A DNA stretch of 64,000 nucleotides from contig JAIOIH010000050.1 of assembly GCA_019912395.1 (NCBI GenBank), positions 52,651-116,650 on the forward strand, in the 5' to 3' direction. Of the stretch, positions 1-64,000 are shown piece after piece. The DNA is from Flavobacteriales bacterium (GTDB taxonomy: Bacteria > Bacteroidota > Bacteroidia > Flavobacteriales_F > PHOS-HE28). Numbering within the stretch: the first letter of the stretch is position 1; every line of letters starts with the position of its first letter. The position numbers were made by a program, and so were the translations under genes. Under the pieces are notes generated by a model. It saw only the letters and a list, made by a program, of their open reading frames with translations, was not told the origin of the DNA and made no database searches.

Positions 1-160
1 GAGCACTATGACTTGCTGCGGACCATGGCGCTTCAAGCAATGAGGCATGCAATACATGCATGGGTCCATCCACCGTAATGAAGAAACGGAAGAACAGGAT
101 AGTGGCCGCGTTGGCAAGTAGAACGCCAAGCAGGATTTTACCAAAGTGACCTGTCCGCAT
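1..160 (-). CDS. hypothetical membrane protein, N-terminal fragment (continues beyond window edge)
   Basis: A reverse-strand ATG at 160..158 opens the frame MRTGHFGKILLGVLLANAATILFFRFFITVDGPMHVLH..., which has no stop down to position 1. It contains a hydrophobic helix. It is absent from the ORF track because it is truncated by the window edge. Confidence 0.3.
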   Translation of the reverse strand, partial: MRTGHFGKILLGVLLANAATILFFRFFITVDGPMHVLHASLLEAPWSAASHSA

Positions 161-488
161 CAGCCGGAAAGTAATACCATCTCGTCATACAAATTCATCC
201 GATCTACTTGCTCTTTCTCCGCATTATGTCGCTTCAAAAGCTGCAAGGGCAGCTTGTTTCACGAGCACGTACCGCTTCACCAAGAAGGTGGCCCCGTAGC
301 TAACGCTACGCAGCCACCTCCTTGGATCGTCCTGCGAAGAAATAGCTGCGCATCTTTGGACGACCTTGTACGACGAAATGGTATAGCCACTCAAAGCCCG
401 ACAATAGAGCAAGGGACCGTTCCTTGACCTATTCGACCTCTACGTATTCCAACAACCTCCCGCACCCCTGGGAACGCGGTGCTTCCCA

Positions 489-1457
489 TTACAGCGCGTT
501 CACTGTCGCCTCGAACTGGGTAAGCGTGGTCGGTGTAAATGTCATCGGTACGTTCAAGCCGCTTGATATCGTCACGGGGTTGAAGGACGAGGAATAGCCG
601 TTGGCTTCTTGCCTCAATCCGATGACCACCGCAGACATGCCAACAGGGGCAGCTTGGCCCGAATAGGTCTGGTTCTGGTATCCATACATGGACATCACAC
701 TGTTCAATGAAGGAAGTGCCATCCAGATCAAGGTGCTATCCATCGCCTGACCCACCGGTATGGTCGCCGTAACCACGGTCGTGTTCGGATCGTTCCAAAA
801 GTAATCGCAGTTGATCCAATTGAAGTTCGGCGCATTAAGTTGGTAATTGAAATAGTAAGGGAAAGTGTACGAGTAGTCAGTGCTGTCGTAATAGGTGGGA
901 TCCACCGTTATCATACTCGAATCAATTGGATTCCAGATCATGTTCCCCTGTGCGTTCTCGCTTCCTGTGAACAACTCCATTGCGGGGTCACCGACAGCGG
1001 TGGGGACCCTTGCGATAAGGCCGCCTTGTGTGACCCGCACCTCTCCACCTCCTTGTTCGGCGTATACATTGATCGCACCGCCACTGCGCAAGATCCGCAT
1101 CGTGCCATTGTCGTTCCCCACGGTCTGCTTGTTCAACCAGATCATATCCCCCATGGTCAATGCCTCCACCAAAGACACTTGAACTTGGCCTGTTACGGGT
1201 GTTCCATCAGGGTGAATGAAAGCCCCCGGCTCGAAGATCAACCGTGTACCCTTACCACCCATGACCTGCCCGCCGGATGCGGCATCCATGGTAAAGACCT
1301 GTGTGGCGTTGGCAATATTGTTGGCAAAAAGAGTTTGGAACGAAGTTCCGTTCGATGCCGGAGGCGGTACGGCAACGTTCTCAGGGCTGTCCTTCTTACA
1401 GCTCAATGTCGTAGCTATAGCGAAGGCCATGATCAGGAATGTGCTGGAGGTTCTCAT
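489..1457 (-). CDS. putative lipoprotein, unknown function
   Basis: 322-aa ORF. The N-terminus MRTSSTFLIMAFAIATTLSCKKD looks like a signal peptide with a lipobox-like Cys. No catalytic motif recognised. Confidence 0.65.
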   Translation of the reverse strand: MRTSSTFLIMAFAIATTLSCKKDSPENVAVPPPASNGTSFQTLFANNIANATQVFTMDAASGGQVMGGKGTRLIFEPGAFIHPDGTPVTGQVQVSLVEALTMGDMIWLNKQTVGNDNGTMRILRSGGAINVYAEQGGGEVRVTQGGLIARVPTAVGDPAMELFTGSENAQGNMIWNPIDSSMITVDPTYYDSTDYSYTFPYYFNYQLNAPNFNWINCDYFWNDPNTTVVTATIPVGQAMDSTLIWMALPSLNSVMSMYGYQNQTYSGQAAPVGMSAVVIGLRQEANGYSSSFNPVTISSGLNVPMTFTPTTLTQFEATVNAL

Positions 1458-1695
1458 TTTTTAGTGGTTTTATGGACGAGGGTGTGCAAAAGGGTAATCG
1501 ACCCAAGCTTGGCGAGGTTGCTAAAGTTAGGACGCGGGACGTTGGTGTGGATCGCTCAGGCATTAGGCGGTGTACCATGGACGAGGCAAGAAAGCTGAAC
1601 GCTGCCTGACCCGGATATTTATTCTGATCCGCCTCCGGTTGATCACGATGGCTGAAGGGAGCCACCATGGCCCATCAGAGTCCCCGTTCATCATT

Positions 1696-3654
1696 TCAGC
1701 CTTGGAAGCGCTTCCCGTCCACGAAGTACATCTCCATTTCCCCCTTGCCCTTCGCTTGGATCTTGCCACGCGACGTGAATATGAGTCCTGGTTCGCTCTT
1801 CACTTGTGCGTAGGTCGCTTCGCTGATGTTCACCTTGCCTACTTCCCCGGAGGTCTCCATGCGGCTGGCCGTGTTGACGGTATCGCCCCAGAGGTCGTAC
1901 TGGAATTTCTTTACGCCCACGATGCCCGCTACGACCGGGCCGGTGTGGATGCCGCAACGCATTTCAAAGGCAAGGAGACCCACGGCCTCGCGTTCCAGTT
2001 TGCGGGCTGAGACGAAGGCTTGCATCTCCAGTCCAGCCAATACGGTGTTCAGCGCGGAATCGGTGCTGGGCAAGGGCAATCCGCCGGCGCACATGTACGC
2101 ATCACCAATGGTCTTGATCTTCTCGATGCCGTACTTCTCCATGATGCCATCGAAGGCCGTGAAGCAGGCGTTCACTTCCTCCACGAGATGCGCCGCATCC
2201 AACTTCTCGGAGGTGCGGGTGAAGTCCTTGAAGTCGGTGAACAGGATGGATACCAGCTTAAAATCACGGGCTGCCGATTCCCCGTTCCGCTTGAGTTCCT
2301 CCGCGACCTCCGCCGGCAGGATGTTCAGCAGGAGATCGTCGGACCGTTCCTTTTCCCGCTCCATGCGCAACTTGGCCCGGTGCATGTAGCGCATTCGGCT
2401 GAAGAAGCCGCCCGCCGCCAACAGCAGTAGCACCGCACCACCGATGAGGTAGTCCCGCGTCCTGTCCAACCGGGCGACCTCGGCTTGATGTTCGATCTGT
2501 GCTCGCAGGAGCTCCTTTTCCTTCTCCACGGAATCCGTGACCAGTTTCACTTGGTACTCCCGCCGAAGTGAGCTGCTGGCCAATTCATCCACGCGCATGT
2601 CCTTCTCCAAGGCGAGCACACGGTCGTTGTAGGCAAGAGCCTTGCCAAGCCGACCCAGGGCCCTGTTGGCCAGGTACAGGCTCTTGCACGCATCGTGTTG
2701 TGTGCGGCGGTCACCGATGCGGTCCGCTGCTTGGAGGGCCTCGTTGCTTTGGGCGATCGCCTCCCGGTACCGCCCTTCCTGTGCCGCCAGTGTGCCCAGG
2801 GCCGCTTTCATGTGGGCCCTCCATTCCTCATTGCCGATCTGTTCCGCGATGCGCACGCCCTCCGCAAAATCCTTCCGGGCCTCCGCCGCACGGCCCAGCT
2901 TCATTTTCTGCTCTCCCGTGTAGCAGAGCATGGTGACCTCGTCCAGCTTGTTCCTTGTCAACTTCGCCACCGCCAAGCACTTCTCATACCAGCCCAAGGC
3001 TTCTTCGTAATTGCCTCTTTCCACGGCAAGCTCGGCCTTGAACGAATTGGCGTTCTGCCTGGCTTGGGGATTGTCCCCGACATAGTCCTGGTATTTGGCA
3101 AAATACTCCTCGGCCAGTGCCAGCAAGCCGATGCCCTGGTACAGGAACGCGATGTTCAAATAGGCTCCGCCATTCCGGATGCTGTCGGCCGGTTGCTGCT
3201 GCTCCAGGACCGATACGACCTGGAGATAACGGCCCAAGGCGCCTTTCGTGTCACCCCGCCCTTCACGGATAAAACCCAGGATCTTGTACACGTCGGCGGA
3301 TAGCTTGATGTCGTGCCGATCGGTAGCCATGGCCAACGCGTGGTGCAATGCGGCCTCCGCGCTGTCGAACGCTCCCTTTTGGTGAAGCGCAGCACCTTTC
3401 CAATACCAACCCGTGCGCCGGGCCCGTTGATCCCCGCTGGAAAGCCCGTAGGCCAATATGCGATCGGCGATGAGAAGCGCGGAATCCGGTTTGTTGTAGA
3501 GGTATTCCCGATCAATGGCCCTGGTGGCGCTGTCGATCAAGGAGTGCTTGTCCGGGGCCGTCCCCATCGCACTGTCCCATGCGGCGAAGTTCCATTGCGC
3601 CTGCACACCGGTAACGGCGAACATCGCGATGAAAATGCATGGGGACCTGCACAT
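1696..3654 (-). CDS. TPR-repeat sensor fused to class III adenylate/guanylate cyclase
   Basis: The ORF spans 1696..3903, but the likely start is the internal ATG at 3654 (MCRSPCIFIAMFAVTGVQAQ). It has TPR-like repeats and one TM helix (YLIGGAVLLLLAAGGFF). C-terminal cyclase motifs: ILFTDFKDFT, KTIGDAYMCAGGLP, GIHTGPVVAGIVG, WGDTVNTASRME. Confidence 0.9.
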   Translation of the reverse strand: MCRSPCIFIAMFAVTGVQAQWNFAAWDSAMGTAPDKHSLIDSATRAIDREYLYNKPDSALLIADRILAYGLSSGDQRARRTGWYWKGAALHQKGAFDSAEAALHHALAMATDRHDIKLSADVYKILGFIREGRGDTKGALGRYLQVVSVLEQQQPADSIRNGGAYLNIAFLYQGIGLLALAEEYFAKYQDYVGDNPQARQNANSFKAELAVERGNYEEALGWYEKCLAVAKLTRNKLDEVTMLCYTGEQKMKLGRAAEARKDFAEGVRIAEQIGNEEWRAHMKAALGTLAAQEGRYREAIAQSNEALQAADRIGDRRTQHDACKSLYLANRALGRLGKALAYNDRVLALEKDMRVDELASSSLRREYQVKLVTDSVEKEKELLRAQIEHQAEVARLDRTRDYLIGGAVLLLLAAGGFFSRMRYMHRAKLRMEREKERSDDLLLNILPAEVAEELKRNGESAARDFKLVSILFTDFKDFTRTSEKLDAAHLVEEVNACFTAFDGIMEKYGIEKIKTIGDAYMCAGGLPLPSTDSALNTVLAGLEMQAFVSARKLEREAVGLLAFEMRCGIHTGPVVAGIVGVKKFQYDLWGDTVNTASRMETSGEVGKVNISEATYAQVKSEPGLIFTSRGKIQAKGKGEMEMYFVDGKRFQG

Positions 3655-3950
3655 TGTCCATGTCGCATTGCGTGTCCGGTTTTCCAGGATGTAGGGGGAC
3701 CGGAGGGTTGAGCGTACGTATCCTTGTTGCCACCTGTGCGAAAACCAGAGTGTTGCAAGTTGGCACGCTTGCCCGGGGACGGAACCCGTATTTCCACTAG
3801 TTCGTCCGGGAAGATCGTTCCCGTTTTGAACAGGGGTCGGCCTTGTCCGGGGCTTCCATTGCCCGCGCCAGATCAGCTCGGCGACCACGCACTGGCCACG
3901 CACATCTCCATTCCCCCCTTCCTCTTCCCCGGGGCCTCCTCGGATCGGCC

Positions 3951-5171
3951 TCAGCGAACCACAACGAATCGCTGTGTTCCGCCGTTGAGCTTTGCAATGT
4001 AGGTGCCAGCCGCGAGCGCGGAAACATCCACCGATCCACGACCGCCGAGGATGTTGCGGGTCAGGACCAAGCGTAGCTGTGCGTCATACACTTCCAGGTC
4101 GATCCGCGACGCGATGCGATCCTCCGCGACCACGAAGAGTTCGGAGGCGGCCGGGTTCGGATAGAGCGCAAAGCCTGCATCGGTGCGGTCCTCAACGATG
4201 CTGTTCACTACCCCACTGATCTTGGTGAGCCCGGTGCTCGTGGTGACCCAGACGGCATCATCGGCATCCACGGCGAGGCGGCGCACGTTGGGACCAGCCA
4301 AGCCATCGGCCGTTTCATACTGCGTCCATCCGAAGCCGTCATAGGTGGAGACGCCTCCTTCGGTCACGAGGTAGTCCACGTACACTCCGGCCCACACCCG
4401 ACCTTGGCTGTCCAGTACGATGTCCGTCACGGGGTTCAAGGTATCCGGGGCCGGAAGTACGAAGGGACGCGTGTGGTCCCCGGTATGCTGGTCCGCAGCA
4501 TCGAAGGTGGAGATGCCCTTGGCGGTAGCGACCCACTTGTTCTGCGCGCCGTCGAAGGCGATGCTCCTGACCTTGTTGGACAGCAGACCGTTCGCCGTGG
4601 TGAGCGTGGTGAACGTGCTTCCATCGTAGATGATCACACCACCGAGACCACCGCCCAGCCACACGTCGCCGTTAGCCGCGAAAGCGATGTACTGCACGCC
4701 ACCGAAGGGAATATCAGGACTCGTAAAGGCAGTGAAGGTTCCGTTGCTGTATCGCGTAGCGCCGTTGATGGTGCCCATCCAAACATCGCCGTTCGGTGCC
4801 TGTTTGATGTTCGCGATCTGATCATCGCTCAAGCCATCGGCCGTGGTGTAGGTGGTGTACCCGGCCCCGTCGAAGACGCTGACACCAACATCGGTGCCGG
4901 CCCAGACATCGCCATTGGCGGTCACCGCGATGGCGACCACATCATCGCTCGCAAGCCCCGGGTGGCTCACCGTGTTATGCGTGGTGAAGCTGTTCCCGTC
5001 GAACATGCAAACGCCCGCTTGGGTCGCGAGCCAGATGCCGCCGTCGGAGGCCACGGCCACATCGCGCAGGTTGTTCGTGGGCAGACCATCCACCGTGGTG
5101 TAGGTGGTGAAGACCTGTGCGGATAGCAATGTGCTGGAGAGCAGCGCGGTAAGGAAGGTGGAGTGTCTCAT
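3951..5171 (-). CDS. beta-propeller (two-component-regulator-propeller-like repeats) protein with T9SS C-terminal sorting domain
   Basis: Signal peptide MRHSTFLTALLSSTLLSAQ. Repeated 'DGL..N.I..I..d..G.vW.gT..G' units. C-terminus LYPNPAASELFVV...GTYIAKL is a typical T9SS CTD. Its ATG overlaps the upstream gene's stop as ATGA at 5168..5171. Confidence 0.8.
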   Translation of the reverse strand: MRHSTFLTALLSSTLLSAQVFTTYTTVDGLPTNNLRDVAVASDGGIWLATQAGVCMFDGNSFTTHNTVSHPGLASDDVVAIAVTANGDVWAGTDVGVSVFDGAGYTTYTTADGLSDDQIANIKQAPNGDVWMGTINGATRYSNGTFTAFTSPDIPFGGVQYIAFAANGDVWLGGGLGGVIIYDGSTFTTLTTANGLLSNKVRSIAFDGAQNKWVATAKGISTFDAADQHTGDHTRPFVLPAPDTLNPVTDIVLDSQGRVWAGVYVDYLVTEGGVSTYDGFGWTQYETADGLAGPNVRRLAVDADDAVWVTTSTGLTKISGVVNSIVEDRTDAGFALYPNPAASELFVVAEDRIASRIDLEVYDAQLRLVLTRNILGGRGSVDVSALAAGTYIAKLNGGTQRFVVVR

Positions 5172-7480
5172 TCTGTATGGACAAAGGTTGTTCGTGTGGT
5201 ATTGCTCGTGCTCCGGATCTCCAGAACGTACACACCAGCACCGTAGCCGAGCGTGCCGATCCGGACAAGGCCATCGCCGGAGAGGTTGAAGTCCGGGGTG
5301 ATCCGCGCACCATCGGACCGGATGATGGTGAGTTCGTAGGGTCCATCCTCATCAACGATCACGGAAATGTCGCCGGAGGATGGATTGGGGAATACGCGGA
5401 GGTACCGGTTGATGTCCTCCTGCCCATCGATCGTGTTGCGTGCCTGGAAGGTGGCGTACATCTCCTGAAAGCTACCGGTCCCATTCGGGTATCGCCCCGT
5501 GGTGGTGATCGGATATTGCGTGCCGTAGCGCACTTGATCCACGATGCTCCCATCGGCATAGGACAGCATCAGGGACTCCCCGTCCGCATCCAGTTTGAAG
5601 TTCGCGTGATCGTCCCCTTCGTTCGGTTCCCCATCGGCCCAGATGATGAGGTACTCCCCGGGGGCCAGTACACGGTTCGGCATCGCCCATTTGGTCGGAT
5701 CCCCGGGATCGTCGGAGAGGTAGAGCCCGGTGGTGGCGATCGGGAAGCCGCTCGCATTGTAAAATTCGACCCAGTCATCGGCATCGCCCTCCGCGTCCGT
5801 TTCCGGACCATCGTTCAGTGCCCTGAACTCGTTGATCACCAAGGCACCGGCAGTGATCCGGGTGGTGAACGAGTGGAACTCGTAGGCCGCGCGCTCGGGG
5901 GAGAACGCCCCCGCCACGGTGTTCTCCGCATAGATGTGGAACTGCACTTGGTTGGTGGCCGCCGTGATCCGCGCACCGAAGAGGCCGTCACCCGCTGCAC
6001 CGTCACCGTTCTGGCCATCGTCCTTCATCTCCACGTATTGGAAGAGGGCGTTCGCAACGCCGCGGTAGGCCACGAAGGCCGTGTCCGCGCCCGCGATCGA
6101 GGCGGTGATGAACACGTCCTCGCCGATGGTGATGTCCTCCGGCGCATGCCCGACCGCGGTGATCACGGGCTGTCCGCTCATGCCCGGGTAGTTGCCCAGG
6201 TACACCACCCGCTGGTCCATCAGGTCGGCGATCCCCGGATAGTCCACCACATCGGCCACGGTCTGGTCCAAGTTCGATTCGAAGGCCTGGTCCGTGTAGA
6301 ACTTGTTCGTGTCCGCGTAGACATGCGGCCGGATCAGGTCGCGCAGCTCCACGGCCCGGTTGTAGTAACTGTGGTCCGCGAAGTTCTCCGCCACGACGGT
6401 GCGGATGTGCGCGAGGTACATGCGGCGATACGTGTCGTTCTCGAAGAGCTTGCGCATGAGCGGCCGCGGCTGAACGGATACGTTGTTCAGGTGCTTCAAG
6501 GGGTCCATGGTCTTGGCCTGCGCGATGCTGAAGCCGTTCCAGTACGAGGACGCGTCCGTCAAGCGAAAGCTCGCGAAGGACATGTTGAGGTCCCACAGGA
6601 TCGGGTTCCACCGGGCGTTGTCATCCTTGTAGAGGTAGTAGTTCTGTGCATACCCGACATAACTGTCGAAGTTGATCACCGTGTAGTTGATGGCGTGCAT
6701 CCACAAGGTGCGGTCCACGTTCAGGACCTCGCCGATGTGAGCGGCATCGTTGTTCAGCACATCGATCAGTTCCAGCAGCTCATCCCACCCTTCATCGGAC
6801 TCCAAGCTGTACAGTTCCGCATAGGCCGCTGGGTCGGTGCCCGGGGAATCGCTCAGGTTGGAGTTCTCCCCGTTCAGGTCCACCGTGGTGGGATTGCATT
6901 TCACGAAGGCATTGCCGCGGGAGCCGAAGTGCTTGTCCACGAATTCCTTGCTCACATCCTCCACGTTCGTGTACAGCCCGATCAGCACGTCATTCACGTA
7001 CAGGTCGGCGTAGTTGGCCTGGGAGGCGGGCATGTACTGGCGCGCCACCTCATAGGTCATGGCCTCGCGCAGGAAGGACGGGTCCTGGATCACGTTGCTC
7101 AACTTCAACTTCTCGTAGCCCTGATGGTCCTGCCCATTGTGCACATGGTCCAGCTTGATGTTGAAGGGGTTCTTCTCCCGCGACGAACTGTACGAGCTGA
7201 ATCCCTTGTAGCGAACCCCCACATCCGGGTAGCTGGACCCATCGATCACCAGGTCGCCGATGAGCCGCTCGTCGCCGTGAAGGTAGAGGGTGTCGAGCAG
7301 GTCGCTCCAATTCTCCTCGGCGAAGTACAGGCGTATCTCACGAACGGAACCCAGGTCGTAGAGGTCGGCTTGTGCGCGCAGCCCCCCGTGCGCGCAGAGC
7401 ACGACAACAAGAAGGAGCAAGCGGACCGACCTCACTTTCGGTTCAGTGTTCCACCATGACCCGACCGACGACCCGCTCAC
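5168..7480 (-). CDS. CotH kinase-family protein with lamin-tail domain and T9SS C-terminal sorting domain
   Basis: CotH-like motifs: NPFNIKLD, KLKLSN, NYYLYKD, WDLNMSF. LTD-like segment: LVINEF...DDWVEFYNASG...GLYLSDD. CTD: VFPNPSSGDISVIV. An alternative GTG start at 7435 (VRSVRLLLLVVVL) would remove the overlap with the upstream gene. Confidence 0.85.
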   Translation of the reverse strand: MSGSSVGSWWNTEPKVRSVRLLLLVVVLCAHGGLRAQADLYDLGSVREIRLYFAEENWSDLLDTLYLHGDERLIGDLVIDGSSYPDVGVRYKGFSSYSSSREKNPFNIKLDHVHNGQDHQGYEKLKLSNVIQDPSFLREAMTYEVARQYMPASQANYADLYVNDVLIGLYTNVEDVSKEFVDKHFGSRGNAFVKCNPTTVDLNGENSNLSDSPGTDPAAYAELYSLESDEGWDELLELIDVLNNDAAHIGEVLNVDRTLWMHAINYTVINFDSYVGYAQNYYLYKDDNARWNPILWDLNMSFASFRLTDASSYWNGFSIAQAKTMDPLKHLNNVSVQPRPLMRKLFENDTYRRMYLAHIRTVVAENFADHSYYNRAVELRDLIRPHVYADTNKFYTDQAFESNLDQTVADVVDYPGIADLMDQRVVYLGNYPGMSGQPVITAVGHAPEDITIGEDVFITASIAGADTAFVAYRGVANALFQYVEMKDDGQNGDGAAGDGLFGARITAATNQVQFHIYAENTVAGAFSPERAAYEFHSFTTRITAGALVINEFRALNDGPETDAEGDADDWVEFYNASGFPIATTGLYLSDDPGDPTKWAMPNRVLAPGEYLIIWADGEPNEGDDHANFKLDADGESLMLSYADGSIVDQVRYGTQYPITTTGRYPNGTGSFQEMYATFQARNTIDGQEDINRYLRVFPNPSSGDISVIVDEDGPYELTIIRSDGARITPDFNLSGDGLVRIGTLGYGAGVYVLEIRSTSNTTRTTFVHTE

Positions 7481-8951
7481 CGGAACTCAGCGCGGCGCGC
7501 ACATGGTACAAGCCTGCGGGTTGGGCATGAACATCCAGTTGAACGGTGTTACTGGAGCGCAACACCTCACGGCCCGTGGCGTCGATCAACACGATGCTCG
7601 CCACCTCGCCCGGAACAACACCGCTCAGCGTGACACTGTTGTTCGCCGGGTTCGGGAACAAGGTGATCGTACGCTCATCGATCGGACCCGTCACTCCCGT
7701 GCTCAGGCCGCAGGGGTCATCACCCAACAAGGCGATGATGCCGGGATCATCACAGGTATAGCGGAAGGCCTTTTGCGGACTGGCGTTGTACTGCCAGATC
7801 ACCGTGCCAGCCTCGTTCACCTCGTACATGTATTCCTCCGAGAGCGCCACGAAGGTGTTGCCGTTCGGCATTCGGTCCGAAGCGCTCTGACCAGCGGAGT
7901 TCGCCACGCAGCTGTGCCGCCAATCATACACGGAGGGACCGTAAGCGCTGCCCGCCGAACGTGGGTACAGGTACCCGTCGCGCTCCGGGTTGATCGCGTC
8001 GATCACCGTGCTGTTACCGGGGCCGCCCACGTTGTTCACGAACTGCAGGTATCCCGCGTTCGGACGGCCAGCCTTGATCCAACGGACATCATGCACCGCC
8101 CCGGCGATGGTCTGTGTACCCGGAGTGCCGTAGTTGGCCGGCTTGCCCCAGCGGAACAGGAAATCCCCTCCCATGCCCGAGTTCCCTCCGGTATGCCCAG
8201 CCGCCTCGGCCGTTGTGGTGCTATGGTCGATGATGAAGATCTCGCTGAGATAGCGCGAGCTGAAGACGATCTGGTCCAGGTCCGCATTGTAGTCGATGCC
8301 GTTCACGTGGAACCAATCCCCGCTGGGCGGGCCTCCACCGCCCGCGCTCGTGACCACATTGATGTTCATGCGCTCGGGATGATCGGCGATGGGCATGTAG
8401 TTGGGCTTGTTCGCATCCACGAATTGGATGAATCGGTCCAGCATGTTCCACTCCCATACCACCGCCCCTCCGGAGCCGTTCTGCGCCACCTCGATGATCC
8501 TTGTCGGCCATTTCGCTGAGTTACCGGTGTACCCGAGCGCCTGCAAGGCTGCATTGGTCTGGGCGACCCAGGCCGTCATCAACACATTCCCGTTGGGCAT
8601 CAGGCAGATGTCATGATGGGTCACATACTGGGAGGTGGAGTAGACGAATTCCCACACCAACGTTCCGTTCGGCGTGAACTCCTGGAGCTTGCCGCCGACC
8701 GCTGCACCGTTCAAGGAATTGCCCTGGTTCACCGCGCCGCGCACGATGTTCCCGTTCGGCTTCAGGGCCATCGCATAGTTCGCGTTCGATGGCAGGGACC
8801 AGGAATGGGCGATCTGGCCGCTTGCGTTGATGAGGTAGGCCGTGCTTTGGTTCTGGTTATTGTACAGCGCAAAGCCATCGAATTGGGCTGGCGAAAGGAA
8901 TGCCAGGAACAGGCCCAAACTGAGCATTAGTGTACGAGCAGGGAGCAACAT
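7443..8951 (-). CDS. arylsulfotransferase (ASST)-like beta-propeller protein with T9SS C-terminal sorting domain
   Basis: Signal peptide MLLPARTLMLSLGLFLAFLSPAQ. ASST-like motifs: THHDICLMPNGNVLM and WFHVNGIDYN...FSSRYLSEIFIID. CTD: LFPNPANNSVTLSG...GLYHVRA. Confidence 0.65.
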   Translation of the reverse strand: MLLPARTLMLSLGLFLAFLSPAQFDGFALYNNQNQSTAYLINASGQIAHSWSLPSNANYAMALKPNGNIVRGAVNQGNSLNGAAVGGKLQEFTPNGTLVWEFVYSTSQYVTHHDICLMPNGNVLMTAWVAQTNAALQALGYTGNSAKWPTRIIEVAQNGSGGAVVWEWNMLDRFIQFVDANKPNYMPIADHPERMNINVVTSAGGGGPPSGDWFHVNGIDYNADLDQIVFSSRYLSEIFIIDHSTTTAEAAGHTGGNSGMGGDFLFRWGKPANYGTPGTQTIAGAVHDVRWIKAGRPNAGYLQFVNNVGGPGNSTVIDAINPERDGYLYPRSAGSAYGPSVYDWRHSCVANSAGQSASDRMPNGNTFVALSEEYMYEVNEAGTVIWQYNASPQKAFRYTCDDPGIIALLGDDPCGLSTGVTGPIDERTITLFPNPANNSVTLSGVVPGEVASIVLIDATGREVLRSSNTVQLDVHAQPAGLYHVRAALSSGERVVGRVMVEH

Positions 8952-9128
8952 CAGGTGGATCGGGTTGTGGTGAATGCCCCTGGATCGGGCGAAACTAAAT
9001 GGGTGGTCCGATCTTGGACCGCCGGATCGGCAAATGGTTCGATCGACCCGATGAAACCATTTCCACGGACCTTTCGACCGGTCGATGCTCGCAACCGATG
9101 TGTACTGGAATGGAGCGCAGGGTTCCGC

Positions 9129-10982
9129 TCACCCACGCTCCACGAAGTACATCTCCATCTCCCCCTTGCCCTTGGCCTGCACCTTGCCGCGCGGGGTGAA
9201 TACGAATCCAGGCTCATCCTTCACGCATTGGAAGGTGGCCTCGCTGATGTTCACCTTCCCCGCCTCCCCGGCGCTCTCCATGGCGCTGGCGGTGTTCACG
9301 GCATCGCCCCAGATGTCATAGGCGAACTTCTTCATGCCCACGATGCCAGCGACGACGGAACCCGTATGTATGCCCACGCGCATCTCGAACGCGGGCAGGC
9401 CGGTCTTCTCGCGTGCTGCTTTTCGTGCCGCGATGTACGCCTGCATTTCCAAGGCGGCGCTCACCACACCGGCCGGATCGGTGGACGTGGGGTCCGGCAA
9501 TCCGCCCACGCACATGTAGGCATCCCCGATGGTCTTGATCTTCTCGATGCCCTTGGCCGTAATGATCCGGTCGAAGGCCTTGAAGCAGGTGTCCAGTTCC
9601 TCCACCAGGGCCTGGGCGCTCATCGATGCACTGATGCGCGTGAAATCCTTGAAGTCCGAGAAGAGGATGGTGGCACCGGGGTAATCGCGGGCCATGGCCG
9701 TGCCCTTGTCCTTGAGCTCCTGCGCCACGGAAGCCGGAAGGATGTTCAGCAACAGCCGTTCCGACCGCTCCCGCTCCCGTTGGATCCGGGCACTGGACAA
9801 ACGCATGTGGCGCAGGCGGCTCCACAGTCCACCTGCCAACACCAACACCGCAACACCACTGAAAATGGCAATGTTCCGCCCTTCGCGCTCACTGGCCACT
9901 TCCCCTTGATGGCGCAACTCCTCCTCAACCTGCTGCTTGGCCCTGGTGAGGCTGTCCGCCAATTCGCGCTGTGCAAACTCATGGTCCATCTCCACACGCG
10001 TCATCTCCTGCACCCTGGCCTCCCCGAAGAGCGTATCCTTCAGGGCCACGGACCGCCGGAACATGGCCAGGGCACGGCCATCGTCACCGAGGGCCCCATA
10101 CGCCTTGGACAAGCATTCACACGCTTGCTGCTCGAACGGTTTTGCATGCCTGGCCTCCGCCATGGCCAAGCCCATTCGGCAATAGCGCAAGGCCAAGCGC
10201 GGGTGACCGGCACTGATCTCGTTGTTGCCGTAGATGATGTACACCACCGCCAGTTGCAGCTCGCTGTTCCGGCCCGTCAGGTTGCGGATGCTGGCCTCCA
10301 AATAGGTGCGCGCGGAATCCCAGTTGCCCAATTGCTGCTGGCAAATGCCGAGGTGCATGTCACTGATGCCGATCCAGCCGGTGTCCTGCAAGGTCTCCCA
10401 GATCCGCAGGCCGTGCTTGTGGAACACGAGGGCGTTCTGCGGTTGGCCCCGGTCCTCGTAGAGCGAGCCCATGTTGTTCCAGTACTTGGCCGTTTCCCGT
10501 TGCAGTCCGAGCCGCTGATAGATCTCGCCGCTTCGGCGGTAATAATCCCCCGCCTTCTCATAGTTCTTCTGGAAATGCTGGATGGCGCCGATGTGGTTCA
10601 GCACTTCGGCCAGGCCAAGGTCCTCGCCCCGCCCCTTCTCAACCTCCAGTGCTTGATAGAGTACCGTCAGCGCCCGGTCGTTCTCACCCAGCAATTGAAA
10701 GAGGACGGCCTTGCGCCGCAAAAGCCTACCGATCGCTCGTTGATCACCGTCCACGTTCGCAACGACCAAGGCCGAATCCAGCATGAGCACCGACCGATGG
10801 TACAGGCCCGCGTCCTTCAAGCCGTCCGCTTCGGCCATCAAGCTTTGCCATGTGGGGGCAGGATCCGAGGTGCGCGACCATACCGGCGTTACGGCCAATA
10901 GCACCAAGGCGAGCAAGGCTGCGCGGAGCACGGTGAGCCTTGCGTCATCCCGACACATCGCCGACCCATACTGCTCAAACAT
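9129..10982 (-). CDS. TPR-repeat sensor fused to class III adenylate/guanylate cyclase (paralogue of 1696..3654)
   Basis: The ORF spans 9129..11084. Likely starts are ATG 10982 or 10958, ahead of the hydrophobic LRAALLALVLLAVTPVWS. Cyclase motifs: ILFSDFKDFT, KTIGDAYMCVGGLP, GIHTGSVVAGIVG, WGDAVNTASAME. The C-terminus GKGEMEMYFV is shared with the other copy. Confidence 0.9.
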   Translation of the reverse strand: MFEQYGSAMCRDDARLTVLRAALLALVLLAVTPVWSRTSDPAPTWQSLMAEADGLKDAGLYHRSVLMLDSALVVANVDGDQRAIGRLLRRKAVLFQLLGENDRALTVLYQALEVEKGRGEDLGLAEVLNHIGAIQHFQKNYEKAGDYYRRSGEIYQRLGLQRETAKYWNNMGSLYEDRGQPQNALVFHKHGLRIWETLQDTGWIGISDMHLGICQQQLGNWDSARTYLEASIRNLTGRNSELQLAVVYIIYGNNEISAGHPRLALRYCRMGLAMAEARHAKPFEQQACECLSKAYGALGDDGRALAMFRRSVALKDTLFGEARVQEMTRVEMDHEFAQRELADSLTRAKQQVEEELRHQGEVASEREGRNIAIFSGVAVLVLAGGLWSRLRHMRLSSARIQRERERSERLLLNILPASVAQELKDKGTAMARDYPGATILFSDFKDFTRISASMSAQALVEELDTCFKAFDRIITAKGIEKIKTIGDAYMCVGGLPDPTSTDPAGVVSAALEMQAYIAARKAAREKTGLPAFEMRVGIHTGSVVAGIVGMKKFAYDIWGDAVNTASAMESAGEAGKVNISEATFQCVKDEPGFVFTPRGKVQAKGKGEMEMYFVERG

Positions 10983-11167
10983 GGCGCAAAAGGTAGGCAC
11001 GGACCGGTGGATCCGTGGCCGAATACATGCCAAAGGACCGCTTGGGCCCCAACGAACCGGACAACTCCAATGCATGATGTACAAGGTGTACTTCCCTTGA
11101 CCTTCGCCAATGCCGGGAACCGTTCCCGGAGCATTTATTATACCTTGACCCTGAAAAACCCACCTCG

Positions 11168-11800
11168 ATGAACCTGATCACAACCATCTCCCTCCTTGTC
11201 TCCCTGATCGCCGCACAGGGATCCCTTGCACAGGATAATTCCGGTTCCTCCGGTGAGCCTTCCGCCTCGGACCCCGGCTTCACGGAGGCCCTGTTCGATG
11301 CAGCCACGGTCAGCGACCTGCTGAAGAGCGAGGAGGCCATGGGCATCCGTTTCTACAACGTGCTGGCCGAACCCAGGGATGCGGACGGAACCGCCATGGC
11401 GATCGGCATCCGCACGAACGGCAGCGAGTTGAACGCCGGAAAGAGCTATCGGCTCAGCTTGGGTTTTGTGGATGGGAAGATCGCGATGAGCAACCTCAAC
11501 ACCAAGAGTGCCAGGACGGCCTGCGTGAACATGGACGACCCTACGCATCCCTCCTATTCCGCATCCTTCACCCGCACGGATGTGCAGGCCTTGCTGGACC
11601 TGACCGGTTGCCAAGCCCTGCAAGCCGTGCCGGACACCACGGTGAAGGACGAGACCACCATGCGCCTTGTCGCCATGAAGGTCACGGACGGCAAGGCATT
11701 CCCCTTGGGCAGCGGCCCCGAATTCCAGCGAATGTGCGGTTTCCCCTGCCCACTGGTCTGCGGCCCGGAGGAAAATTACGTCTACCGCAGCAAGTACTAA
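11168..11800 (+). CDS. secreted hypothetical protein
   Basis: 210-aa ORF with signal peptide MNLITTISLLVSLIAAQGSLAQ. Cys-rich C-terminus. No family recognised. Confidence 0.6.
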   Translation: MNLITTISLLVSLIAAQGSLAQDNSGSSGEPSASDPGFTEALFDAATVSDLLKSEEAMGIRFYNVLAEPRDADGTAMAIGIRTNGSELNAGKSYRLSLGFVDGKIAMSNLNTKSARTACVNMDDPTHPSYSASFTRTDVQALLDLTGCQALQAVPDTTVKDETTMRLVAMKVTDGKAFPLGSGPEFQRMCGFPCPLVCGPEENYVYRSKY

Positions 11801-12029
11801 TGTGCCGCTTGGGCACGCACGCGGAAATCCTCGATGAAGACCCTGCGAAGATCTCAATGGAACGCGCATGTGGGCGATCACGGGATGCAGGGTTCCGCGT
11901 CGAAAACCCTGCGGAAGTGCAGGGGCATTAAAGGAACATTCCGTTGCGCACCAGAACTCCGTAACATAGGGCACAAGGTTCCGGTGGGTTTCGCGATGAT
12001 CGTCAGTTCCCCGTGAACCAAGTACAGGG

Positions 12030-12872
12030 TTGAACGCATTCCCAATATCCCATGGGCCACTGAGCATGAAACCGAGCAATGACAGCAATGCCCGTGATGC
12101 ACAGGGGAAGAACCCGCCGACGTACGGCCTGGTCCTCTCCGGGGGTGGTGTGCGCGGCGCGGCACATATCGGTGTGATCAAGGCGCTGGAGGAACATGGC
12201 ATACGGCCCGAATACATCGCCGGGGCCAGCTCCGGCGCCATCGTAGGGGCCTTTTATGCGGCGGGGCACGGCTGGGAGGAGACCTTGGATTTCTTCCGGG
12301 GCATGTCCATTTTTACATGGGGGAACTACGCCCGCGGCAAACCCGGAATGCTCGATGCGGACAAATTCCGCAAAGGGTTTGAGAAATACTTCCCGGGGGA
12401 CCGGTTCGAGGCACTGAAGAAGAAGTTGTTCGTTGTCGCGTCGGACCTCATCAAAGGGCGCTCCCGGGTGTTCCAGGAAGGCCCGCTCATCCGTACGCTC
12501 CTCGCCTCCTCTGCCGTGCCGGGGGTGTTCTCTCCCGTGGTGATCGACGGCTCGCTGTACTCGGACGGCGGCATCACCAACAACTTCCCCGTGGAGCCGC
12601 TATTGGCGACCTGCGACCGGATCATCGGGGTGTTCGTGAACCCGCTGAAGCAGGTGTCCGCCAACGAGCTCCGCTCTTCCTTTGCGGTCCTGGAGCGTGC
12701 CTTTTCCATGGACCGTACAAGCCATTCCATCCGGAAGTTCGATGACTGCGACCTGGTGATCAGCCCGGAGAGCCTCGCGGCCTTCGGCACGTTCAGCACC
12801 CAACATGTGGACGAGATATTCCGGATCGGGTATGAGGCCGCCCTGCGGAAATTGGAGGCGTACGAGCAGTGA
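12030..12872 (+). CDS. patatin-like phospholipase
   Basis: Oxyanion motif SGGGVRG, nucleophile elbow GASSG, and catalytic Asp context YSDGGI. The start could instead be ATG 12066. Confidence 0.9.
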   Translation: MNAFPISHGPLSMKPSNDSNARDAQGKNPPTYGLVLSGGGVRGAAHIGVIKALEEHGIRPEYIAGASSGAIVGAFYAAGHGWEETLDFFRGMSIFTWGNYARGKPGMLDADKFRKGFEKYFPGDRFEALKKKLFVVASDLIKGRSRVFQEGPLIRTLLASSAVPGVFSPVVIDGSLYSDGGITNNFPVEPLLATCDRIIGVFVNPLKQVSANELRSSFAVLERAFSMDRTSHSIRKFDDCDLVISPESLAAFGTFSTQHVDEIFRIGYEAALRKLEAYEQ

Positions 12873-13085
12873 TGGCGTGGCCGGTTTGCCGCGCACGGGC
12901 CTTTCGCAATGAACACGCAGCAGGAGATATTGGAAGCAATGAACGATCTCGATCAAGGGAAATTCGGGTACTTGGAGGATTGATGGCAGCCAGCGTGGAG
13001 CCTACGCACAGCGCCAACGCGAAGATCCGAACATCCGCCCTGCCCTACCTTTATCCCATTCCACAAATCAGCAAGAACAACCATC

Positions 13086-13523
13086 ATGATCCGATCGAGC
13101 AAGGCCATTTGGAAGGGAAGCGGCAAGGAAGGCGGCGGCCTGTTGACCAGCACCAGCGGCGTATTGAAGGACACGCCCTATTCCTTCACCACCCGCTTCG
13201 TCAGCGAGGACGGCAAGGCGGGCACCAACCCCGAGGAACTCATCGCGGCCGCACATGCGGGCTGCTTCACCATGAAGCTCAGCTTCTTGCTTGGCAACGC
13301 AGGCCACACGCCCGATGAACTGGACTGCACCTCCGAGGTGAAGCTCGGTCCGGTGGAAGGCGGTACGGGCATCGTCGGCATCCATCTGGTGTTGAAGGCC
13401 AAGGTCAGCGGCATCAGCCAAGCGGACTTTGATGCCTGCGCCGCGGATGCCAAGGTGAACTGCCCCGTCAGCCAGGCGCTGAAGGCCGTGCCGATCACGC
13501 TGAGCGCAACCTTGGCGGGCTAG
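13086..13523 (+). CDS. osmC: OsmC family peroxiredoxin
   Basis: 145 aa, collinear with my recollection of E. coli OsmC (WKGSGKEGGG..., GTNPEELIAAAHAGCF, CPVSQAL). Both conserved Cys residues are present. Confidence 0.9.
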   Translation: MIRSSKAIWKGSGKEGGGLLTSTSGVLKDTPYSFTTRFVSEDGKAGTNPEELIAAAHAGCFTMKLSFLLGNAGHTPDELDCTSEVKLGPVEGGTGIVGIHLVLKAKVSGISQADFDACAADAKVNCPVSQALKAVPITLSATLAG

Positions 13524-13845
13524 CGCATCACGTGCAGGTGGTCCCGCCCGTGCGCTCACCGCAGCTCCGATCCCCGTTCACCTCATACTGAGCGGATGGA
13601 CGTGGACCGATCGCGCGATCAAAGCGTGCTTCGGTTGGCAGGCCCCCAGCGCTGCGATGGTCTTCCCTACCTCGCCCCACATGCAGAAGGGCCCGTGCGT
13701 GCCGAGGCCCCGCAACGGTGACGGGGATGCTGAAATGGAGCAAGCCGATGGTCCCTTCCCGCCGGGCTGACTTTCATCAATCGGGGACCGGCGCACCTCC
13801 GTACCTTGTTTATCACAATACCGATCGAGACGAACAACCGAGCTG

Positions 13846-14652
13846 ATGGCACAGATCCTCATCCCCACCGACATGAGCGAAGGTTCCCGCACGGCGGTCC
13901 TTTTCGCCTTGAACGCCTTCGACACCGAGAAGGACCAATTCACCTTGCTGCTCTCCATCGGTGATACGCCCAGGCCCAACCTGTTCCCGGAGTTCATCCA
14001 ATATGTGAAGCGACAGGCCCACGAGGAGCTGGATGCCTTTGTGGCCCAGATCCGTAACGCCCACCCCGGAAAGACCTTGAACCTCCGCGGCGTAGTGGAG
14101 AACGGCAGCGTGTTCGCGGTGATCGAGGGCTTTGGCCTGAACAACCCGGTGGACATGGTGGTGATGGGCACGCGCGGCGAAGGCGGAGCACTGAAATGGG
14201 GCAGCAACGCCGAGGTGGTGGCGCGGAACGCAAGCGGCCCGGTGATCGTGGTGCCCCCGGAGTGGAAAGCCGGACCGATCGAAAAGATCCTCTATGCGGA
14301 CGACCGCGAGGAGGTGGACAACCTGAAGACCCTCCTCCCCCTGGTGCAGCTCGCCAAACACTATGACGCCGGGATCGACTTCGTACACGTGAGCAAGGAA
14401 GGGGTGGTCCGCGAGCCCGATCCGGGATCGGCCGGCCGTTCCGATATCTTCAAAGGGATCAAGACCAGCAACGCGACCACAATGGGGACCACCGTGACCG
14501 AGAACCTTGCCCAGCTGGTGGATGGCGGGGGCTATGGCATGCTGGCGATCATGCACCGCCGGCTCGGTTGGCTGGACGCGCTTTTCCACCGCAGCGTGGC
14601 CAAGCGGATGGCCCTGAACACCACGGTGCCGCTGCTGGTGTTGCACGAATAG
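13846..14652 (+). CDS. tandem-domain universal stress protein (UspA family)
   Basis: MAQILIPTDMSEGS... followed by VVMGTRGEGGALKWGSNAEVV (the G-x2-G-x9-G(S/T) ATP-binding type motif). A second Usp half ends in VPLLVLHE. Paralogous to 38151..38957 and 48377..49180. Confidence 0.85.
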   Translation: MAQILIPTDMSEGSRTAVLFALNAFDTEKDQFTLLLSIGDTPRPNLFPEFIQYVKRQAHEELDAFVAQIRNAHPGKTLNLRGVVENGSVFAVIEGFGLNNPVDMVVMGTRGEGGALKWGSNAEVVARNASGPVIVVPPEWKAGPIEKILYADDREEVDNLKTLLPLVQLAKHYDAGIDFVHVSKEGVVREPDPGSAGRSDIFKGIKTSNATTMGTTVTENLAQLVDGGGYGMLAIMHRRLGWLDALFHRSVAKRMALNTTVPLLVLHE

Positions 14653-14951
14653 ACCCGTTCCCGACCGGATCCTTTGCAACGGCATCGGAGATCCCGATCA
14701 TGTAGGGCTGGTTTACAGGGTGGTATGTATGCTCTGAACAAAGGACGACCCGAACAACAGAACTAGGGCCTCGTGATCGGGTTGATAGATCCGTAATTCA
14801 TCTTCACCGAGCCCTGCTGCCCGCTCCACAACGGCGCTGGGGATCCTTTGTAGGTCCCCGCAGTGGATGATCCACGGATGCATTCCGGGACAGGTCAGGA
14901 ATTCCAATACACTTCGACCCTACTATCAGGTCCGGAACCCGGACCCCGCAC

Positions 14952-16085
14952 ATGAATAGTGACAGAGCCCTTCTCTTTCTACCGGACATCAGTGGGTTCA
15001 CGCGCTTTGTGGAACGCACGGAGATCGATCACGGGCAGCACATCATCAGTGAATTGATCGAGCTGCTGATCGATGAGGACAAGTTGGGGCTTACGGTCGC
15101 GGAAGTAGAAGGCGACGCGGTGTTCTTCTATTCGCCGGACGCCATTCCCTCGGCCGAAGCGCTTGTTGATCAATGCCGACGGATGTTCTTGCGGTTCCAT
15201 GGCCATTTGCGCCGCTATGCGGATGAACGGATCTGCGATTGCGGAGCGTGCAGCACAGCGGAAAAACTGACGGTAAAATTCGTTGCACATGCAGGGCCCA
15301 TTCGTTCGATAACCGTGCATGGCCGCACCAAACCGTTCGGTGTGGACGTGATCCTTGCGCACCGCTTGCTGAAGAACGATGTGGCCGGAAGTGAATATGC
15401 ACTGCTCACGGAAGCCCTGGTAGCCGAAGGTTCCTTGGATCCCCCGGAAGGGATCACGTCCATGCCCGATGGCGTTGCGACCTACGAGGACCTGCCGCCT
15501 GTTCCCTACCACGCCGTGGATCTTTCCGGCCTGCATGCGCAGGTGAAGGACCATCAACGGATCAAAGCGGAATTGCCACGCGCTGCAACACCGATGGTAA
15601 TGCAACGCCGGATCACAGCACCCGATAAACTCGTCTTTCGCATGTTGATCGACCTCGATGCCCGCTCCCACTGGGATGCACTTGCTACACGGATCGATCG
15701 CCCGGACACGCATGTGAACCGGCCGGGATCCCGCCATACCTGCGTGCTTCCCGTAGGTAGCATGGACCTGGAAACGATCTCTGCACTTGATGCACAAGAC
15801 GGAATGGAATATGTGGAACGCGCCTTGAACGTACCTTTCATTCCCATGGCATACGTCCGTTACCTTGTAAAGCCGGTTGGTGGCGCTACGGAACTTGTCG
15901 CTGAACTACATCTGATCCCCGACTCGATCATCGGTAAGATGATGTTGCCGATGACCCGTTCCCGAATGCGCAAATGGATCTCCGGATCGCTCGACCGCTT
16001 GAAGGTACTGCTGGAAAGTGCCGACAACATTGGCACGCAGACCATTCCCGATACACACGAACAGAAAATAACGACCACCACATGA
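14952..16085 (+). CDS. DUF2652-type nucleotidyl-cyclase-like domain fused to an SRPBCC/START-like domain
   Basis: The N-terminus LLFLPDISGFTRFV...VAEVEGDAVFFY mirrors the two metal-Asp contexts of the genuine class III cyclases in this window (ILFTDFKDFT...KTIGDAYM). The C-terminal ~150 aa (RITAPDKLVFRMLIDLDARSHWD...) resemble an SRPBCC ligand-binding fold. Both family names are recalled, not searched. Confidence 0.7.
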   Translation: MNSDRALLFLPDISGFTRFVERTEIDHGQHIISELIELLIDEDKLGLTVAEVEGDAVFFYSPDAIPSAEALVDQCRRMFLRFHGHLRRYADERICDCGACSTAEKLTVKFVAHAGPIRSITVHGRTKPFGVDVILAHRLLKNDVAGSEYALLTEALVAEGSLDPPEGITSMPDGVATYEDLPPVPYHAVDLSGLHAQVKDHQRIKAELPRAATPMVMQRRITAPDKLVFRMLIDLDARSHWDALATRIDRPDTHVNRPGSRHTCVLPVGSMDLETISALDAQDGMEYVERALNVPFIPMAYVRYLVKPVGGATELVAELHLIPDSIIGKMMLPMTRSRMRKWISGSLDRLKVLLESADNIGTQTIPDTHEQKITTTT

Positions 16086-16333
16086 CCCAACCAAACACCG
16101 GTACCCCAGTGACCACACCAGAGGCGCTTGCCGCCAAGAAAGCCGAAAAGAAAAAGAAGAAGTCGGCGAAGAAGTTGAAGAAGCTGAACACGCTTCTGGA
16201 CGCAGCCGGAGCGGGAAAGCAGTTGGGCATCTCGGACGTCAATCATTTGGAGCTCGTGAAAGCCGTTTCAGAAGTTGAAGATGGCCTGAAGCGCATCCGC
16301 AAGCTGTTAACACAGGACCGAACGACAGCATAG
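16082..16333 (+). CDS. small Lys-rich hypothetical protein (83 aa)
   Basis: The internal ATG at 16082 overlaps the upstream stop as ATGA (16082..16085). Sequence: MTQPNTGTPVTTPEALAAKKAEKKKKKSAKKLKKL... The long ORF 15974..16333 upstream of this ATG overlaps the preceding CDS. Confidence 0.55.
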   Translation: MTQPNTGTPVTTPEALAAKKAEKKKKKSAKKLKKLNTLLDAAGAGKQLGISDVNHLELVKAVSEVEDGLKRIRKLLTQDRTTA

Positions 16334-16352
16334 GTCGATCACCCTCCACACC

Positions 16353-17042
16353 ATGGATCAACAAGACACTGACGGTTTGCAGGCCTCGAGCACGGATGCT
16401 GAACAATCCGAATTGAGCAAAGCGGAAAAGAAAGCCCGAAAGAAGGAGAAGAAAGCGCGGAAGAAGAAAGAGAAGGCGGAAGCAAAAGCTTTGAAAAAAG
16501 CCACGAATACCGAACGCGGGATTGAGACCATGTTCCGCACGGCTGGCAAGAACCACATCCAGCTCAGTCAGATCGCGGACAACAAGGCGAACATCATGCT
16601 CACCATCAATGCGCTGATCATCTCCGCAAGCTTCACCGGCCTCTTGCCCGAGACCGGCCTGCATGCCGAACTGCGCTTACCACTCTTTCTGTTGATGGGC
16701 GTCTGTTTTGTGAGCATGTCCTTCGCTACCGTATCCACCCTTCCGAAGGTGACCAAAGGGATCACCACGCGTGAGGAGTGCGATCGAAAAGAAGGGAACT
16801 TGCTCTTCTTCGGGAACTTCCACGCCATGGAACGTGATCAATATGAAATGGCCATGGCCGATATGATGAAGGACAGGGAATTCCTGTACGGCAGCATGGT
16901 GCGGGACCTGTACTATTTGGGCAAGGTGTTGGCCAGAAAATACACCCTGCTGCGCACCTCCTACCTGGTCTTCCTTATCGGCTTTACCGCAGCTGTGCTC
17001 TACGGCGTCTGGGCTGTTGAAACTGCAGGGCATGTGCATTAA
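16353..17042 (+). CDS. PycTM-like (DUF5706 / Pycsar-effector-domain) membrane protein with Lys-rich N-terminal tail
   Basis: GIETMFRTAGKNHIQLSQIADNKANIMLTINALIIS, NLLFFGNFH, FLYGSMVRDLYYLGKVLARKYTLLRTSY, plus 3 predicted TM helices. This matches my recollection of the DUF5706 domain that is usually fused C-terminal to HD domains in Bacteroidota. It starts 19 nt after the preceding gene. Confidence 0.65.
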   Translation: MDQQDTDGLQASSTDAEQSELSKAEKKARKKEKKARKKKEKAEAKALKKATNTERGIETMFRTAGKNHIQLSQIADNKANIMLTINALIISASFTGLLPETGLHAELRLPLFLLMGVCFVSMSFATVSTLPKVTKGITTREECDRKEGNLLFFGNFHAMERDQYEMAMADMMKDREFLYGSMVRDLYYLGKVLARKYTLLRTSYLVFLIGFTAAVLYGVWAVETAGHVH

Positions 17043-17131
17043 CCTAGTACACTTTACGGACACTCTTCATTCTAACCGACCAACGTACTAGAAACTATCT
17101 CAAAAATAGCATTAGTTCAGATCAGCAATGA

Positions 17132-17233
17132 CCATTGCGATTCGATGCATACGGCATGATCTGCGAGCATGGGGATCCGATCCAGCAGGTCCCCAAGGCC
17201 AAGGAGTCCGCGAACCCGAATACGATGTATTGA
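17132..17233 (+). pseudogene. C-terminal remnant of a SnoaL/NTF2-like gene (paralogue of 19552..19929)
   Basis: In-frame translation PLRFDAYGMICEHGDPIQQVPKAKESANPNTMY* aligns with the end of 19552..19929 (FRFDVNGKICEHWDSIQQIPKESANPNTMY*). It is preceded by an in-frame TGA at 17129, and no N-terminal part is present. Confidence 0.75.
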
Positions 17234-17384
17234 GGCCGGAACATCGTTGCTTGCACGGTGATCTCGGTTGTTGAACTGCTGCATCATCACTACGGTATGG
17301 TTATTTCTCGTGCTTCATGGGAAAGACCATGTCAGATAACGCTGAGCACACGTACTGACCAATGGATGAATACGATAGAAGAAC

Positions 17385-17765
17385 ATGGTAGATGCAACGT
17401 TTCTTACGCCCCTTGTGCTCTTGCTCCTCCGGATCATTGTTGCGATCGTCTTCTTCTCCAGCGGTAAAAGCCACGCAATGGATCCGGTGGAACGGGGAAA
17501 GCGTGTGGACCTATCACCCCAAGTGACCCGCATCTTGGGCATCGCTGAGATCCTCGCCGCACTGTCGATCGCCTTCGGGATCCTGCCGCAATTGGGAGCC
17601 GCAGTGGTCATCATTGTCATGTTGGGCGCGATCCAGAAAAAGCTTTTCGTGTGGCACACCGGATTCTATGCGGACAAAGGCTACGGATGGCATTATGACC
17701 TCATCTTCCTCATCGCTGCACTCGTGATCATTGCGACCAATGGAGGCGCTTACGTACTTACTTGA
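17385..17765 (+). CDS. DoxX family membrane protein
   Basis: 126 aa with 4 hydrophobic helices. LLRIIVAIVFFSSG is a typical DoxX N-terminal motif. Confidence 0.7.
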   Translation: MVDATFLTPLVLLLLRIIVAIVFFSSGKSHAMDPVERGKRVDLSPQVTRILGIAEILAALSIAFGILPQLGAAVVIIVMLGAIQKKLFVWHTGFYADKGYGWHYDLIFLIAALVIIATNGGAYVLT

Positions 17766-17779
17766 AAAGAAGTTGAAGC

Positions 17780-19519
17780 ATGAACGTTTCGGAACAATTG
17801 CTCCAGATGTTGGTCAACGTTGGGGTAACTAATATTTACGGCGTTACCGGCGATGCGCTGAACTTCCTGGTGAAAGCCATTGAGGAGCGCGACGATGTGA
17901 ATTGGATCGCTTTCAAACATGAAGGCAACGCCTCCTTTGCCGCCTTTGGTGATAGTGGGACATCCGGTAAGCTGGCCGTGTGCGCTGGCACCGTTGGGCC
18001 AGGTGCACTGCACCTGATCAATGGATTGTACAATGCTAAAAAAGAACGGACCGCTGTAATAGCGATCACCGGTCAGGTACCACTCAAAGTGCAAGGCACG
18101 AACTACTTCCAAGAAGTGGACCTGACGAAGGTCTACGACGATGTCTGCGCCTACCAAGCCATTGTGAGAACGCCCGAGGAAGCGCCGATGGTCATGCAGC
18201 GAGCGTTGCAGATCGCCATCAGCCAGCACACCGTTTGTCGGATCGAACTCGCAGCGGATGTCGCGGGAATGAAGGCCGCCAGTGGAGAAATGGTCCACCC
18301 GATCGTTCATTCCGATGCCATCCTGATGCCCGGGGCCGCTTCCATCCGAAAAGCTGCGGATGCGATCAACGCGGCGGAACGCATCGGTATTCTTGCCGGC
18401 CATGGTTGTCGTGAAGCACGTGATGCGGTTCTTCAATTGTCCAAAAAGCTGAAGGCACCGATCACACATACGCTCAAAGCCTCCGATATCTTCGATCACG
18501 ACACTGAGAACGTCGTGGGGTTGACGGGTCTTATCGGAAATCCGTCGGGCTACAATGCGGTGATGAAATGCGATCTGCTCTTGATGCTCGCCACCGACTT
18601 CCCGTACATGGAGTACTTGCCGCACAAGACCCGGAGCATACAGGTCGACATCCGTCCGGAGAACATTGGCAATCGTACGGCGGTGGATATCGGTGTACAC
18701 AGCGACATCAATGCATTTGTGGACGCCCTCCTGCCCATGGTCGAAGAGAAAGCGGACCGCTCCTTCCTCGATAAGCTCACCGAAAGTTTTGCCGAGTACC
18801 GGAAGGGCAAAGAGAAAGAGGCTTCGCCTGAGCGCGACGGCGAACCGCTGCATCCGCAGATATTCGCCGACTTGATCAGCAAGCACGCATCCGATGATGC
18901 CATCTTCACGATCGAGACGGGTACTTCCGCCATCTGGGCGGCGAACCATATTTCATTTCACAGCGGTCGAAGGATCATCGGCTCGTTCAACCACGGATCA
19001 ATGGCTGTGGGGCTACCTGCGGCCATGGGCGCACAAATGGCGCATCCGGGCAGAGAGGTATGGTCGATCTCCGGCGACGGTGCCTTCAATATGGCCATGC
19101 AGGACTTCATTACAGCCGTGCGCTATGACCTCCCGGTGAAGATCCTTGTGCTGAACAATTCCCAGTTGAGCTTCGTGAAATTGGAAATGGAGGAGGTGGG
19201 CCTGGCACCAGCGCTCGATGCATTGCACCAAGAGAACATGAATTTTGCGGACTATGCGCGTCTCTGCGGCGGAGAAGGCATTCGTGTGGAGCATGCGGAG
19301 GACATCGAAGCGGCCATCCTTATGGCCAAACGCAGTAACAAGCCATTCATCATTGACGCAGTGGTGAGCAGCGGTGAGATCGCCCTACCGCCGCATATCG
19401 GGATCAAGGAGATCACAGGATTCGGCACCTCGAAAGCGAAGGAGGTCCTACAGATCATGACCGGCGACAAGGATCAATGGGAGAATATGAAAAATGAACT
19501 CAAAGCCTGGTTCGATTGA
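17780..19519 (+). CDS. poxB: pyruvate dehydrogenase (quinone) / pyruvate oxidase, thiamine-diphosphate dependent
   Basis: Collinear with my recollection of E. coli PoxB: IYGVTGDALN, AVCAGTVGPGALHLINGLY, LPMVEEKADRSFLDKL, GSFNHGSMA, and the TPP motif GDGAFNM...LNN. Confidence 0.88.
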   Translation: MNVSEQLLQMLVNVGVTNIYGVTGDALNFLVKAIEERDDVNWIAFKHEGNASFAAFGDSGTSGKLAVCAGTVGPGALHLINGLYNAKKERTAVIAITGQVPLKVQGTNYFQEVDLTKVYDDVCAYQAIVRTPEEAPMVMQRALQIAISQHTVCRIELAADVAGMKAASGEMVHPIVHSDAILMPGAASIRKAADAINAAERIGILAGHGCREARDAVLQLSKKLKAPITHTLKASDIFDHDTENVVGLTGLIGNPSGYNAVMKCDLLLMLATDFPYMEYLPHKTRSIQVDIRPENIGNRTAVDIGVHSDINAFVDALLPMVEEKADRSFLDKLTESFAEYRKGKEKEASPERDGEPLHPQIFADLISKHASDDAIFTIETGTSAIWAANHISFHSGRRIIGSFNHGSMAVGLPAAMGAQMAHPGREVWSISGDGAFNMAMQDFITAVRYDLPVKILVLNNSQLSFVKLEMEEVGLAPALDALHQENMNFADYARLCGGEGIRVEHAEDIEAAILMAKRSNKPFIIDAVVSSGEIALPPHIGIKEITGFGTSKAKEVLQIMTGDKDQWENMKNELKAWFD

Positions 19520-19551
19520 ACCATCAACGACACTCCGCCAGTGTGGTAACC

Positions 19552-19929
19552 ATGAGCTTGGAACAGAACAAACAGAACGCGATCGCCTTTTACCGCATGG
19601 CCTACGAAGGTGATCCACGCGGCGCCACCGAGCGGTACATCGGCAAGGAATACATCCAACACAACCCCGGCGTAGCAGATCGCACCCAAGGCTTCATCGA
19701 TTACTTCGAACGCATGCAGCGGGAGTATCCGGAGAAGTCGATCGAGTTCGTGCGTAGCATCGCGGAAGGTGATCTGGTAGCGCTACACACCCACCAGATC
19801 TGGCCCGATAACGATCAGTACATCACCATGGATTTCTTCCGCTTTGATGTGAACGGAAAAATTTGCGAGCACTGGGATTCCATTCAGCAGATACCCAAGG
19901 AGTCCGCGAACCCGAACACGATGTATTGA
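19552..19929 (+). CDS. SnoaL-like / NTF2-fold protein
   Basis: The ORF spans 19516..19929, with a probable start at ATG 19552 (MSLEQNKQNAIAFYRMAYEGD). This is typical polyketide-cyclase SnoaL-like N-terminal helix logic. Confidence 0.75.
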   Translation: MSLEQNKQNAIAFYRMAYEGDPRGATERYIGKEYIQHNPGVADRTQGFIDYFERMQREYPEKSIEFVRSIAEGDLVALHTHQIWPDNDQYITMDFFRFDVNGKICEHWDSIQQIPKESANPNTMY

Positions 19930-20000
19930 GAATGCCTAACACGCTGCATTATTAGAACACTTTTAGCGTAATTGAATTGTTGATACGTAAAATGTAGCCT

Positions 20001-20318
20001 ATGAAGAACTTGATAAATTGGGATGCGCTAGAAGATAGAGTTCCGCAACATGCGCTGGTGGCAAACGTGGACTTGGTCATCATGCGATATGACGATAGTG
20101 TGTCGGTGCTCTATGCCCGTTGCCTCCACCGAGGAGCACTCATGGCCGATGGCTTCGTGCAGGGCGACAACCTGATCTGCGGCTTACACGGATGGGACTA
20201 TCGATACGCTACTCGAGTCTCTGAATACAACAATAAGGGCACCTCGAAGTACCTCAAGGATCAAAAGAACCAGCCCATCCGAACGTCCACCGTGGCATCC
20301 ACATCGCTTACCGCATAG
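20001..20318 (+). CDS. Rieske [2Fe-2S] domain protein, apparently 3'-truncated paralogue of the N-terminus of 33421..35025
   Basis: CLHRGALMADG...CGLHGWDY retains the CxH...CxxH ligands. It aligns with 33421..35025 up to ...SEYNN (about residue 77), then diverges. The tail overlaps the convergent gene by 58 nt. It may be a decaying gene. Confidence 0.55.
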   Translation: MKNLINWDALEDRVPQHALVANVDLVIMRYDDSVSVLYARCLHRGALMADGFVQGDNLICGLHGWDYRYATRVSEYNNKGTSKYLKDQKNQPIRTSTVASTSLTA

Positions 20319-23300
20319 GAGCCTTGGAGCACCACCATGTTGAACGGGCTGATGTAGAGCCCGCCGCCGAAGGACCGGTGCCAGCCATGCTCGTCCGTGC
20401 CGTCCACCCAGACGCGGCCCGCATCGGCAAAGCCGAGGACCCCGATACGGAAAGGCACCAGGCCATCCCGATTGTTCAACACGTCCACGCGAAGCTCCGC
20501 ATTCATGTACGCGTTTGAATTTCCGGCGAAACGGGTACGCCGCATCCCCCGCACCGTTCTGCGCCCACCAATGGTCGCGGCCATCAGTGGATCGATAGTG
20601 CCATCCCGCCGATCCACTCCTCCCCGCAGGGCAAGCACAGTGCGTGTGGGCAGCCGTATCGGGATGTAGAGTGCGAGCTCCGCACCCCCGCCCGGAATGT
20701 CGTACCCCCGCTGGAGCTCCCTGTCGTAATTCAAGTGGGCGTTGAAGCGCACGCCCCTCCCCGGATCAAATTCCTGGTCCACATTATTCAGCTCGTACTC
20801 CAGGTGCAGGCCGGTGTAATCCACGCTTTGCGGCGTTCGGCCCGTTTCCGTTATTTCCGTACCGCGCAGGAACCCATTGCTCGCACCCAAGTATGATCCC
20901 ATGATCCGGAAGGTGTGTACATCATGCAGGGTGATGCTGAGGTAGGGCTTCCATTGCACCAGGTCCACACGATACTGATATTCCGCTCGGTCCGCCGGTT
21001 CTTCGGTGTGGTTGCCGTAGCCGAAGAAATTGTAGTTGAAATCCGGTGCGAGCAGATCCAGTTCCGTGCCCGCTCCCCACCGGCCCAACACTTCGTTCAC
21101 CTGCCCCCGGTACTTCAAGAAATAGGCCCCGGAAAGTCCGGCATAGCTGGCCACCAGCCTGTGCTTCCACTTGTAGGGGTCCACCCGGAACCCTTGCCGC
21201 GTATAGTTGAAACCAGCACCCAGGAACAGGCCATCATCCGGGTTGTACCCCACATTGATCAACGGCATGATCCGATCGTGTACAAAGGAACCGCGATCAT
21301 ACTCCAACGCGTCCTTCACCTTATGCACCACAATGTGCGTTTCACCCCCGGTCTTGATCTTGTTGGCCTTCTTTCCCTTGGTCGCCGTTTCATACACCAC
21401 CGTTCGGCGGGAAGGACCGCGCACATGCGACTTGTCCTGGATGCGGTCCTTTTCCACGCCCCCCACGATCCGCACCGTGATGCTGCGCTTCACATCGCCG
21501 TCCACGCGGTATTTGTCGTTCCCTTCCAGGCCGTAGATCCGGATCTCCTTCGTTTCGTTCCGGTGGAAGCGACGATGGTACATCCGCTTGTCCTCCACCT
21601 TTTTGCCCTTCTTGAGGGGATGGACGTTCACTACCACATCGTCCCCATCGCGCAGCACTTCGAAGATCTCGTCATCGTCGGTGCCCACCACGTCCACATT
21701 CCGTGCAAGGTCCTTGTAGTACCGCTCCGCAATGCGTTCCAACCCATCGCGCCGCCCCTTCAGCCCGGCCTCGATCCGTGCACCGTGCAGCGCACGCGCC
21801 GTGTCGGGAAAGCAGGCCAAGGCTTCCTCGATCGCCGCATCGGTCAGTTCCGTTCGCATGCTGTCCACGATCTGCTTCCAATCCTTCCACTCCAGTTGCG
21901 TGAGGTATGCGCGATCCAGATAGCGCGCATTGTAATTCTGCCCCGCAATGTCCCGGATGTCCGGACCGAAGCTTTGGAATTTCCGCATGGCCCAGCGCCT
22001 GTTGAGGATGTTGGGCAGGATGCCGTTCTGCGTGAAGAAGGCCTGATCGCGGTCGCGGGGAATGGGCTTGTACACGGTCTTCCCCTTTTCCTTGAACTTC
22101 GCCCAACGCCATTGATCATCGTGGCGGTCCCAATCGCCGATCACGTTGTCCAATAGCCGCGCTCGCAACAACGCACGCTCGTCCACCGCATGCCCTTGAT
22201 GGCTTTTGATGGCGTCGATCACTTCACCGGAACTCACCATTTCGGTGCTCCCGCCCAGATTGGGGCGATCGCTCCAATCCCCGTCCGTTCGCTCTTCCAA
22301 CAAGCAGACCGTACCGCCGAAAAAGTCGTCGAACTCACCGAGGGCGCGCTGGTGCGGAACATGCACCAACTTGCTGTCGAGGTAGGGAACACCCACCGCC
22401 CGTGCCAGTGGCGGGATCGCGATCGCGGCATACGGGTTCGAAGCCGCAATGCCGTCCGAGACGAAGCTCTCCACGATCGTTCCGCGCAATTCGGGTGTCA
22501 GCGCATTGGCCGGGTACTTCTTCACATCGCGCAGCACGTACTCGTGGCCATCAGCAGCCTTCAGGCGTAAGGACCGGGTTTGCATTCCGCCGCCCATCTT
22601 CTCCGGCACCGAGCCCCCATGGAGCGTGTCCAGGAGAACATTCCTCACATCCACGGGAGCGGTCCACAGGTCGCGGTACAAGGATCCGAAGAACACTTGC
22701 TTCATCCAGGAGGCCTTCAGATCGGGATTCGGTACGGCGGTAACAATTGGTGGCGGTGCTTGAGCGGGCCAGCTTTCGGGCGCTACGAAACGGGGTGGGA
22801 TGGGCGGCAACACGCGGGAGAACACCGAGGCTGTTCCACCGGTGACCGTGAAGTAATCGATCTGCACGGAGCCATCCGCCTGGATCCGGAGCCGTGCGAA
22901 ACCACGCTCGGAAAGGACAAGATCACATTTCGCCGTGCTTCGCATGAAATCCGCCTTGGAACCGGATCCGCTCAGCACGTGGGCCACTCCATCGCGCTCC
23001 ACGTATTGCAGGCCATGTTCATGCCCGGCCGCGTAGATGAGCCCCGGGTACTGCTTGAACTGTTCCAACAGGGCCTTGCGCATCCCGCGGTACTCCACAT
23101 GCGCAACGTCCTGCACATCGCCCAGTAACTTGCGGTACAAAGGATAGATGCTGCCCACTATGGGAAGTGGCACGTATGCGTTCTTGTTCAATGCAGTGAG
23201 CGGGAACAGATGGTCCGTCCACGGAAAATGCCCGCCATGATTGCCCTCGCTGTACATGGGATGGTGCCCCGCCACGATGATCCTCTTGTCCCTGGCATCC

Positions 23301-23914
23301 TTCAGCTCCTCCCGCAATTCCGCCATCACATCTTCCGGGGTGGACGCCCCGCAGCCATCCTTGTCGCCCACGGGTTTCCGGTAGTGGTGCAGCCACCATT
23401 GCGTGTCCAACAACACCAGCACCGCATCCTTGCCCATCTTCACCGTGACCGGTCCGGGGCAACCGCCCCCCGGCAAGTAGGAATCCTTGCCCAGTTCGTC
23501 CTCCACAAAGCGTTCCTGGCGCTGCACGGCCTTCCATCCGTTCTTGCCCCCTTGCTCCCAGTCGTGGTTCCCCGGAATGAAGATCGCACGGACATCCCGG
23601 TCCTTCACCACATCGATCTGCACTTGGATCCGGGCCTCATCGGCGGCGCGCATCGGGTTGTCCTTCTTGTGCAAACCGCGCGGGTAGATGTTGTCACCCA
23701 GGAAGAGCACGGTCCTGTCCGGGGTGCGGTCGTGCTGTAGCAGGCTGTCCAGCAAACGCAATACCGGTGCGCTGTGGTCCTCACCGACCTCACCGGCATC
23801 GCCGATGAGGTAAATGGTATGCGATGCCGATGGCGGCTGGGCGATCATCGGTGCACTCCAGGCGAATGCCGCGAGGATCGGAACGAGGAAAGCAATGCGG
23901 ACCTTGTTCATCAT
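20261..23914 (-). CDS. calcineurin-like metallophosphoesterase fused to a large C-terminal outer-membrane-type domain
   Basis: The ORF spans 20261..24073. The probable start is ATG 23914 (MMNKVRIAFLVPILAAFAWS), which overlaps the upstream stop as ATGA. Phosphoesterase motifs: IGDAGE, LGDNIY, PGNHDW, AGHHPMY, GHEHGLQ. The C-terminus ...VDVRMGWFF ends in aromatic residues as in OM beta-barrels. Confidence 0.8.
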   Translation of the reverse strand: MMNKVRIAFLVPILAAFAWSAPMIAQPPSASHTIYLIGDAGEVGEDHSAPVLRLLDSLLQHDRTPDRTVLFLGDNIYPRGLHKKDNPMRAADEARIQVQIDVVKDRDVRAIFIPGNHDWEQGGKNGWKAVQRQERFVEDELGKDSYLPGGGCPGPVTVKMGKDAVLVLLDTQWWLHHYRKPVGDKDGCGASTPEDVMAELREELKDARDKRIIVAGHHPMYSEGNHGGHFPWTDHLFPLTALNKNAYVPLPIVGSIYPLYRKLLGDVQDVAHVEYRGMRKALLEQFKQYPGLIYAAGHEHGLQYVERDGVAHVLSGSGSKADFMRSTAKCDLVLSERGFARLRIQADGSVQIDYFTVTGGTASVFSRVLPPIPPRFVAPESWPAQAPPPIVTAVPNPDLKASWMKQVFFGSLYRDLWTAPVDVRNVLLDTLHGGSVPEKMGGGMQTRSLRLKAADGHEYVLRDVKKYPANALTPELRGTIVESFVSDGIAASNPYAAIAIPPLARAVGVPYLDSKLVHVPHQRALGEFDDFFGGTVCLLEERTDGDWSDRPNLGGSTEMVSSGEVIDAIKSHQGHAVDERALLRARLLDNVIGDWDRHDDQWRWAKFKEKGKTVYKPIPRDRDQAFFTQNGILPNILNRRWAMRKFQSFGPDIRDIAGQNYNARYLDRAYLTQLEWKDWKQIVDSMRTELTDAAIEEALACFPDTARALHGARIEAGLKGRRDGLERIAERYYKDLARNVDVVGTDDDEIFEVLRDGDDVVVNVHPLKKGKKVEDKRMYHRRFHRNETKEIRIYGLEGNDKYRVDGDVKRSITVRIVGGVEKDRIQDKSHVRGPSRRTVVYETATKGKKANKIKTGGETHIVVHKVKDALEYDRGSFVHDRIMPLINVGYNPDDGLFLGAGFNYTRQGFRVDPYKWKHRLVASYAGLSGAYFLKYRGQVNEVLGRWGAGTELDLLAPDFNYNFFGYGNHTEEPADRAEYQYRVDLVQWKPYLSITLHDVHTFRIMGSYLGASNGFLRGTEITETGRTPQSVDYTGLHLEYELNNVDQEFDPGRGVRFNAHLNYDRELQRGYDIPGGGAELALYIPIRLPTRTVLALRGGVDRRDGTIDPLMAATIGGRRTVRGMRRTRFAGNSNAYMNAELRVDVLNNRDGLVPFRIGVLGFADAGRVWVDGTDEHGWHRSFGGGLYISPFNMVVLQGSYAVSDVDATVDVRMGWFF

Positions 23915-24903
23915 GGCCACATGCTCTTTGGCGGAACAACGAAGAATCCCGCACCGAAATAGAATGCGTTGTTCACCGTGTTGGACAGGATCACCTCGCC
24001 GCGTTGCGTGCCGTGGTCCGTAACAAGCGAGAGGTCCAGGTTCATGTTCAGCCCGGCATCGGCCCCGAACCAAAGCCAGTCGTGGATCTCCCGTTCATAG
24101 CGTACGAATACACGGAGGTCGGACCGTTCAAGGTAGTACACCCCGTTAAGGCCCTGCTCTTGCAAGCGGATGTTGTAGTTCGTGCCCTCCACCTTTACAC
24201 CGGCCAATAGGCGGTTGCTCTTACCGAGTTCGTAGTACACCCGGGCATGCGCGGGAAGCAGCACATCCACTCCCCAATGCCGATCGATGGACCGCTGATA
24301 CGCCACCACCGGAAGGAATGACGCATGGCCCAGGGTGTAACTGAACGCCACCCCGAAGCCGAACGAAAAGCGTGGATCGCGCTTCACACCATAGACCGCC
24401 GCCACTTCGTGCTTCAGTGCATTGTTCTTGGAGGCGAACGTTCCCGTACCATCATCATTCATGCTGGAATTGGTGCGCACCACCAAGTACTTGTTCCCGA
24501 TGAACGGCTTCACGATGTAGAGGCCGGCCTGTATGGACCGAAGCTGCTTTTCATGCAACAACGAAAGCACCTGGCTCCCGTATCCGCCCGAATTGTCCAA
24601 TTCGTAGTTCTCCGTGGCATAGCCCAAGCTCATGTTGAGCTTGAAGTTGCGCCGGATGAACACCGGGAAGCGCAACTTCGAATTGAACCGCGCATTTCTG
24701 CGCACTTCGGTGGTGTAGTCCCCTGATGCCACATCGTTCCGGGTCCCTTGAATGCCGTAGTCCATCATCCTTTCGTAGGTGAGCTCCAAGCCTTTGGGCC
24801 GTGGTTGCCCTTCGATGGTGGGGATGCAGAAAACGGTGGAATCCTGTGCGGCGAGCACACCCCAAGAACCAAGGACCAGAAGGATAGCGATGCCCCTTTT
24901 CAT
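23911..24903 (-). CDS. hypothetical outer-membrane beta-barrel-like protein
   Basis: The ORF spans 23911..24960, with a probable start at ATG 24903 (MKRGIAILLVLGSWGVLAAQ signal peptide). The pattern of alternating hydrophobic residues is typical of beta-strands. It is translationally coupled to the downstream phosphoesterase gene. Confidence 0.6.
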   Translation of the reverse strand: MKRGIAILLVLGSWGVLAAQDSTVFCIPTIEGQPRPKGLELTYERMMDYGIQGTRNDVASGDYTTEVRRNARFNSKLRFPVFIRRNFKLNMSLGYATENYELDNSGGYGSQVLSLLHEKQLRSIQAGLYIVKPFIGNKYLVVRTNSSMNDDGTGTFASKNNALKHEVAAVYGVKRDPRFSFGFGVAFSYTLGHASFLPVVAYQRSIDRHWGVDVLLPAHARVYYELGKSNRLLAGVKVEGTNYNIRLQEQGLNGVYYLERSDLRVFVRYEREIHDWLWFGADAGLNMNLDLSLVTDHGTQRGEVILSNTVNNAFYFGAGFFVVPPKSMWP

Positions 24904-24904
24904 G

Positions 24905-25771
24905 TCAATTCGCGATGGGTTCGTACACCAGTAGACGGCCAGCCCCACCGCGACCTTCACTGGAGATCAGCAGCAGTCCGTCGGGATCGAGATCGAGCCC
25001 TTCGGGTTGGGGGAACAGGGCCCGTTCCAAGTAGGTGGCATCGATCACATTGCCCGTTCCGTTCAACACCACGATCATGCGATCATGGGCCGAAAGCAAC
25101 CAGTAGTTCCCCGTGGTAGGATGAATGGCGATCGCTGATGGCGCAAACCGCATCCCCTTGGTCATTAGTCCGCGCTTGGCCAAGGCCACCTTGATGCTGT
25201 CCAGATGAACGACCAACGCGGGATCGGGATCCAACTCGCCCGTGACCGGATCGAACGCATATACCGCTCGCTGAACGCGTGCATCCAGTCCGCTGCCGGG
25301 ATCGGCCTTGCACGCCATCAACAACCGCTCTCTTCGAACGTCCCAACAGGAACCTTCCACATCATTGCGCCTCGTCAATCCGGTCTTCCAGTGATCCACC
25401 TTCTTCCCGGAACCACCATGGAGGCGATCCACGCGGCCATCGCTTCGGACCGCATAGAGGTGTTCGCCATCACTGGCCACGGATTCATAATCGCCGTTCT
25501 TGTCAAAGTCCATGCTCCCGGTGATCTTCTTGCGGCTGATGTCGAAAATGAACACCTCCCCTTTCTCATCCTGCACCATGGCAATGTGGTCCTTCCGCCA
25601 CCACGCAAGTCCGGAGATCTCACGCATCTCCTTCGGTAGCTCGAACGCTTGTGAAGGCCGGTCCAGCCGATACCCTTGAAATTCCTTGGTTCCGCACGAC
25701 GCTAAGGTTCCAACGAACAACACGACGACTGGAACAAGAGGACGCGATGGAATGAAAGTCATTGGTTTCAT
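24905..25771 (-). CDS. SdiA-regulated-domain / YjiK-like beta-propeller lipoprotein
   Basis: The ORF spans 24905..25915, with a probable start at ATG 25771 (MKPMTFIPSRPLVPVVVLFVGTLASCG lipobox). EISGLAW...GEVFIFD...EGLDLDPDGLLLISSEG resembles the SdiA-regulated family. Confidence 0.55.
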   Translation of the reverse strand: MKPMTFIPSRPLVPVVVLFVGTLASCGTKEFQGYRLDRPSQAFELPKEMREISGLAWWRKDHIAMVQDEKGEVFIFDISRKKITGSMDFDKNGDYESVASDGEHLYAVRSDGRVDRLHGGSGKKVDHWKTGLTRRNDVEGSCWDVRRERLLMACKADPGSGLDARVQRAVYAFDPVTGELDPDPALVVHLDSIKVALAKRGLMTKGMRFAPSAIAIHPTTGNYWLLSAHDRMIVVLNGTGNVIDATYLERALFPQPEGLDLDPDGLLLISSEGRGGAGRLLVYEPIAN

Positions 25772-25861
25772 GTGTCGCAAGGTCTGACTACACCTGACGT
25801 TGGTGATCGTTCCAATATACCACCTGCATAAGCATGTTCGACATACGCTTAAGTTTACACT

Positions 25862-26455
25862 ATGTCCAGAACGGAAGGAACGGTCTCGTCCGATCCAATT
25901 GCGATGGGACCACATGACCTGTCCAAATGGGTTCGTGAGTATACCAGCCAGCTATTACGGTACGCATCAGCGCGTGTAAACGACCGTGCAGTAGCAGAGG
26001 ATCTCGTGCAGATCACGTTCATGTCGGCATGGCAGTCCGTGGATAAGTTCAAGGAACAAAGCAGCCCGCGCACATGGCTGTTCTCCATCCTGAAACACAA
26101 GCTCGCCGATCATTATCGCAAAGCCTACCGCGACCCTGTCATTCACAATAGCAACCTACAGGTTGATGACCGATTTGATGATGATGGTCGCTGGGTACCG
26201 GAACATCGACCCACCGAGAACGACATGCACGAGGCCGATGATGCCGAGGCCATGAACAGGTATCTGGCCCATTGTTTGAAATTATTGCCGGACCATTGGC
26301 GCGCCGCCATTGAAATGAAATACCTGAAAGAACGCGACGCTGAAGCGATCTGTCAGGAGCTGGGCATATCCGTTACCAACTACTGGCAACAGGTACATCG
26401 TGCGAAGGTGAAGCTCCGCGAATGCATCAGTAAACAAGGCGCCGCGCACAGTTGA
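25862..26455 (+). CDS. ECF-type RNA polymerase sigma-70 family factor
   Basis: Region 2 motif AEDLVQITFMSAW...RTWLFSILKHKLADHYRK. Region 4 HTH: AEAICQELGISVTNYWQQVHRAKVKLRECI. Confidence 0.88.
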   Translation: MSRTEGTVSSDPIAMGPHDLSKWVREYTSQLLRYASARVNDRAVAEDLVQITFMSAWQSVDKFKEQSSPRTWLFSILKHKLADHYRKAYRDPVIHNSNLQVDDRFDDDGRWVPEHRPTENDMHEADDAEAMNRYLAHCLKLLPDHWRAAIEMKYLKERDAEAICQELGISVTNYWQQVHRAKVKLRECISKQGAAHS

Positions 26456-26461
26456 GGATCC

Positions 26462-26713
26462 ATGAATATCATGAACAAGTTGATGCTTTCCTGTTTGAAG
26501 GCGACCGAATTGACAGAGCGTGCTTCGATGGCACCATTGGGTCCATTGCATCAACTGCAACTTTGGATGCACTTGCGCATGTGCGATGGCTGTCGTGCAT
26601 TCAGATCGCAGAGCAAGATCATCGACCACTTCATGGAGGCCCGGAATACCAAGGTCGAAACGGGTGATACCAAGGTTCTGGAGGACCGGATCCTTGACCA
26701 GGTTAAGCGTTAG
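26462..26713 (+). CDS. putative anti-sigma factor (zinc-finger type)
   Basis: 83 aa, starting 6 nt after the sigma gene. H-x3-C-x2-C motif (HLRMCDGC) as in ZAS/zf-HC2 anti-sigma factors. Confidence 0.6.
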   Translation: MNIMNKLMLSCLKATELTERASMAPLGPLHQLQLWMHLRMCDGCRAFRSQSKIIDHFMEARNTKVETGDTKVLEDRILDQVKR

Positions 26714-27165
26714 GACAGTCCTGCTAGGAACATGGTGTGCAGCTCCTGTAGCTCCACCGATCACTTTCCATAGGTAACTCGTACACCGTCCGGTCCACAA
26801 TTGACCCCGCGTCGCCTGGAGCGGAACTTCGTGCACGGCGACCATCGAAACGAGCTGATCGTTAACGCTGCGCCCTACAACCGCACAACACATCGCTCCT
26901 ACGAACACTTCCATCCTACCGAACCAAGGGTACGCTTGCTATACCATTCGTACAGGCAACTTCCCGCTGAAAGCCATGGTGGGGCTACCGGCACGCTACG
27001 CCTAGGACGCGTATTCGCATCCAGCCGATCTTGATAGACCATTGCGCGGCGTAGCGCAAGAATTCGATGGCCGTGGTGAATGTTTTTTTCACCTCTTGGT
27101 CAGTTCTGGAATATCCAAGCGACACCTAGTTCAACAAATGGCAAAGCGCCATACACGAAAGGAAC

Positions 27166-27666
27166 ATGGATCCATACGCACCGACCCCCGATCGCAAAGG
27201 GCTTCTCCGAAAAGGATTGCTGGTAGTCTTGATCATCGTTGCAGCAGGAGCTGGTTATGGCTTCTACCTCTTCAACCTGCCACATCGCGATGTACAAAGC
27301 ACAGCTGCCGACGCATCGATCAGCTCCACGGAATTGGTGAACGAATACCTGAACGATGCTGCCGGGGCCAATGCGAAATACCTCAACGAGGAGGGCGAAA
27401 GCAAGGTGCTATCGATCACAGGAACGGTCGCATCCATCGAAACTGACCTGAAGGGACAGGTGGTCGTAAAGCTCATGGAACCAAAAGCCAAGGCCGGTGT
27501 ACGCTGTTCCTTCACCATGGAGACCAATGCACATACCGATCATTTGAAGCTCGGTGAAAATGTCACCCTCAAAGGTGTGATCCGGGCCGGTGCCGGATAC
27601 GACGCCGATCTGGAACTCTTTGAGGATGCCGTACTGGAAAAGTGCAGCATCGCCACGAACAACTAA
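27166..27666 (+). CDS. membrane-anchored OB-fold (tRNA_anti-like) protein
   Basis: N-terminal TM helix LLVVLIIVAAGAGYGFYLF. TELVNEYLNDAAGANAKYL...VLSITGTV...V.LKGV resembles the tRNA_anti-like OB-fold family common in Bacteroidota. Confidence 0.5.
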   Translation: MDPYAPTPDRKGLLRKGLLVVLIIVAAGAGYGFYLFNLPHRDVQSTAADASISSTELVNEYLNDAAGANAKYLNEEGESKVLSITGTVASIETDLKGQVVVKLMEPKAKAGVRCSFTMETNAHTDHLKLGENVTLKGVIRAGAGYDADLELFEDAVLEKCSIATNN

Positions 27667-27686
27667 CCACTAAATCAACGTACGAA

Positions 27687-28259
27687 ATGATGAACCGCTC
27701 AACAAAAGCCCTACTTCTTCTCGCCGCTCTACCGGCCACGCTCGCATTCACTGCAATGCCAAGTGGCAAATACATCAGCCGCGCTGTACACATCGAATTC
27801 TTCAGCTCCACACCTGCGGAGGACATTCGTGCGAACAACTATACGGGAACCGGGACCATCGATGCAAGCAGCGGTGCCGTTGTCTTCAGCATACCGATGC
27901 AAGGATTCGAATTTGAAAAATCGATGATGCAGAAGCACTTCAATAGTGGCAATTTTCTTGACACAAAGACCTACCCGAAAGCCAAGTTCAAAGGCACGAT
28001 CACCAACCTGGCGGATGTTCATTTTGACAAGGATGGCTCATACCCGACCAAGGTGAAGGGAGAAATGACGATCAAGGACAAAACGAATCCGGTCGAGGCC
28101 ACCGGTACGGTGGTCGTGAAAGATGGCAAGGTGTCCATTGAAAGCAAGTTCCCATTGACACTGGCCGAATACAATGTATCGTTCCAAAAGGGGAAGCCGA
28201 GCACGAACATTGCCAAAACCGTTGATGTGACCGTAAATGCTGAATGCAGCCCGGAATGA
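27687..28259 (+). CDS. YceI family periplasmic protein
   Basis: The ORF spans 27642..28259, with a probable start at ATG 27687 (MMNRSTKALLLLAALPATLAFTA). HIEFFSSTP...FKGTITN... has a YceI-like beta-barrel pattern. Confidence 0.65.
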   Translation: MMNRSTKALLLLAALPATLAFTAMPSGKYISRAVHIEFFSSTPAEDIRANNYTGTGTIDASSGAVVFSIPMQGFEFEKSMMQKHFNSGNFLDTKTYPKAKFKGTITNLADVHFDKDGSYPTKVKGEMTIKDKTNPVEATGTVVVKDGKVSIESKFPLTLAEYNVSFQKGKPSTNIAKTVDVTVNAECSPE

Positions 28260-28843
28260 TCAACGCCACGAGCACTCGCGTACAAAAGCCACTGTTCCGC
28301 AGTGGATCGATCACGATCCGGCAACCGCGAACGGATCACCCATTGATCGCGCATGCGCAGTTGCAGTTCGACGAATTACTCGGACTTGTGGCGCGTATGG
28401 AACAACAGGACTTTACCGCTCCGGTACCTGTCCTGAGCAACGCAAGCATAAGCCAGCACTTGCGTCACATACTGGAGTTCTACATCTGTTTGATGGATGC
28501 CGAAGGGTACACTGTGGATTACGATGCACGCAAACGCGATAAGTCCTTGGAGACCGACCGCGATGCAACGCTCACCAAACTGCGGCAATTACGCACTTGG
28601 ATCGCACAACAAGATCGCGATGTGGCACTTACACTGATCGCGGATCATAGCTACGACGGATCTTCTTGCGAGCGCATGACCACCTCGCTTTTCCGCGAAT
28701 TGGCCTATGCATTCGATCATGCCATCCACCACATGGCATTGCTGCGGATCGGGATCGCTCAACAATACCCCCTGTTGCTCCTTGATCCCAATTTCGGCGT
28801 AGCACCAAGCACCATACGGGACCGGCTGAAATGTGCACGGTAA
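28256..28843 (+). CDS. DinB-superfamily-like protein
   Basis: The ATG at 28256 overlaps the YceI stop as ATGA. His residues (HLRHILEFY, DHAIHHMALL) are spaced like the DinB/YfiT metal triad. Confidence 0.5.
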   Translation: MINATSTRVQKPLFRSGSITIRQPRTDHPLIAHAQLQFDELLGLVARMEQQDFTAPVPVLSNASISQHLRHILEFYICLMDAEGYTVDYDARKRDKSLETDRDATLTKLRQLRTWIAQQDRDVALTLIADHSYDGSSCERMTTSLFRELAYAFDHAIHHMALLRIGIAQQYPLLLLDPNFGVAPSTIRDRLKCAR

Positions 28844-29562
28844 GCTACGCTCCGATCCAAGGCGGTGGCCACGTGGTGACCAGTAACCGGGATGAACGCA
28901 CGGTCCGGGCAGGTGCTCCGGCATCGCAGTGGCGATCTAATGGTGTTGAGCTTTTGGCCCCCAAGGACGCCCTCACCGGCACGTCGTGGATCGCCACTTC
29001 CGCTTTGGGCCGCACCGTATGCCTTTTGAATGGATCGGAGGGCACGATGCGCTTCGCTGATGAGCCTTCCCGAAGTAGAGGAACAGTACTTCTTGAAGTG
29101 GCCACCACCACGCACTTGCAACACCAGCTAAGAACGATCGACCTCTTCGGCGCACATCCATTCACCCTGATCTGCGCCGAACAGGACTCCTTACGCATGC
29201 TGCAATGGAACGGACACACACGTTCATTGAGCGAGCTGGATCATACACGCTCGCACGTTTGGAGCAGCACCACCCTGTATGACCGGAATGTTCGTGAACA
29301 ACGGGCATACCACTTCAACGATATGCTCTCCCGCGTGGTGCATCCGAACCCGGGCGACCTATGGAATTTCCATGCACGACCCCATTTGGATGACGAACGA
29401 CAAGCGGTGATCATGGAACGTGGGAATGACCTTCGCACCGTGAGCATTACACAGGCCATTCTGAACCCGTTCACTAATGCTGTAATGCGCCACCTTGACC
29501 TGTTGCGTGCGCAAGAACATAACGTCGAATTGCTTTTGCTGAACCAACTGATAGACGCATGA
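28831..29562 (+). CDS. NRDE family protein
   Basis: N-terminal MCTVSY (Cys2 nucleophile) and a literal TSNRDE motif. Overlaps the upstream gene by 13 nt. Confidence 0.75.
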   Translation: MCTVSYAPIQGGGHVVTSNRDERTVRAGAPASQWRSNGVELLAPKDALTGTSWIATSALGRTVCLLNGSEGTMRFADEPSRSRGTVLLEVATTTHLQHQLRTIDLFGAHPFTLICAEQDSLRMLQWNGHTRSLSELDHTRSHVWSSTTLYDRNVREQRAYHFNDMLSRVVHPNPGDLWNFHARPHLDDERQAVIMERGNDLRTVSITQAILNPFTNAVMRHLDLLRAQEHNVELLLLNQLIDA

Positions 29563-30221
29563 CCGAACGGGCCGATATCGCGATCGCTCTTGCTTGGCCA
29601 GAGACATCCTGCAAACAAGCCGGGGCTTGGTATGATGCGCCGCTGCGAAAGCTTGGCATCAACAGGAACGGATTCTACCAAGTTGGTCATGCAGCGGTGA
29701 TCTTACTGAAACGCGGCAGTTCGGAAGCATCCTATTTTGATATGGGGCGCTACCATGCACCGGTAGGAACCGCACGTGTCCGTGATCGATCCACGGATCA
29801 TGAACTCAGGATACATGCGCGCGTTGAGTGGACCCCGGATTCCGAATTTCCGGTGGACCTTTATGATCTTCTGCAAGAGGTCGGTTCCCGAAAGGCATGC
29901 CATGGCGATGGTATCATGCATTGGGCCGCGATCCCGGTCGATCACGACCGTGCCGTACGGAAAGCACGGTACATGCAGGGCAAACACTTCATACCCTACG
30001 GCCCTTTTATTCCATGGGGCAGTAATTGTTCGCGTTTCGTCAATACCGTGATACGAGCTGGTCTGCCTGCCCTCCATTACTCCTTCCTGCTTCGATTTCC
30101 CTGGATGCTGTCCCCCACGCCGCTCCACAACGTGCAAGCCATTTCAACCTATGGGCATCGCGGGGTTGTCGCCCCTGATGGGTCGACCGCACTGCAACCA
30201 AGTTTCTGCACCAATGGCTGA
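29559..30221 (+). CDS. hypothetical protein with LRAT/permuted NlpC-P60-like His...NCxxFV motif
   Basis: ATGA overlap with the NRDE gene. VGHAAVILL ... GSNCSRFVNTVIRAG resembles the NCEHFV active-site motif of LRAT/H-REV107 thiol acyltransferases. Recognised by eye only. Confidence 0.45.
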   Translation: MTERADIAIALAWPETSCKQAGAWYDAPLRKLGINRNGFYQVGHAAVILLKRGSSEASYFDMGRYHAPVGTARVRDRSTDHELRIHARVEWTPDSEFPVDLYDLLQEVGSRKACHGDGIMHWAAIPVDHDRAVRKARYMQGKHFIPYGPFIPWGSNCSRFVNTVIRAGLPALHYSFLLRFPWMLSPTPLHNVQAISTYGHRGVVAPDGSTALQPSFCTNG

Positions 30222-30543
30222 CACCCTCGCTTCCCCCATCCGCCCTGACCACCTTCCACCGCAGGCCCAATGGCTCGCTGGAGAGGGCGCGGGATCGTGG
30301 TTCACACTACGGATCGCTCTACGGAACAAGAGCCTTTACTCCATGGTACGCACGGACCCAAAAGGGCACATCGAATGCCAAGGAACATTCATGCAACGCA
30401 AGGACCAAATAAGCTTCAACATCGATCGGCCTTTCGTGATCACCTACCCAAGCCATTGCGCACGCATCACATTGCTCCAAGGTGGCCAAGTGTTCTCCCT
30501 TGTTCCCGTCCCTCCCGAATTAACCCCGAACATCCTCGAATGA
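30214..30543 (+). CDS. hypothetical protein
   Basis: The ORF spans 30151..30543. The ATG at 30214 overlaps the upstream stop by 8 nt (MADTLASPIRPDHLPPQAQWLAGEGAGSWF). No family recognised. Confidence 0.5.
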   Translation: MADTLASPIRPDHLPPQAQWLAGEGAGSWFTLRIALRNKSLYSMVRTDPKGHIECQGTFMQRKDQISFNIDRPFVITYPSHCARITLLQGGQVFSLVPVPPELTPNILE

Positions 30544-31154
30544 ACCACCTTGTTACACTCTTATTGGCCACCTCGTTGGTGATGAACGCTTGCAATGCGC
30601 AAGATCCACCCGAGGCATACTGTGGGGATATGGGCACGTTGAAGGTTGGTGATGAAGCTCCGAAATTCAAGACCGCTGATATCCATGGGAACGTGCTCGA
30701 TCTTGCTGAATTGACGAAGGACAAACAGGTGGTCCTGGTATTCTACCGAGGTGCGTGGTGTCCCTATTGCAACAAGCACATGTCCCACCTGCAGGACAGC
30801 TTGGCATTTATCGAAGCGAAGCATGCCGTGGTCATCGCGGTCTCGCCGGAACTACCGGAAAGCGCGGAAGACATAATCGCAACGAGCGGTGCGACCTTCA
30901 GTGTGGTCCATGACGAAGGGTACTCCATCATGTGCGCGTACGGTACCGCGTTCGAAATGCCGAAAGCACGACGCAGTATGCTCAAACTTGCAGGCCTGAA
31001 CGTGGACAAGGCCAATGGCAATGAAGACGGTGTCCTACCCGTTCCGGCAACGTTCATCATCAGCACTGATGGCCGGATCAAAGCCGTTCATTTCGACCCG
31101 AACTACAAGGAACGCATGTCCGTGAAGGACATTCTGAGCGCCTTGGAAGGATGA
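30540..31154 (+). CDS. thioredoxin-fold redoxin / peroxiredoxin-like lipoprotein
   Basis: The internal ATG at 30540 overlaps the upstream stop as ATGA. MNHLVTLLLATSLVMNAC lipobox. VLVFYRGAWCPYCNKH is a CxxC redoxin motif. Confidence 0.85.
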   Translation: MNHLVTLLLATSLVMNACNAQDPPEAYCGDMGTLKVGDEAPKFKTADIHGNVLDLAELTKDKQVVLVFYRGAWCPYCNKHMSHLQDSLAFIEAKHAVVIAVSPELPESAEDIIATSGATFSVVHDEGYSIMCAYGTAFEMPKARRSMLKLAGLNVDKANGNEDGVLPVPATFIISTDGRIKAVHFDPNYKERMSVKDILSALEG

Positions 31155-33409
31155 GCACCAAAGGGGCGCTCGGACCCACAACGGGCGCATCCCTTGATGC
31201 GAAAAAAGGTAGAGCATGGCATCATGTCCGTGCTGTCCTACTACTCCTCTTCACGATCTGGAGCATTGCCGGCCTCTTCAAGCTGCATTTCGCATATGAC
31301 ATCGATCGGTTCTTTGCGCAGGACGATCCTGCCGTAGCGGAGTACGGGAGATACAAGGCGCTGTTCGGCGACGAGATGGACCTCTTGCTCGTGGGCTTGG
31401 AGATCCCCGAAGGGCTCGACCAGAAGGCCCTTCTACACATTGCCACACTTACCACCGCGTTGGACTCGTTACCGTGCATCAAAAGTGTAAGGTCGCTCAC
31501 GAACTTTAGTGAGGCGTTGAAAATGCCTTTGGGCGACTGGATCAAGGTGCCCCTATTCTCCCCGCCCTATGATGACATCGCAAGGGGCGAAGAACGATTG
31601 CAAAGCAACGAGGCTGTGCGAGGTGTCTTCCTCTCACCCCAGGGAAATGCAGCGGCCCTTGTCGTGGAACTGGACAGCTTGCGAACCAAGCCGGAACGGG
31701 ATCACGCACTTTCAGAGATCCATCGCATCGTGGGATCGGAAGGCCTGCCCTATCACCTTGCCGGTCGCCTGGCCACACAGGCCCATTATCTCCGTGCAAC
31801 GAGCGACCAACTGGGTTGGCTTTCGGCCATGGCCCTTGGCCTGATGGTGATCGTGCTGTTCATCCTTTTTCGTTGCCCGATCACCGCCTTGAGCCCATTG
31901 CTCATCAGCATTGTCGCTCTTATTTGGACATTCGGGCCGTTGGGCTGGATCGGTATCGGGATCGAACCTCTGCTTTCCCTGTTACCTGCACTGTTGCTCG
32001 TATTGAGTTCCGCATTCGGCATTCACATCGTCTCCCGGTTCAGGGACAGGGTAAGCGAAGGCGCCACTAAGCAACAAGCGATGCGCGCTGCACTTGCCGA
32101 GACCCGTAAAGCCAACTTGCTGAGCGCGATCAGTACGGCCATCGGTTTCGGCACATTGGCGTTATACCCCATCGTGCCGTTACAAGTATTCGGCGTAGCT
32201 GCAGCATGGGGGCTTATGGGAGCGCTGATCGCAGCGCGGACAATTCTGCCTTTGCTTACTGAACGGCTCAGTGCGCCTTCCGCAAGAACCCGTGAAGGAT
32301 CATCCAATAGGAGCGCTGCAGGTGTGTTCAGGAGAAGCAGATCGATCATCATCATCTCGTTGGTGGTGGTGGCCGCTGGACTTTTCGCACTACCACACCT
32401 GATGGTGAATAATCATTTCCTTGATGATCTGGACCGAAAGAGCAAGCTCGGGATCGACGCTACTTTCTTCGAGGACAAGTTCAGTGGAACACGCCCGTTG
32501 GAGATCGCTGTTCAACCGACCGATCCCGATGCGGACATGCTGGACATCGAAGTGCTTCTAGCAACTGATTCCCTTGTTACAGCGACCCAACGCCTCTTCG
32601 GGATCGGGCGGCCGCTGTCGTACACGGATGTGGTGCGCGCGACCATGTACGGCCTACATCAAGATCATGATCTCCCTACAACGGAAATGGAACGAAAGCG
32701 GGTGCGTAACGCGCTGAAATACTACGCCGGAACGAACAACGCGGTCAAACTATGGGATCCGCTGATGCACGAAGTAAGGATCACCGGTCGCACGCCTGAC
32801 ATGGGCAGTCATGCATTCCGCGAAAGGACCCAGGAACTGCGTCCATTGATGCGGAACGCAACAATAACCGCGCACATGACCGGAGGAGCATGGCTGATGG
32901 ACCTTGCCAACCAACGCATCTCCACGCTATTGGTAAAGAGCATTCTCATAGCCGTTCTACTGAATGCCTTGTTGGTGGCATGGGCAAAAAGATCATGGCG
33001 CATGGGGTTGATCAGCATCGTACCCAACATCCTTCCGCTGGCGTTCGCGGCACTTATCATGTGGCTGTTCGGGCTCCCGCTCAAAGTGGGTACGGCAATG
33101 ATCTTTCCGATCCTCTATGGAATTGCCTTGGATGATACCATGCACTTCCTTTTGCACATAAAGGAACCAACGCTCCGAAATACGATCCGCACATGGCAGA
33201 TCGTTCGGAGACCACTTCGAAACACCACGATCGTCATTTCCATCGGCTTCGCATTGTTCGCATTCTCCTCTTTTCCGAGCATCGCGATCTTCGGGGCGAT
33301 CACCGCTGCTTCCATGTGGATAGCACTCGCGGGCGATCTTTGGCTATTACCATTGCTGGTCGTCCTAGCAACTCCGTCCGTAGTACGCCCCGCAGTAAAA
33401 CCGCACTGA
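31151..33409 (+). CDS. MMPL/RND-superfamily transporter
   Basis: 752 aa, ATGA overlap with the redoxin gene. Two blocks of about 5-6 TM helices are separated by soluble loops. The overall pattern is MMPL-like. Confidence 0.8.
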   Translation: MSTKGALGPTTGASLDAKKGRAWHHVRAVLLLLFTIWSIAGLFKLHFAYDIDRFFAQDDPAVAEYGRYKALFGDEMDLLLVGLEIPEGLDQKALLHIATLTTALDSLPCIKSVRSLTNFSEALKMPLGDWIKVPLFSPPYDDIARGEERLQSNEAVRGVFLSPQGNAAALVVELDSLRTKPERDHALSEIHRIVGSEGLPYHLAGRLATQAHYLRATSDQLGWLSAMALGLMVIVLFILFRCPITALSPLLISIVALIWTFGPLGWIGIGIEPLLSLLPALLLVLSSAFGIHIVSRFRDRVSEGATKQQAMRAALAETRKANLLSAISTAIGFGTLALYPIVPLQVFGVAAAWGLMGALIAARTILPLLTERLSAPSARTREGSSNRSAAGVFRRSRSIIIISLVVVAAGLFALPHLMVNNHFLDDLDRKSKLGIDATFFEDKFSGTRPLEIAVQPTDPDADMLDIEVLLATDSLVTATQRLFGIGRPLSYTDVVRATMYGLHQDHDLPTTEMERKRVRNALKYYAGTNNAVKLWDPLMHEVRITGRTPDMGSHAFRERTQELRPLMRNATITAHMTGGAWLMDLANQRISTLLVKSILIAVLLNALLVAWAKRSWRMGLISIVPNILPLAFAALIMWLFGLPLKVGTAMIFPILYGIALDDTMHFLLHIKEPTLRNTIRTWQIVRRPLRNTTIVISIGFALFAFSSFPSIAIFGAITAASMWIALAGDLWLLPLLVVLATPSVVRPAVKPH

Positions 33410-33420
33410 ACATACCCCAC

Positions 33421-35025
33421 ATGAAGAAGATCATCGCTTGGAACGAACTGAAGGACAGACAACCCGCACCCGCATTGGTGGCGAACGTGGACCTCGTGGT
33501 GATCCGCGCAGATGACAAGGTCTCCGTGCTCTACGGGCGTTGCCATCATCGCGGTGCGCTCCTGGCGGACGGATACATCGACGGGCACAACCTGATCTGC
33601 GGCGTACACGGCTGGGACTATCGCTACGACACCGGCGTGAGCGAGTACAACAACGATGAGGCCTTGGAGAAATTCACCGCCGATGTGGTGGATGGCTGGG
33701 TGCGCGTGGATGAAGAGGAAGTGGCGGCCTTCGCGAAGAAGAATCCGCAACCCTTCAACCGCGAAGAGTACCTCGGCAATTACGCGGACACGCATCCGGA
33801 GAGCACCGAGCCCTTCAATGGATACATCCAGGACCTCGCCAAGAACGGCCTGCGCAACTTCGGCCACCACGGCCCCTCCGCCGCCATGGGCGTGGACCGC
33901 GACACCTTGCCGAAATGGAGCGACATCCAGTTCCTTCCTGCGCAATTGGCCTCGCGCCCGCTGATGGACGATGACGAGGTGAGCACCAAGGTCACCATCG
34001 GTCCCAACGCCAAAAAGCCGCTGGTGCTGGACATCCCGCTGTTCGTTTCGGACATGAGCTTCGGGGCACTTTCGCGGGAAGCGAAGGTGGCGCTCTCCAA
34101 AGGCGCGGAGCTTTCCGGCACCGGCATCTGCAGCGGTGAAGGCGGCATGCTCCCGGAGGAACAGGCCAACAACTCCAGGTACTTCTACGAGCTCGCATCG
34201 GCACGCTTCGGCTTTTCGTGGGAGAAGGTGAAGCTCGCGCAGGCCTTCCATTTCAAGGGCGGCCAAGGCGCGAAGACCGGCACCGGCGGCCACCTGCCGG
34301 GTGCCAAGGTGAGCACCGAGATCGCCGAGGTGCGCGGCCTGCCTGAAGGCGAGAACGCCATTTCCCCGGCGGCCTTCCCGGACCTGCGCACGCCGGCGGA
34401 CTTCAAGGCCGTGGCCGAGGAAGTGCGCCGCATCACCGGCGGCATTCCCGTGGGCTTCAAGCTCGCCGCCAGCCACATCGAGGCCGACATCGACTTCGCC
34501 CTGGAGGCAGGCGTGGACTACATCATCCTCGACGGTCGCGGCGGCGGCACCGGTTCCGCTCCCACCATCCTGCGCGACAACATCAACGTCCCCACCATCC
34601 CCGCGTTGGCACGTGCCCGCAAACACTTGGACACGATCGGCCGCAGGGACATCACGCTGGTGATCACCGGCGGGCTGCGGCTTCCCGCGGATTTCGCCAA
34701 GGCCATGATGCTCGGCGCCGATGCCGTGGCCATCGCCAACTCAGCCATGCAGGCCATCGGTTGCATCGGCATGCGCGCCTGCGGAAGCAACAATTGCCCC
34801 GTGGGCATTGCGACACAAAAGGAGAGCCTGCGCTCGCGCCTCGTCGTGGATGCTTCCGCGAAACGGCTCAACAACTTCCTCTTCGCAGCGCGCGACCTGA
34901 TGAAGGTGGTGGCCCGGGCCTGCGGACATGATGACGTCGCGAAGTTCAACGCCAACGATCTCTCCACTTTCAACAGCGAAATGCATCGACTGACCGGCAT
35001 TCCTTACGCCGGCAAACAGCTATGA
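33421..35025 (+). CDS. Rieske [2Fe-2S] domain fused to glutamate-synthase-domain-2-like FMN oxidoreductase
   Basis: The ORF spans 33193..35025, with a start at ATG 33421 (MKKIIAWNEL). Rieske motif CHHRG...CGVHGWDY. GltB-like motifs: SGEGGMLPEE, FKGGQGAKTGTGGHLPG, LDGRGGGTGSAP. Confidence 0.88.
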   Translation: MKKIIAWNELKDRQPAPALVANVDLVVIRADDKVSVLYGRCHHRGALLADGYIDGHNLICGVHGWDYRYDTGVSEYNNDEALEKFTADVVDGWVRVDEEEVAAFAKKNPQPFNREEYLGNYADTHPESTEPFNGYIQDLAKNGLRNFGHHGPSAAMGVDRDTLPKWSDIQFLPAQLASRPLMDDDEVSTKVTIGPNAKKPLVLDIPLFVSDMSFGALSREAKVALSKGAELSGTGICSGEGGMLPEEQANNSRYFYELASARFGFSWEKVKLAQAFHFKGGQGAKTGTGGHLPGAKVSTEIAEVRGLPEGENAISPAAFPDLRTPADFKAVAEEVRRITGGIPVGFKLAASHIEADIDFALEAGVDYIILDGRGGGTGSAPTILRDNINVPTIPALARARKHLDTIGRRDITLVITGGLRLPADFAKAMMLGADAVAIANSAMQAIGCIGMRACGSNNCPVGIATQKESLRSRLVVDASAKRLNNFLFAARDLMKVVARACGHDDVAKFNANDLSTFNSEMHRLTGIPYAGKQL

Positions 35026-35810
35026 GCAACAACGAAAAAAGTACCGGACGAGCCCTGCACCGCGCCGCGCAATACATCGCCGCAGCGGGCATTTCCTGCC
35101 TCCAAAAGGAAGCTGACGACAGCCACACCACGCTTACTTGGGATAACTCCAATAGTGCGATGGTGGGCCGCCCCATCCCCGCTGCGAACGGCATCGCCTT
35201 CGCGCTGAACCTGCCCGACTTCGCCTTGGAATGCCGCAGCGCCACCGGTGAAGTGCTGGACACCCTGCCCCTGCAAGGCGCAACGCACGATGATGTGGTC
35301 GGCTGGTTGAAGCGCATGATCGGGCAACAGGGCGGCGACCCGGAACGCTACCGCTTCACCTTCCATTACAAGCTCGATCTGCACGAAGACCGCGGCCCGT
35401 TCCCCGCGCCCGAAAAAGCGGATCTGATGCGGCTCGTCCAGTTGCGAAAAACAGCGCACCAAGCCATGGATGCCGTGCTCGCAGTCTTCTCCGACAAGGA
35501 TCCCGTGCGCATCTGGCCGCACCATTTCGATAGCGGTGCATTGATCACCTTGGCACGTGGGAGTGATGGCGCCGCCACCTCCACCATCGGCATCGGGCTC
35601 GCCATTCCGGACGGTATGGTACCCGCTCACTACCTCTACGTCAGCCCCTGGAAAGCTAACGGTGGCGCAATGCCCAGCAAGCTGCCCGCATTGACCAACG
35701 GGCGCTGGAAGCAGGGCGAATGGAACGGTGCACTGCTGGAAGCGGACGGCCTTCCCGTGGACGCGGCAAGGAGCTTTTTCCAAGAGGCCACGCGCGCGCT
35801 TTCGGCGTAG
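35022..35810 (+). CDS. hypothetical protein
   Basis: 262-aa ORF with ATGA overlap onto the preceding oxidoreductase gene. No family recognised. Confidence 0.6.
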   Translation: MSNNEKSTGRALHRAAQYIAAAGISCLQKEADDSHTTLTWDNSNSAMVGRPIPAANGIAFALNLPDFALECRSATGEVLDTLPLQGATHDDVVGWLKRMIGQQGGDPERYRFTFHYKLDLHEDRGPFPAPEKADLMRLVQLRKTAHQAMDAVLAVFSDKDPVRIWPHHFDSGALITLARGSDGAATSTIGIGLAIPDGMVPAHYLYVSPWKANGGAMPSKLPALTNGRWKQGEWNGALLEADGLPVDAARSFFQEATRALSA

Positions 35811-36108
35811 CGGCGGCTTCTGGCTTTTCGGCCGAGGATGTAATCCCCGTGGTAGGCCGGTCATTTGGCTACCCGGCACATAGGGCGGTGGGAAAGGACA
35901 AGGGCTTGCTTCGTATGGGAGCGACCGGTTGAAGCCCGGTAGGTGAGAGTTCGCTCCCAGCCTCTTCCACAATAGGTTGGATGTGCGATCACTGTTGTCC
36001 GGGGAAAGACCAAGGTGCTGCCGGATCATGCCGTCAACACTGTAGAAATTGAAGTTCAACGAAATGGGACCTTGCTTTTTTGAAAACACAAGATCGCGTT
36101 CGAGTGGG

Positions 36109-36234
36109 ATGCCGGGTCAGGCCCGGCATGACAGCTTTTCTGGAGCGATCTGTTCGGATCCCCGCGCTGGGCGCGGGGATCCGAACAGATCGCTCCTCCC
36201 TCTTTGTCACCCCGGCCCCCGAGCCGGGGTCACA
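36109..36234. repeat. cluster of three GC-rich hairpins including a perfect 26-bp inverted repeat
   Basis: Hairpin 1: atgccggg(36109-16)/cccggcat(36122-29). Hairpin 2: ggagcgatctgttcggatccccgcgc(36142-67), a 3-nt loop, then its exact reverse complement (36171-96). Hairpin 3: 36205-16/36223-34, a 12-bp stem with 1 mismatch. Confidence 0.9.
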
Positions 36235-36505
36235 AACGCCAGCGTCGTCAAATTATCCCGGACACCAGTGGATGTGGGATCAGCATAGTAGGGTTGACTC
36301 GCGAGATCAAGGACCGCGACCGGATACTCGCCTACGGATATGCGCGGTCCCATAGGTTCCGGACGAATACGGATGTTCCACCTTCAAGCATCACGATCCC
36401 AAGGGCAATGATCGGAACAATGGATGCGCTTGCACCAAGAGCTGTTTTGCCCATTGACCTCGGAAATCTTTCCTTTGCACCTGCACCGCAAAACGACCCT
36501 CACCC

Positions 36506-37399
36506 ATGGCCAAGAAAAAAGCACAACCGAAAAAAAAGAACACCGTGCCGGCCGGCATGGGCGTGATGCACGACCTGCAAAAGCTATTGGCCAAGCAGGA
36601 GTTCAGCGGCGAAGCCGACATCAATGCTTTCCTCGAAAAGTTCATGACCGAACCCATCCCGGAGTTTGAGCCGGAAACCGATGCCGACAAGGCGGAAGCA
36701 CTGGCCATGAGCGCCTATTCGCTGACCCGTGCGAAAGGCAGGAAGGTGGTGGAACAGGCCCTGGACCTGGACCCGGAGTGCATGACGGCACTTGAGTACC
36801 TGGGCGACATGGAGGAACACCCTTCCATCGCCGCCGCATTCTACGACCGGGTGACCACGATCGGCGAGGAGCGCTTTTTCCTGGACCCGAAGGACGTGGA
36901 AAAATATACGGGCCGGTGCTGGGGCTTCCACGAGACAAGGCCCTACATGCGCTGCTTGCAAAAACTGGCCGATCGCCTGTACTACACGGGCCGCTTGGAC
37001 AGTTCCCTCGCGATATGGACCCGCATGCTTGATCTGAACCCCATGGACAACCAAGGCGTGCGCTACCCGTTGAGCCTCTTCATGGCCGCCACCAGCCCGG
37101 AGCATTTCCGCGAGATCGACAAGCAGTTCGATGAAGAGGAAAGCACGTTCATGCTGTTCAACCGGACGCTGGCCACCTTCGTTTCCGCAGGCCCCGGCCC
37201 TTCAACCACCAAATTGCTCAAGGAGGCCATGGCGGAAAACCCGCACATCGTGCCCATGCTATTGGCCCCGGAACCACCGGAGGAGATCGCACATAGCTAT
37301 TCCCCGGGCAGCTATGAGGAAGCCCTGGTCTATTGCTATTACGGTTGGGTGGCATGGACCTACGCGGCGGGCGCGAAGGAGTGGTTGCGGAAAGCGTGA
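36506..37399 (+). CDS. hypothetical protein (Lys-rich N-terminus, helical/TPR-like)
   Basis: 297-aa ORF starting MAKKKAQPKKKNTVPAG. Composition suggests helical repeats. No confident family. Confidence 0.6.
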   Translation: MAKKKAQPKKKNTVPAGMGVMHDLQKLLAKQEFSGEADINAFLEKFMTEPIPEFEPETDADKAEALAMSAYSLTRAKGRKVVEQALDLDPECMTALEYLGDMEEHPSIAAAFYDRVTTIGEERFFLDPKDVEKYTGRCWGFHETRPYMRCLQKLADRLYYTGRLDSSLAIWTRMLDLNPMDNQGVRYPLSLFMAATSPEHFREIDKQFDEEESTFMLFNRTLATFVSAGPGPSTTKLLKEAMAENPHIVPMLLAPEPPEEIAHSYSPGSYEEALVYCYYGWVAWTYAAGAKEWLRKA

Positions 37400-37567
37400 G
37401 GGCGTGGCTTGCCGATGCTGAAGCGCATCGGATCGACCTGCACCGGCCGCCGACGCACCGGGATCATACCGGCCATCAGGCGTTGCACGTGCAACTGCCT
37501 CCAGTGGTACCGAACGGCTGTCCAAGCGGATGGCGGGCTGTCCACCAACCAGCTCGGGAGTCTTGGC

Positions 37568-37966
37568 TCAGGCAAGCACCTTCTTCAGTTCCACCAACCG
37601 CTGTTGCTCGGCCTTGTTCGTTCCGTGGAACGCGTCGGCGATGCCGGTTGCGGTTCGTATGATCAGCTCCTTCATGGCCTTGGTGAAACGTTCCGGTGCG
37701 AGCCTGTACTGGTCCCGGAAGCTTTGGAAGGCGGTGTCGGCATCCATCTCCTTGGCGATGGCGAAGTCGAAACTGATGGCGATGTAGTGGGCGGAGTCCG
37801 TGCCGAAGTTGTCGAGGCTGTCCTCCAACGGGAGCCAGTGCTTGTCCACTTGCTTCTTCAGCTTTTGCTTTTCGGCAGGTGCGATACGGCCGTCGCTGGC
37901 GGCTATGCTATAGAAGAGATAGCCGATGCTGGCGTAGATGTCCTCGAAGGTGGTGGCAATGCCCAT
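37568..37966 (-). CDS. TerB-like (tellurite-resistance TerB family) protein
   Basis: 132 aa. GYLFYSIAASDGRIAPAEKQKL is the characteristic TerB/DjlA N-domain 'aaDG.i...E' motif. Confidence 0.65.
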   Translation of the reverse strand: MGIATTFEDIYASIGYLFYSIAASDGRIAPAEKQKLKKQVDKHWLPLEDSLDNFGTDSAHYIAISFDFAIAKEMDADTAFQSFRDQYRLAPERFTKAMKELIIRTATGIADAFHGTNKAEQQRLVELKKVLA

Positions 37967-38150
37967 GATGGTGTTGTTGAATGATGGCGCCGGTGCGCAG
38001 GATGTGTTTCAATACGATCCAAAGCTAGCTGCTTACCACGGCATACGGTCCGATCTTTCTCACCCGTGGTGCTGAGCTTCGTCAATCCCGCTCGTACTGT
38101 AGTTTGTATCCTTGTGCATTGGCCGCCCTGATGGCGATCCACCTGCACCC

Positions 38151-38957
38151 ATGACACGTATCCTTATCCCCACGGACATGAGCGAAGGCTCCCGCAAGGC
38201 GGTGCTCTTCGCGCTGGACGCATACGGCTTCGCGGAAAGCGAGTTCATCTTCCTGCTCACCATCGGCGATGCGCCGAAGATGGGCCTGTTCCCGGAGTTC
38301 AACAACCACATGAAGCGCTTGGCCCAAGGGGAGCTGGACGTGCTTACGGCGGAGATCCGGGCGCTGTACCCCGGGGAGACCTTGCACATGGACACGGTGG
38401 TGGGGACGGGCAGCGTGTTCGCGGCGGTGCAGGAATACACCGGCGCCAACCCCGTGGACCTAGTGGTGATGGGCACGCGCGGAGAAGGCGGCGCACTGAG
38501 ATGGGGCAGCAATGCCGAGGTGGTGTCGCGCAATTCCACCGGCCCGGTGATCGTGGTGCCGCCGGATTGGGAAGCGGGACCGATCAAGAAGATCCTGTTC
38601 GCGGATGACCAGGAGGAGGTGCGCGATCCGAAGGCGCTGATACCGCTGGTGCGGCTGGCCAAGCGCTACGGGGCCGGAGTGGAGTTCGTGCATGTGATGA
38701 AGGAGGGCGAACCGACGGGGCCGGTGCCCACCCTGGCCCCTTTCCCGAAGGTCTTTCAAGGGATCCCCTGTACAAGCAGCTCCACGGTGGGCAGCGATGT
38801 AACGGAAAGCCTGGAGCGCTCGCTGGATAGCGGGGATTACGGGATCCTCGCGGTGCTTCACCGCCGATTGGGCTGGCTGGACGGCTTGTTCCACCGCAGC
38901 GTGGCGAAGCGGATGGCGCTGAACACCACGGTGCCGCTGCTGGTGATGTACGAGTAG
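38151..38957 (+). CDS. tandem-domain universal stress protein (paralogue)
   Basis: The ORF spans 38112..38957, with a probable start at ATG 38151 (MTRILIPTDMSEGSRKAVLFAL). VVMGTRGEGGALRWGSNAEVV. Collinear with 13846..14652. Confidence 0.85.
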   Translation: MTRILIPTDMSEGSRKAVLFALDAYGFAESEFIFLLTIGDAPKMGLFPEFNNHMKRLAQGELDVLTAEIRALYPGETLHMDTVVGTGSVFAAVQEYTGANPVDLVVMGTRGEGGALRWGSNAEVVSRNSTGPVIVVPPDWEAGPIKKILFADDQEEVRDPKALIPLVRLAKRYGAGVEFVHVMKEGEPTGPVPTLAPFPKVFQGIPCTSSSTVGSDVTESLERSLDSGDYGILAVLHRRLGWLDGLFHRSVAKRMALNTTVPLLVMYE

Positions 38958-39087
38958 CGCATGTGCCGCTGAGGCGGAGGTGGCGTAAGGACCTGCATCC
39001 CCGACCGCTTGACCCATGCCTGCGGCTTCGCCGTACGGTGGACAGGGACGCAACCGCCTACTTTCACCCGCTCAAAACAACCGCACG

Positions 39088-41577
39088 ATGTCCCTTCGTT
39101 CGCTCTTCGCATTGGTCGTCCTTCTCAGTTCCGTCGCCCGCGGGCAGTACGTCATTCCCGATGCGATCCTGGCCGTGGAACTGCAAAGTGTGGTGCCCGA
39201 TGCCATGAACGGGAACGTGCTGGATACCACCGCTGCGAGCGTGCTCACCTTGAACTTCCTTGACCTGGGCGGTTCGGATGTGGCGGACCTGGACGGGGTG
39301 CAATACTTCACGGGCCTGGATTCACTCGACATCAGTTCCACTTACGTGACCACATTGACTGATCTGCCCGTCGATCTGAAATGGCTGGATTGCTCGTTCT
39401 CTGACCTCCTCGCGCTCCCGAACGACCTGCCGACCACGTTGGAATACCTCGACTGTGCCTACATCGACCTGACCTCGTTGCCCACCACACTGCCGAGCAC
39501 ACTGCTGCGCTTGGATGCTTCAAGCAATGAACTGAACTCGATCTTTGTGCTGCCGGCTTCGCTGCAGTACTTGGATGTGAACTGGAACAACCTGACCTAC
39601 ATCGGACAACTTCCCGCGAGCCTGATCGAGCTCAATTGCCAAAGCAATCAGTTGTCCACATTGCCTCCTCTACCTTCGGGACTCACCACGATCAGTGCCG
39701 GCGGCAACACACTCACCAGCCTGCCTGCGCTGCCTCCCGGCTTGCAATACCTGATCTTGAGCTACAATGAGCTGGTCACCTTGCCCGCGTTGCCGGACAG
39801 CTTGATCGAACTCTACATACCGTCGAACCATGTGACGAGCTTGCCGGAATTGCCTGCGGGCCTTCGGAAGTTGAGCGCTGGCTCCAACGAGCTCACCAGC
39901 CTGCCCGCCTTGCCCGATAGCATTTATTACCTCTACATCGCCTGGAACCAGATCGATAGCCTTCCGACCCTCCCGATCGGCTTGACCCTATTGGCATGCA
40001 GTGGGAATCTGCTTACTGAGCTTCCCCTGCTACCCGACGGCCTGGAGGAATTGTACTGCAACCAGAACCCCCTGTCCTGCCTTCCTGCGCTACCAAGCTC
40101 GCTCGTTGATCTGGTCTGTACCAATACGGGGATCACTTGCCTGCCCAACATCCCGGCGGGCTCGGCCTATACCCAAGGCGATCTGGGATTCGTGCCCGTG
40201 GTCTGTGGCCCTGATGACGATTGCTTCCTGACACAGGTGATCACCGGCGTGCTCTTCATTGACAGTGATGGCGATGGGATCATGTCCAGTGGCGAACTCG
40301 CCCTACCGCACGGAACAGCGGAGGCCCAGCCCGGCGCCTACTTGGGCGGGGCCGATGGCACGGGCCGGTTCGCGATCCCCGTGGACACCGGGACCTACAG
40401 CGTGCAAGGCGTTCCGGAGCTCTACCACAGCATCACCACGGCACCGTATTCGATCACCATCTCCATGGGGACTTCGGACACCACCGCCTACATCGGCTAC
40501 CAACCCATCCCCGGTATCCATGACCTTGTGGTGGATATCCAAGCAGGCGTTGCGCGCCCCGGTTTTGATAACAACGTGTTCCTCACCGTTACGAACATCG
40601 GTACCGAGAGCAGCGATGCGACCCTGAACCTCGACCTCGATGCGGACCAGAGCTTCCTCACCTCCACCCAGCTCCCTGCCTCGCAGACCGGCACGAACGT
40701 CAGCTGGAACGCCAGCCTTGCACCGGGCGAGAGCTGGAACGAGGTCGTCACCTTGCATACCGACACGAGCGTTGCCTTGGGCACGGAAGTGGAACATCTG
40801 TTCAGCGCGAATTCCGCCATGAACGATACCACCCCGGCGGACAATTCCATGAGCTGGAATGATACGGTCGCAGGTGCCTATGACCCCAACGATAAGCGAC
40901 CCTCGGTACACACGCTGACACCCGACCAAGTGCAGCAGGGCGAATGGATCCACTACACGATACGCTTCCAGAACACGGGCACCTTCCTCGCGGAGCAGGT
41001 GGTGATCACCGATACCCTATCCCCCTTCCTCCAATGGAACACCGTGGCGTACATCAGTGCTTCGCACGATAACCAATGGGTGATGAAGGACGGTGTACTG
41101 TTGTTCTCGTTCAACAACATCCAGCTCCCCGATAGTGGCGCGGACCCACTGGGCAGCCAAGGCTATGTACACTTCCACGTGAAGGTGGATGCCGGCGCGA
41201 GCCTGGGGGATTCCATCGTGAACCGGGCCAACATCTTCTTCGATCACAACGTGCCGGTGATCACCGAACCGGCGATCACCGTGATCAATGACATCACCGG
41301 GTTGAGCGGACCGGACCAACCGGAATACCCAACGGCGATGATCGTTCCCAACCCGACCAGCGACCGCGCGATCCTGCACCATGCCGTTGCCCCGGGGCAG
41401 GTGGGCGTGTTCATCCTCTACAGCGTCACAGGCAAGGTGGTCCTGCGGACCAACGTCCCCGGCGGAACGAGGAACTTCCCCTTCTCCACCGCCGACCTGG
41501 AGCCGGGCATGTACTTCTTCGTGGTCACCGTTGGCGCGGACAAGTACGGGACCGGCAAGCTGAGCGTGGTGCGCTGA
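39088..41577 (+). CDS. leucine-rich-repeat (LPX-type, ~20-22 aa repeats) surface protein with T9SS C-terminal sorting domain
   Basis: The ORF spans 39016..41577, with a start at ATG 39088 (MSLRSLFALVVLLSSVARGQ). More than 12 repeats of L..L.c..N.LT.LP.LP..L. A central repeat/DUF11-like region follows. CTD: IVPNPTSDRAILHH...GMYFFVV. Confidence 0.85.
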   Translation: MSLRSLFALVVLLSSVARGQYVIPDAILAVELQSVVPDAMNGNVLDTTAASVLTLNFLDLGGSDVADLDGVQYFTGLDSLDISSTYVTTLTDLPVDLKWLDCSFSDLLALPNDLPTTLEYLDCAYIDLTSLPTTLPSTLLRLDASSNELNSIFVLPASLQYLDVNWNNLTYIGQLPASLIELNCQSNQLSTLPPLPSGLTTISAGGNTLTSLPALPPGLQYLILSYNELVTLPALPDSLIELYIPSNHVTSLPELPAGLRKLSAGSNELTSLPALPDSIYYLYIAWNQIDSLPTLPIGLTLLACSGNLLTELPLLPDGLEELYCNQNPLSCLPALPSSLVDLVCTNTGITCLPNIPAGSAYTQGDLGFVPVVCGPDDDCFLTQVITGVLFIDSDGDGIMSSGELALPHGTAEAQPGAYLGGADGTGRFAIPVDTGTYSVQGVPELYHSITTAPYSITISMGTSDTTAYIGYQPIPGIHDLVVDIQAGVARPGFDNNVFLTVTNIGTESSDATLNLDLDADQSFLTSTQLPASQTGTNVSWNASLAPGESWNEVVTLHTDTSVALGTEVEHLFSANSAMNDTTPADNSMSWNDTVAGAYDPNDKRPSVHTLTPDQVQQGEWIHYTIRFQNTGTFLAEQVVITDTLSPFLQWNTVAYISASHDNQWVMKDGVLLFSFNNIQLPDSGADPLGSQGYVHFHVKVDAGASLGDSIVNRANIFFDHNVPVITEPAITVINDITGLSGPDQPEYPTAMIVPNPTSDRAILHHAVAPGQVGVFILYSVTGKVVLRTNVPGGTRNFPFSTADLEPGMYFFVVTVGADKYGTGKLSVVR

Positions 41578-41697
41578 GGGCGACGGCAGCAGGCCGGTGA
41601 GTGGCGGGCACATCCCTACGGCATGCAGGCTCGGGAAAACCCCGAGCGCCGGGACGGGTACCAAGGGCGAAAACCTGCATACATTCGTTCAACCATC

Positions 41698-42546
41698 ATG
41701 CATCCGTCCAAGCGCAGGTATCGACCATACATCACCGCCCTGATGGTGTTCTGGTCCTTGGGCATCACGGCCCAGGATGACCGGACCTTTCCGAACGTGA
41801 GCGCGGAATTCACGATGGCGTGGCCCTGTATTGATGGCGTGAACGGGCCATACACGGTGTGGGAGGTGATCACCTACAGCGCACAGCCCTCGGTGCAGCA
41901 CCTCGGTTTGGAATGGGGCGCTTTCGGCTCCCAAGGTGGTCGCCTTGCCGTGGATGGGGATCGCGTGCTTTTGTGGGGACCGGTAGATGTCTACGTGCCA
42001 CAGGATTCCATCGTCCAGCTCTATGACTTCGGTCTCGCCGTGGGGGATACGGCCTACTATGACTACTACTATACGTACGGGCATGCCGTGGTGGTGGAGG
42101 TTGAAGTGGTACAGGTGTTGGGGCGGGATCGACGTCGCTTGGAACTGGACAACGGTGATGTGTGGCTGGAAGGGGTCGGAAGCCTCTTCGGCGTGGTGCG
42201 ACCGCTCTGGATGACCCCGCTCGGTTGCGCTGACCCCGTCTACACCTTCTGTGCCGAGTATGCCGATGATCAGGGTGAAGCCTATACGTGGTGCTCGAAC
42301 ATCATTCTCGGCGTTCCGAACAGAACGGAGCGGGTGCTCAACCTGGCACCGAATCCCAGCAACGGGTCCTTCACTGTGCGGGGTGGTAGCCCCGGTGCTC
42401 CTTATCAACTGCGCGACCTGCAGGGGCGCACGATCCAACGTGGATCACTGATGGGTGGCGTGGACCGGTTCGATCTGCACGGCCTGCCGGCCGGGATCTA
42501 TTTGTTCCATTCGAACAACGCGGTGGTCAAGGTCATTCTGGAGTGA
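41698..42546 (+). CDS. hypothetical secreted protein with T9SS C-terminal sorting domain
   Basis: The ORF spans 41623..42546, with a probable start at ATG 41698 (MHPSKRRYRPYITALMVFWSLGITAQ). CTD: LAPNPSNGSFTVRG...GIYLFHS. Confidence 0.7.
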   Translation: MHPSKRRYRPYITALMVFWSLGITAQDDRTFPNVSAEFTMAWPCIDGVNGPYTVWEVITYSAQPSVQHLGLEWGAFGSQGGRLAVDGDRVLLWGPVDVYVPQDSIVQLYDFGLAVGDTAYYDYYYTYGHAVVVEVEVVQVLGRDRRRLELDNGDVWLEGVGSLFGVVRPLWMTPLGCADPVYTFCAEYADDQGEAYTWCSNIILGVPNRTERVLNLAPNPSNGSFTVRGGSPGAPYQLRDLQGRTIQRGSLMGGVDRFDLHGLPAGIYLFHSNNAVVKVILE

Positions 42547-42622
42547 TCGGTTCCGTTCCGGCAAGCGTGAGAGCAGCATGGCGGAGCGGAGCGGCGGGAA
42601 CTCTTGCCATCCACCAACGCAG

Positions 42623-42659
42623 AAGAGCGGCTCACCCTCCTTTCGGGTGAACCGCTCTT
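42623..42659. terminator. putative bidirectional intrinsic terminator hairpin between convergent genes
   Basis: aagagcggctcaccc / 7-nt loop / gggtgaaccgctctt forms a 15-bp stem with 1 mismatch. T-run on the + side (ctctttc). Located between the 3' ends of 41698..42546 (+) and 42684..43787 (-). Confidence 0.6.
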
Positions 42660-42683
42660 TCACATGGACCGTGTTGAGGATGA

Positions 42684-43787
42684 TCAGTTGGACAGGATCA
42701 TCTTGAAGGACTTTTCCTTGGCCGCATTCTCGAACACGGTGTAGGCCTTCTCGATCTCGTTCAACTTGAACCGATGCGAGATCAGCTTCTTCGGCTCGAG
42801 CTTTCCGGACTCCACCGTCTTGAGCAGCATCGACGTGGTGTTGGTGTTCACCAGCCCCATGGAGATCGTGATGTCACGGATCCACATGTCCTGCAGTTGC
42901 AGGTCCACCTTTTGCCCATGCACACCGATGTTGGCGATGTTCCCGCCGGAGCGGACGATCTTCTGGCAGATGTCCCAAGTGGACGGGATCCCCACGGCCT
43001 CCATGGCCACGTCCACACCATGCTTGGTCTCGGACATGATCCGCTTCACCGCATCCTCCGACCCTGAATTGATGGTATCCGTCGCTCCCAATTCCTTGGC
43101 GAGCTTCAAGCGGCTGTCATCCAGGTCGATCATGTAGATCCTGGCCGGTGAGTAGAACTGTGCGGTAAGCAGCGCGGCCATGCCGATGGGTCCTGCGCCT
43201 ACGATCGCGATCGTGTCCCCCGGCTTTACCTGGCCCTTGATCACACCGATCTCATGGCCGGTCGGCAGAATGTCGCTGAGCATCACCGCGGCTTCCTCAT
43301 CGACCCCTTCAGGTATCGCATACAAGCTCATATCGGCGTGCGGGATGCGCACATATTCCGCCTGTGTGCCATTGATCAGGTGGCCCAGGATCCAGCCGCC
43401 ATCCTCACAAAGCGAATACATCTGCTTCTTGCAGTATTCACAGGTGCCATCGGCCGAGATGCAGGAAATGATCACACGGTCGCCCTTCTTGAACTTCGAT
43501 ACGGACGACCCGACCTCCTCGATCACTCCCACCCCTTCATGGCCCAAGGTGGTCCCGGGTTTGCAGGAGGGCGTCTTGCCGTGCAGAATGCCAAGATCGG
43601 TACCGCAGATCGTGGTCTTCAAGACCTTGATGAGCGCATCCGTCGGTTTTTCAATGCCGGGTTTTGGGACTTCCTTCCACTCAATTTTCCCCCCTCCCTG
43701 GTACACCAGTGCCTTCATGGTCCGTGTGCCTTTGGCGGAATGATCGTTGGACGGTTTCTTTTCGGTCTGGGTGGCTATACTGGACAT
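42684..43787 (-). CDS. zinc-dependent NAD(P) alcohol dehydrogenase (MDR family)
   Basis: GHEGVGVIEEVG zinc signature, structural-zinc Cys cluster CISADGTCEYC, Rossmann motif GAGPIGMAA. The start could be ATG 43718 (MKALVYQ). Confidence 0.9.
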   Translation of the reverse strand: MSSIATQTEKKPSNDHSAKGTRTMKALVYQGGGKIEWKEVPKPGIEKPTDALIKVLKTTICGTDLGILHGKTPSCKPGTTLGHEGVGVIEEVGSSVSKFKKGDRVIISCISADGTCEYCKKQMYSLCEDGGWILGHLINGTQAEYVRIPHADMSLYAIPEGVDEEAAVMLSDILPTGHEIGVIKGQVKPGDTIAIVGAGPIGMAALLTAQFYSPARIYMIDLDDSRLKLAKELGATDTINSGSEDAVKRIMSETKHGVDVAMEAVGIPSTWDICQKIVRSGGNIANIGVHGQKVDLQLQDMWIRDITISMGLVNTNTTSMLLKTVESGKLEPKKLISHRFKLNEIEKAYTVFENAAKEKSFKMILSN

Positions 43788-43900
43788 GTTGATCGTGTTT
43801 TATTCCGCAGCAACATTGCTACCCCCTAAAGGTCGCCATACCTTGACCGATCCGCGTTACATAACTATGGAAAGGAGTTACATCTTTCCCACATCGCGTA

Positions 43901-44461
43901 CTACATGTCCTCCAAATGGACCTTGCGCTTTTGCTTCCGCCTCTTGAAGAGCGTGGGGGTGAGCCCCGTCACCTTCTTGAACTGGCCGGAGAGATGGGCG
44001 ACACTGCTATAGCGCAACTTGTAGGAGATCTCGGTCAGGTTGAGCTCCTCATCCAGCAACAGCTCCTTGGCCCGCTCGATCCTGCTGGCGATCAGGAATT
44101 GCTCGATGGTGGTGTGCTTGATCTCCGAAAAAGTGTTCGCGAGGTAGGTATAGTCGTATCCCATCTCCTCACTGAGAAAGATGGAGAACTTCACCTTCGG
44201 CAATTCCTCGGGACCATGGACCATTTTGGTCACCACGTTCCTTATCCGCTCCACCAGGATGGCCTTCCTGACATCCATGAGTTCCAAGCCCGACCGGAGC
44301 AAGGCTTTCCCCAATTGCCTCCGTTGTGCTGAAGTGATCCCATCGAGGACCTCAACAGTTCCCAGATCGACGGCCCCATGGTGGAGACCGAGCTTCGCCA
44401 GTTCCTCCTTCACCTTCATCTTGCAACGAAGGCTCACCATATTCTTCACATGGATGATCAT
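43901..44461 (-). CDS. AraC-family transcriptional regulator
   Basis: The ORF spans 43901..44554, with a probable start at ATG 44461 (MIIHVKNMVSLRCK). C-terminal AraC HTH: LTEISYKLRYSSVAHLSGQFKKVTGLTP. Same strand as the ADH gene and directly upstream of it. Confidence 0.85.
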   Translation of the reverse strand: MIIHVKNMVSLRCKMKVKEELAKLGLHHGAVDLGTVEVLDGITSAQRRQLGKALLRSGLELMDVRKAILVERIRNVVTKMVHGPEELPKVKFSIFLSEEMGYDYTYLANTFSEIKHTTIEQFLIASRIERAKELLLDEELNLTEISYKLRYSSVAHLSGQFKKVTGLTPTLFKRRKQKRKVHLEDM

Positions 44462-44593
44462 CCCGCGCGGCCTGCCATCGGACGTGTTGCCCATTGATGG
44501 AGCACCACATCGCACACTGGTTGAACAGGTCCATTCAGAACAACCGGCCCACATGATTGTTCGGTCCCAGCGCAGGCACCGGCCGTGCAGCTT

Positions 44594-45868
44594 TCACAAA
44601 GCGGGGACGATCCAGTGCATTACCCACACGCAGAGCACCGTGGCGACCGCAACAACGCCGAAGCCCAGGCCCACCCACTTGATCATGGCCTTGTGGCCGA
44701 AGATCACCACGATCAGGAACTTCATCACCGTGTTGGAGAGCGTGGCCAGCAGCACCGCAATGGAGGCCATCAGCAGGCCCACGTCCTCGGTGCTGCGGGC
44801 AACGGACAACGTGATCACGTCCATGTTGGTGGCGCCGAAGACCAGGCTGGTGGCGTAGTATCCTTCCGCACTGTGGTCTGCTGACGCCAGGTCCATCAGC
44901 CAGAGCACGGCCATGTAGAGGATGGCGAACTGGATGGACGCGCTGAAGTTCAGCGGGTTCTTGGTTGGTATGTCCTCCTCGGCCCCGTCGCCTCCCTTGC
45001 GTTGAATGAGGTAGGCCATGCCAAAGGACACCAGCGTGATGAAGGCCATGGGAAGGACCATGCGGATGGCGAGGTCCTGATCGATCACCCAAATGATCAA
45101 CCAGACGCGCGGATAGAGCACCGCCGTGGCCCCGATGATGCCGGCGGCGGACACGATGTGCGGCCCGCGCGGTTGCTTGCGCGAGCGCTGCGCCAAGCTC
45201 AAGGTGACCGCCGTGCTGGAGACCAGGCCACCGATGATGCCGGAGACCAGTGTGCCCTTCTCAGGTCCGAGGACCTTGCCCAGCAGATAACCGGCAAGGC
45301 TGATGCCGGTGACCAGGATCACCATGATCCAGATCTCGTGCAGGTCCCAAACGCCGTTGGGACCCATGGGATCGCTGGGCAGGAACGGCAATATCACCGC
45401 CGAGATGATCACGAACTGGATGAACGCCCGGATGTCCTTCGGGGTGAGCGTGGCGATGAAGCTGTGCAGCCTCATCTTCAGGGAGAGCAGGGCGGTGATG
45501 GCCACGGCGACGATCACGGCGAAAAGCACTTCCCCCCGGAACACCACGGCGCCGATGGCGAAGGCAAGGATGCCCGAAAGCTCCGTGGTGATGCCATAGC
45601 CGCCGGGCCGGGCCGACATCACATAGGCCGCGACCACCAGCGCCACCAGGCCGCCGAGGCCCGCAATGAAGGCCCAGGGGCCGTAGCTCTGCGCGAGGTA
45701 GGCGCACAGAAAACCGAACAAGGCGATCAACGTATAGCTGCGCACCCCGGCGAACTGATCCTCCTTGTCCGGAGCGCGCTTGGCGAACTCACGCTCCATG
45801 CCGATGAAGAAGCCGAGCGCCAACGCGATCAACACCCGTTGGATCAATTCCAGCAGCTCTTCGCTCAT
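44594..45868 (-). CDS. MgtC/SapB family membrane protein with DUF4010-like C-terminal domain
   Basis: LALGFFIGMEREFA...GVRSYTLIAL is a MgtC-family N-terminal motif. Polytopic membrane protein of 424 aa. Confidence 0.75.
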   Translation of the reverse strand: MSEELLELIQRVLIALALGFFIGMEREFAKRAPDKEDQFAGVRSYTLIALFGFLCAYLAQSYGPWAFIAGLGGLVALVVAAYVMSARPGGYGITTELSGILAFAIGAVVFRGEVLFAVIVAVAITALLSLKMRLHSFIATLTPKDIRAFIQFVIISAVILPFLPSDPMGPNGVWDLHEIWIMVILVTGISLAGYLLGKVLGPEKGTLVSGIIGGLVSSTAVTLSLAQRSRKQPRGPHIVSAAGIIGATAVLYPRVWLIIWVIDQDLAIRMVLPMAFITLVSFGMAYLIQRKGGDGAEEDIPTKNPLNFSASIQFAILYMAVLWLMDLASADHSAEGYYATSLVFGATNMDVITLSVARSTEDVGLLMASIAVLLATLSNTVMKFLIVVIFGHKAMIKWVGLGFGVVAVATVLCVWVMHWIVPAL

Positions 45869-45907
45869 GCGGCAAATATCGCGCTCCGGGAGCGTTGGTA
45901 CTCCTGT

Positions 45908-45990
45908 GCTCCCGCAGGGCCGTGCGCAGGTGATCCTGCGCCGTCAATGGTTCCGCAGGGTCCCGGGGCGGAGGCCCCTGCGGGTGAATG
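45908..45990 (+). repeat. REP-like double-hairpin intergenic element, copy A
   Basis: gctcccgcagggccgtgcgcaggtgatcctgcgccgtcaatggttccgcagggtcccggggcggaggcccctgcgggtgaat. Same architecture and orientation as the copies at 47381, 47491 and 48211. Confidence 0.8.
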
Positions 45991-46108
45991 AAGTCTCCCT
46001 CTCTGCGCTCGATCCGATCACCGGCACGAGACATCCGCACGCTGGAACCGTGCCTGCGGCAGGCAGGCGCACAGTGCCGGAGGCGGAAGTGCCGCGCCCA
46101 GGCAAGGG

Positions 46109-47341
46109 CTATTGTCCGTGGTTACCGCCGATCAGCGCGGCCACGGTAAACCCGAGCAACACGAGCGTAAGGGTGATCGCGAATACGGGGATCAGGGGTA
46201 CGCGCCCGATGCGCATCGGCATCCGGTAGGGCCGCGGAAGGTCCGGTCGCCGGAGCCGCAATACCACGGCGGATACGTTCACCATCAGGAAGGTGAGGAA
46301 GATGCTCACCGTGGCGATGCGGGCGACGACGGCGATGTCACCGATCAGCGCGAAACCGCACGCGACCAACGCGATGAACACGAGGGCCGTTACGGGTGTC
46401 CTGGCTGAGGAGATCCGCGCCAGCCAGCGCATGGGCCCGAGCTCGCGCCCCATGAAGGAGAGTACGCGAGAGCTCCCCAGGAGATTGCTGAGGATGGTGT
46501 TGCCGGTGGCGAACAATGCCGCAATGCCCACCACCAGCACACCGGTGCGTCCCCAACTGAGCTCAATGACCGCGGCCAACGGCGCGGGCTCATCGGCGAG
46601 CTGCTGCCACGGCATCGCGCTCACCACCAGCATCGCCAAGGCCACGTAGATCACCAGCACGATGCCGTTGGAGATGAACAGCGCACGAGGGATGTTGCGT
46701 TCCGGGTCCCGTGCTTCCTCGGCCAACTTCACGATGTCCTCGAAACCCATGTAGGCGAAAAAGCTCAACGCTGCCGCGAAGAAGAGCCCGTTGAAGTTCC
46801 CGTCCGGAAGCGCCAACAGGTCCACTGCACCCGCTTGGGGGAATGCAGCGATGCACACGGCCACAAGGCCCAGGACCTCGATCACCGTAAGCACGATGTT
46901 CACCGTGCTGGATGCCTCTATGCCGATGACGTTCACCAGCAACAACAGGCCGATGATGCCCAACGCCACCGGGAGCAACGGCAGGTCCACAAGTTCCGTG
47001 AAATACCCCGCGAAGCCCAAGGATACCGTTGCCGCACTGATGATGCCGTTCATCGCGATCAACAGGCCCACCACCGTTCCGGCACGTTGCCCAAAAGCCT
47101 TTTGGGCGTAGACGTACTCGCCTCCCGAACGAGGGTACGCGGCGCTCAGTTCAGCGTAGGAGAAGGCCGTAAGGAAGGCGGTGAACGAGGCGATGAGAAA
47201 GGCCAACCACGTAAGGTTGCCCGCTTCGCCAGCCACTTTCCCGATGAGCGTGTAGATGCCGGCACCCAGGATGGAACCCACGCCGAAGAAGACCACATGG
47301 CCAAGGCCGAGCGCGCGTTTCAAGGTCGCCATGTTGATCAC
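46109..47341 (-). CDS. APC-superfamily amino acid permease
   Basis: 410 aa with about 12 TM helices. N-terminal LGLGHVVFFGVGSILGAGIY and YAELSAAYPRSGGEYVY are typical APC motifs. Confidence 0.85.
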   Translation of the reverse strand: MINMATLKRALGLGHVVFFGVGSILGAGIYTLIGKVAGEAGNLTWLAFLIASFTAFLTAFSYAELSAAYPRSGGEYVYAQKAFGQRAGTVVGLLIAMNGIISAATVSLGFAGYFTELVDLPLLPVALGIIGLLLLVNVIGIEASSTVNIVLTVIEVLGLVAVCIAAFPQAGAVDLLALPDGNFNGLFFAAALSFFAYMGFEDIVKLAEEARDPERNIPRALFISNGIVLVIYVALAMLVVSAMPWQQLADEPAPLAAVIELSWGRTGVLVVGIAALFATGNTILSNLLGSSRVLSFMGRELGPMRWLARISSARTPVTALVFIALVACGFALIGDIAVVARIATVSIFLTFLMVNVSAVVLRLRRPDLPRPYRMPMRIGRVPLIPVFAITLTLVLLGFTVAALIGGNHGQ

Positions 47342-47380
47342 GCCGAAGGTAATCCGCGCTTTTTGCCCCGCGTGTCCGGT

Positions 47381-47588
47381 GTTTCCGCTCCCGCAGGGTC
47401 TCTCGCAGAGGACCCTGCGGCGTCAATTCAGTTCCGCAGGGTCCCGAGGCGGAGACCCCTGCGGGAGAATATGCAAGGAGGGGTCGGGGCGTTTCCGCTC
47501 CCGCAGGGTCTCTCGCAGAGGACCCTGCGGCATCAATGGTTCCGCAGGGTCCCCCTGCGGGTGAATATGCAAGGAGGGGTCGGGGCGT
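47381..47588 (+). repeat. REP-like double-hairpin element, two tandem copies (B: 47381-47490, C: 47491-47588)
   Basis: Each unit reads gtttccgctcccgcagggtc-tctcgcagag-gaccctgcgg (10-bp stem) ... ccgcaggg-N-ccctgcgg (8-bp stem) ... gaatatgcaaggaggggtcggggc. Copy C carries an internal deletion of about 12 nt. Confidence 0.85.
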
Positions 47589-47596
47589 TCCGCGGT

Positions 47597-47977
47597 TCAG
47601 CTCACTTCCTCCGAGCTCGCGAACTCCTCCATCCGTGTGATCAGGCCGTTCTCCACGGTATAGACCTGCACCCACTTTTGCTTCAGCTCCCGGCCGGACC
47701 GCTTGATCCGCTGATGTTCCCGGCCCAGCACCACCACCATCTTCCCTTCAACGATGTACTGCAGCGGCTCGAAGCTGATGATCTCGGTGAGCTTGAGGAT
47801 GTTGCTCAGGAAGTTGCGAGCGCCTTCCTTCTTCTCGAAGATCGATCGGGGAATGATCCGGGTGCCGTGGTAGATCCAGACCGTGTCCTCGGAAACCGTA
47901 TCCGCGAACTTGTCCAGGTCTCCGCTGCCGAATGCGGCGAACATGTTCTCCACTACTGCCTTCGGGGAATTCTCCAT
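47597..47977 (-). CDS. SnoaL-like / ketosteroid-isomerase-like NTF2-fold protein
   Basis: The ORF spans 47597..48010, with a probable start at ATG 47977 (MENSPKAVVENMFAAFGSGDLDKFADTVSEDTVW), the canonical SnoaL_2-type N-terminus. Confidence 0.75.
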   Translation of the reverse strand: MENSPKAVVENMFAAFGSGDLDKFADTVSEDTVWIYHGTRIIPRSIFEKKEGARNFLSNILKLTEIISFEPLQYIVEGKMVVVLGREHQRIKRSGRELKQKWVQVYTVENGLITRMEEFASSEEVS

Positions 47978-48210
47978 GGGGTGCTTCGTTCTTTTTCGGG
48001 TCTGTCCCAAAGGTAGGCGGCCTGATCTCCGGCGGGCGGAGGGAATGTCCTTCTCCGCTCGCGCTCGAAGTGACCGGACTTTTTAAGTGCGGTCCAGAAC
48101 CGGTGGTCATGTCGTGCGCCAGTTGTCGGGTGTCGGGTGTCGTGTGTCACATCGAGCGCAGTCGAGATGCGAGACACGACACGCGACAACACTCCCGTGG
48201 GATGCAGGAC

Positions 48211-48310
48211 CTTTCTGCTCCCGCAGGGTCTCTCGCAGAGGACCCTGCGGCATCAATAGTTCAGCAGGGTCCCGAGGGGAGACCCCTGCGGGAGAATAAG
48301 GCTCCCCGCC
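48211..48310 (+). repeat. REP-like double-hairpin element, copy D
   Basis: ctttctgctcccgcagggtctctcgcagaggaccctgcggcatcaatagttcagcagggtcccgaggggagacccctgcgggagaataag. Preceded at about 48125-48190 by a further imperfect inverted repeat (gtcgggtgtcgtgtgtc...gacacgacacgcgac). Confidence 0.8.
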
Positions 48311-48376
48311 ATAGCTGAGGATCGTCACCCCCGCATCCCCCGCGTTCCGCACCTTTATGGACCCTTCCGATCGCCC

Positions 48377-49180
48377 ATGACCCATATCCTCCTCCCCACC
48401 GACTTCAGCGATACCGCGCTCAAGGCCGCCCATTTCGCCATGGACCTCTACGGGGCCCGCAATGTGCGCTACACGCTGGTGAACACCTACCAGGTACAGG
48501 CATATCCCGATCCCCTGGTGCCGAACCTCACCCGGCTGGTGGAGCAGAATTCGCGGAACGGACTGCGCCGAGCGGAGCGCCGCTTGCGGAGACGAACGGA
48601 CCACGTGTACTTGGCGAAGGTGTCCACTTATGCACCCTTGCCCGAGGCGCTCAACAACATCGCGGCAAGCAAGGGTGCCGACCTGATCGTGATGGGTACC
48701 CAAGGGAAGGACAGCAACCGGCTGTTCGGCAGCAATGCCACCACCGTGGTGAAGCGGTCCGTGCTGCCGGTGATCACCGTGCCGGCGCAGTGGGAGCCGG
48801 AACCCCTCCGGCGCATCCTGCTGCCCATGGACGGCGAACCCTTCGACCCGGCATCCTTCCTCCCCCTCACCGACCTCGCCCACCGCTGTGGTGCCGAGAT
48901 CCTGGTGGCTCATGTGCGGACCAATGCGGTGGCCTTCGCAAAGGGCCTGGACCATGCCGCCATCGGCGAGGCGCTGAAGGCGGTGAACCATCGCTACGTC
49001 ACCGTGCATGGGGCCGATGTGGTGGAGACCGTGAACGAGCTGGTAGCGAACAGCCGCTTCCAACTGGTGGCCATGGTACACCGCAAGCGCGGTTTCCTGG
49101 GCGGGCTGTTCTCCAGCAGCACCACCAAGCAGATGGCCTTGCACACCAAGCTTCCGCTGCTGGTGCTGCGCCAGGGCTGA
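48377..49180 (+). CDS. tandem-domain universal stress protein (third paralogue)
   Basis: MTHILLPTDFSDTALKAAHFAM... then IVMGTQGKDSNRLFGSNATTVV. The second Usp half ends LPLLVLRQG. Confidence 0.85.
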   Translation: MTHILLPTDFSDTALKAAHFAMDLYGARNVRYTLVNTYQVQAYPDPLVPNLTRLVEQNSRNGLRRAERRLRRRTDHVYLAKVSTYAPLPEALNNIAASKGADLIVMGTQGKDSNRLFGSNATTVVKRSVLPVITVPAQWEPEPLRRILLPMDGEPFDPASFLPLTDLAHRCGAEILVAHVRTNAVAFAKGLDHAAIGEALKAVNHRYVTVHGADVVETVNELVANSRFQLVAMVHRKRGFLGGLFSSSTTKQMALHTKLPLLVLRQG

Positions 49181-49725
49181 ACCGCAGTGGAGGGCGGTAG
49201 CGCCGGGCGGCGATCTGCTCCTTTTGAACCACGGACCGTGCTTCGCACGCCGTCGCCAAAGCGCTATGGCGAAGGAACCCAAAGTGCTTCGCGACGGCGC
49301 GTAAACACGGATGCACACGGATGGAGGGCCGCGATGCCTTTTGCCGAGGGCCTGCATACCGAATACGCCCAATGCCGAAAGGCCTGAAGATGCCCACAGG
49401 CCTGAAGCCGCCGGGCCGAACAACGCCGATGCCAAAAAAAGCCGGAAGAGCCGAAGGCCTCGGGCCGGAACAGGAGGAATGGATAAAACGAATGGCGAGT
49501 TCGTTCAAGGCCTCTGGATCTTAGACCGCTTCGGGTGCATTGAATCCGGGGCTATCCCTCCACTGCCCCTTGATATCCTCCATCCAACTGGCGGTGCCCG
49601 CCGGAGGCATATCGAATTACAGGCGCACGTATACGGTATGCAGGCACCCGACAGCGCAGTGGGATCACTGGTCAAGCCGAGCGCCGGGGGGGGCCGGCGG
49701 GAGAATAAAAGGTCGCGTCCAACCC

Positions 49726-50208
49726 CTACTTCGCTGCCGTGTAGTGATGCTCCGTGAAGCGGTTCCAGCCTTTCTTGTTCTTCGACTCCACCGCCCAGTG
49801 GAAGCCGCCCTCCCCGTCCGGCCAGTAGACCTGCCGGGCCACGCCCGCCGGCATGTGCGCCTCGAAGCAGATCGCATTGGCATGGATGTCCGCCGCGCTG
49901 GTGAGCACGCCGATGGAATGCTTGCCATCCGAGGTGTAGGACCAGCAGGTGAGCATGCCATCGTCCACGCCGAAGATCGCGATCTCGGTGTAGCTGTTTT
50001 TTGCGAACCGCCAATCGGTGTTCAGTTGCATGTACTTCCCATCCAGCACCGATGTGAATTCACGCGTGCAGCGCAGCTTGCCCATGGGGCTATCCGCCGT
50101 GGCTACCCAACTGCCGAGCAGCGGGGCCAATGGCCCGAGCTTGCCGCGTCCTTTCTTCCAGTTCATGTTCCAGGTGTTGCTGCTGCGAAGTTGGGGAAGG
50201 AACGCCAT
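49726..50208 (-). CDS. hypothetical protein (DUF1579-like)
   Basis: 160-aa ORF. LAPLLGSWVATADSP...KYMQL resembles the DUF1579 'L..L.G.W' N-terminal pattern. The start may be ATG 50166. Confidence 0.5.
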   Translation of the reverse strand: MAFLPQLRSSNTWNMNWKKGRGKLGPLAPLLGSWVATADSPMGKLRCTREFTSVLDGKYMQLNTDWRFAKNSYTEIAIFGVDDGMLTCWSYTSDGKHSIGVLTSAADIHANAICFEAHMPAGVARQVYWPDGEGGFHWAVESKNKKGWNRFTEHHYTAAK

Positions 50209-50276
50209 TACCCAGAACGCGAACGCCCCCGTGCGGCGGCACGGGGGCGTATCCAGCGTAGAAGGATGTGGTGGCC

Positions 50277-50897
50277 TCAGGCCGCACGGGCCAACAGCGG
50301 CTCGCTCTTGCTGGTCTCACCGGCGGCGCCCACGGCGCTCACGGCGAACCAGTACTGCGTGCCTGACTTCAACTTCTCGGCGTTGAACTTCCGTTTGGTG
50401 GTGGTGCCGATCAACTCCCACTGGAAGGGATCGTTGGTGGCGCTCCGGAACACGAGGTAGGTGTCCGCACCTTTTTCACCTTGCCAAACGATGCTCACGC
50501 GGCCCTCCATGGTAGTGAAACGGGCCTGAAGGTTCACCGGCGGGTTCAGCTCACCGAGCGGCGTGCTGCGCTTCACCAGTTCAAAACCACTGCTGAGGAT
50601 CTTGTCGGCATCACCCCCGGAGGTGGCTTGTACGTATGCCAGCAAGCTCTTCACGTCAGCCTTCACCACTTTCAGCGCCTCGCGCTTGGCCTGGTGCTCG
50701 GCCTTGCCCCCGTTCACGTTCGCCGCTGCATTGGCCGCCGCCAGTGCATCGAGGTCCGCTTGTATGGTAACCAGTGGGGGCACTGGATCCGTATACAGTA
50801 CACTGGTCTTGAGCTTGTCAAGTATACCCTGTACTTTGGCCACGATCGCCGTGGCGGCGAGGCCGATAAGGCCCATTTTTCCTGTTGCCATTTTCAT
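50277..50897 (-). CDS. fibronectin type III domain-containing hypothetical protein
   Basis: The ORF spans 50277..50984, with probable starts at ATG 50897 or 50891 (MKMATGKMG). A helical N-half is followed by an FN3-like C-terminus: PPVNLQARF...VSIVWQGEKGADTYLVF...GTQYWFAVSAVGAAGETS. Confidence 0.65.
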   Translation of the reverse strand: MKMATGKMGLIGLAATAIVAKVQGILDKLKTSVLYTDPVPPLVTIQADLDALAAANAAANVNGGKAEHQAKREALKVVKADVKSLLAYVQATSGGDADKILSSGFELVKRSTPLGELNPPVNLQARFTTMEGRVSIVWQGEKGADTYLVFRSATNDPFQWELIGTTTKRKFNAEKLKSGTQYWFAVSAVGAAGETSKSEPLLARAA

Positions 50898-51090
50898 GTA
50901 GTTTGTGGCGTGGCACGCCTGGTTTTGGGGATTGAAACGACCCTTCCCCGGCGATGGATATCGGCCATTTAGCCGAGATAACAACTATCTCGCAGATAAT
51001 CAAGGACTTAAATTGAGCCGAAAGCCGAAAAACCACGCCAACAAGGGCCTTGGACGCTGAAGACAAGGCTGCCCCGCAGCTCAACGCGAG

Positions 51091-51384
51091 CAGGTTTCCG
51101 GAAATCTTGAACAGGTTTGGGGGAATCTTGAACAGGTTTCAAGGAATCTTGAACAGGTTTTCAGGAATCCTGAACAGGTTCCCGGAAATCTTGAACTGGT
51201 TTCAAGGAATCTTGAACAGGTTTGGAAAAATCTCGAACAGGTTTTCAGGAATCTTGAACAGGTTCCCGGAAATCTTGAACAGGTCTTCAGGAATCTTGAA
51301 CAGGTTTTCGGATATCCTGGACAGGTTTCCAGGAATCTTGCACAGGTTTCAAGGAAACTTGAACAGTTCTCCGAAGACCCTGAA
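51091..51384. repeat. 14 tandem copies of a 21-bp unit with internal dyad symmetry
   Basis: Units start every 21 nt from 51091. Consensus: caggttt[c/t]NNggaatcttgaa. Several units contain TTCAAG-gaat-CTTGAA or TTCAGG-aat-CCTGAA palindromes. Units 5 and 9 are identical. There is a partial 84-bp higher-order pattern (units 1~5~9, 4~8, 3~6, 2~7). Confidence 0.95.
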
Positions 51385-51480
51385 CATCATGCCGCGCATC
51401 ATCACTGTGAACTCGGTTGCCCGGCCCGAACATCGGCGGGTTCCGCCTCGCTGGACCGATAGGCACTCCGTAAGGTAAGC

Positions 51481-51741
51481 TCAACGTGCGGCCGCATCGG
51501 CAGCGATCCGCTCCTGCCCTGCTTGGCAATAGCAAGGCACCAGCCCCAGCCGCACCGCCTGAACCAGCAATTCCTGGCGGTTATGCACCTTGAACTTCCG
51601 GAACAAATTCTCCTTGTGCGACTTGAAGGTGCTCAACGTCATGCCCAGCAGGTCCGGCATCTCCTTCTCCAACCAGCAGGCGATGTCGCAAAGCAGGTGC
51701 AGCACCTGCAACTCCCTCGGCGTCAAATGGGGCACGTTCAT
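51481..51741 (-). CDS. stand-alone LuxR/GerE-type HTH transcriptional regulator
   Basis: The ORF spans 51481..51834, with a probable start at ATG 51741 (MNVPHLTPRELQVLHLL). LTPRELQVL...STFKSHKENLFRKFKVHNRQELV is the GerE HTH signature. No receiver or autoinducer domain is present. Confidence 0.75.
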   Translation of the reverse strand: MNVPHLTPRELQVLHLLCDIACWLEKEMPDLLGMTLSTFKSHKENLFRKFKVHNRQELLVQAVRLGLVPCYCQAGQERIAADAAAR

Positions 51742-52136
51742 GGATGGAGGATGGGTGGATCTGCACGCGAAGATGGTAGGGGCCTCCAGTACCTGCAATA
51801 CCCATAAAGGGGGATTTTGCAGGGGCATGGGCATACAGGCCGCGAAGCGGGATCGGCCCTCTTAGGCGAGCTGGTCCTATACCTTATATATACAGGTGGG
51901 CTGCTGAGCACGGCTCCCAGGGGTTTGGCTTCCTCGGCTTTCGGCCCTTCGGCCAAGGCATTCGGCTTTCGGCGGCTTCAGGCCCCTTGGCGGTTGGCGG
52001 CTTCAGGCTCTTTCGGTTGAAGAGGTGCTTTCGGTGAACGGTGAGGTGCTCCAGCGCTGGGCCCGCCGCCTCGGCGGGAAAGGCATTTAAGGCACCGATC
52101 ATTTCCTCATCGGTGCGCGCACCTATCTTGCTCCGC

Positions 52137-53081
52137 ATGCCAGGTCCGCTACTGCCCGACTACCTGCGGTTGAAGCGGGCCAATGGTCGTGCGCCCCATA
52201 AGCCCGTGCTCTTGCTGGCCGTGCTCAAGGCCATCGATGAAGGGCTGATCACCGAGAACCGGATCACCCCTTCCGCTGAACTGATCAACCTCTTCAATGG
52301 CTACTGGGCGGCGTTGGTGAAGGACAGCCCCTATCAACGACGCTTCTTCCTTCCCTTCTACCACTTGAAGAACGAGCACTCGGGCCTGTGGAAACTGCAT
52401 ACGTTGCCGGGCTTCGAGCACGGACTTACCCGCTCCAATTCCATCAAGAGCCTCAGCGCGCTCATCGCCTTCGATGCCTATGCGGAATTGCGCGCGGATG
52501 TTTTCGACCGCTGGCAAGATCGGGCGCATCGCGCTGCCGATCAGCTCATCCTTGTAGCGAAATACTTCACCGGCCAAGCCGTTCCCAACGCGTTGCCGGA
52601 CCACCTCCGCGAGATCGAACGCCAGATCGAGCACGATACACCGGAAGCCTATGTGGCACGCCAACTCCAACACCTGCAGGAAGAGGAGGAGGAAGAACAA
52701 GTGCTGCGCGGTGCCGCCTTCAAGCGCAAGATCCCTGAACTATACGGCTACCGCTGCGCCATCACGGGCCTGCATATCCAGCACAACAAACGGGCAAGCT
52801 TGATCGATGCTTGCCACATCGTTCCATGGGCCGATTCCTATGACGACACGATCACCAACGGCATCGCACTTTGCCCCAATATGCACCGCGCATTCGATCG
52901 AGGCCTCATCAGCATCGCAGCGGACTATACCGTGATCGTGTCCAACGAACTTCGGGAAGCGGATACGCCTTATGCCATCCGGCCCTTTGCCGGGAAGCGG
53001 TTGATCCTGCCGGATCACACACTACACCATCCGGCGTTGAAGAACTTGGCGATGCATCGGGAACGGTCCGGGTTCAATTGA
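52137..53081 (+). CDS. HNH (HNH_2-type) endonuclease with N-terminal reader-like domain; type IV-restriction-like
   Basis: The ORF spans 52041..53081, with a probable start at ATG 52137 (MPGPLLPDYL). N-terminal GRAPHKPVLLLAVLKAIDEG. C-terminal YGYRCAITG...IDACHIVPW...NGIALCPNMHRAFDRGLISI is the HNH_2 signature. Confidence 0.75.
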   Translation: MPGPLLPDYLRLKRANGRAPHKPVLLLAVLKAIDEGLITENRITPSAELINLFNGYWAALVKDSPYQRRFFLPFYHLKNEHSGLWKLHTLPGFEHGLTRSNSIKSLSALIAFDAYAELRADVFDRWQDRAHRAADQLILVAKYFTGQAVPNALPDHLREIERQIEHDTPEAYVARQLQHLQEEEEEEQVLRGAAFKRKIPELYGYRCAITGLHIQHNKRASLIDACHIVPWADSYDDTITNGIALCPNMHRAFDRGLISIAADYTVIVSNELREADTPYAIRPFAGKRLILPDHTLHHPALKNLAMHRERSGFN

Positions 53082-53089
53082 TGTAGCGG

Positions 53090-53353
53090 TCAATCACACG
53101 TGCCCATCTCATCCCGTGTACCTTCCTCGAAGATCATGACACGATGCCATGCCAAGTACTCTTCGCCGGGGCCGTCCGACTCCGCAGGTACCCGCAAGGC
53201 TTTGCCTTCAAAGGCCTTGAAATTCCGAGCTATCTCTTCTTCACGGAACCGTTTCCGAAGATGCTTGCCGCAAACCATGCGGAGATCGGGATCGAAGGTG
53301 ACCAGGCCGCGATCGAAGGCTTTGTCGTGGAGGGCGTTGAGGGCGATGTTGAT
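53090..53353 (-). pseudogene. 5'-truncated HNH_2 endonuclease remnant
   Basis: The reverse-strand frame reads **INIALNALHDKAFDRGLVTFDPDLRMVCGKHL...FEGKALRVP...YLAWH, which is the C-terminal half of an HNH_2 domain. It is preceded by in-frame TGA TAA (53359..53354), exactly where base composition drops. Confidence 0.75.
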
Positions 53354-53428
53354 TTATCAACAACACTTGGAAGTCACAATGCGATCGACTAATATGTCAT
53401 CCGCCAACTGACATAAATTCCGTCAACC

Positions 53429-53824
53429 ATGAGAACCTCCGACTCCTGCATCCCCAGCAATGAACGGCAAGCACTTCAATGGCTCATTCCTGCGCTGGAC
53501 AGCCCACTAAGTGACATGTCCCACGAAGATTTCCTCAAGGCATGGTTTTCAATCGGCTACCTCTATGGAGGGCTCCATCCCGACGAAGCCACTGACCATG
53601 GCACCGAGATCAGCATGAAGGCTGAAGGCCCGGATCGCTTCCGCTTGATCGAGCCTCGTTTGATCGCACCGTTCTATGTACAGAGTGGTTGGCCGGTGGT
53701 GCTTGCTCCGCTTGCGGACGAAGCATGGGCACGCTATGAAGATGGCCTACTGGAGGATGATGAGCTTTACTGCTATGAGGCACTCCAACACGGACTTCTG
53801 AAGCGCATCCTTATTCCTAGGTGA
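53429..53824 (+). CDS. hypothetical protein
   Basis: 131-aa ORF, the first gene inside the lower-GC segment. No family recognised. Confidence 0.45.
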   Translation: MRTSDSCIPSNERQALQWLIPALDSPLSDMSHEDFLKAWFSIGYLYGGLHPDEATDHGTEISMKAEGPDRFRLIEPRLIAPFYVQSGWPVVLAPLADEAWARYEDGLLEDDELYCYEALQHGLLKRILIPR

Positions 53825-53937
53825 TACGACCACAATGATGTGTACAAAATGAAGCGACAGAGTATCGGCAGATGCCCCCTATGGTTCTATGTTCGCAACG
53901 ACCACTCAGGTCATCCATTCCAAGAACTCAGCCGCAC

Positions 53938-55173
53938 ATGACCTATCGCGATTCAACAATCGGCGTAACTACTGTAGAAGACGGTAGTTCCTTGTTTCAC
54001 GGAATAGATGATTGGAGAACGAGTACGTTCGAAAACCCGAAAGCCACAATTAATGTTGGCACTTCTTTCAGCGGAATAGGAGCTATTGAGCATGCCTTTC
54101 AAAGGCTCAATTTGAATCACGAGATTCTATTTGCAGGCGACATCGACAAATTTGTCAAGCAGAGCTATTTTGCCAACTATGAGATAGGGCATAGGCATTG
54201 GCACTCAGATATTCACGACCTATCCGCTAAGAAATTCAACCAAAAAATTGACCTCCTGGTCGGCGGAAGTCCTTGCCAAGCATTTTCCATGGTTGGCAAG
54301 CGGCTTGGCTTAGAGGACACTCGGGGCACATTGTTTTATGAGTTTGCACGGCTCGTCAACGAATCAAAACCCAAGGTTTTTATTTATGAGAACGTTCGAG
54401 GCCTGACTAACCATGATGGAGGTCGGACATGGCAGGTTGTAAAGGATGTATTCCACGACCTTGGCTATAAAATTCATTTCGACTTGCTCAACAGTAAGGA
54501 TTACGGTATTCCGCAACATCGCGAGCGAATTTTCGTGGTCGGCTTTCTTGACCATGACGTTTCATTCAACTTTCCACAACCAGTGGAGTTGGAAAGGACG
54601 ATGCAGGACTTCCTCGAGGACTATACTGAATCGAAGTACTACCTGCGGGAGAAGGGAATCAAGTTCGTCACTAGCACGAAGAATAGACTTAAGCGCTATA
54701 CCCAAATCAATGGCGCTGTTGCCCTTTGTCAAAAAGCGAATCAGCAATTCAACTGGCATGGTGACTTTGTGTTCGATGATCGAGAGCTCAAAACGGACTT
54801 CGACGAATTCGTTTTTGACGTATCTGAAGTGGAGGAGAAGTACTACCTCTCGCCTAAGGTCAGCAAATATGTGCTCGCCGGTGGCACTAAGAACTTCAAG
54901 ACAAGCACAGAAACAGATCTTGCTGTAGCTCGACCATTGTTGCAATCGATGCATAAGATGCACCGCGCAGGAGTAGATAATTACGTAACTCATCGATATG
55001 GTCGCATTCGGAAACTCACCCCACGCGAGTGCCTACGACTTATGGGATTCAGGGACACCTTCAAAATCGATGTTAGTGACACACAGATGTATCGTCAAGC
55101 GGGCAACAGTATTGTTGTTGATGTATTGATTGCGATTTTGAAGCAGATGGACATCACGAAGTTCGGGCGATAA
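53938..55173 (+). CDS. dcm: DNA (cytosine-5)-methyltransferase
   Basis: Motif I FSGIGAIE, motif IV GGSPCQAFS, motif VI ENVRGL, motif VIII QHRERIFVVGF, motif IX RKLTPRECLRLMGF, motif X QAGNSIVV. The ORF opens at 53872; ATG 53938 was chosen as the start. Confidence 0.93.
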   Translation: MTYRDSTIGVTTVEDGSSLFHGIDDWRTSTFENPKATINVGTSFSGIGAIEHAFQRLNLNHEILFAGDIDKFVKQSYFANYEIGHRHWHSDIHDLSAKKFNQKIDLLVGGSPCQAFSMVGKRLGLEDTRGTLFYEFARLVNESKPKVFIYENVRGLTNHDGGRTWQVVKDVFHDLGYKIHFDLLNSKDYGIPQHRERIFVVGFLDHDVSFNFPQPVELERTMQDFLEDYTESKYYLREKGIKFVTSTKNRLKRYTQINGAVALCQKANQQFNWHGDFVFDDRELKTDFDEFVFDVSEVEEKYYLSPKVSKYVLAGGTKNFKTSTETDLAVARPLLQSMHKMHRAGVDNYVTHRYGRIRKLTPRECLRLMGFRDTFKIDVSDTQMYRQAGNSIVVDVLIAILKQMDITKFGR

Positions 55174-55183
55174 GCAGCTATTC

Positions 55184-56173
55184 ATGGCCGATGAAATACT
55201 GATTGAGGGGAAGCGCTTCGCGGTTATAGACGCGAAGGAGAAGATGACCATTGCGGATTCTTTCGTTATGCCCAGCAACAAACTTGGCAGTGGTAACGGT
55301 GAAGCCAAGTTTTACGTCGGTAATGAAGGGACTGAGGTTCGTGACTTTTTCGGACCTCACGGCTTTTCGATTAACTGTTTCATGTTGCGCGATGACCTAC
55401 TTAAATACCTCGAGGCAACAGAACCAGAGTATCGAAAACCAGAACAGCCATACCGTCGAGCTGAAAATCTCCCTCGTTTGTGGCAAGAACGTGTGGAAAA
55501 GATTCGCAGACTCCCCGAGATTATCTCTTTTCCTGCGCAAGAGCAAATCCAAATCAGCGGTCCAAGGATTTACATAAACTCGATAGGGAATCAATACTAT
55601 TCGCTCATTCGTGAAGTGTCGTTGCCGAACATCACGTATATAGCCGCAATCAAGCTTCGTGATTCAGTCGGCTCAATCAGCTACTACTTGCGATTGTTTG
55701 TTGACTACTTCGGTAATCAAGAGCACCCTTCCGAAGTTGCTGATGCAGCCGCTAAAATTGCCAACGAGAACATACCTGCGACAGAAAAAGAGCAACTTTC
55801 TAAAGCTCGTATAGGCCAAGGAAAATACCGAGATGGTTTATTACACGAGTGTCCATTCTGCCCTATTACTATGGTATCAGATGATCGGTTGCTAATTGCG
55901 AGTCACATCAAGCCTTGGAAAGACTCCTCCGACGTCGAACGTATCGACTCGAAAAATGGGCTCTTGCTCACCCCCACCTACGATAAGCTATTTGATTTAG
56001 GGCTTATCACGTTTGACAATGACAAGCGCATGCTTGTGTCTCCGTTTCTTTCTCGAATGACCTGCTCAAAGCTGAGCCTCGTGGACAAGCGCGTTATCAC
56101 ACACCTGCCCTTGGAAGGACGAAAGACATATATGGAATATCACCGAGATGTGAAGTTCAACCGCGCCGGTTGA
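55184..56173 (+). CDS. HNH_2-type restriction endonuclease (putative cognate type II REase)
   Basis: Starts 10 nt after the MTase gene. RIGQGKYRDGLLHECPFCPIT...LIASHIKPW...NGLLLTPTYDKLFDLGLITF is the HNH_2 nuclease signature. Confidence 0.8.
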   Translation: MADEILIEGKRFAVIDAKEKMTIADSFVMPSNKLGSGNGEAKFYVGNEGTEVRDFFGPHGFSINCFMLRDDLLKYLEATEPEYRKPEQPYRRAENLPRLWQERVEKIRRLPEIISFPAQEQIQISGPRIYINSIGNQYYSLIREVSLPNITYIAAIKLRDSVGSISYYLRLFVDYFGNQEHPSEVADAAAKIANENIPATEKEQLSKARIGQGKYRDGLLHECPFCPITMVSDDRLLIASHIKPWKDSSDVERIDSKNGLLLTPTYDKLFDLGLITFDNDKRMLVSPFLSRMTCSKLSLVDKRVITHLPLEGRKTYMEYHRDVKFNRAG

Positions 56174-56611
56174 AAGATTTTAGGGAGAGTACAGAGTCAA
56201 GAATTGGATTGAGCACACAGCTGAGCGTGTGAGTGACTTGCACACATAGTGATGATCGATTAAATTCTTACTGAGGAGCGACTTGAACATTGCGATATCG
56301 GAGGCACGCCGGGCACAACGCGAGAATTCGCCATTATGACAGTTCTGTGACGAGTCGTTCTGGCAGACATATTAAGGCATTCACTAACATCTGCGACCCA
56401 GATCAAGTGCTCCGCAAGTTTTCACGTCATCCGATTGATAGCATCCCTGGCGAGTTTCAGGATGGTTGCCTCGCCCAAATATTCAGTTATCCACGATAGA
56501 TCTAACCTGACACACAGTTTTGCTGGAGTTGATCGGCATGCCACTTGGTAGTGCTGAAAAAACCGCATCGCTCACTCAGATCCCTGCGGCATTCCACCAA
56601 ATGCAAAACGC

Positions 56612-57007
56612 ATGGACCCATATTCTACGCTTGAAGTACCGCACACCGCGACCATAGAAGAGATCAAGAAGGCCTACCGACGGTTGGCCAAGAAGTGGCA
56701 TCCTGACAAGTACAACGGGAACCTCGACGCAGCGGAGATGTTCCGAAAGGTCAAGGCGGCCTACGACTGTCTGGTCGATCCGATTAAGCGCGAGACAGAG
56801 GACCTGAAGTGTAAGCAAAGGGAACAGGCCAAAGCGGCTAAGAAAGCCGAGCGCCAAGCAGGACAATGGGCCAGCGCTCAGTCCACGTCAAATACGGCAG
56901 GCATTAGCCTGCAGGCAATCGGACTTATAGTCATTGCCCTTATCGTTTTCCTCGCGGCGTTGTTCGGGAGCGATGAGCGCACTTCCCATCCATCAGCAAC
57001 TGCATAA
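56612..57007 (+). CDS. membrane-anchored J-domain (DnaJ-like) protein
   Basis: DPYSTLEVPHTATIEEIKKAYRRLAKKWHPDKY contains the HPD tripeptide. A charged linker is followed by a C-terminal TM helix (LQAIGLIVIALIVFLAALF). Confidence 0.8.
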   Translation: MDPYSTLEVPHTATIEEIKKAYRRLAKKWHPDKYNGNLDAAEMFRKVKAAYDCLVDPIKRETEDLKCKQREQAKAAKKAERQAGQWASAQSTSNTAGISLQAIGLIVIALIVFLAALFGSDERTSHPSATA

Positions 57008-57050
57008 CCTCAATACCAAATTAAACTCTATCCAGTAATACCGAACAACC

Positions 57051-58145
57051 ATGGCAGACATTACACAAGCAACAGCAACCGAAGACACTGACACCGCGTC
57101 AAACGCACCAGACGGCGGCAGTAGCCCTGAGACTGTGCCCAACGATCTTCAGGCCCTGCGCCGAGACTTGTTGGAGGAAAAAAACCGACTTGGCTCACTG
57201 GCCAAGAAGACGGAAGCCCAGCTTGGGGAGGTCGGCGAGAGCCACAAGCAAGCGGATGAGCTCCTGAAGTCTCTCCGGGAAGCACTGGATCAAGTGAAGA
57301 CAGTCACTGGTCAGGTCGAAAAAACGACATCGAAAAGCCAGGCACTGGAAGAGAAGCTGAAGGAGCTCGAGACCAAGGCTACCTCCTTCGTGGAACAGGT
57401 AAATGGGACCGATGGCAAGGAAGGTTGGTTAGGTGCGATGGAGGGTGCCAACAAGCAGATGAAGGAATCAGCGGATTCGTTCGCAGCCCATCGCAAGGAT
57501 CTCTCCGACTTCCATGACTTGGTCATGGGAAACGAAGAACAGAAGCTGAAGGGTGCGCGTAAGGAGTTCGAAGAAATCCGGGAGCAATATCAGGCCGATC
57601 TGAAAAAGCAACAGGTGGCTTTCGAGGCCTTGACCAACAGAATTGAAGGGCTCCTTCCAGGTGCGACATCAGCGGGTCTGGCCTATGCTTCCAAAGAACA
57701 AAAGCGTGCCTACCGGCTCCCCATCTTGATATCTGCGGGAGTTGCCGTGGGGATACTTCTGACGTTGGTGATTTACGGGATCGCCACCGCGGAACCAGTC
57801 ATCAATTGGTCCGGAGCACTGCTTCACCTCATCTCCCACATTCACATTTACGGCCCGGGGATCTGGCTGGTGATCATCGCATTACGCAAGTTGAACCAGT
57901 TCACCCGTCTAGAGCAGGAGTATGCGCATAAGGAGACCTTAGCCAACACCTATGTAGGGTTCATCCGTGAAGTGGAGAAGCTGCCTGAGACCGAAGGCAG
58001 CAAGGCCATGCGCGAAGAATTGCTCAACAGCGCGATCGCCTCCAGCAGCTACAACCCAAGCACCACCCTCGATGGTGCAGGACATGATGAGCGCCCACCA
58101 GTGTTGGACAAGCTCGCCGATGTTCTCCCGACAAACAAGAAGTAA
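57051..58145 (+). CDS. coiled-coil protein with two C-terminal TM helices, unknown function
   Basis: 364 aa. The first ~210 aa are rich in E/K/L/Q heptad-like sequence. TM1 is LPILISAGVAVGILLTLVIYGIA and TM2 is GPGIWLVIIAL, followed by the conserved-looking LEQEYAHKETLANTYVGF. Starts 43 nt after the J-domain gene. Confidence 0.65.
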   Translation: MADITQATATEDTDTASNAPDGGSSPETVPNDLQALRRDLLEEKNRLGSLAKKTEAQLGEVGESHKQADELLKSLREALDQVKTVTGQVEKTTSKSQALEEKLKELETKATSFVEQVNGTDGKEGWLGAMEGANKQMKESADSFAAHRKDLSDFHDLVMGNEEQKLKGARKEFEEIREQYQADLKKQQVAFEALTNRIEGLLPGATSAGLAYASKEQKRAYRLPILISAGVAVGILLTLVIYGIATAEPVINWSGALLHLISHIHIYGPGIWLVIIALRKLNQFTRLEQEYAHKETLANTYVGFIREVEKLPETEGSKAMREELLNSAIASSSYNPSTTLDGAGHDERPPVLDKLADVLPTNKK

Positions 58146-58181
58146 GAGACGCTCGAAGTATCCTTCTCAATCACATCGCAC

Positions 58182-59999
58182 ATGTCCATCAACCATATTG
58201 GAGACAGCGAGCTTCTGACCGACCTGCTGGTCAGTGGGAACGGGTACTTCTACAAGCGCATGCAGAAAATTCCGAATCAAGCCATCGAAAAGGTGTTCAG
58301 GGACGTGGCCGCCGATAAGAAGGGATCGAAGCCACTCGTTCGAGTTGTGCGCAACACACACGTTGTAGGCAGCAAGACCATCCGCTATTCAATATGCGTC
58401 CTCAGATACCCCGACCAGCCGAGCTTTCTGAGAAAGCCACTCACTGGTTGGCATGAAACGAAGTACGCGTTCCTTCTAATCGTAGAGGTCGATGACAACG
58501 TTGCAGTTTACAAGAGGAACGCGTCCAACATGGGTGAGCTGGACGCATACATCGAACCGTTGGACTATGTCACAATCTCGCGTCTGTTCGTAGACGGCGG
58601 GACGCAGTTTGAGAAGTTCTATGTAAGCCAGCTGAGCACCGCAGAGCATGCCATTCGCAACCAGTCAATGGAGGCGAACAATCTGGCTGGTGTGATACCA
58701 CGGCTTGGAGCGCCGAAGAAGATTGTACAGAATCTGCGAGTCCTAAACGGTAGTGATCGGCGATCAATCTCCTGCAACACTTCTCGTATCAACAACTTGA
58801 GCGAGAAGAACGATCTCAACGCTTTCTTCTCTTGGGTAGTCAGCACGTTTAGCTTAATTGATGGGTTCAAGCCGAGGGCAACGTACCTAGACAATTTCTC
58901 CACACCGGTTAGCTATTCAGCTCATCGAACCAGCCTCCATCCATCATCGATCCTGATTAAGCTTGATAAGCTGAAGGATGATGTCGAGAGACAGCGCATC
59001 AGTCACATCTACCGGGTTGACGATTCAGGTGCCTTTGACAAGAACTTATCGCTTTCTGACCTGATCGAAACTGTTGAGGGCGCCTTCGAAGTTGTGCCCG
59101 ATGGCATCAAATGGAAAATCCAGCATGGGATTTACGATGACTTGGAGTTGAAGTTGTATGAGAAGTCCATGGGGATTCGATCGGCGAAGTTGAAAGCGAT
59201 TCGTTTGGATTTCGATGGAGACGAGCAGGACCTATTGGGGTATCTGAACCACAGGCATGACTTCATCGTGAACTTCTTCAACGTGGAGTTTGTCTATACA
59301 ATGCGCAAACTCTGGAAGGACCATCGACTACTAGAGGATCTGGATGGCTTCATGTCTGTTTTCTCCGGTCATGCTGAATTGGCGGGTATGAAGAGTGAGA
59401 AGGGCCTGTTCTCGATGGGGCAAAAGACCTTCGATTCCAACTCGACGTTTGGGTTTATTGTAGAGAAGCTCGCTGCGAAATCTCAGGTGCTGATCTGTGA
59501 TGACCAAGCGACGGAGTGGGCAGACTTCATTGGAATTGATAAGGACAATCTCTCCTTCTATCACGCCAAGTATGTGAGTGACCCAGGTCTTTCAGCATCT
59601 AAGCTTCATGAGGTCATCGGGCAAGCCCACAAGAACATAGGCTTTCTTGAACCGGACGATGCTGTACTGAGCAAGAGAATGTCGAAGTGGGGTGAGGTGT
59701 ATTCAAATGATGGTGTGAAGACCGCAATACCCCGACTGGTCATTCCGCCTCCTGGGGGGCATCCAAGCTTGGCTGCGTTCTATTCTACCAGCCTCGGCCG
59801 ACCCAATGTGAAGAAGAAGGTTCATCTTGTCATCACGTCTATCTCTAGGAGTCAACTCGTAAGCGCCCTTGCGCAACTCAAAGCAGGAGCATCCTTCGGT
59901 AGAAAGGCTGAGACGATTCAGATTTTGTGGTTCGTTTCTTCCCTGGCCGCCAATTGCCGCGAGTTGGGAGCTGAGCTGCACGTTCACTGCTTGCCTTGA
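58182..59999 (+). CDS. large hypothetical protein (605 aa) with possible C-terminal PD-(D/E)xK-like motif
   Basis: Starts 36 nt after the previous gene. No TM helix or signal peptide. VLICDDQATEWADFIGIDKDNLSFYHAKYV has the spacing of an E-x-(A/P)D ... h-h-h-x-x-K nuclease core, with His where D/E/Q is expected. The assignment is weak. Confidence 0.6.
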   Translation: MSINHIGDSELLTDLLVSGNGYFYKRMQKIPNQAIEKVFRDVAADKKGSKPLVRVVRNTHVVGSKTIRYSICVLRYPDQPSFLRKPLTGWHETKYAFLLIVEVDDNVAVYKRNASNMGELDAYIEPLDYVTISRLFVDGGTQFEKFYVSQLSTAEHAIRNQSMEANNLAGVIPRLGAPKKIVQNLRVLNGSDRRSISCNTSRINNLSEKNDLNAFFSWVVSTFSLIDGFKPRATYLDNFSTPVSYSAHRTSLHPSSILIKLDKLKDDVERQRISHIYRVDDSGAFDKNLSLSDLIETVEGAFEVVPDGIKWKIQHGIYDDLELKLYEKSMGIRSAKLKAIRLDFDGDEQDLLGYLNHRHDFIVNFFNVEFVYTMRKLWKDHRLLEDLDGFMSVFSGHAELAGMKSEKGLFSMGQKTFDSNSTFGFIVEKLAAKSQVLICDDQATEWADFIGIDKDNLSFYHAKYVSDPGLSASKLHEVIGQAHKNIGFLEPDDAVLSKRMSKWGEVYSNDGVKTAIPRLVIPPPGGHPSLAAFYSTSLGRPNVKKKVHLVITSISRSQLVSALAQLKAGASFGRKAETIQILWFVSSLAANCRELGAELHVHCLP

Positions 60000-60039
60000 A
60001 TACACGCTCAACGGAATAGACAGTAGCGGCAGCCCCACG

Positions 60040-60103
60040 CTCCCGCAAGTGTTCCAGCCACCCACTGATCTCCGACCCATCCCGGCTGGGTCACTTGTGG
60101 GTA
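60040..60103 (+). repeat. structured ~64-nt intergenic repeat, copy 1
   Basis: gctcccgcaagtgttccagccacccactgatctccgacccatcccggctgggtcacttgtggg. The outer arms are cccgcaagtg/cacttgtggg and the inner arms are ccagcc/ggctgg. A near-identical copy lies at 62717..62780. Confidence 0.8.
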
Positions 60104-60230
60104 GGACTCCTGATCACTCACCCCAGCGGTCCGCAAGAAGTCTTCGGACTTCATTATCCCGGCACCCCGGGCAGCATAATTCCCTGCTGCCGCGTCCATG
60201 GTTCATGTACCACAGTTCTACCTTGTCACC

Positions 60231-61427
60231 ATGAAACAACTCCTGACGCTTTTTTCCCTGCTCGCTGTTTCGGCGGTGCCCGCCCAATGGACGCAACGCA
60301 CCAGCGGTACCACGGAGGCGTTGTGGGCCGTGCAGTTCCCGGAACCCAGCACCGGCTTTGCGGTGGGGTATTACGGTACGGTGATCCGCTCGGAAGATGC
60401 GGGGCTTTCGTGGACGGTGCTGCCCTTTCCGAACCCCGGTGATCTGCGCAGCGTGTATTTCCACGATGCGCTCCACGGCTTCGTGGCCGGCGACAGTGGC
60501 CTGTACCGCACCGTGGATGGCGGGGATAGCTGGAGCACGGTGGCCACCCCGGTCCCCGGGCCGTGGCGCTGCGTCACCTTCACTACGCCGTTGACGGGCT
60601 TCTGCGCCGGGGGCGATTTCGCCGCCGGGAGCTTGCTGCGCACCGATGACGGCGGCACCACATGGGCGGCCGTGGACCTCGGCCAAGTGAACCCGCTGAG
60701 CAAGGTGTTCTTCGCGAACACGGAGGTGGGCTATGGCACCTTCTATGGCTACGAATGGTCGGTGCTGAAGACCACGGACGGCGGGGTGAACTGGAACACG
60801 CTGCCCATCCAGCCGTTGAGCGGCCTCACCAACATGGAGGGCGTGTACTTCCAGGATGCGGACACGGGCTATGCGGGCGGATGGTATCTGCCCACCTTCA
60901 TCCGCACCACGGACGGAGGTGCCACGTGGAGCGAGGTGGACCCGCAATTCAACGTGAACAGCATTGCGCTGCGCTCCCCTGCGCAAGGCATCGCCGTGGG
61001 TTGGCAAGGCTCCATCCGCCACCTGACGAACGGCACGGACTGGACCGATGAGACCTGGGGCGACGGCACGGCGGTGCTCTACGGCGTCACCTACGCCAGC
61101 GATGGCGTGGCGGTGGCGGTGGGCGAGAGCGGCCTGGTGTTGCGCTGGGCGTCCGATGGTACCGGTATCCCGCCCGTGGCGGTTGATGCCCGTTCCATCA
61201 CGCTGCGGCCGAACCCGGCCACGGACTTCATCGAACTGCAGGGTACCGCGGCGTTGCCGCAGGCCGCCACATTGGAACTGCTGGATGCATTGGGCCGGGT
61301 GGTGCAGCGGTCGCCCGTGCGCAGGCAGGCGCCGATCGATGTCTCCGGACTGCAGGCGGGACATTACAGCTGGCGCTGCGTTTCATCGGAAGGCGCGGCA
61401 GCGCAGGGCACGCTGGTGATCGAGTAG
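60231..61427 (+). CDS. BNR/Asp-box repeat (Ycf48-like) beta-propeller protein with T9SS C-terminal sorting domain
   Basis: The ORF spans 60198..61427, with a start at ATG 60231 (MKQLLTLFSLLAVSAVPAQ). Five Asp-box motifs: SEDAGLSW, TVDGGDSW, TDDGGTTW, TTDGGVNW, TTDGGATW. CTD: LRPNPATDFIELQG...GHYSWRC. Confidence 0.75.
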   Translation: MKQLLTLFSLLAVSAVPAQWTQRTSGTTEALWAVQFPEPSTGFAVGYYGTVIRSEDAGLSWTVLPFPNPGDLRSVYFHDALHGFVAGDSGLYRTVDGGDSWSTVATPVPGPWRCVTFTTPLTGFCAGGDFAAGSLLRTDDGGTTWAAVDLGQVNPLSKVFFANTEVGYGTFYGYEWSVLKTTDGGVNWNTLPIQPLSGLTNMEGVYFQDADTGYAGGWYLPTFIRTTDGGATWSEVDPQFNVNSIALRSPAQGIAVGWQGSIRHLTNGTDWTDETWGDGTAVLYGVTYASDGVAVAVGESGLVLRWASDGTGIPPVAVDARSITLRPNPATDFIELQGTAALPQAATLELLDALGRVVQRSPVRRQAPIDVSGLQAGHYSWRCVSSEGAAAQGTLVIE

Positions 61428-61546
61428 GACCGTTCCGCTCACAAGCACAGGGTCAGCTGCGCGAGACCCTGAGCGTGCCTACGCTTCGGGATCGCTTCGT
61501 GCCTCGCAATGACGGCAGGTGCGAGGGAGGAACACCCGGCGGCGGC

Positions 61547-62587
61547 TCAGGATGCGCCCCCGTTGAGCCGTCCTTTCTCGCTGAGCAGCACGGCCACCCA
61601 GCGCGTGCTGGGGATCTGGGCCATCACCAGCACCAGCACCACGGTGATGGGCACGGAGAGGAACATGCCCACGATGCCCCAGAGCCAGCCCCAGAAGGCG
61701 AGCGCCAAGAGCACCACCAGCGGGCTTACGTTGAGGGAATTGCCCATCAGGCGCGGTTCCAGCATGTTGCCCACCAGCAGCTGCACGGTGCCCACGCTGC
61801 CGAGCACCCAGAGGGCGGGCCCGAAGGAGCCGAACTGCACGGCCGCCACCAGGGCCGGGAACACCGTGGCCACCAAGGAACCCACGGTGGGGATGTAGTT
61901 GAGCAGGAAGATGAGCATGGCCCAGAAGAAGGCGAAGTCCACGCCGATGATGAGCAAAGCGATGTAGCTCACCACACCCGTCAGCAGGCTCATGCCGGTC
62001 TTCAGGGTGACGTAGTGGCTGAGCGAGGCGTCCACGCGCTCCAGCATTTCCCGCGTGCGTTCGATGCCCGCCCCGTTGTGCATGGCCAGGAGCTTTTCCC
62101 GGGCGTGCCGCTCCTCCAGCATGATGAAGGCCACATAGATGAGCACCAGGGTGCCGTTGCCCAGCAGGGAGGTGAGGGCGTTGAGCATGAGGGTGAGCAC
62201 CTTGCCCACGTCCATGCCGCGCAGGTAGATGTCCAGTTTGCGGCCCAGGTCGAAACCCGTTAGTTGCTCCACTTGGGCGCGCATGGCCGAGAGGTTCTGC
62301 TCGTAGTGCGGCAACACGCCCGCCACGTTGTTGATGTTGGAGATGAGCAGGCTGAGGAAGAGGGAGAGCACCCCCGCAATGGAGGCGAACGCCAAGGTGC
62401 CGCGCAGCCAGCGGGGGAGCACCCTGCCGTTGATGGTGATGCGCTTGATCCGCACCTGCACCAAGCGGATCATGTACCAGACGATCAAGGCCATCACGAA
62501 GGGCAGGAGGACCGCCTGGGTGTAACTGAGGATCAGCACCGTGGCGATGATGACGAACAACCCCAGGGCAAGACGTGTGAGACCCAT
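61547..62587 (-). CDS. AI-2E family transporter (PerM/UPF0118)
   Basis: 346 aa, polytopic. FLLNYIPTVGS and GNMLEPRLMGNSLNVSPLVVLLALAFWGWLWGIVGMFLSVP are family signatures. It shares the strand with, but lies in a different frame from, the longer spurious ORF 61479..62771. Confidence 0.85.
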   Translation of the reverse strand: MGLTRLALGLFVIIATVLILSYTQAVLLPFVMALIVWYMIRLVQVRIKRITINGRVLPRWLRGTLAFASIAGVLSLFLSLLISNINNVAGVLPHYEQNLSAMRAQVEQLTGFDLGRKLDIYLRGMDVGKVLTLMLNALTSLLGNGTLVLIYVAFIMLEERHAREKLLAMHNGAGIERTREMLERVDASLSHYVTLKTGMSLLTGVVSYIALLIIGVDFAFFWAMLIFLLNYIPTVGSLVATVFPALVAAVQFGSFGPALWVLGSVGTVQLLVGNMLEPRLMGNSLNVSPLVVLLALAFWGWLWGIVGMFLSVPITVVLVLVMAQIPSTRWVAVLLSEKGRLNGGAS

Positions 62588-62716
62588 GCGGCGAAGGTAG
62601 GGGCGGCGGGATGTCGGGGATTCCGGCCACGCCTAAAGGCGCGGTCGGTCCAAAGAGGGAACCACGCTCCGATACATATCGGAGGGACACGGATACACAC
62701 GGATAAATACCCCCTG

Positions 62717-62780
62717 CTCCCGTAAGTGTTCCAGCCCCCGCAAGATCTGCGACCCATACCGGCCGGGTCACTTGCGGGTT
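62717..62780 (+). repeat. structured ~64-nt intergenic repeat, copy 2
   Basis: gctcccgtaagtgttccagcccccgcaagatctgcgacccataccggccgggtcacttgcggg. Same orientation as copy 1. The homologous spurious peptides MGRRSVGGWNTCGS and MGRRSCGGWNTYGS in the ORF track reflect the repeat. Confidence 0.8.
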
Positions 62781-63002
62781 GGCCTCCTTAACGTGAGGTG
62801 GTCGACCCGTTCATGACAGATCCACATCCGTGACTGCTCTTGTCGGATCCCAGGTTTTATCCTTCATCAAACGGAGCAGGGCTTGGATGATGTAAGCACG
62901 AGCGTGCTCCGATATACATCGGAGGCTCGCGCTAGGATGTGGTCGCCTCCACAAATGAACAACGCCGCGTCCGTACCTTCGGTGTACCCAAACCCCCGCC
63001 CC

Positions 63003-63998
63003 ATGGTCCGCGCCTTGAACCTCCTCCTTGCCGCTGGTGCGCTCGTGGTCGCCGGTGCGGCCATCGCCCAGCCCTTTACCGCTCCGTGCCCGGCGCCCGA
63101 TAGCGTGCTGACCATGTACCGCGACGATGCCGACCGGCTCGCCTTGGCGCGGACCTACCGCAACGGCACGCCGTGGGCCGATTCCATTTCCATCGATCCG
63201 GCATGGTCCGCCACCGCCATGAACGCCTTGGTGGCCATGTACAATTCGGCGCTGCCCGCCAGGGATACCGTGGTGGCGATGCTCGATATACACGTCTTCC
63301 CCGCCGTGCCCCTGCGTGCCTTCTACGTCAATGCCGATTCCACCCTGCCGTGGATGCAGCAGTTGCACCAGGGCAACATCCCCACCGGCAACCCGGCCAT
63401 CGACCAGCTGCTGTCCGCATACGCGATCACCTTGACGGACTACCACACCTTCACCTGGCTGAACGGCAGCCACCTCGCGGTGTTCAGCACGGGGGCCAAC
63501 GTGAACCTGCCGCCCTTGTGCGCCCTGTTCGCCGCACAGCCCGGCGTACACTACGCCGAGCCCAATGGCGGTTGCTGCGATGGCAACACCATCACCGATT
63601 CGGTGCATACCGATCACGTGAACATCGTCTACTCGCACGGCTGGGGCGATTGTCCGGCCGGCTGCACCGCCCGGCGGTTCTGGGAGTTCAACGTGTATCC
63701 CGATTGCTCCGTGGAATATGTGGGGAGCCATGGCACCCCGTTGTACACGATCAACTCCATCGCGGAGCCTCCGTTGCCGTTGCTTTCCATCTTCCCCAAC
63801 CCCGCGCAGGACGTGCTTTGGGTCCGGGGAGCGGGCGGCTCCCGCACCGCCCTGGTCCATGCCGCGGACGGACGACTGGTGAGCCGCCAGCGGATCACCG
63901 GTGCGGCGATCGACATCGGGCAGCTGCCCGCGGGCCTGTACGTGCTGCGCTTGGAGGGAGGGCCCGCGTTCGCGCCGGTGCCGTTCGTGAAGCAGTAG
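63003..63998 (+). CDS. hypothetical secreted protein with T9SS C-terminal sorting domain
   Basis: The ORF spans 62883..63998, with a probable start at ATG 63003 (MVRALNLLLAAGALVVAGAAIAQ). CTD: SIFPNPAQDVLWVRG...GLYVLRL. Confidence 0.7.
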   Translation: MVRALNLLLAAGALVVAGAAIAQPFTAPCPAPDSVLTMYRDDADRLALARTYRNGTPWADSISIDPAWSATAMNALVAMYNSALPARDTVVAMLDIHVFPAVPLRAFYVNADSTLPWMQQLHQGNIPTGNPAIDQLLSAYAITLTDYHTFTWLNGSHLAVFSTGANVNLPPLCALFAAQPGVHYAEPNGGCCDGNTITDSVHTDHVNIVYSHGWGDCPAGCTARRFWEFNVYPDCSVEYVGSHGTPLYTINSIAEPPLPLLSIFPNPAQDVLWVRGAGGSRTALVHAADGRLVSRQRITGAAIDIGQLPAGLYVLRLEGGPAFAPVPFVKQ

Positions 63999-64000
63999 CG

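What the first reader, a model, noticed from the sequence alone, without database searches (positions are those of the whole stretch)
14952..17042. Candidate non-canonical cyclase-effector module: DUF2652 cyclase-like/SRPBCC protein + Lys-rich micro-protein + stand-alone PycTM-like membrane protein
Seen:
1. The N-domain of 14952..16085 carries LFLPDISGFT and EVEGDAVFFY. These mirror the two metal-binding Asp contexts of the bona fide class III cyclases in this same window (ILFTDFKDFT / KTIGDAYM). Its C-terminal ~150 aa look like an SRPBCC/START small-ligand pocket.
2. Its stop overlaps (ATGA, 16082..16085) the start of an 83-aa protein with a poly-Lys tract.
3. Nineteen nt further on starts a 229-aa protein with a similar Lys-rich tail. 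This tail is followed by GIETMFRT..NHIQLS.IADNKANI, NLLFFGNFH and YLGKVLARKY motifs and 3 TM helices. As far as I recall, that is the DUF5706 / Pycsar-effector (PycTM) domain, which in Bacteroidota is normally fused to an HD phosphohydrolase domain.

Established: Pycsar anti-phage systems pair a class III-type pyrimidine cyclase with a TM or TIR effector activated by cCMP/cUMP.

Inference: here the HD partner is replaced by a separately encoded, ligand-sensor-fused, divergent cyclase-fold protein. This suggests an uncharacterised nucleotide second-messenger / membrane-effector system used for defence or stress. A universal stress protein gene and osmC lie immediately upstream.
Basis: partly seen in the sequence, partly recalled or inferred. 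Interest (0 to 1): 0.8.

Follow-up and report, generated by a model that had tools for sequence, protein, structure and literature searches.

The report
Cyclase-like enzyme with PycTM membrane partner
Three co-transcribed genes pair a cyclase-like enzyme carrying a ligand-sensor domain with a membrane protein of the family used as the killing effector in Pycsar anti-phage systems, but the gene context points to a conserved chromosomal module linked to phosphate and polyphosphate handling at the cell envelope, not to phage defence.

Summary
Gene 1 (14952..16085) is DUF2652 (Pfam E=2.5e-43). Its high-confidence model matches class III cyclases in the N-terminal half and SRPBCC/PYR-PYL proteins in the C-terminal half. 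Gene 2 (16082..16333, ATGA overlap) is a real 83-aa Lys-rich gene restricted to one narrow clade. Gene 3 (16353..17042) is an HD-less PycTM protein (Pfam E=1.3e-32).

The cyclase-PycTM pairing is real. 10 of 80 DUF2652-SRPBCC loci from species-representative genomes have a PycTM gene immediately adjacent, in several lineages and orientations. All seven confirmed HD-less relatives, and the window's own gene, sit next to DUF2652.

In 8 of those 10 loci the neighbour is an HD-PycTM fusion, so HD and DUF2652 coexist rather than replace each other.

Nothing points to defence:
- Gene 1 hits no PycC model.
- Neither family occurs in phage or viral contigs.
- Both are slowly evolving and syntenic.

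The partners that recur are polyphosphate kinase PPK1, a large outer-membrane protein (purple-acid-phosphatase-like domain plus Omp85 barrel; in the window at 20261..24073), a DUF6268 outer-membrane protein and an SdiA-regulated-like protein.

Best reading: a physiological signalling pair, a ligand-regulated cyclase acting on a three-helix (3TM) membrane protein, within a phosphate/polyphosphate envelope module. Catalysis, messenger and role are all untested. I found no paper describing this linkage.

The parts
14952..16085 (+). Gene 1: DUF2652 class III cyclase-like domain (about residues 1-165, nt 14952-15446) fused to an SRPBCC/START-like domain (about residues 205-360, nt 15564-16031).
   Evidence: Pfam DUF2652 E=2.5e-43. 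AlphaFold2 model pLDDT 91.2. Foldseek against PDB: CyaC 1wc1 E=3e-8, Ma1120, Cya2, and PYR1/TTHA0849 for the C-terminal domain. Invariant residues: D12, E51, D55, H83, C95, C97, C100, K109, H113, K127, H137, K141, N142, and in the SRPBCC domain G259, H262, C264, E289.
16082..16333 (+). Gene 2: 83-aa Lys-rich helical micro-protein. Its start overlaps gene 1's stop (ATGA), which suggests translational coupling. Restricted to one clade.
   Evidence: ATGA overlap. Orthologues in the same position in L001 and L086. dN/dS 0.25-0.38. Only 2 convincing hits (plus one marginal 1086-aa hit) among 1.84 billion representative proteins. No family hit.
16353..17042 (+). Gene 3: HD-less PycTM / pJV1-SpdB3-family three-helix (3TM) membrane protein. 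It has a disordered acidic N-terminus, a Lys-rich helix (about residues 20-52), then the PycTM domain (about residues 56-229).
   Evidence: Pfam PF18967 E=1.3e-32; PADLOC PycTM 5.6e-17 and CBASS '2TM effector' models. 45-58% identity to the TM half of Bacteroidota HD-PycTM proteins. Model pLDDT 78.7, all-helical, no match among solved structures.
20261..24073 (-). Conserved partner gene 'c7': a large outer-membrane protein. It has a purple-acid-phosphatase-like metallophosphoesterase domain, an unassigned middle domain (invariant GDWDRHxDQWRW and PIPRDRDQAF) and an Omp85/BamA-like barrel. The true start is probably the ATG at 23914, where a signal-peptide-like sequence begins.
   Evidence: Pfam Metallophos and ShlB. 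Profile against PDB: purple acid phosphatase 5.6e-12, BamA 4e-5. Adjacent to HD-PycTM in 35 of 80 metagenome loci, of which only 46 have 3 kb or more of flank. Directly convergent with the PycTM gene in L086 and L001.
23911..24966 (-). Conserved partner 'c15': DUF6268 protein, probably an outer-membrane beta-barrel. It lies upstream of c7 in the same operon.
   Evidence: Pfam DUF6268 6.2e-8. It recurs next to DUF2652 and PPK1 in L040, L057, L068, L076, L083 and L086.
24905..25951 (-). Conserved partner 'c19': SdiA-regulated-like protein (probably a beta-propeller), first gene of the c19-c15-c7 block.
   Evidence: Pfam SdiA-regulated 8e-7. It lies between c7 and HD-PycTM in 12 metagenome loci and in Fulvitalea axinellae.

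Best explanation
The locus is a chromosomal, vertically inherited signalling pair, not a mobile immune system.

- Gene 1 is a divergent class III nucleotidyl cyclase of the DUF2652 family. It probably acts as a dimer, and its activity is probably controlled by a small hydrophobic ligand, or by a metal or redox cue, sensed through its fused SRPBCC domain.
- I infer that gene 1 makes a nucleotide second messenger. A cyclic purine mononucleotide is the best guess, because an invariant Glu sits where adenylyl cyclases have the specificity Lys.
- I infer that this messenger controls gene 3, a PycTM/SpdB3-family three-helix (3TM) inner-membrane protein that by homology should oligomerise into a pore-like assembly.
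- In most Bacteroidota this membrane protein carries an N-terminal HD phosphohydrolase domain, which might switch the signal off. In the window's clade HD has been lost. The cyclase gene is fused into one tight operon with the membrane protein, and a clade-specific Lys-rich micro-protein (gene 2) has been added.
- The pair belongs to a wider conserved gene module with polyphosphate kinase PPK1, a large acid-phosphatase/Omp85 outer-membrane protein (c7), a DUF6268 outer-membrane protein, an SdiA-regulated-like protein and PAP2. Its physiological output most likely concerns phosphate or polyphosphate handling, or envelope homeostasis.

Shown: domain homology, folds, conserved catalytic residues, operon structure, neighbourhood conservation. 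Inferred: catalysis, identity of the messenger, activation of gene 3, physiological role.
For: Fold and catalytic residues of gene 1
- Class III cyclase fold plus SRPBCC fold.
- Both metal-binding Asp residues (D12, D55) and the specificity-position residue E51 are invariant in 119 homologues; the transition-state Arg (R138) is at least 90% conserved. K127 is also invariant, and one of the two hhalign runs puts it at the second specificity position.
- These residues align to the window's own class III cyclases (hhalign E=7e-4).
- A 7-sequence HMM of class III cyclase catalytic domains hits DUF2652 proteins directly, down to 1.4e-7.
- This agrees with PMC4886424.

Pairing of DUF2652 with PycTM
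- 10 of 80 species-representative DUF2652-SRPBCC loci have a PycTM gene immediately adjacent: tandem in both orders, and convergent. They come from Flavobacteriales, Chitinophagales, Bacteroidales, Calditrichia and Longimicrobiales.
- Chance expectation is about 0.04 loci. This is my estimate, assuming single-copy genes in genomes of about 4000 genes.
- All seven confirmed HD-less PycTM relatives that I looked up (L001, L086, L087, L005, L170, L172, and by shared contig P0125/P0003), like the window's own gene, sit next to DUF2652.
- Canonical PF00211 cyclases also sit next to HD-PycTM: Fulvitalea axinellae, L090, L141, L157 and L130.
- Precedent: Pycsar and Pucsar systems pair class III cyclases with this 3TM family (bioRxiv 10.64898/2026.08.12.744502).

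Non-immune context
- The operon DUF2652 > PycTM > PPK1 > c7-core occurs in L170, L172 and L087.
- PPK1 is present in 9 of the 10 loci with adjacency.
- c7 or c19 flank most HD-PycTM genes.
- In Flavobacteriaceae DUF2652 sits in a stable housekeeping-gene neighbourhood shared by 11 loci; by eye its flanking genes are a DNA polymerase III delta'-like gene and phosphoglycerate kinase, which I did not confirm with a profile search.
- No hits in phages or in 2.9 million viral contigs; on plasmids only five hits, all on large non-mobilizable replicons.
- The only defence-like island in the window (C5 methylase plus HNH endonuclease, 53.9-56.2 kb) is 37 kb away.
Against: - No biochemical data exist for any DUF2652 protein.
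- The canonical transition-state Asn is replaced by a nearly invariant Ile (I134). The reaction may therefore be slow or different.
- 70 of 80 DUF2652-SRPBCC loci have no PycTM gene within 6 kb. None of 80 HD-PycTM metagenome loci has DUF2652 adjacent. The coupling is therefore not obligatory, or it works in trans.
- In two Gemmatimonadota loci (L010, L031) DUF2652 lies next to c7 without PycTM. The link may be to the wider module rather than to PycTM itself.
- The window contains no PPK1.
- The similarity of the HD domain to cyclic-nucleotide phosphodiesterases is below threshold.
- The loci with adjacency are not phylogenetically independent. I count about 7 lineages.
Confidence: 0.45

Rival explanations
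1. One reading: a non-canonical Pycsar-like abortive-infection system. Phage infection activates the DUF2652 cyclase, its cyclic nucleotide opens the PycTM pore, and the infected cell dies.
For: - Gene 3 matches PycTM models in Pfam and PADLOC.
- Gene 1 has a cyclase fold with intact metal-binding Asp residues.
- The genes form a tight operon.
- The family's namesake SpdB3 is toxic when expressed in E. coli (PMC4447253).
- A toxin-antitoxin pair (PIN/PhdYeFM) lies beside one related locus, L170.
Against: - Gene 1 has no PADLOC hit at E<=1, while a generic cyclase in the same window hits PycC at 5e-15.
- The PycTM branch concerned is 45-58% identical across Bacteroidota. It is nearly always next to the outer-membrane phosphatase gene c7.
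- Both families are absent from phages and viral contigs; the few plasmid hits are on large non-mobilizable replicons.
- The neighbours are PPK1, PAP2, Omp85, OsmC and Usp, not defence genes.
- According to the 2026 Pucsar preprint, immune cyclases evolve fast and associate with conflict effectors. This family does neither.
Confidence: 0.1
2. Polyphosphate-conduit model. The PycTM-type oligomeric pore, whose conserved poly-Lys tail lies next to the membrane, is the inner-membrane part of a route across the envelope for polyphosphate. PPK1 makes the polyphosphate and the Omp85-family protein c7 is the outer-membrane part. The Lys-rich gene 2 helps bind the polyanion, and the DUF2652-SRPBCC enzyme gates or regulates the route.
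For: - The four-gene operon DUF2652 > PycTM > PPK1 > c7-core recurs.
- PPK1 is present in 9 of 10 loci with adjacency.
- c7 carries an acid-phosphatase domain and a BamA-like barrel.
- A Lys-rich tract immediately precedes the TM domain in all members.
- PucTM forms a hexamer with a channel about 15 Å wide (bioRxiv 10.64898/2026.08.12.744502).
- SpdB3 acts in a complex that translocates DNA, another polyanion (PMC4447253).
Against: - The case rests entirely on gene context.
- The window has no PPK1.
- Lys-rich segments next to a membrane are common and follow the positive-inside rule.
- I know of no precedent for dedicated polyphosphate export.
- An HD domain and a cyclase are not obviously needed for a conduit.
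Confidence: 0.12
3. Co-regulated but not signalling. DUF2652-SRPBCC is a metabolic enzyme or a pseudo-enzyme, for example acting on a lipid or polyketide-like ligand or on a phosphorylated substrate. It shares a regulon with the envelope/phosphate genes, and no messenger passes to PycTM.
For: - The transition-state Asn is missing.
- A strictly conserved H83/C95/C97/C100 insert and a conserved polar SRPBCC pocket (H262, C264, E289) suggest chemistry of their own.
- Most DUF2652 genes are not next to PycTM.
- In L010 and L031 DUF2652 lies next to c7 without PycTM.
Against: - Where both genes are in the locus, DUF2652 is always the immediate neighbour of PycTM, whereas PPK1 and c7 shift position.
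- Every confirmed HD-less PycTM gene is in an operon with DUF2652.
- Unrelated canonical cyclases occupy the same position beside HD-PycTM.
- Invariant metal-binding Asp residues argue against a pseudo-enzyme.
Confidence: 0.25

Closest known systems
Pycsar / Pucsar anti-phage systems (PycC or PucC class III cyclase plus PycTM/PucTM 3TM effector)
   Same: - A class III-fold cyclase gene is paired in an operon with a membrane protein of the PycTM (PF18967; pJV1-SpdB3 3TM) family.
- Gene 3 spans essentially the whole PADLOC PycTM model (positions 20-153 of 160).
   Different: - The cyclase belongs to DUF2652. It carries an SRPBCC sensor and a Cys3-His insert, and it hits no PycC model.
- The genes are slowly evolving, syntenic, and absent from phages and viral contigs; plasmid hits are confined to large non-mobilizable replicons.
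- The neighbours are PPK1 and outer-membrane phosphatase genes rather than defence genes.
- An extra micro-protein is present.
Bacteroidota HD-PycTM fusion proteins (about 396 aa; NCBI name 'Pycsar system effector family protein'; formerly DUF5706)
   Same: - The TM half is 45-58% identical to gene 3, including the Lys-rich linker and the RGIETMFRT, ADNKANI and NLLFFGNF motifs.
- The neighbourhood is the same: c7, c19, c15.
   Different: - Gene 3 lacks the HD domain entirely.
- HD-less forms fall into one clade plus one separate lineage, and they are always in an operon with DUF2652-SRPBCC.
DUF2652 'nucleotide cyclase-like' proteins (Ramakrishnan et al. 2016, PMC4886424)
   Same: - Same Pfam family.
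- Same conserved metal-binding Asp residues, and the same Glu / Lys-or-Arg pair at the specificity positions that the paper described for its Bacteroidetes ('guanylate cyclase-like') members.
   Different: - The paper treated nearly all members as single-domain proteins. It noted only one SRPBCC fusion and one HD-phosphohydrolase neighbour (Hymenobacter swuensis).
- It did not recognise the PycTM, PPK1 or c7 association.
- Here the SRPBCC fusion is the rule: more than 1800 proteins.
Canonical bacterial class III adenylyl/guanylyl cyclases (CyaC, Cya2, Ma1120, Rv1264)
   Same: - Same fold (Foldseek probability 1.0, target-normalised TM-score 0.64-0.74).
- Same DIxGFT and GDA metal-binding motifs.
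- A basic residue in place of the phosphate-binding Arg, and the transition-state Arg retained.
   Different: - No PF00211 hit.
- The transition-state Asn is replaced by Ile.
- An invariant Glu (E51) replaces the specificity Lys; invariant K127 may occupy the position of the specificity Asp.
- An H..CxCGAC insert is present.
- The partner domain is SRPBCC rather than the usual sensor domains.

Membership tests
Pycsar anti-phage system | The cyclase is a PycC-type class III pyrimidine cyclase (matches PycC profiles). | tested here: not met
   Gene 1 has no PADLOC family at E<=1. The window's ordinary TPR-cyclase hits PycC at 5.3e-15.
Pycsar anti-phage system | The effector carries the PycTM domain. 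| tested here: met
   Pfam PF18967 E=1.3e-32, 112.8 bits against a cut-off of 27.2. PADLOC PycTM PDLC02364 5.6e-17.
Pycsar anti-phage system | Cyclase and effector are encoded as adjacent genes in one operon. | tested here: met
   Genes 1, 2 and 3 are on the same strand, with a 4-nt overlap and a 19-nt gap. The adjacency is conserved elsewhere.
Pycsar anti-phage system | Immune-system signature: patchy or mobile distribution, defence-island neighbours, fast evolution. | tested here: not met
   - Conserved synteny with PPK1, c7, c15 and c19.
- Absent from phages and viral contigs; only five hits on large non-mobilizable plasmids.
- TM domain 45-58% identical across Bacteroidota.
- No defence genes among the neighbours scanned, apart from a generic patatin hit.
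Pycsar anti-phage system | Makes cCMP or cUMP and protects against phage. | not testable with these tools
   Needs LC-MS of the enzyme products and phage challenge.
Class III nucleotidyl cyclase superfamily | [quoted passage not shown] | tested here: met
   AlphaFold2 model pLDDT 91.2. Foldseek: CyaC E=3.3e-8, Ma1120, Cya2, CyaB, Rv1900c, probability 1.0. An HMM of class III cyclase catalytic domains hits DUF2652 proteins at 1.4e-7.
Class III nucleotidyl cyclase superfamily | Two metal-binding Asp residues. | tested here: met
   D12 (PDISGFT) and D55 (EGDA) are invariant in 119 sequences and align to the cyclase Asp residues.
Class III nucleotidyl cyclase superfamily | The Asn/Arg pair that stabilises the transition state. 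| tested here: inconclusive
   The Arg is retained (R138, at least 90% conserved). The Asn position holds a nearly invariant Ile (I134) in the profile alignment. The alignment is of low confidence (hhalign probability 26%).
Class III nucleotidyl cyclase superfamily | Matches Pfam PF00211 (Guanylate_cyc). | tested here: not met
   No PF00211 hit at E<=0.1. Only PF10851 was found.
DUF2652 (PF10851) | A profile match above Pfam's gathering threshold. | tested here: met
   147.3 bits against a cut-off of 22.1; the full model length 1-118 is matched.
SRPBCC / START / Bet v 1-like ligand-binding domains | The helix-grip fold with a ligand pocket. | tested here: met
   Foldseek hits to PYR1, PYL1, PYL2, PYL3 and PYL9 and to TTHA0849, target-normalised TM-score 0.62-0.74. 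Profile against PDB: 2d4r E=0.016. The Pfam PF10604 hit is below threshold in this protein (22.4 against 27.4 bits), but the domain is precomputed for most homologues. Ligand binding was not tested.
Bacteroidota HD-PycTM fusion family | An N-terminal HD phosphohydrolase domain. | tested here: not met
   Gene 3 has no HD hit in Pfam, and my own HD HMM finds nothing in the window.
Bacteroidota HD-PycTM fusion family | A closely related TM domain, and a neighbourhood containing the c7 outer-membrane phosphatase gene. | tested here: met
   45-58% identity. c7, c15 and c19 lie 3.2 kb downstream in the window and directly adjacent in L086.

The most novel reading that the evidence does not exclude
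The PycTM/SpdB3 3TM family has a large non-immune branch, to which this gene belongs.

In this reading, a ligand-gated DUF2652-SRPBCC cyclase uses a cyclic nucleotide to open an oligomeric inner-membrane pore. That pore, together with PPK1 and an Omp85-family outer-membrane acid-phosphatase protein, forms a route across the envelope for exporting or mobilising polyphosphate. The conserved poly-Lys tails (the N-terminus of gene 3, and gene 2) act as polyphosphate-binding elements.

If so, the Pycsar effectors would be weaponised derivatives of a housekeeping gated polyanion channel.
Probability: 0.1. Interest if true: 0.85.

Novelty: new variant of a known kind. Interest (0 to 1): 0.6.

Why it matters
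- PycTM is currently understood only as a phage-defence effector, and NCBI names this whole Bacteroidota branch 'Pycsar system effector family protein'. The context found here suggests that name is misleading for thousands of genes. They look like components of a conserved physiological module, not immune effectors.
- The locus gives DUF2652, a predicted cyclase family with no assigned product or target, a concrete candidate target (PycTM) and a candidate physiological setting (PPK1, an outer-membrane acid phosphatase, and phosphate or polyphosphate). Both ideas can be tested directly in tractable Flavobacteria.
- If cyclic-nucleotide gating of this 3TM family turns out to be ancestral and physiological, it would show how an immune effector was recruited from a housekeeping channel.

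Tried and rejected
- **Sequence searches against solved structures.** Gene 1 gave nothing, and gene 3 gave only chance hits. The DUF2652 profile found only SRPBCC proteins, not cyclases, so the cyclase relationship needed a fold search.
- **Fold search of the gene 3 model.** No match at E<=0.001, only BAR-domain noise. No PycTM or PucTM structure was in the PDB copy.
- **Global hhalign against only two cyclases.** The probability was meaningless (0.3%), although the topology was sensible. A local alignment improved this to E=7e-4.
- **Is gene 2 a remnant of the HD domain or a duplicate of gene 3's N-terminus?** There is only a weak hint (hhalign probability 5%, driven partly by Lys-rich low complexity). 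I do not claim this.
- **The 68-aa ORF in the Longimicrobiales locus L005.** It is not homologous to gene 2.
- **Apparently HD-less PycTM genes.** Those in L088, L171 and L169 are HD-PycTM genes split by a frameshift or by gene calling. I excluded them from the HD-less count.
- **RNA and regulatory signals.** The Rfam scan of the window found nothing. The sigma-70 promoter and terminator scan was uninformative, and Bacteroidota promoters are not covered by it.
- **HD domain as a cyclic-nucleotide phosphodiesterase.** Support is below threshold only: PDEase_I 7.8e-4, under its cut-off, and PDE5/PDE10 at E of about 0.1.
- **Literature.** I found no paper mentioning DUF5706, and none linking Pycsar to polyphosphate kinase or to Bacteroidota HD fusions. 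The Riemerella metallophosphoesterase paper (PMC8208144) could not be read.

Full report
**1. The observation**

The three open reading frames exist as described: 14952..16085 (377 aa), 16082..16333 (83 aa) and 16353..17042 (229 aa), all on the + strand. Gene 1's TGA overlaps gene 2's ATG (ATGA at 16082..16085). 19 nt separate gene 2's stop from gene 3's start.

- Gene 1 is DUF2652 (PF10851, E=2.5e-43). It also has a Polyketide_cyc2/SRPBCC match below threshold (22.4 bits against a 27.4-bit cut-off).
- Gene 3 is PycTM (PF18967, E=1.3e-32).
- Gene 2 has no family.
- A Usp gene and an OsmC gene lie upstream.
- PADLOC recognises gene 3 as PycTM (5.6e-17) and as CBASS '2TM effector'. It finds nothing for gene 1.

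**2. Gene 1 is a cyclase-fold enzyme with a ligand-sensor domain**

The family is large: 1825 proteins at E<=1e-3. Most are about 360 aa and carry both PF10851 and PF10604.

An AlphaFold2 model built on 119 homologues is confident (pLDDT 91.2, pTM 0.85). Foldseek against the PDB gives two sets of matches, all at probability 1.0:
- N-terminal half: class III cyclases (CyaC 1wc1 E=3.3e-8, Ma1120, Cya2, CyaB, Rv1900c; target-normalised TM-score 0.64-0.74).
- C-terminal half: SRPBCC proteins (PYR/PYL abscisic-acid receptors and TTHA0849; TM-score 0.62-0.74).

Sequence-only searches of the PDB missed the cyclases. A small HMM built from seven class III cyclase catalytic domains did hit DUF2652 proteins directly, down to E=1.4e-7.

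Profile alignment to the window's own two class III cyclases (9129..11084 and 1696..4083, both on the - strand) gives these correspondences:

| Gene 1 residue | Position in canonical class III cyclases |
|---|---|
| D12, D55 | The two metal-binding Asp residues |
| E51 | The specificity Lys |
| K127 | Possibly the specificity Asp (only; one search puts that Asp in a gap) |
| K109 | The phosphate-binding Arg of 'RxGIHTG' |
| R138 | The transition-state Arg |
| I134 (nearly invariant) | The transition-state Asn, which is therefore missing |

D12, E51, D55, K109 and K127 are invariant in 119 sequences; R138 is at least 90% conserved. Also invariant are:
- an insert, H83 ... C95-x-C97-G-A-C100, which I infer to be a Zn knuckle or a redox site;
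- a set of polar SRPBCC residues (H262, C264, E289).

That DUF2652 is cyclase-like was already argued in 2016 (PMC4886424). That paper described the Glu / Lys-or-Arg pair in Bacteroidetes members and called them guanylate-cyclase-like. This part of the finding is therefore confirmed, but it is not new.

**3. Gene 3 is an HD-less member of the HD-PycTM branch**

Gene 3 has 2943 relatives at E<=1e-3. After four stand-alone proteins (67-71% identical), the nearest are Bacteroidota proteins of about 396 aa with HD (PF01966) fused to PycTM. They are 45-58% identical over the TM half, and NCBI names them 'Pycsar system effector family protein'.

The Lys-rich stretch just before RGIETMFRT is conserved in the fusions as the HD-TM linker. 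It is a family feature, not a peculiarity of this gene.

The model (pLDDT 78.7) is all-helical with three long hydrophobic helices. It has no solved structural relative in the PDB copy.

The 2026 Pucsar preprint (bioRxiv 10.64898/2026.08.12.744502) calls this family the pJV1-SpdB3 3TM family. It reports that PucTM forms a hexameric cylinder with a channel about 15 Å wide. SpdB3 itself is toxic in E. coli and belongs to a plasmid DNA-spreading complex (PMC4447253).

**4. Gene 2**

- Orthologues of 80-85 aa sit in the same place, with the same 4-nt overlap, in the two closest loci (L001, L086).
- dN/dS is 0.25-0.38, so it is a real gene.
- A full HMMER search of 1.84 billion representative proteins found only two convincing relatives, plus one marginal 1086-aa hit at E=1.9e-4. 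It is a clade-specific addition.
- A weak hint that it resembles the linker and first helix of PycTM (hhalign probability 5%) is not reliable.

**5. Is the neighbourhood conserved?**

Starting from DUF2652-SRPBCC, I fetched 80 loci from species-representative genomes. I scanned them with my own HMMs for the PycTM, HD, cyclase and SRPBCC parts.

- Ten loci have a PycTM-family gene as the immediate neighbour.
- Two of these are HD-less (L006, which is the same place as L001, and L038, which is the same place as L005).
- Eight are HD-PycTM fusions: tandem downstream (L057, L068, L083), tandem upstream (L033) or convergent (L025, L040, L047, L064).
- The taxa are Flavobacteriales, Chitinophagales, Bacteroidales, Calditrichia and Longimicrobiales.
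- For two single-copy genes in genomes of about 4000 genes I would expect about 0.04 such loci by chance. This is my own estimate.

Starting from PycTM, none of 80 metagenome loci (all HD-fused or split HD-PycTM, apart from one short fragment) has DUF2652 adjacent.

In contrast, every confirmed HD-less relative that I looked up lies in an operon with DUF2652-SRPBCC: L001, L086, L087, L005, L170, L172, and P0125/P0003 on one contig. Three apparent exceptions are split HD-PycTM genes (L088, L171, L169).

A neighbour-joining tree of the TM domains puts the HD-less forms in one clade plus one separate lineage. The HD-fused neighbours of DUF2652 fall in at least five lineages. That makes about seven independent instances.

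The cyclase-PycTM link is therefore real.

Canonical PF00211 cyclases also occupy the position beside HD-PycTM in Fulvitalea axinellae, L090, L141 and L157, and sit two genes away in L130. This supports a link between cyclases in general and this membrane protein. The support is modest, because class III cyclases are common in these genomes.

**6. The wider context is not a defence island**

Clustering the neighbours of the 80 DUF2652 loci, followed by Pfam and PDB profile searches, showed a recurrent gene set:
- polyphosphate kinase PPK1, in 9 of the 10 loci with PycTM adjacency;
- 'c7', a protein of about 1240 aa with a purple-acid-phosphatase-like metallophosphoesterase domain (1war, 5.6e-12), an unassigned middle domain and a BamA-like barrel (4e-5);
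- 'c15', a DUF6268 outer-membrane protein;
- 'c19', an SdiA-regulated-like protein;
- a PAP2 phosphatase;
- an alpha/beta hydrolase, fused to OsmC in L001;
- a Rieske-GltS protein.

In the 80 HD-PycTM metagenome loci, c7 is adjacent in 35 and c19 in 12, although only 46 loci have 3 kb or more of flank. c7 is therefore the primary partner of HD-PycTM.

L170 and L172 carry the intact four-gene operon DUF2652-SRPBCC > PycTM > PPK1 > c7-core. L087 carries the same operon with frameshifts.

The window itself carries c7 (20261..24073, -), c15 (23911..24966, -) and c19 (24905..25951, -), 3.2 kb downstream of gene 3. It has no PPK1. In the closest long contig (L086), c7 is directly convergent with the PycTM gene. 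The window's DoxX, TPP-enzyme, SnoaL and Rieske-fragment genes therefore look like an insertion.

In 11 Flavobacteriaceae loci DUF2652 sits in the same block of housekeeping-looking genes. By eye its immediate flanking genes are a DNA polymerase III delta'-like gene and phosphoglycerate kinase; I did not confirm these two with a profile search.

Further points against a defence role:
- Gene 1 and gene 3 relatives are absent from 50,697 phage records and 2.9 million viral contigs. They occur on only five large, non-mobilizable plasmids.
- Gene 1 hits no PycC model, while the window's ordinary TPR-cyclase does, at 5.3e-15.
- The only defence-like island in the window (C5 methylase plus HNH endonuclease, low GC, 53.9-56.2 kb) is 37 kb away.

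**7. Mechanism**

I consider the following most likely (confidence about 0.45).
- Gene 1 is a ligand-regulated class III-type cyclase.
- Its nucleotide product controls the PycTM-type 3TM membrane protein, by analogy with Pycsar and Pucsar.
- The pair works inside a chromosomal phosphate/polyphosphate-envelope module.
- In most genomes the HD domain may terminate the signal. Its similarity to cyclic-nucleotide phosphodiesterases is below threshold.

Homology, folds, conserved residues, operon structure and neighbourhood are shown. Catalysis, the identity of the messenger, gating and physiology are inferred.

The rivals are:
- a Pycsar-like defence system (about 0.1);
- a polyphosphate-conduit model, which is the most novel reading (about 0.1);
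- co-regulation without signalling (about 0.25).

Points against the preferred model:
- The transition-state Asn is missing.
- 70 of 80 DUF2652 loci have no PycTM gene nearby.
- In L010 and L031 DUF2652 lies next to c7 without PycTM.

**8. Novelty**

Already known:
- the cyclase-like nature of DUF2652 (published 2016);
- the PycTM family;
- the pairing of a cyclase with a 3TM protein, from Pycsar and Pucsar.

Not found in the literature I could search:
- the association of DUF2652-SRPBCC with PycTM-family proteins;
- the existence of a large, apparently non-immune HD-PycTM branch tied to an outer-membrane acid-phosphatase/Omp85 protein and PPK1;
- the HD-less operon form seen here.

I rate this a new variant of a known kind, of moderate to high interest (0.6). 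It reframes a family now annotated wholesale as 'Pycsar effector', and it gives DUF2652 a testable target and setting.

Noticed in passing
window 20261..25951 (- strand): An operon c19 (SdiA-regulated-like), c15 (DUF6268) and c7. c7 is a protein of about 1220-1270 aa with a purple-acid-phosphatase-like domain, an unassigned middle domain and a BamA-like barrel. The middle domain has invariant GDWDRHxDQWRW and PIPRDRDQAF motifs, which recall a kinase-type 'DRH' catalytic loop, and it has no Pfam or PDB sequence match. c7 probably starts at the ATG at 23914, which overlaps the c15 stop (ATGA).
   Followed up: partly
L170, L172, L087 (whole loci); L053-type order in L057/L076/L083: A recurrent operon DUF2652-SRPBCC > PycTM > PPK1 > c7-core (870 aa, without the phosphatase domain). 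In Flavobacteriales the order is c7 | Rieske-GltS | PPK1 | c19 | c15 | DUF2652 | HD-PycTM | alpha/beta hydrolase. The link between a PycTM-family protein and polyphosphate kinase appears to be undescribed.
   Followed up: partly
window 9129..11084 (-) and 1696..4083 (-): Two paralogous proteins with TPR repeats and a class III cyclase domain. Their catalytic domains are closely related (phmmer E=4e-89). Similar cyclase-TPR genes recur near DUF2652/HD-PycTM loci (L040, L169, L034).
   Followed up: partly
window 20001..20318 (+) and 33136..35025 (+): A 105-aa stand-alone Rieske ORF abuts the 3' end of c7, and a full-length Rieske-glutamate-synthase-like gene lies 13 kb away. In other genomes the full-length gene sits next to c7 and PPK1. 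The short ORF may therefore be a remnant of a rearrangement.
   Followed up: no
window 17385..19929 (+): DoxX, a TPP-dependent (pyruvate-oxidase-like) enzyme and a SnoaL-like protein lie between gene 3 and c7. In the closest relative (L086) the PycTM gene and c7 are directly convergent, so this block looks like an insertion.
   Followed up: no
window 53872..56173 (+): A low-GC patch (0.46, against about 0.6 elsewhere) encodes a C5 cytosine DNA methylase and an HNH endonuclease. This is a probable restriction-modification island acquired horizontally.
   Followed up: partly
window 15198..15251 (gene 1 residues 83-100): H83 and the C95-x-C97-G-A-C100 motif are invariant across 119 DUF2652-SRPBCC proteins and absent from canonical class III cyclases. 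This may be a Zn-binding or redox-sensing insert. The SRPBCC domain also has invariant H262, C264 and E289.
   Followed up: no
window 12030..12872 (+): A small patatin-like phospholipase matches the PADLOC CBASS phospholipase-effector models (1.6e-13). This is probably generic patatin homology, as no cyclase or CD-NTase partner lies next to it.
   Followed up: no
L173 (Fulvitalea axinellae pFA2, 163101..179607): An annotated example of the module on a 437-kb non-mobilizable replicon: metallophosphoesterase (c7) < hypothetical (c19) <|> 'Pycsar system effector family protein' (HD-PycTM) > membrane-anchored adenylate/guanylate cyclase (PF00211).
   Followed up: yes

Follow-up and report, generated by a model that had tools for sequence, protein, structure and literature searches.

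A tail-anchored J-domain gene heads a probably modular array of candidate defence genes in a Flavobacteriales genome

The adjacent genes g1, g2 and g3, found in a 64,000-nt stretch of Flavobacteriales DNA (the window), are best read as a modular array, in which a gene for a J-domain protein with a C-terminal transmembrane (TM) helix (J-TM) precedes two independent candidate defence genes, and not as a three-component machine; we put the probability of this reading at roughly 0.55. A sequence-only reading had taken the three genes for one unassigned system, which did not hold up: g3 is catalogued as a candidate family and occurs without a g1-type J gene in 80 of 80 loci in other taxa and without g2 in 79 of these 80, sister loci with J and g2 carry other third genes, J-TM also precedes cargo that lacks g2, distant relatives of g2 occur without J, and the divergences of the genes are discordant. 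Co-conservation of the trio, the lack of which that reading had named beforehand as grounds for its refutation, is absent. The proposed association of the genes with defence was strengthened. A testable modular picture replaces the tempting call of a "new three-gene system."

RESULTS

The ORF list bears out three co-directional genes with gaps of 43 nt (g1-g2) and 36 nt (g2-g3), lying behind an REase gene and a 438-nt spacer (Table 1). The defence-island setting is likewise real: the GC profile (0.455-0.536 over 54-60 kb versus 0.60-0.67 in the flanks) and the Dcm/HNH pair place the genes in a low-GC island beside a restriction-modification (R-M) system, and another HNH enzyme lies upstream (NCBIfam NF045808, E = 1.2e-28, 100 bits, below the cut-off of 180 bits; Pfam HNH_2, 3.2e-13). 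The spacer, described earlier as AT-rich, is so relative to the host and not relative to the island. Since the cassette was found as identical copies on contigs of at least six samples, it is not an assembly artefact. No terminator-like site was found on the + strand between g1, g2 and g3, and no tRNA gene at 45-64 kb of the window.

Table 1. Positions of the genes and leader elements in the window
Feature	Position	Strand	Remarks
Second HNH enzyme (upstream context)	52041-53081	+	Resembles phosphorothioated-DNA-binding restriction endonucleases
Type II R-M pair (context)	53872-56173	+	C5 cytosine methyltransferase, then HNH_2 endonuclease
C5 cytosine (Dcm) methyltransferase	53872-55173	+	Pfam DNA_methylase 1.3e-80; PADLOC MTase_II
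HNH_2 endonuclease	55184-56173	+	Pfam HNH_2 6.9e-11; PADLOC HNH, REase_II
Spacer and g1 leader	56174-56611	+	438 nt, GC 0.479
Sigma-54-like element GGCATGCCACTTGG	56535-56548	+	GGCAY-N5-TTGN, -24/-12-like spacing, 64 nt 5' of g1 start
Hairpin-like block CCGCATCG...CCCTGCGG	56563-56589	+	Within 5' leader of g1
g1	56612-57007	+	131 aa, tail-anchored J-domain protein, first gene of array
g2	57051-58145	+	364 aa, coiled coil and two TM helices
g3	58182-59999	+	605 aa, PADLOC candidate family PDC-S71

By its sequence, g3, which had been described as unassigned, is a member of the PADLOC single-gene candidate PDC-S71, matching the HMM (PDLC05077) over its full length (E = 4.7e-171, 568.6 bits; residues 12-605 on profile positions 4-589 of 589). 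PDC families are predictions by 'guilt by embedding' (Payne et al., bioRxiv 10.1101/2024.01.29.577857); our literature search on PDC-S71 found no mention or published mechanism. The family comprises 1,368 representative clusters with members uniformly of about 600 aa, and an exhaustive profile search returned, among the 150 matches listed, full-length relatives only and no bridge to a known family. No Pfam or NCBIfam family matched g3 at E <= 0.1, no TM segments were found in this soluble protein, and both PHROGs and the viral-contig scans returned nothing. The checks suggested for the array at the outset (DUF4868/KwaB, DUF6119/TIGR04141, Cap4/DUF4297 and SLATT) gave no match: an assignment of g3 or g2 to Kiwa (KwaA/KwaB, DUF4868) was rejected, g3 having no Pfam match and neither protein a PADLOC Kwa match, as was that of g3 to TIGR04141/DUF6119 or Cap4/DUF4297, with zero NCBIfam/Pfam families at the same threshold.

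A possible nuclease-like core had been pointed out near residue 450 of g3, and a nuclease-like motif does lie there, in the conserved block CDD..EWADFI...FYHAK...GQAxKN (residues 439-485). In the AF2 model (pLDDT 86), about residues 1-420 form a beta-rich N-terminal region, which is followed by a C-terminal alpha-beta-beta-beta-alpha-beta unit (predicted elements H422-430, E436-439, E449-452, E456-463, H472-486 and E544-555) carrying D440/D441, E445, D448, H461-x-K463 and Q481/K484, with D448 and H461-x-K463 at least 90% conserved in the family alignment. This topology fits a PD-(D/E)xK core, but His replaces the acidic residue of (D/E)xK and there is no profile match. Foldseek of the model against the PDB gave no match at E <= 0.001 and no KwaB structure among the matches, those to HincII and CdiA-CT being not significant (E = 0.2-0.4), and a profile search of the g3 alignment against PDB sequences returned noise only or coiled-coil matches.

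Genomic loci of g3 homologues were recovered by an alignment-based scan, a single-protein contig scan having returned nothing. The 80 loci compared (from Bacteroidota, Alphaproteobacteria, Acidobacteriota and one Clostridia genome) share no conserved neighbour family; their flanks include integrases, HamA, SAVED, Shedu and GajB-like helicases, and the single g2-like gene near a g3 homologue (L025) lies downstream, past an integrase fragment. Among the closest relatives of g3, that in L087 lies beside DruA/DUF87 genes and that in L089 directly after J, without g2; DNA homology of the g3 locus to both is confined to the g3 ORF and ends at its stop codon.

The description of g2 as a coiled coil with two TM helices and a conserved tail was confirmed. 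The N-terminal part is a variable coiled coil spanning about residues 30-200 (the AF2 model is helical from residue 31 to about 201); after it come a conserved LLPGATSAGLA motif, two TM helices (hydrophobic segments at residues 223-241 and 260-278) and a cytoplasmic tail of the pattern RLEQEYAHKE...NPSxTLD...H, the tail stretch LEQEYAHKETLANTYVGF sitting where the family is most conserved. Members of this family (>990 matches) share the conserved two-TM C-terminal module; with no specific match in Pfam, NCBIfam or PADLOC and only weak PHROGs matches, to families of unknown function, it is a large family covered by none of these four libraries. Several assignments were rejected, namely, (i) Zorya ZorA/ZorB, defined by a MotA/ExbB-type membrane core, as the ZorA matches were marginal (E = 0.017-0.039) and confined to the coiled coil, (ii) a SLATT two-TM effector, as no SLATT was among the Pfam matches at E <= 0.1, and (iii) a ClyA-like toxin, as Foldseek of the AF2 model against the PDB gave no match at E <= 0.001, with ClyA and SmhB at noise level (E about 2). 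A profile search of the g2 alignment against PDB sequences gave noise or coiled coil only, with weak matches to Hbl-L1 and XaxA (E about 1e-4 to 1e-3). No significant structural match was obtained for g2 or g3; we therefore did not adopt KwaB-like, ClyA-like or specific nuclease assignments, and the effector roles are assigned from motifs, predicted topology and context. On these, g2 looks like a candidate membrane effector.

Close homologues of g2 (at least 69% identity) have J directly upstream, at 3-44 nt, in nine of nine distinct loci. No J-domain gene was found within +-6 kb of the distant g2-family loci (0 of about 87); approximately nine of the distant genes lie between hsdS and hsdR of Type I R-M operons, and further neighbours are Schlafen/AlbA_2, Abi_2, GmrSD and YhcG.

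For g1, the J domain, intact HPD and C-terminal membrane anchor of the sequence-only reading were verified by a Pfam DnaJ match (E = 1.3e-21, 76.9 bits against a cut-off of 27.8; residues 2-62) and a single hydrophobic segment (TM helix, residues 100-118). The protein consists, in order, of the J domain with HPD (in KKWHPDKY), a charged linker, the TM helix and a short tail, and the HPD (H30-P31-D32) is invariant across 36 family members. J-domain proteins of this kind, with the TM helix towards the C-terminal end, form a family of about 75 clusters at 50-84% identity. Orthology to DnaJ, CbpA or DjlA was rejected, as the NCBIfam matches all span the J domain only, leaving out the G/F and zinc-finger/CTD regions of DnaJ and CbpA, and fall far below the cut-offs (e.g., 74.7 versus 377 bits; DjlA model, 28.5 versus 162 bits). 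Matches in the viral-contig scan likewise span the generic J domain only and are mostly from giant-virus bins.

The J-TM gene lies directly 5' of its cargo, on the same strand and 3 to 150 nt away, for nine cargo types: g2 with PDC-S71 (window and L094), g2 with a gene of ~253 aa (L090 and L095), g2 with PDC-M34 (L092), g2 alone (L102/L194), PDC-S71 alone without g2 (L089), pAgo with an REase-fold gene (L190/L191), type II CBASS (L192/L193), type III CBASS (L198), and DUF2188 with a 225-aa gene (L199). The chromosomal flanks of these loci are of at least four kinds, and all the loci belong to related metagenome-derived genomes from one lineage of uncultured Bacteroidota. The precomputed label DUF1889 for the ~253-aa gene was rejected, our own Pfam scan having failed to reproduce it. 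A scaffold of DUF3368, a fused HTH_3-Peptidase_M78 gene and DUF2188 modules recurs upstream of J-TM genes; the fused gene is often divergently encoded near J-TM, and left-side neighbours also vary (L090). No conserved junction or recombination sequence was found 3' of the J stop codon; since there is also no tRNA nearby, an integron-like or att-site exchange at J is unsupported and was rejected. In the literature searched on DnaJ and CBASS, Argonaute or defence islands, no J-led arrangement is described.

In the alignment, the last ~200 nt of the g1 leader are kept in 12 loci, irrespective of the left-hand or downstream genes. The GGCA core of the GGCATGCCACTTGG element is the same in all 12 loci of this alignment; as the loose GGCAY-N5-TTGN pattern occurs seven times in the window, both strands counted, only this positional conservation counts in favour of the element, which may be a promoter, possibly of the sigma-54 type. 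The hairpin-like block is seen in 6 of the 12 loci, the 51-nt segment holding the putative hairpin having about -8 kcal/mol, and an Rfam scan of the leader found no family.

DISCUSSION

The tight spacing of the trio and its recurrence in the diverged locus L094 are also expected of a real operon-encoded system, and together with the shared direction of the genes and the lack of an internal terminator-like site they speak for an obligate three-gene system, in which g1 and g2 as a membrane sensor/effector pair would be coupled via DnaK to the cytoplasmic effector g3. On the other hand, only two distinct loci hold the complete trio, g3 stands alone in 80 loci and its closest relatives (L087, L089) lack the trio, PDC-M34 or the ~253-aa gene follows J and g2 elsewhere, and the gene identities between loci are discordant, which shows modular exchange: J, g2 and g3 are 63, 78 and 91% identical to those of L094, but J and g2 are 82 and 86% identical to those of L090 (which lacks g3). 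We consider an obligate three-gene system very improbable, and it is largely refuted by the missing co-conservation. A narrower possibility follows from the close g2 homologues, which all have J directly upstream, so that J and g2 may be a functional pair with g3 only an independent neighbour. The tethered J would use DnaK to hold g2 inactive or to assemble it; once a phage took over or titrated DnaK/DnaJ, g2 would be freed and the membrane would collapse. The nine of nine loci agree with such a pair, as do its occurrence in at least four flanking contexts, the parallel rise of J and g2 divergence (J/g2 identities of 82/86, 63/78, 61/79 and 60/76%) and the requirement of bNACHT25 phage sensing for host DnaJ (PMC12169576), which gives chaperone-guarding a precedent; however, the co-divergence could stem from physical linkage, J-TM also heads pAgo, CBASS II, CBASS III, PDC-S71 and the DUF2188 pair without g2, and no J domain accompanies the g2-family genes of the ~87 distant loci. 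A genuine two-gene system is, in our view, unlikely.

The range of cargo suggests a broader role, which we propose tentatively and hold to be rather unlikely as a whole: the tail-anchored J protein would be a new shared defence accessory, a membrane recruiter of DnaK that from a conserved, possibly sigma-54-type leader heads interchangeable immune operons (g2-type two-TM, PDC-S71, PDC-M34, pAgo, CBASS II and III), either licensing them or guarding phage-exploited Hsp70 machinery. As the genomes with J-TM loci are all related and metagenome-derived, the leader pattern could instead reflect one hotspot family and not function, with g1 a passive resident of a hotspot or mobile island (e.g., a membrane-stress co-chaperone) around which cargo gathers by chance or recombination. 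The recurrent upstream scaffold, the cargo variation left of J as well (L090) and the lack of a conserved recombination site downstream of its stop codon fit this explanation, but the consistently direct 5' position of J, on the same strand and close to nine cargo types, and its retention of an invariant HPD and a conserved leader at four or more chromosomal sites make it distinctly unlikely.

Under the preferred modular reading, g1 is a small tail-anchored J protein with its own ~200-nt leader, heading interchangeable defence cargo, and the three genes are probably co-transcribed, starting from this leader. The J domain of g1 sits on the cytoplasmic side of the membrane, where it would recruit and activate DnaK. 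Any anti-phage activity would come from two cargoes: (i) g2, putatively self-sufficient, whose variable coiled coil would sense or regulate and whose conserved two-TM hairpin and cytoplasmic tail would act on the inner membrane, perhaps by permeabilising it, to bring about abortive infection, and (ii) g3, a second and independent one, whose large beta-rich N-terminal part may recognise a cue and whose PD-(D/E)xK-like unit would cut nucleic acid.

Beyond assigning g3 to an existing candidate, the analysis provides a model of its fold and, from its motifs, the hypothesis that it is a nuclease, brings to light a large two-TM family that current defence catalogues have missed despite members inside Type I R-M operons, and offers the J-TM leader ahead of diverse defence operons as a new lead. 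If J-TM does act on its cargo, the Hsp70 chaperone system would be linked directly to bacterial immunity, a link so far indicated by one recent study only, that of bNACHT25 and DnaJ.

Several known systems resemble parts of the array. PDC-S71, itself a predicted candidate, shares with g3 the full-length HMM match and is a single gene in variable, defence-rich neighbourhoods, whereas g3 here closes an array led by J. The embedding of distant g2 relatives between hsdS and hsdR recalls the PrrC-type genes of Type I R-M operons and is the arrangement by which PDCs were nominated; g2 of the window, in contrast, follows a J gene and is not embedded, and its family has no PADLOC HMM. With SLATT/CBASS two-TM effectors and ClyA-family alpha-pore-forming toxins, g2 shares a long helical cytoplasmic region and a hydrophobic helical hairpin, a likeness that is architectural only. 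DjlA is also a membrane-tethered J domain with HPD, but its J domain is C-terminal, behind an N-terminal TM helix and a TerB-like region, so the order in g1 is reversed. Like CapH/CapP, described as regulating CBASS and other immune operons, and the WYL/BrxR-type regulators, J-TM is a conserved gene heading many unrelated defence systems; unlike them, g1 carries a membrane-anchored co-chaperone domain in place of a DNA-binding one, and any regulatory role of it is putative. Finally, bNACHT25 relies on the housekeeping DnaJ, whereas the J protein of the array is encoded within the island itself.

Organization of the cassette and its surroundings

The three co-directional genes, encoding a J-domain protein (g1), a coiled-coil protein with two transmembrane (TM) helices (g2) and a large soluble protein (g3), are separated by 43 nt (g1/g2) and 36 nt (g2/g3) and follow a 438-nt spacer after an HNH endonuclease gene. 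The GC content is 0.455-0.536 over 54-60 kb, against 0.60-0.67 on both sides, so the ORF and GC data bear out the compact low-GC layout proposed from the sequence-only reading. The protein features proposed there also held: g1 carries a J domain (Pfam DnaJ, E = 1.3e-21) with the KKWHPDKY motif and a single hydrophobic segment at residues 100-118, and in the AF2 model of g2 the helical part runs from residue 31 to about 201, with hydrophobic segments following at 223-241 and 260-278. The cassette also occurs in identical form on contigs of at least six samples.

Upstream of the cassette are the genes of a Dcm-type methyltransferase and an HNH_2 endonuclease, together with one for a second HNH enzyme that resembles phosphorothioate-dependent restriction enzymes; downstream genes encode T9SS sorting domains, which places the host in the Bacteroidota. 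The gene for the second HNH enzyme is immediately outside the low-GC stretch, adjoining the Dcm/HNH restriction-modification (R-M) pair. A 131-aa ORF between both HNH genes is kept in every locus copy and gave no match in Pfam, NCBIfam or PADLOC. An ORF that is called as a gene on related metagenomic contigs, and whose product repeats the peptide ILNRF, overlaps a tandem array in which a 21-nt unit is present in 13.5 copies (77% matches).

Features of the cassette and its surroundings (window positions)
Feature	Position	Strand	Remarks
21-nt tandem array	51091-51373		
ORF overlapping the array	51050-51478		
Second HNH enzyme	52041-53081		NF045808, E = 1.2e-28, under cut-off; resembles phosphorothioated-DNA-binding restriction endonucleases
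131-aa ORF between HNH genes	53429-53824		
Leader upstream of g1	56400-56611		~200 nt
GGCAY-N5-TTGN element	56535-56548		sigma-54-like spacing; within leader
Hairpin-like block	56563-56589		within leader
g1	56612-57007	+	131-aa ORF
g2	57051-58145	+	364-aa ORF
g3	58182-59999	+	605-aa ORF

The J-TM gene family and its downstream genes

The homologues of g1 (about 75 clusters, 125-143 aa, 50-84% identity) have in common a J domain with an invariant HPD tripeptide, a charged linker, a TM helix and a tail. Directly 3' of these J-TM genes, which in most of the loci L190-L206 lie at about 5001-5400, we found (i) pAgo with a REase-fold protein (L190, L191); (ii) SAVED, CD-NTase and an E2-like protein, i.e., type II CBASS (L192, L193); (iii) CD-NTase, HORMA, a TRIP13-like AAA protein and a NUDIX effector, i.e., type III CBASS (L198); (iv) g2 (L194-L197); and (v) DUF2188 with a 225-aa gene (L199-L206). 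Flanking genes place the loci at no fewer than four chromosomal sites. In 12 loci, whatever the left-hand neighbours, a leader of about 200 nt 5' of the J gene is conserved, and it gave no match in Rfam; DNA homology stops at the J stop codon, after which a shared junction sequence was looked for and not found. Within this lineage, the J-TM gene seems to be shared by diverse defence operons as their first gene.

The region 5' of the J gene often contains a divergent DUF3368 gene together with a gene for an HTH_3-Peptidase_M78 fusion. In four loci (L190, L192, L198 and L199, about 2200-4900) they belong to a recurrent scaffold, in the order divergent DUF3368, fused HTH_3-Peptidase_M78, DUF2188 with a small enzyme (an LRAT/Peptidase_C92 or HNH protein) and a 73-aa ORF. 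The fused protein unites CapH/CapP-like domains in one polypeptide.

g2 as a member of a large family

The homology search with g2 returned 993 hits, while Pfam, NCBIfam and PADLOC gave only coiled-coil noise and PHROGs gave weak matches to two families of unknown function; by sequence, this is a large family missed by the libraries. In the alignment, the N-terminal helical region is variable, with forms of about 295, 365 and 490 aa, and a C-terminal module comprising IEGLLPGATSAGLA, two TM helices, RLEQEYAHKE and NPSxTLD...H..PP is sharply conserved (22 invariant columns). The AF2 model is all-helical and of modest confidence (pLDDT 69), with zero significant matches in the PDB; the architecture suggests a role in membrane permeabilization.

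Neighbourhoods were compared across 92 metagenomic and IMG/VR loci. In about nine, a distant g2-family gene is flanked by hsdS and hsdR within a Type I R-M operon; such embedded members, about 490 aa long, are found in L134, L135, L138, L153, L162 and L165, and also in L137, L146 and L150. Other neighbours include Schlafen/AlbA_2, Abi_2, GmrSD, YhcG-type nucleases and integrases.

g3 as a catalogued single-gene candidate

The sequence-only reading had left g3 unassigned, which did not hold, since g3 matches the PADLOC model PDLC05077 (PDC-S71) end to end (E = 4.7e-171); there were zero Pfam or NCBIfam matches at E ≤ 0.1, and a search for TM segments found none. An exhaustive profile search yielded 1,368 representative clusters, nearly all of about 600 aa with full-length matches among those listed. 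A scan of 2.9 million viral contigs found no member. Across 80 other genomic loci, mainly from Bacteroidota and Alphaproteobacteria with some Acidobacteriota and one Clostridia genome, no conserved family was found among the immediate neighbours, which include integrases, HamA, SAVED, Shedu, GajB-like helicases and R-M genes. Judged from sequence, g3 is therefore an already catalogued candidate that behaves as a single gene.

S41 peptidase genes adjoin g3 directly in two loci, and genes for Tle1-like (DUF2235) hydrolases do so in four; one family member (P0290, 1,018 aa) has a fused N-terminal Peptidase_S41 domain. The closest non-J relative of g3 (L087, 71% identity) is beside DruA and DUF87 genes, with neither J nor g2; there, a DruA-like gene, a 387-aa ORF, a DUF87/HerA-like ATPase gene and the g3 relative lie on the same strand (308-6575) and may form another defence cluster.

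The AF2 model of g3 is confident (pLDDT 86, pTM 0.74), and its Foldseek search of the PDB (best E = 0.02) returned neither the KwaB-like fold that had been suggested for checking nor another defence fold. The C-terminal 180 residues are predicted to form a helix, three strands, a helix and a further strand, on which lie the near-invariant residues C439-D440-D441, E445, D448, H461-x-K463 and Q481/K484/N485. This layout resembles a PD-(D/E)xK nuclease but has His in place of an acidic residue. The possible nuclease-like core first noticed near residue 450 falls in this unit; since neither a profile nor a structural match confirms it, we keep nuclease activity of this unit as putative, at slightly better than even odds. 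The first 420 residues are beta-rich, have no recognizable relative and may serve in sensing or regulation.

Pairing, exchange and alternative readings

Within a narrow clade J and g2 stay together, but the third gene varies. The pair is followed by PDC-S71 in the window and L094 alone; L090 and L095 have a ~253-aa gene at this place, and L092 has PDC-M34A (DUF5343; PDC-M34 is a two-gene PADLOC candidate) with a DpnII-MboI-fold nuclease, while zero co-directional genes follow in L102 and L194. The g2 homologue of L102 and L194-L197 (5412-6526) is split into two overlapping ORFs of 133 and 249 aa. All contigs shown for the accompanying J protein, itself recorded on about 30, have this split, which may represent a fixed frameshift, a pseudogene or a two-part variant. 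One of the closest g3 relatives lies directly 3' of a J-TM gene, with no g2, in L089. Identities between the window and L094 are 63% for J, 78% for g2 and 91% for g3, and those with L090, which has no g3, are 82% for J and 86% for g2. At the DNA level, L087 and L089 resemble the window across the g3 ORF alone, and the resemblance to L094 ends at the g3 stop codon. Modular exchange is thus seen directly, and the histories of the three genes differ.

We favour, with a probability of about 0.55, the reading of the cassette as a J-led array with two independent candidate defence genes, which are probably co-transcribed, because no terminator-like site was found on the + strand between the genes. 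That g1 and g2 form a functional pair is a less likely but serious alternative: a J-TM gene lies 3-44 nt upstream of a close g2 homologue in nine of nine distinct loci, but J domains occur only beside close homologues (≥69% identity) and near none of about 87 distant g2-family loci. We consider it unlikelier still that the J gene is a purely passive resident of a hotspot. The single co-conserved three-gene system originally proposed is poorly supported and very improbable, given that g1 homologues are absent from all 80 other g3 loci, the third gene is exchanged and identities are discordant. A g2-like gene occurs in one of these 80 (L025, region 8001-13521), about 900 nt downstream of PDC-S71 past an integrase fragment; L025 is the sole non-J locus with this neighbourhood, and an Hcp(TssD)-like gene follows the two genes.

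Comparison with known systems

The PDC systems are 145 "phage defence candidates" of Payne et al., predictions rather than validated systems, nominated when at least one member was embedded in a BREX, DISARM or Type I R-M system; we found no mention of PDC-S71 in the literature searched. The embedding of g2-family genes is evidence of the same kind, which makes g2 credible as a defence candidate in its own right. The literature searched yielded no account of a J protein of the g1 kind encoded in an island. If it is a shared accessory, the membrane-anchored J protein could link DnaK to diverse immune systems; phage sensing by bNACHT25 needs host DnaJ (PMC12169576).
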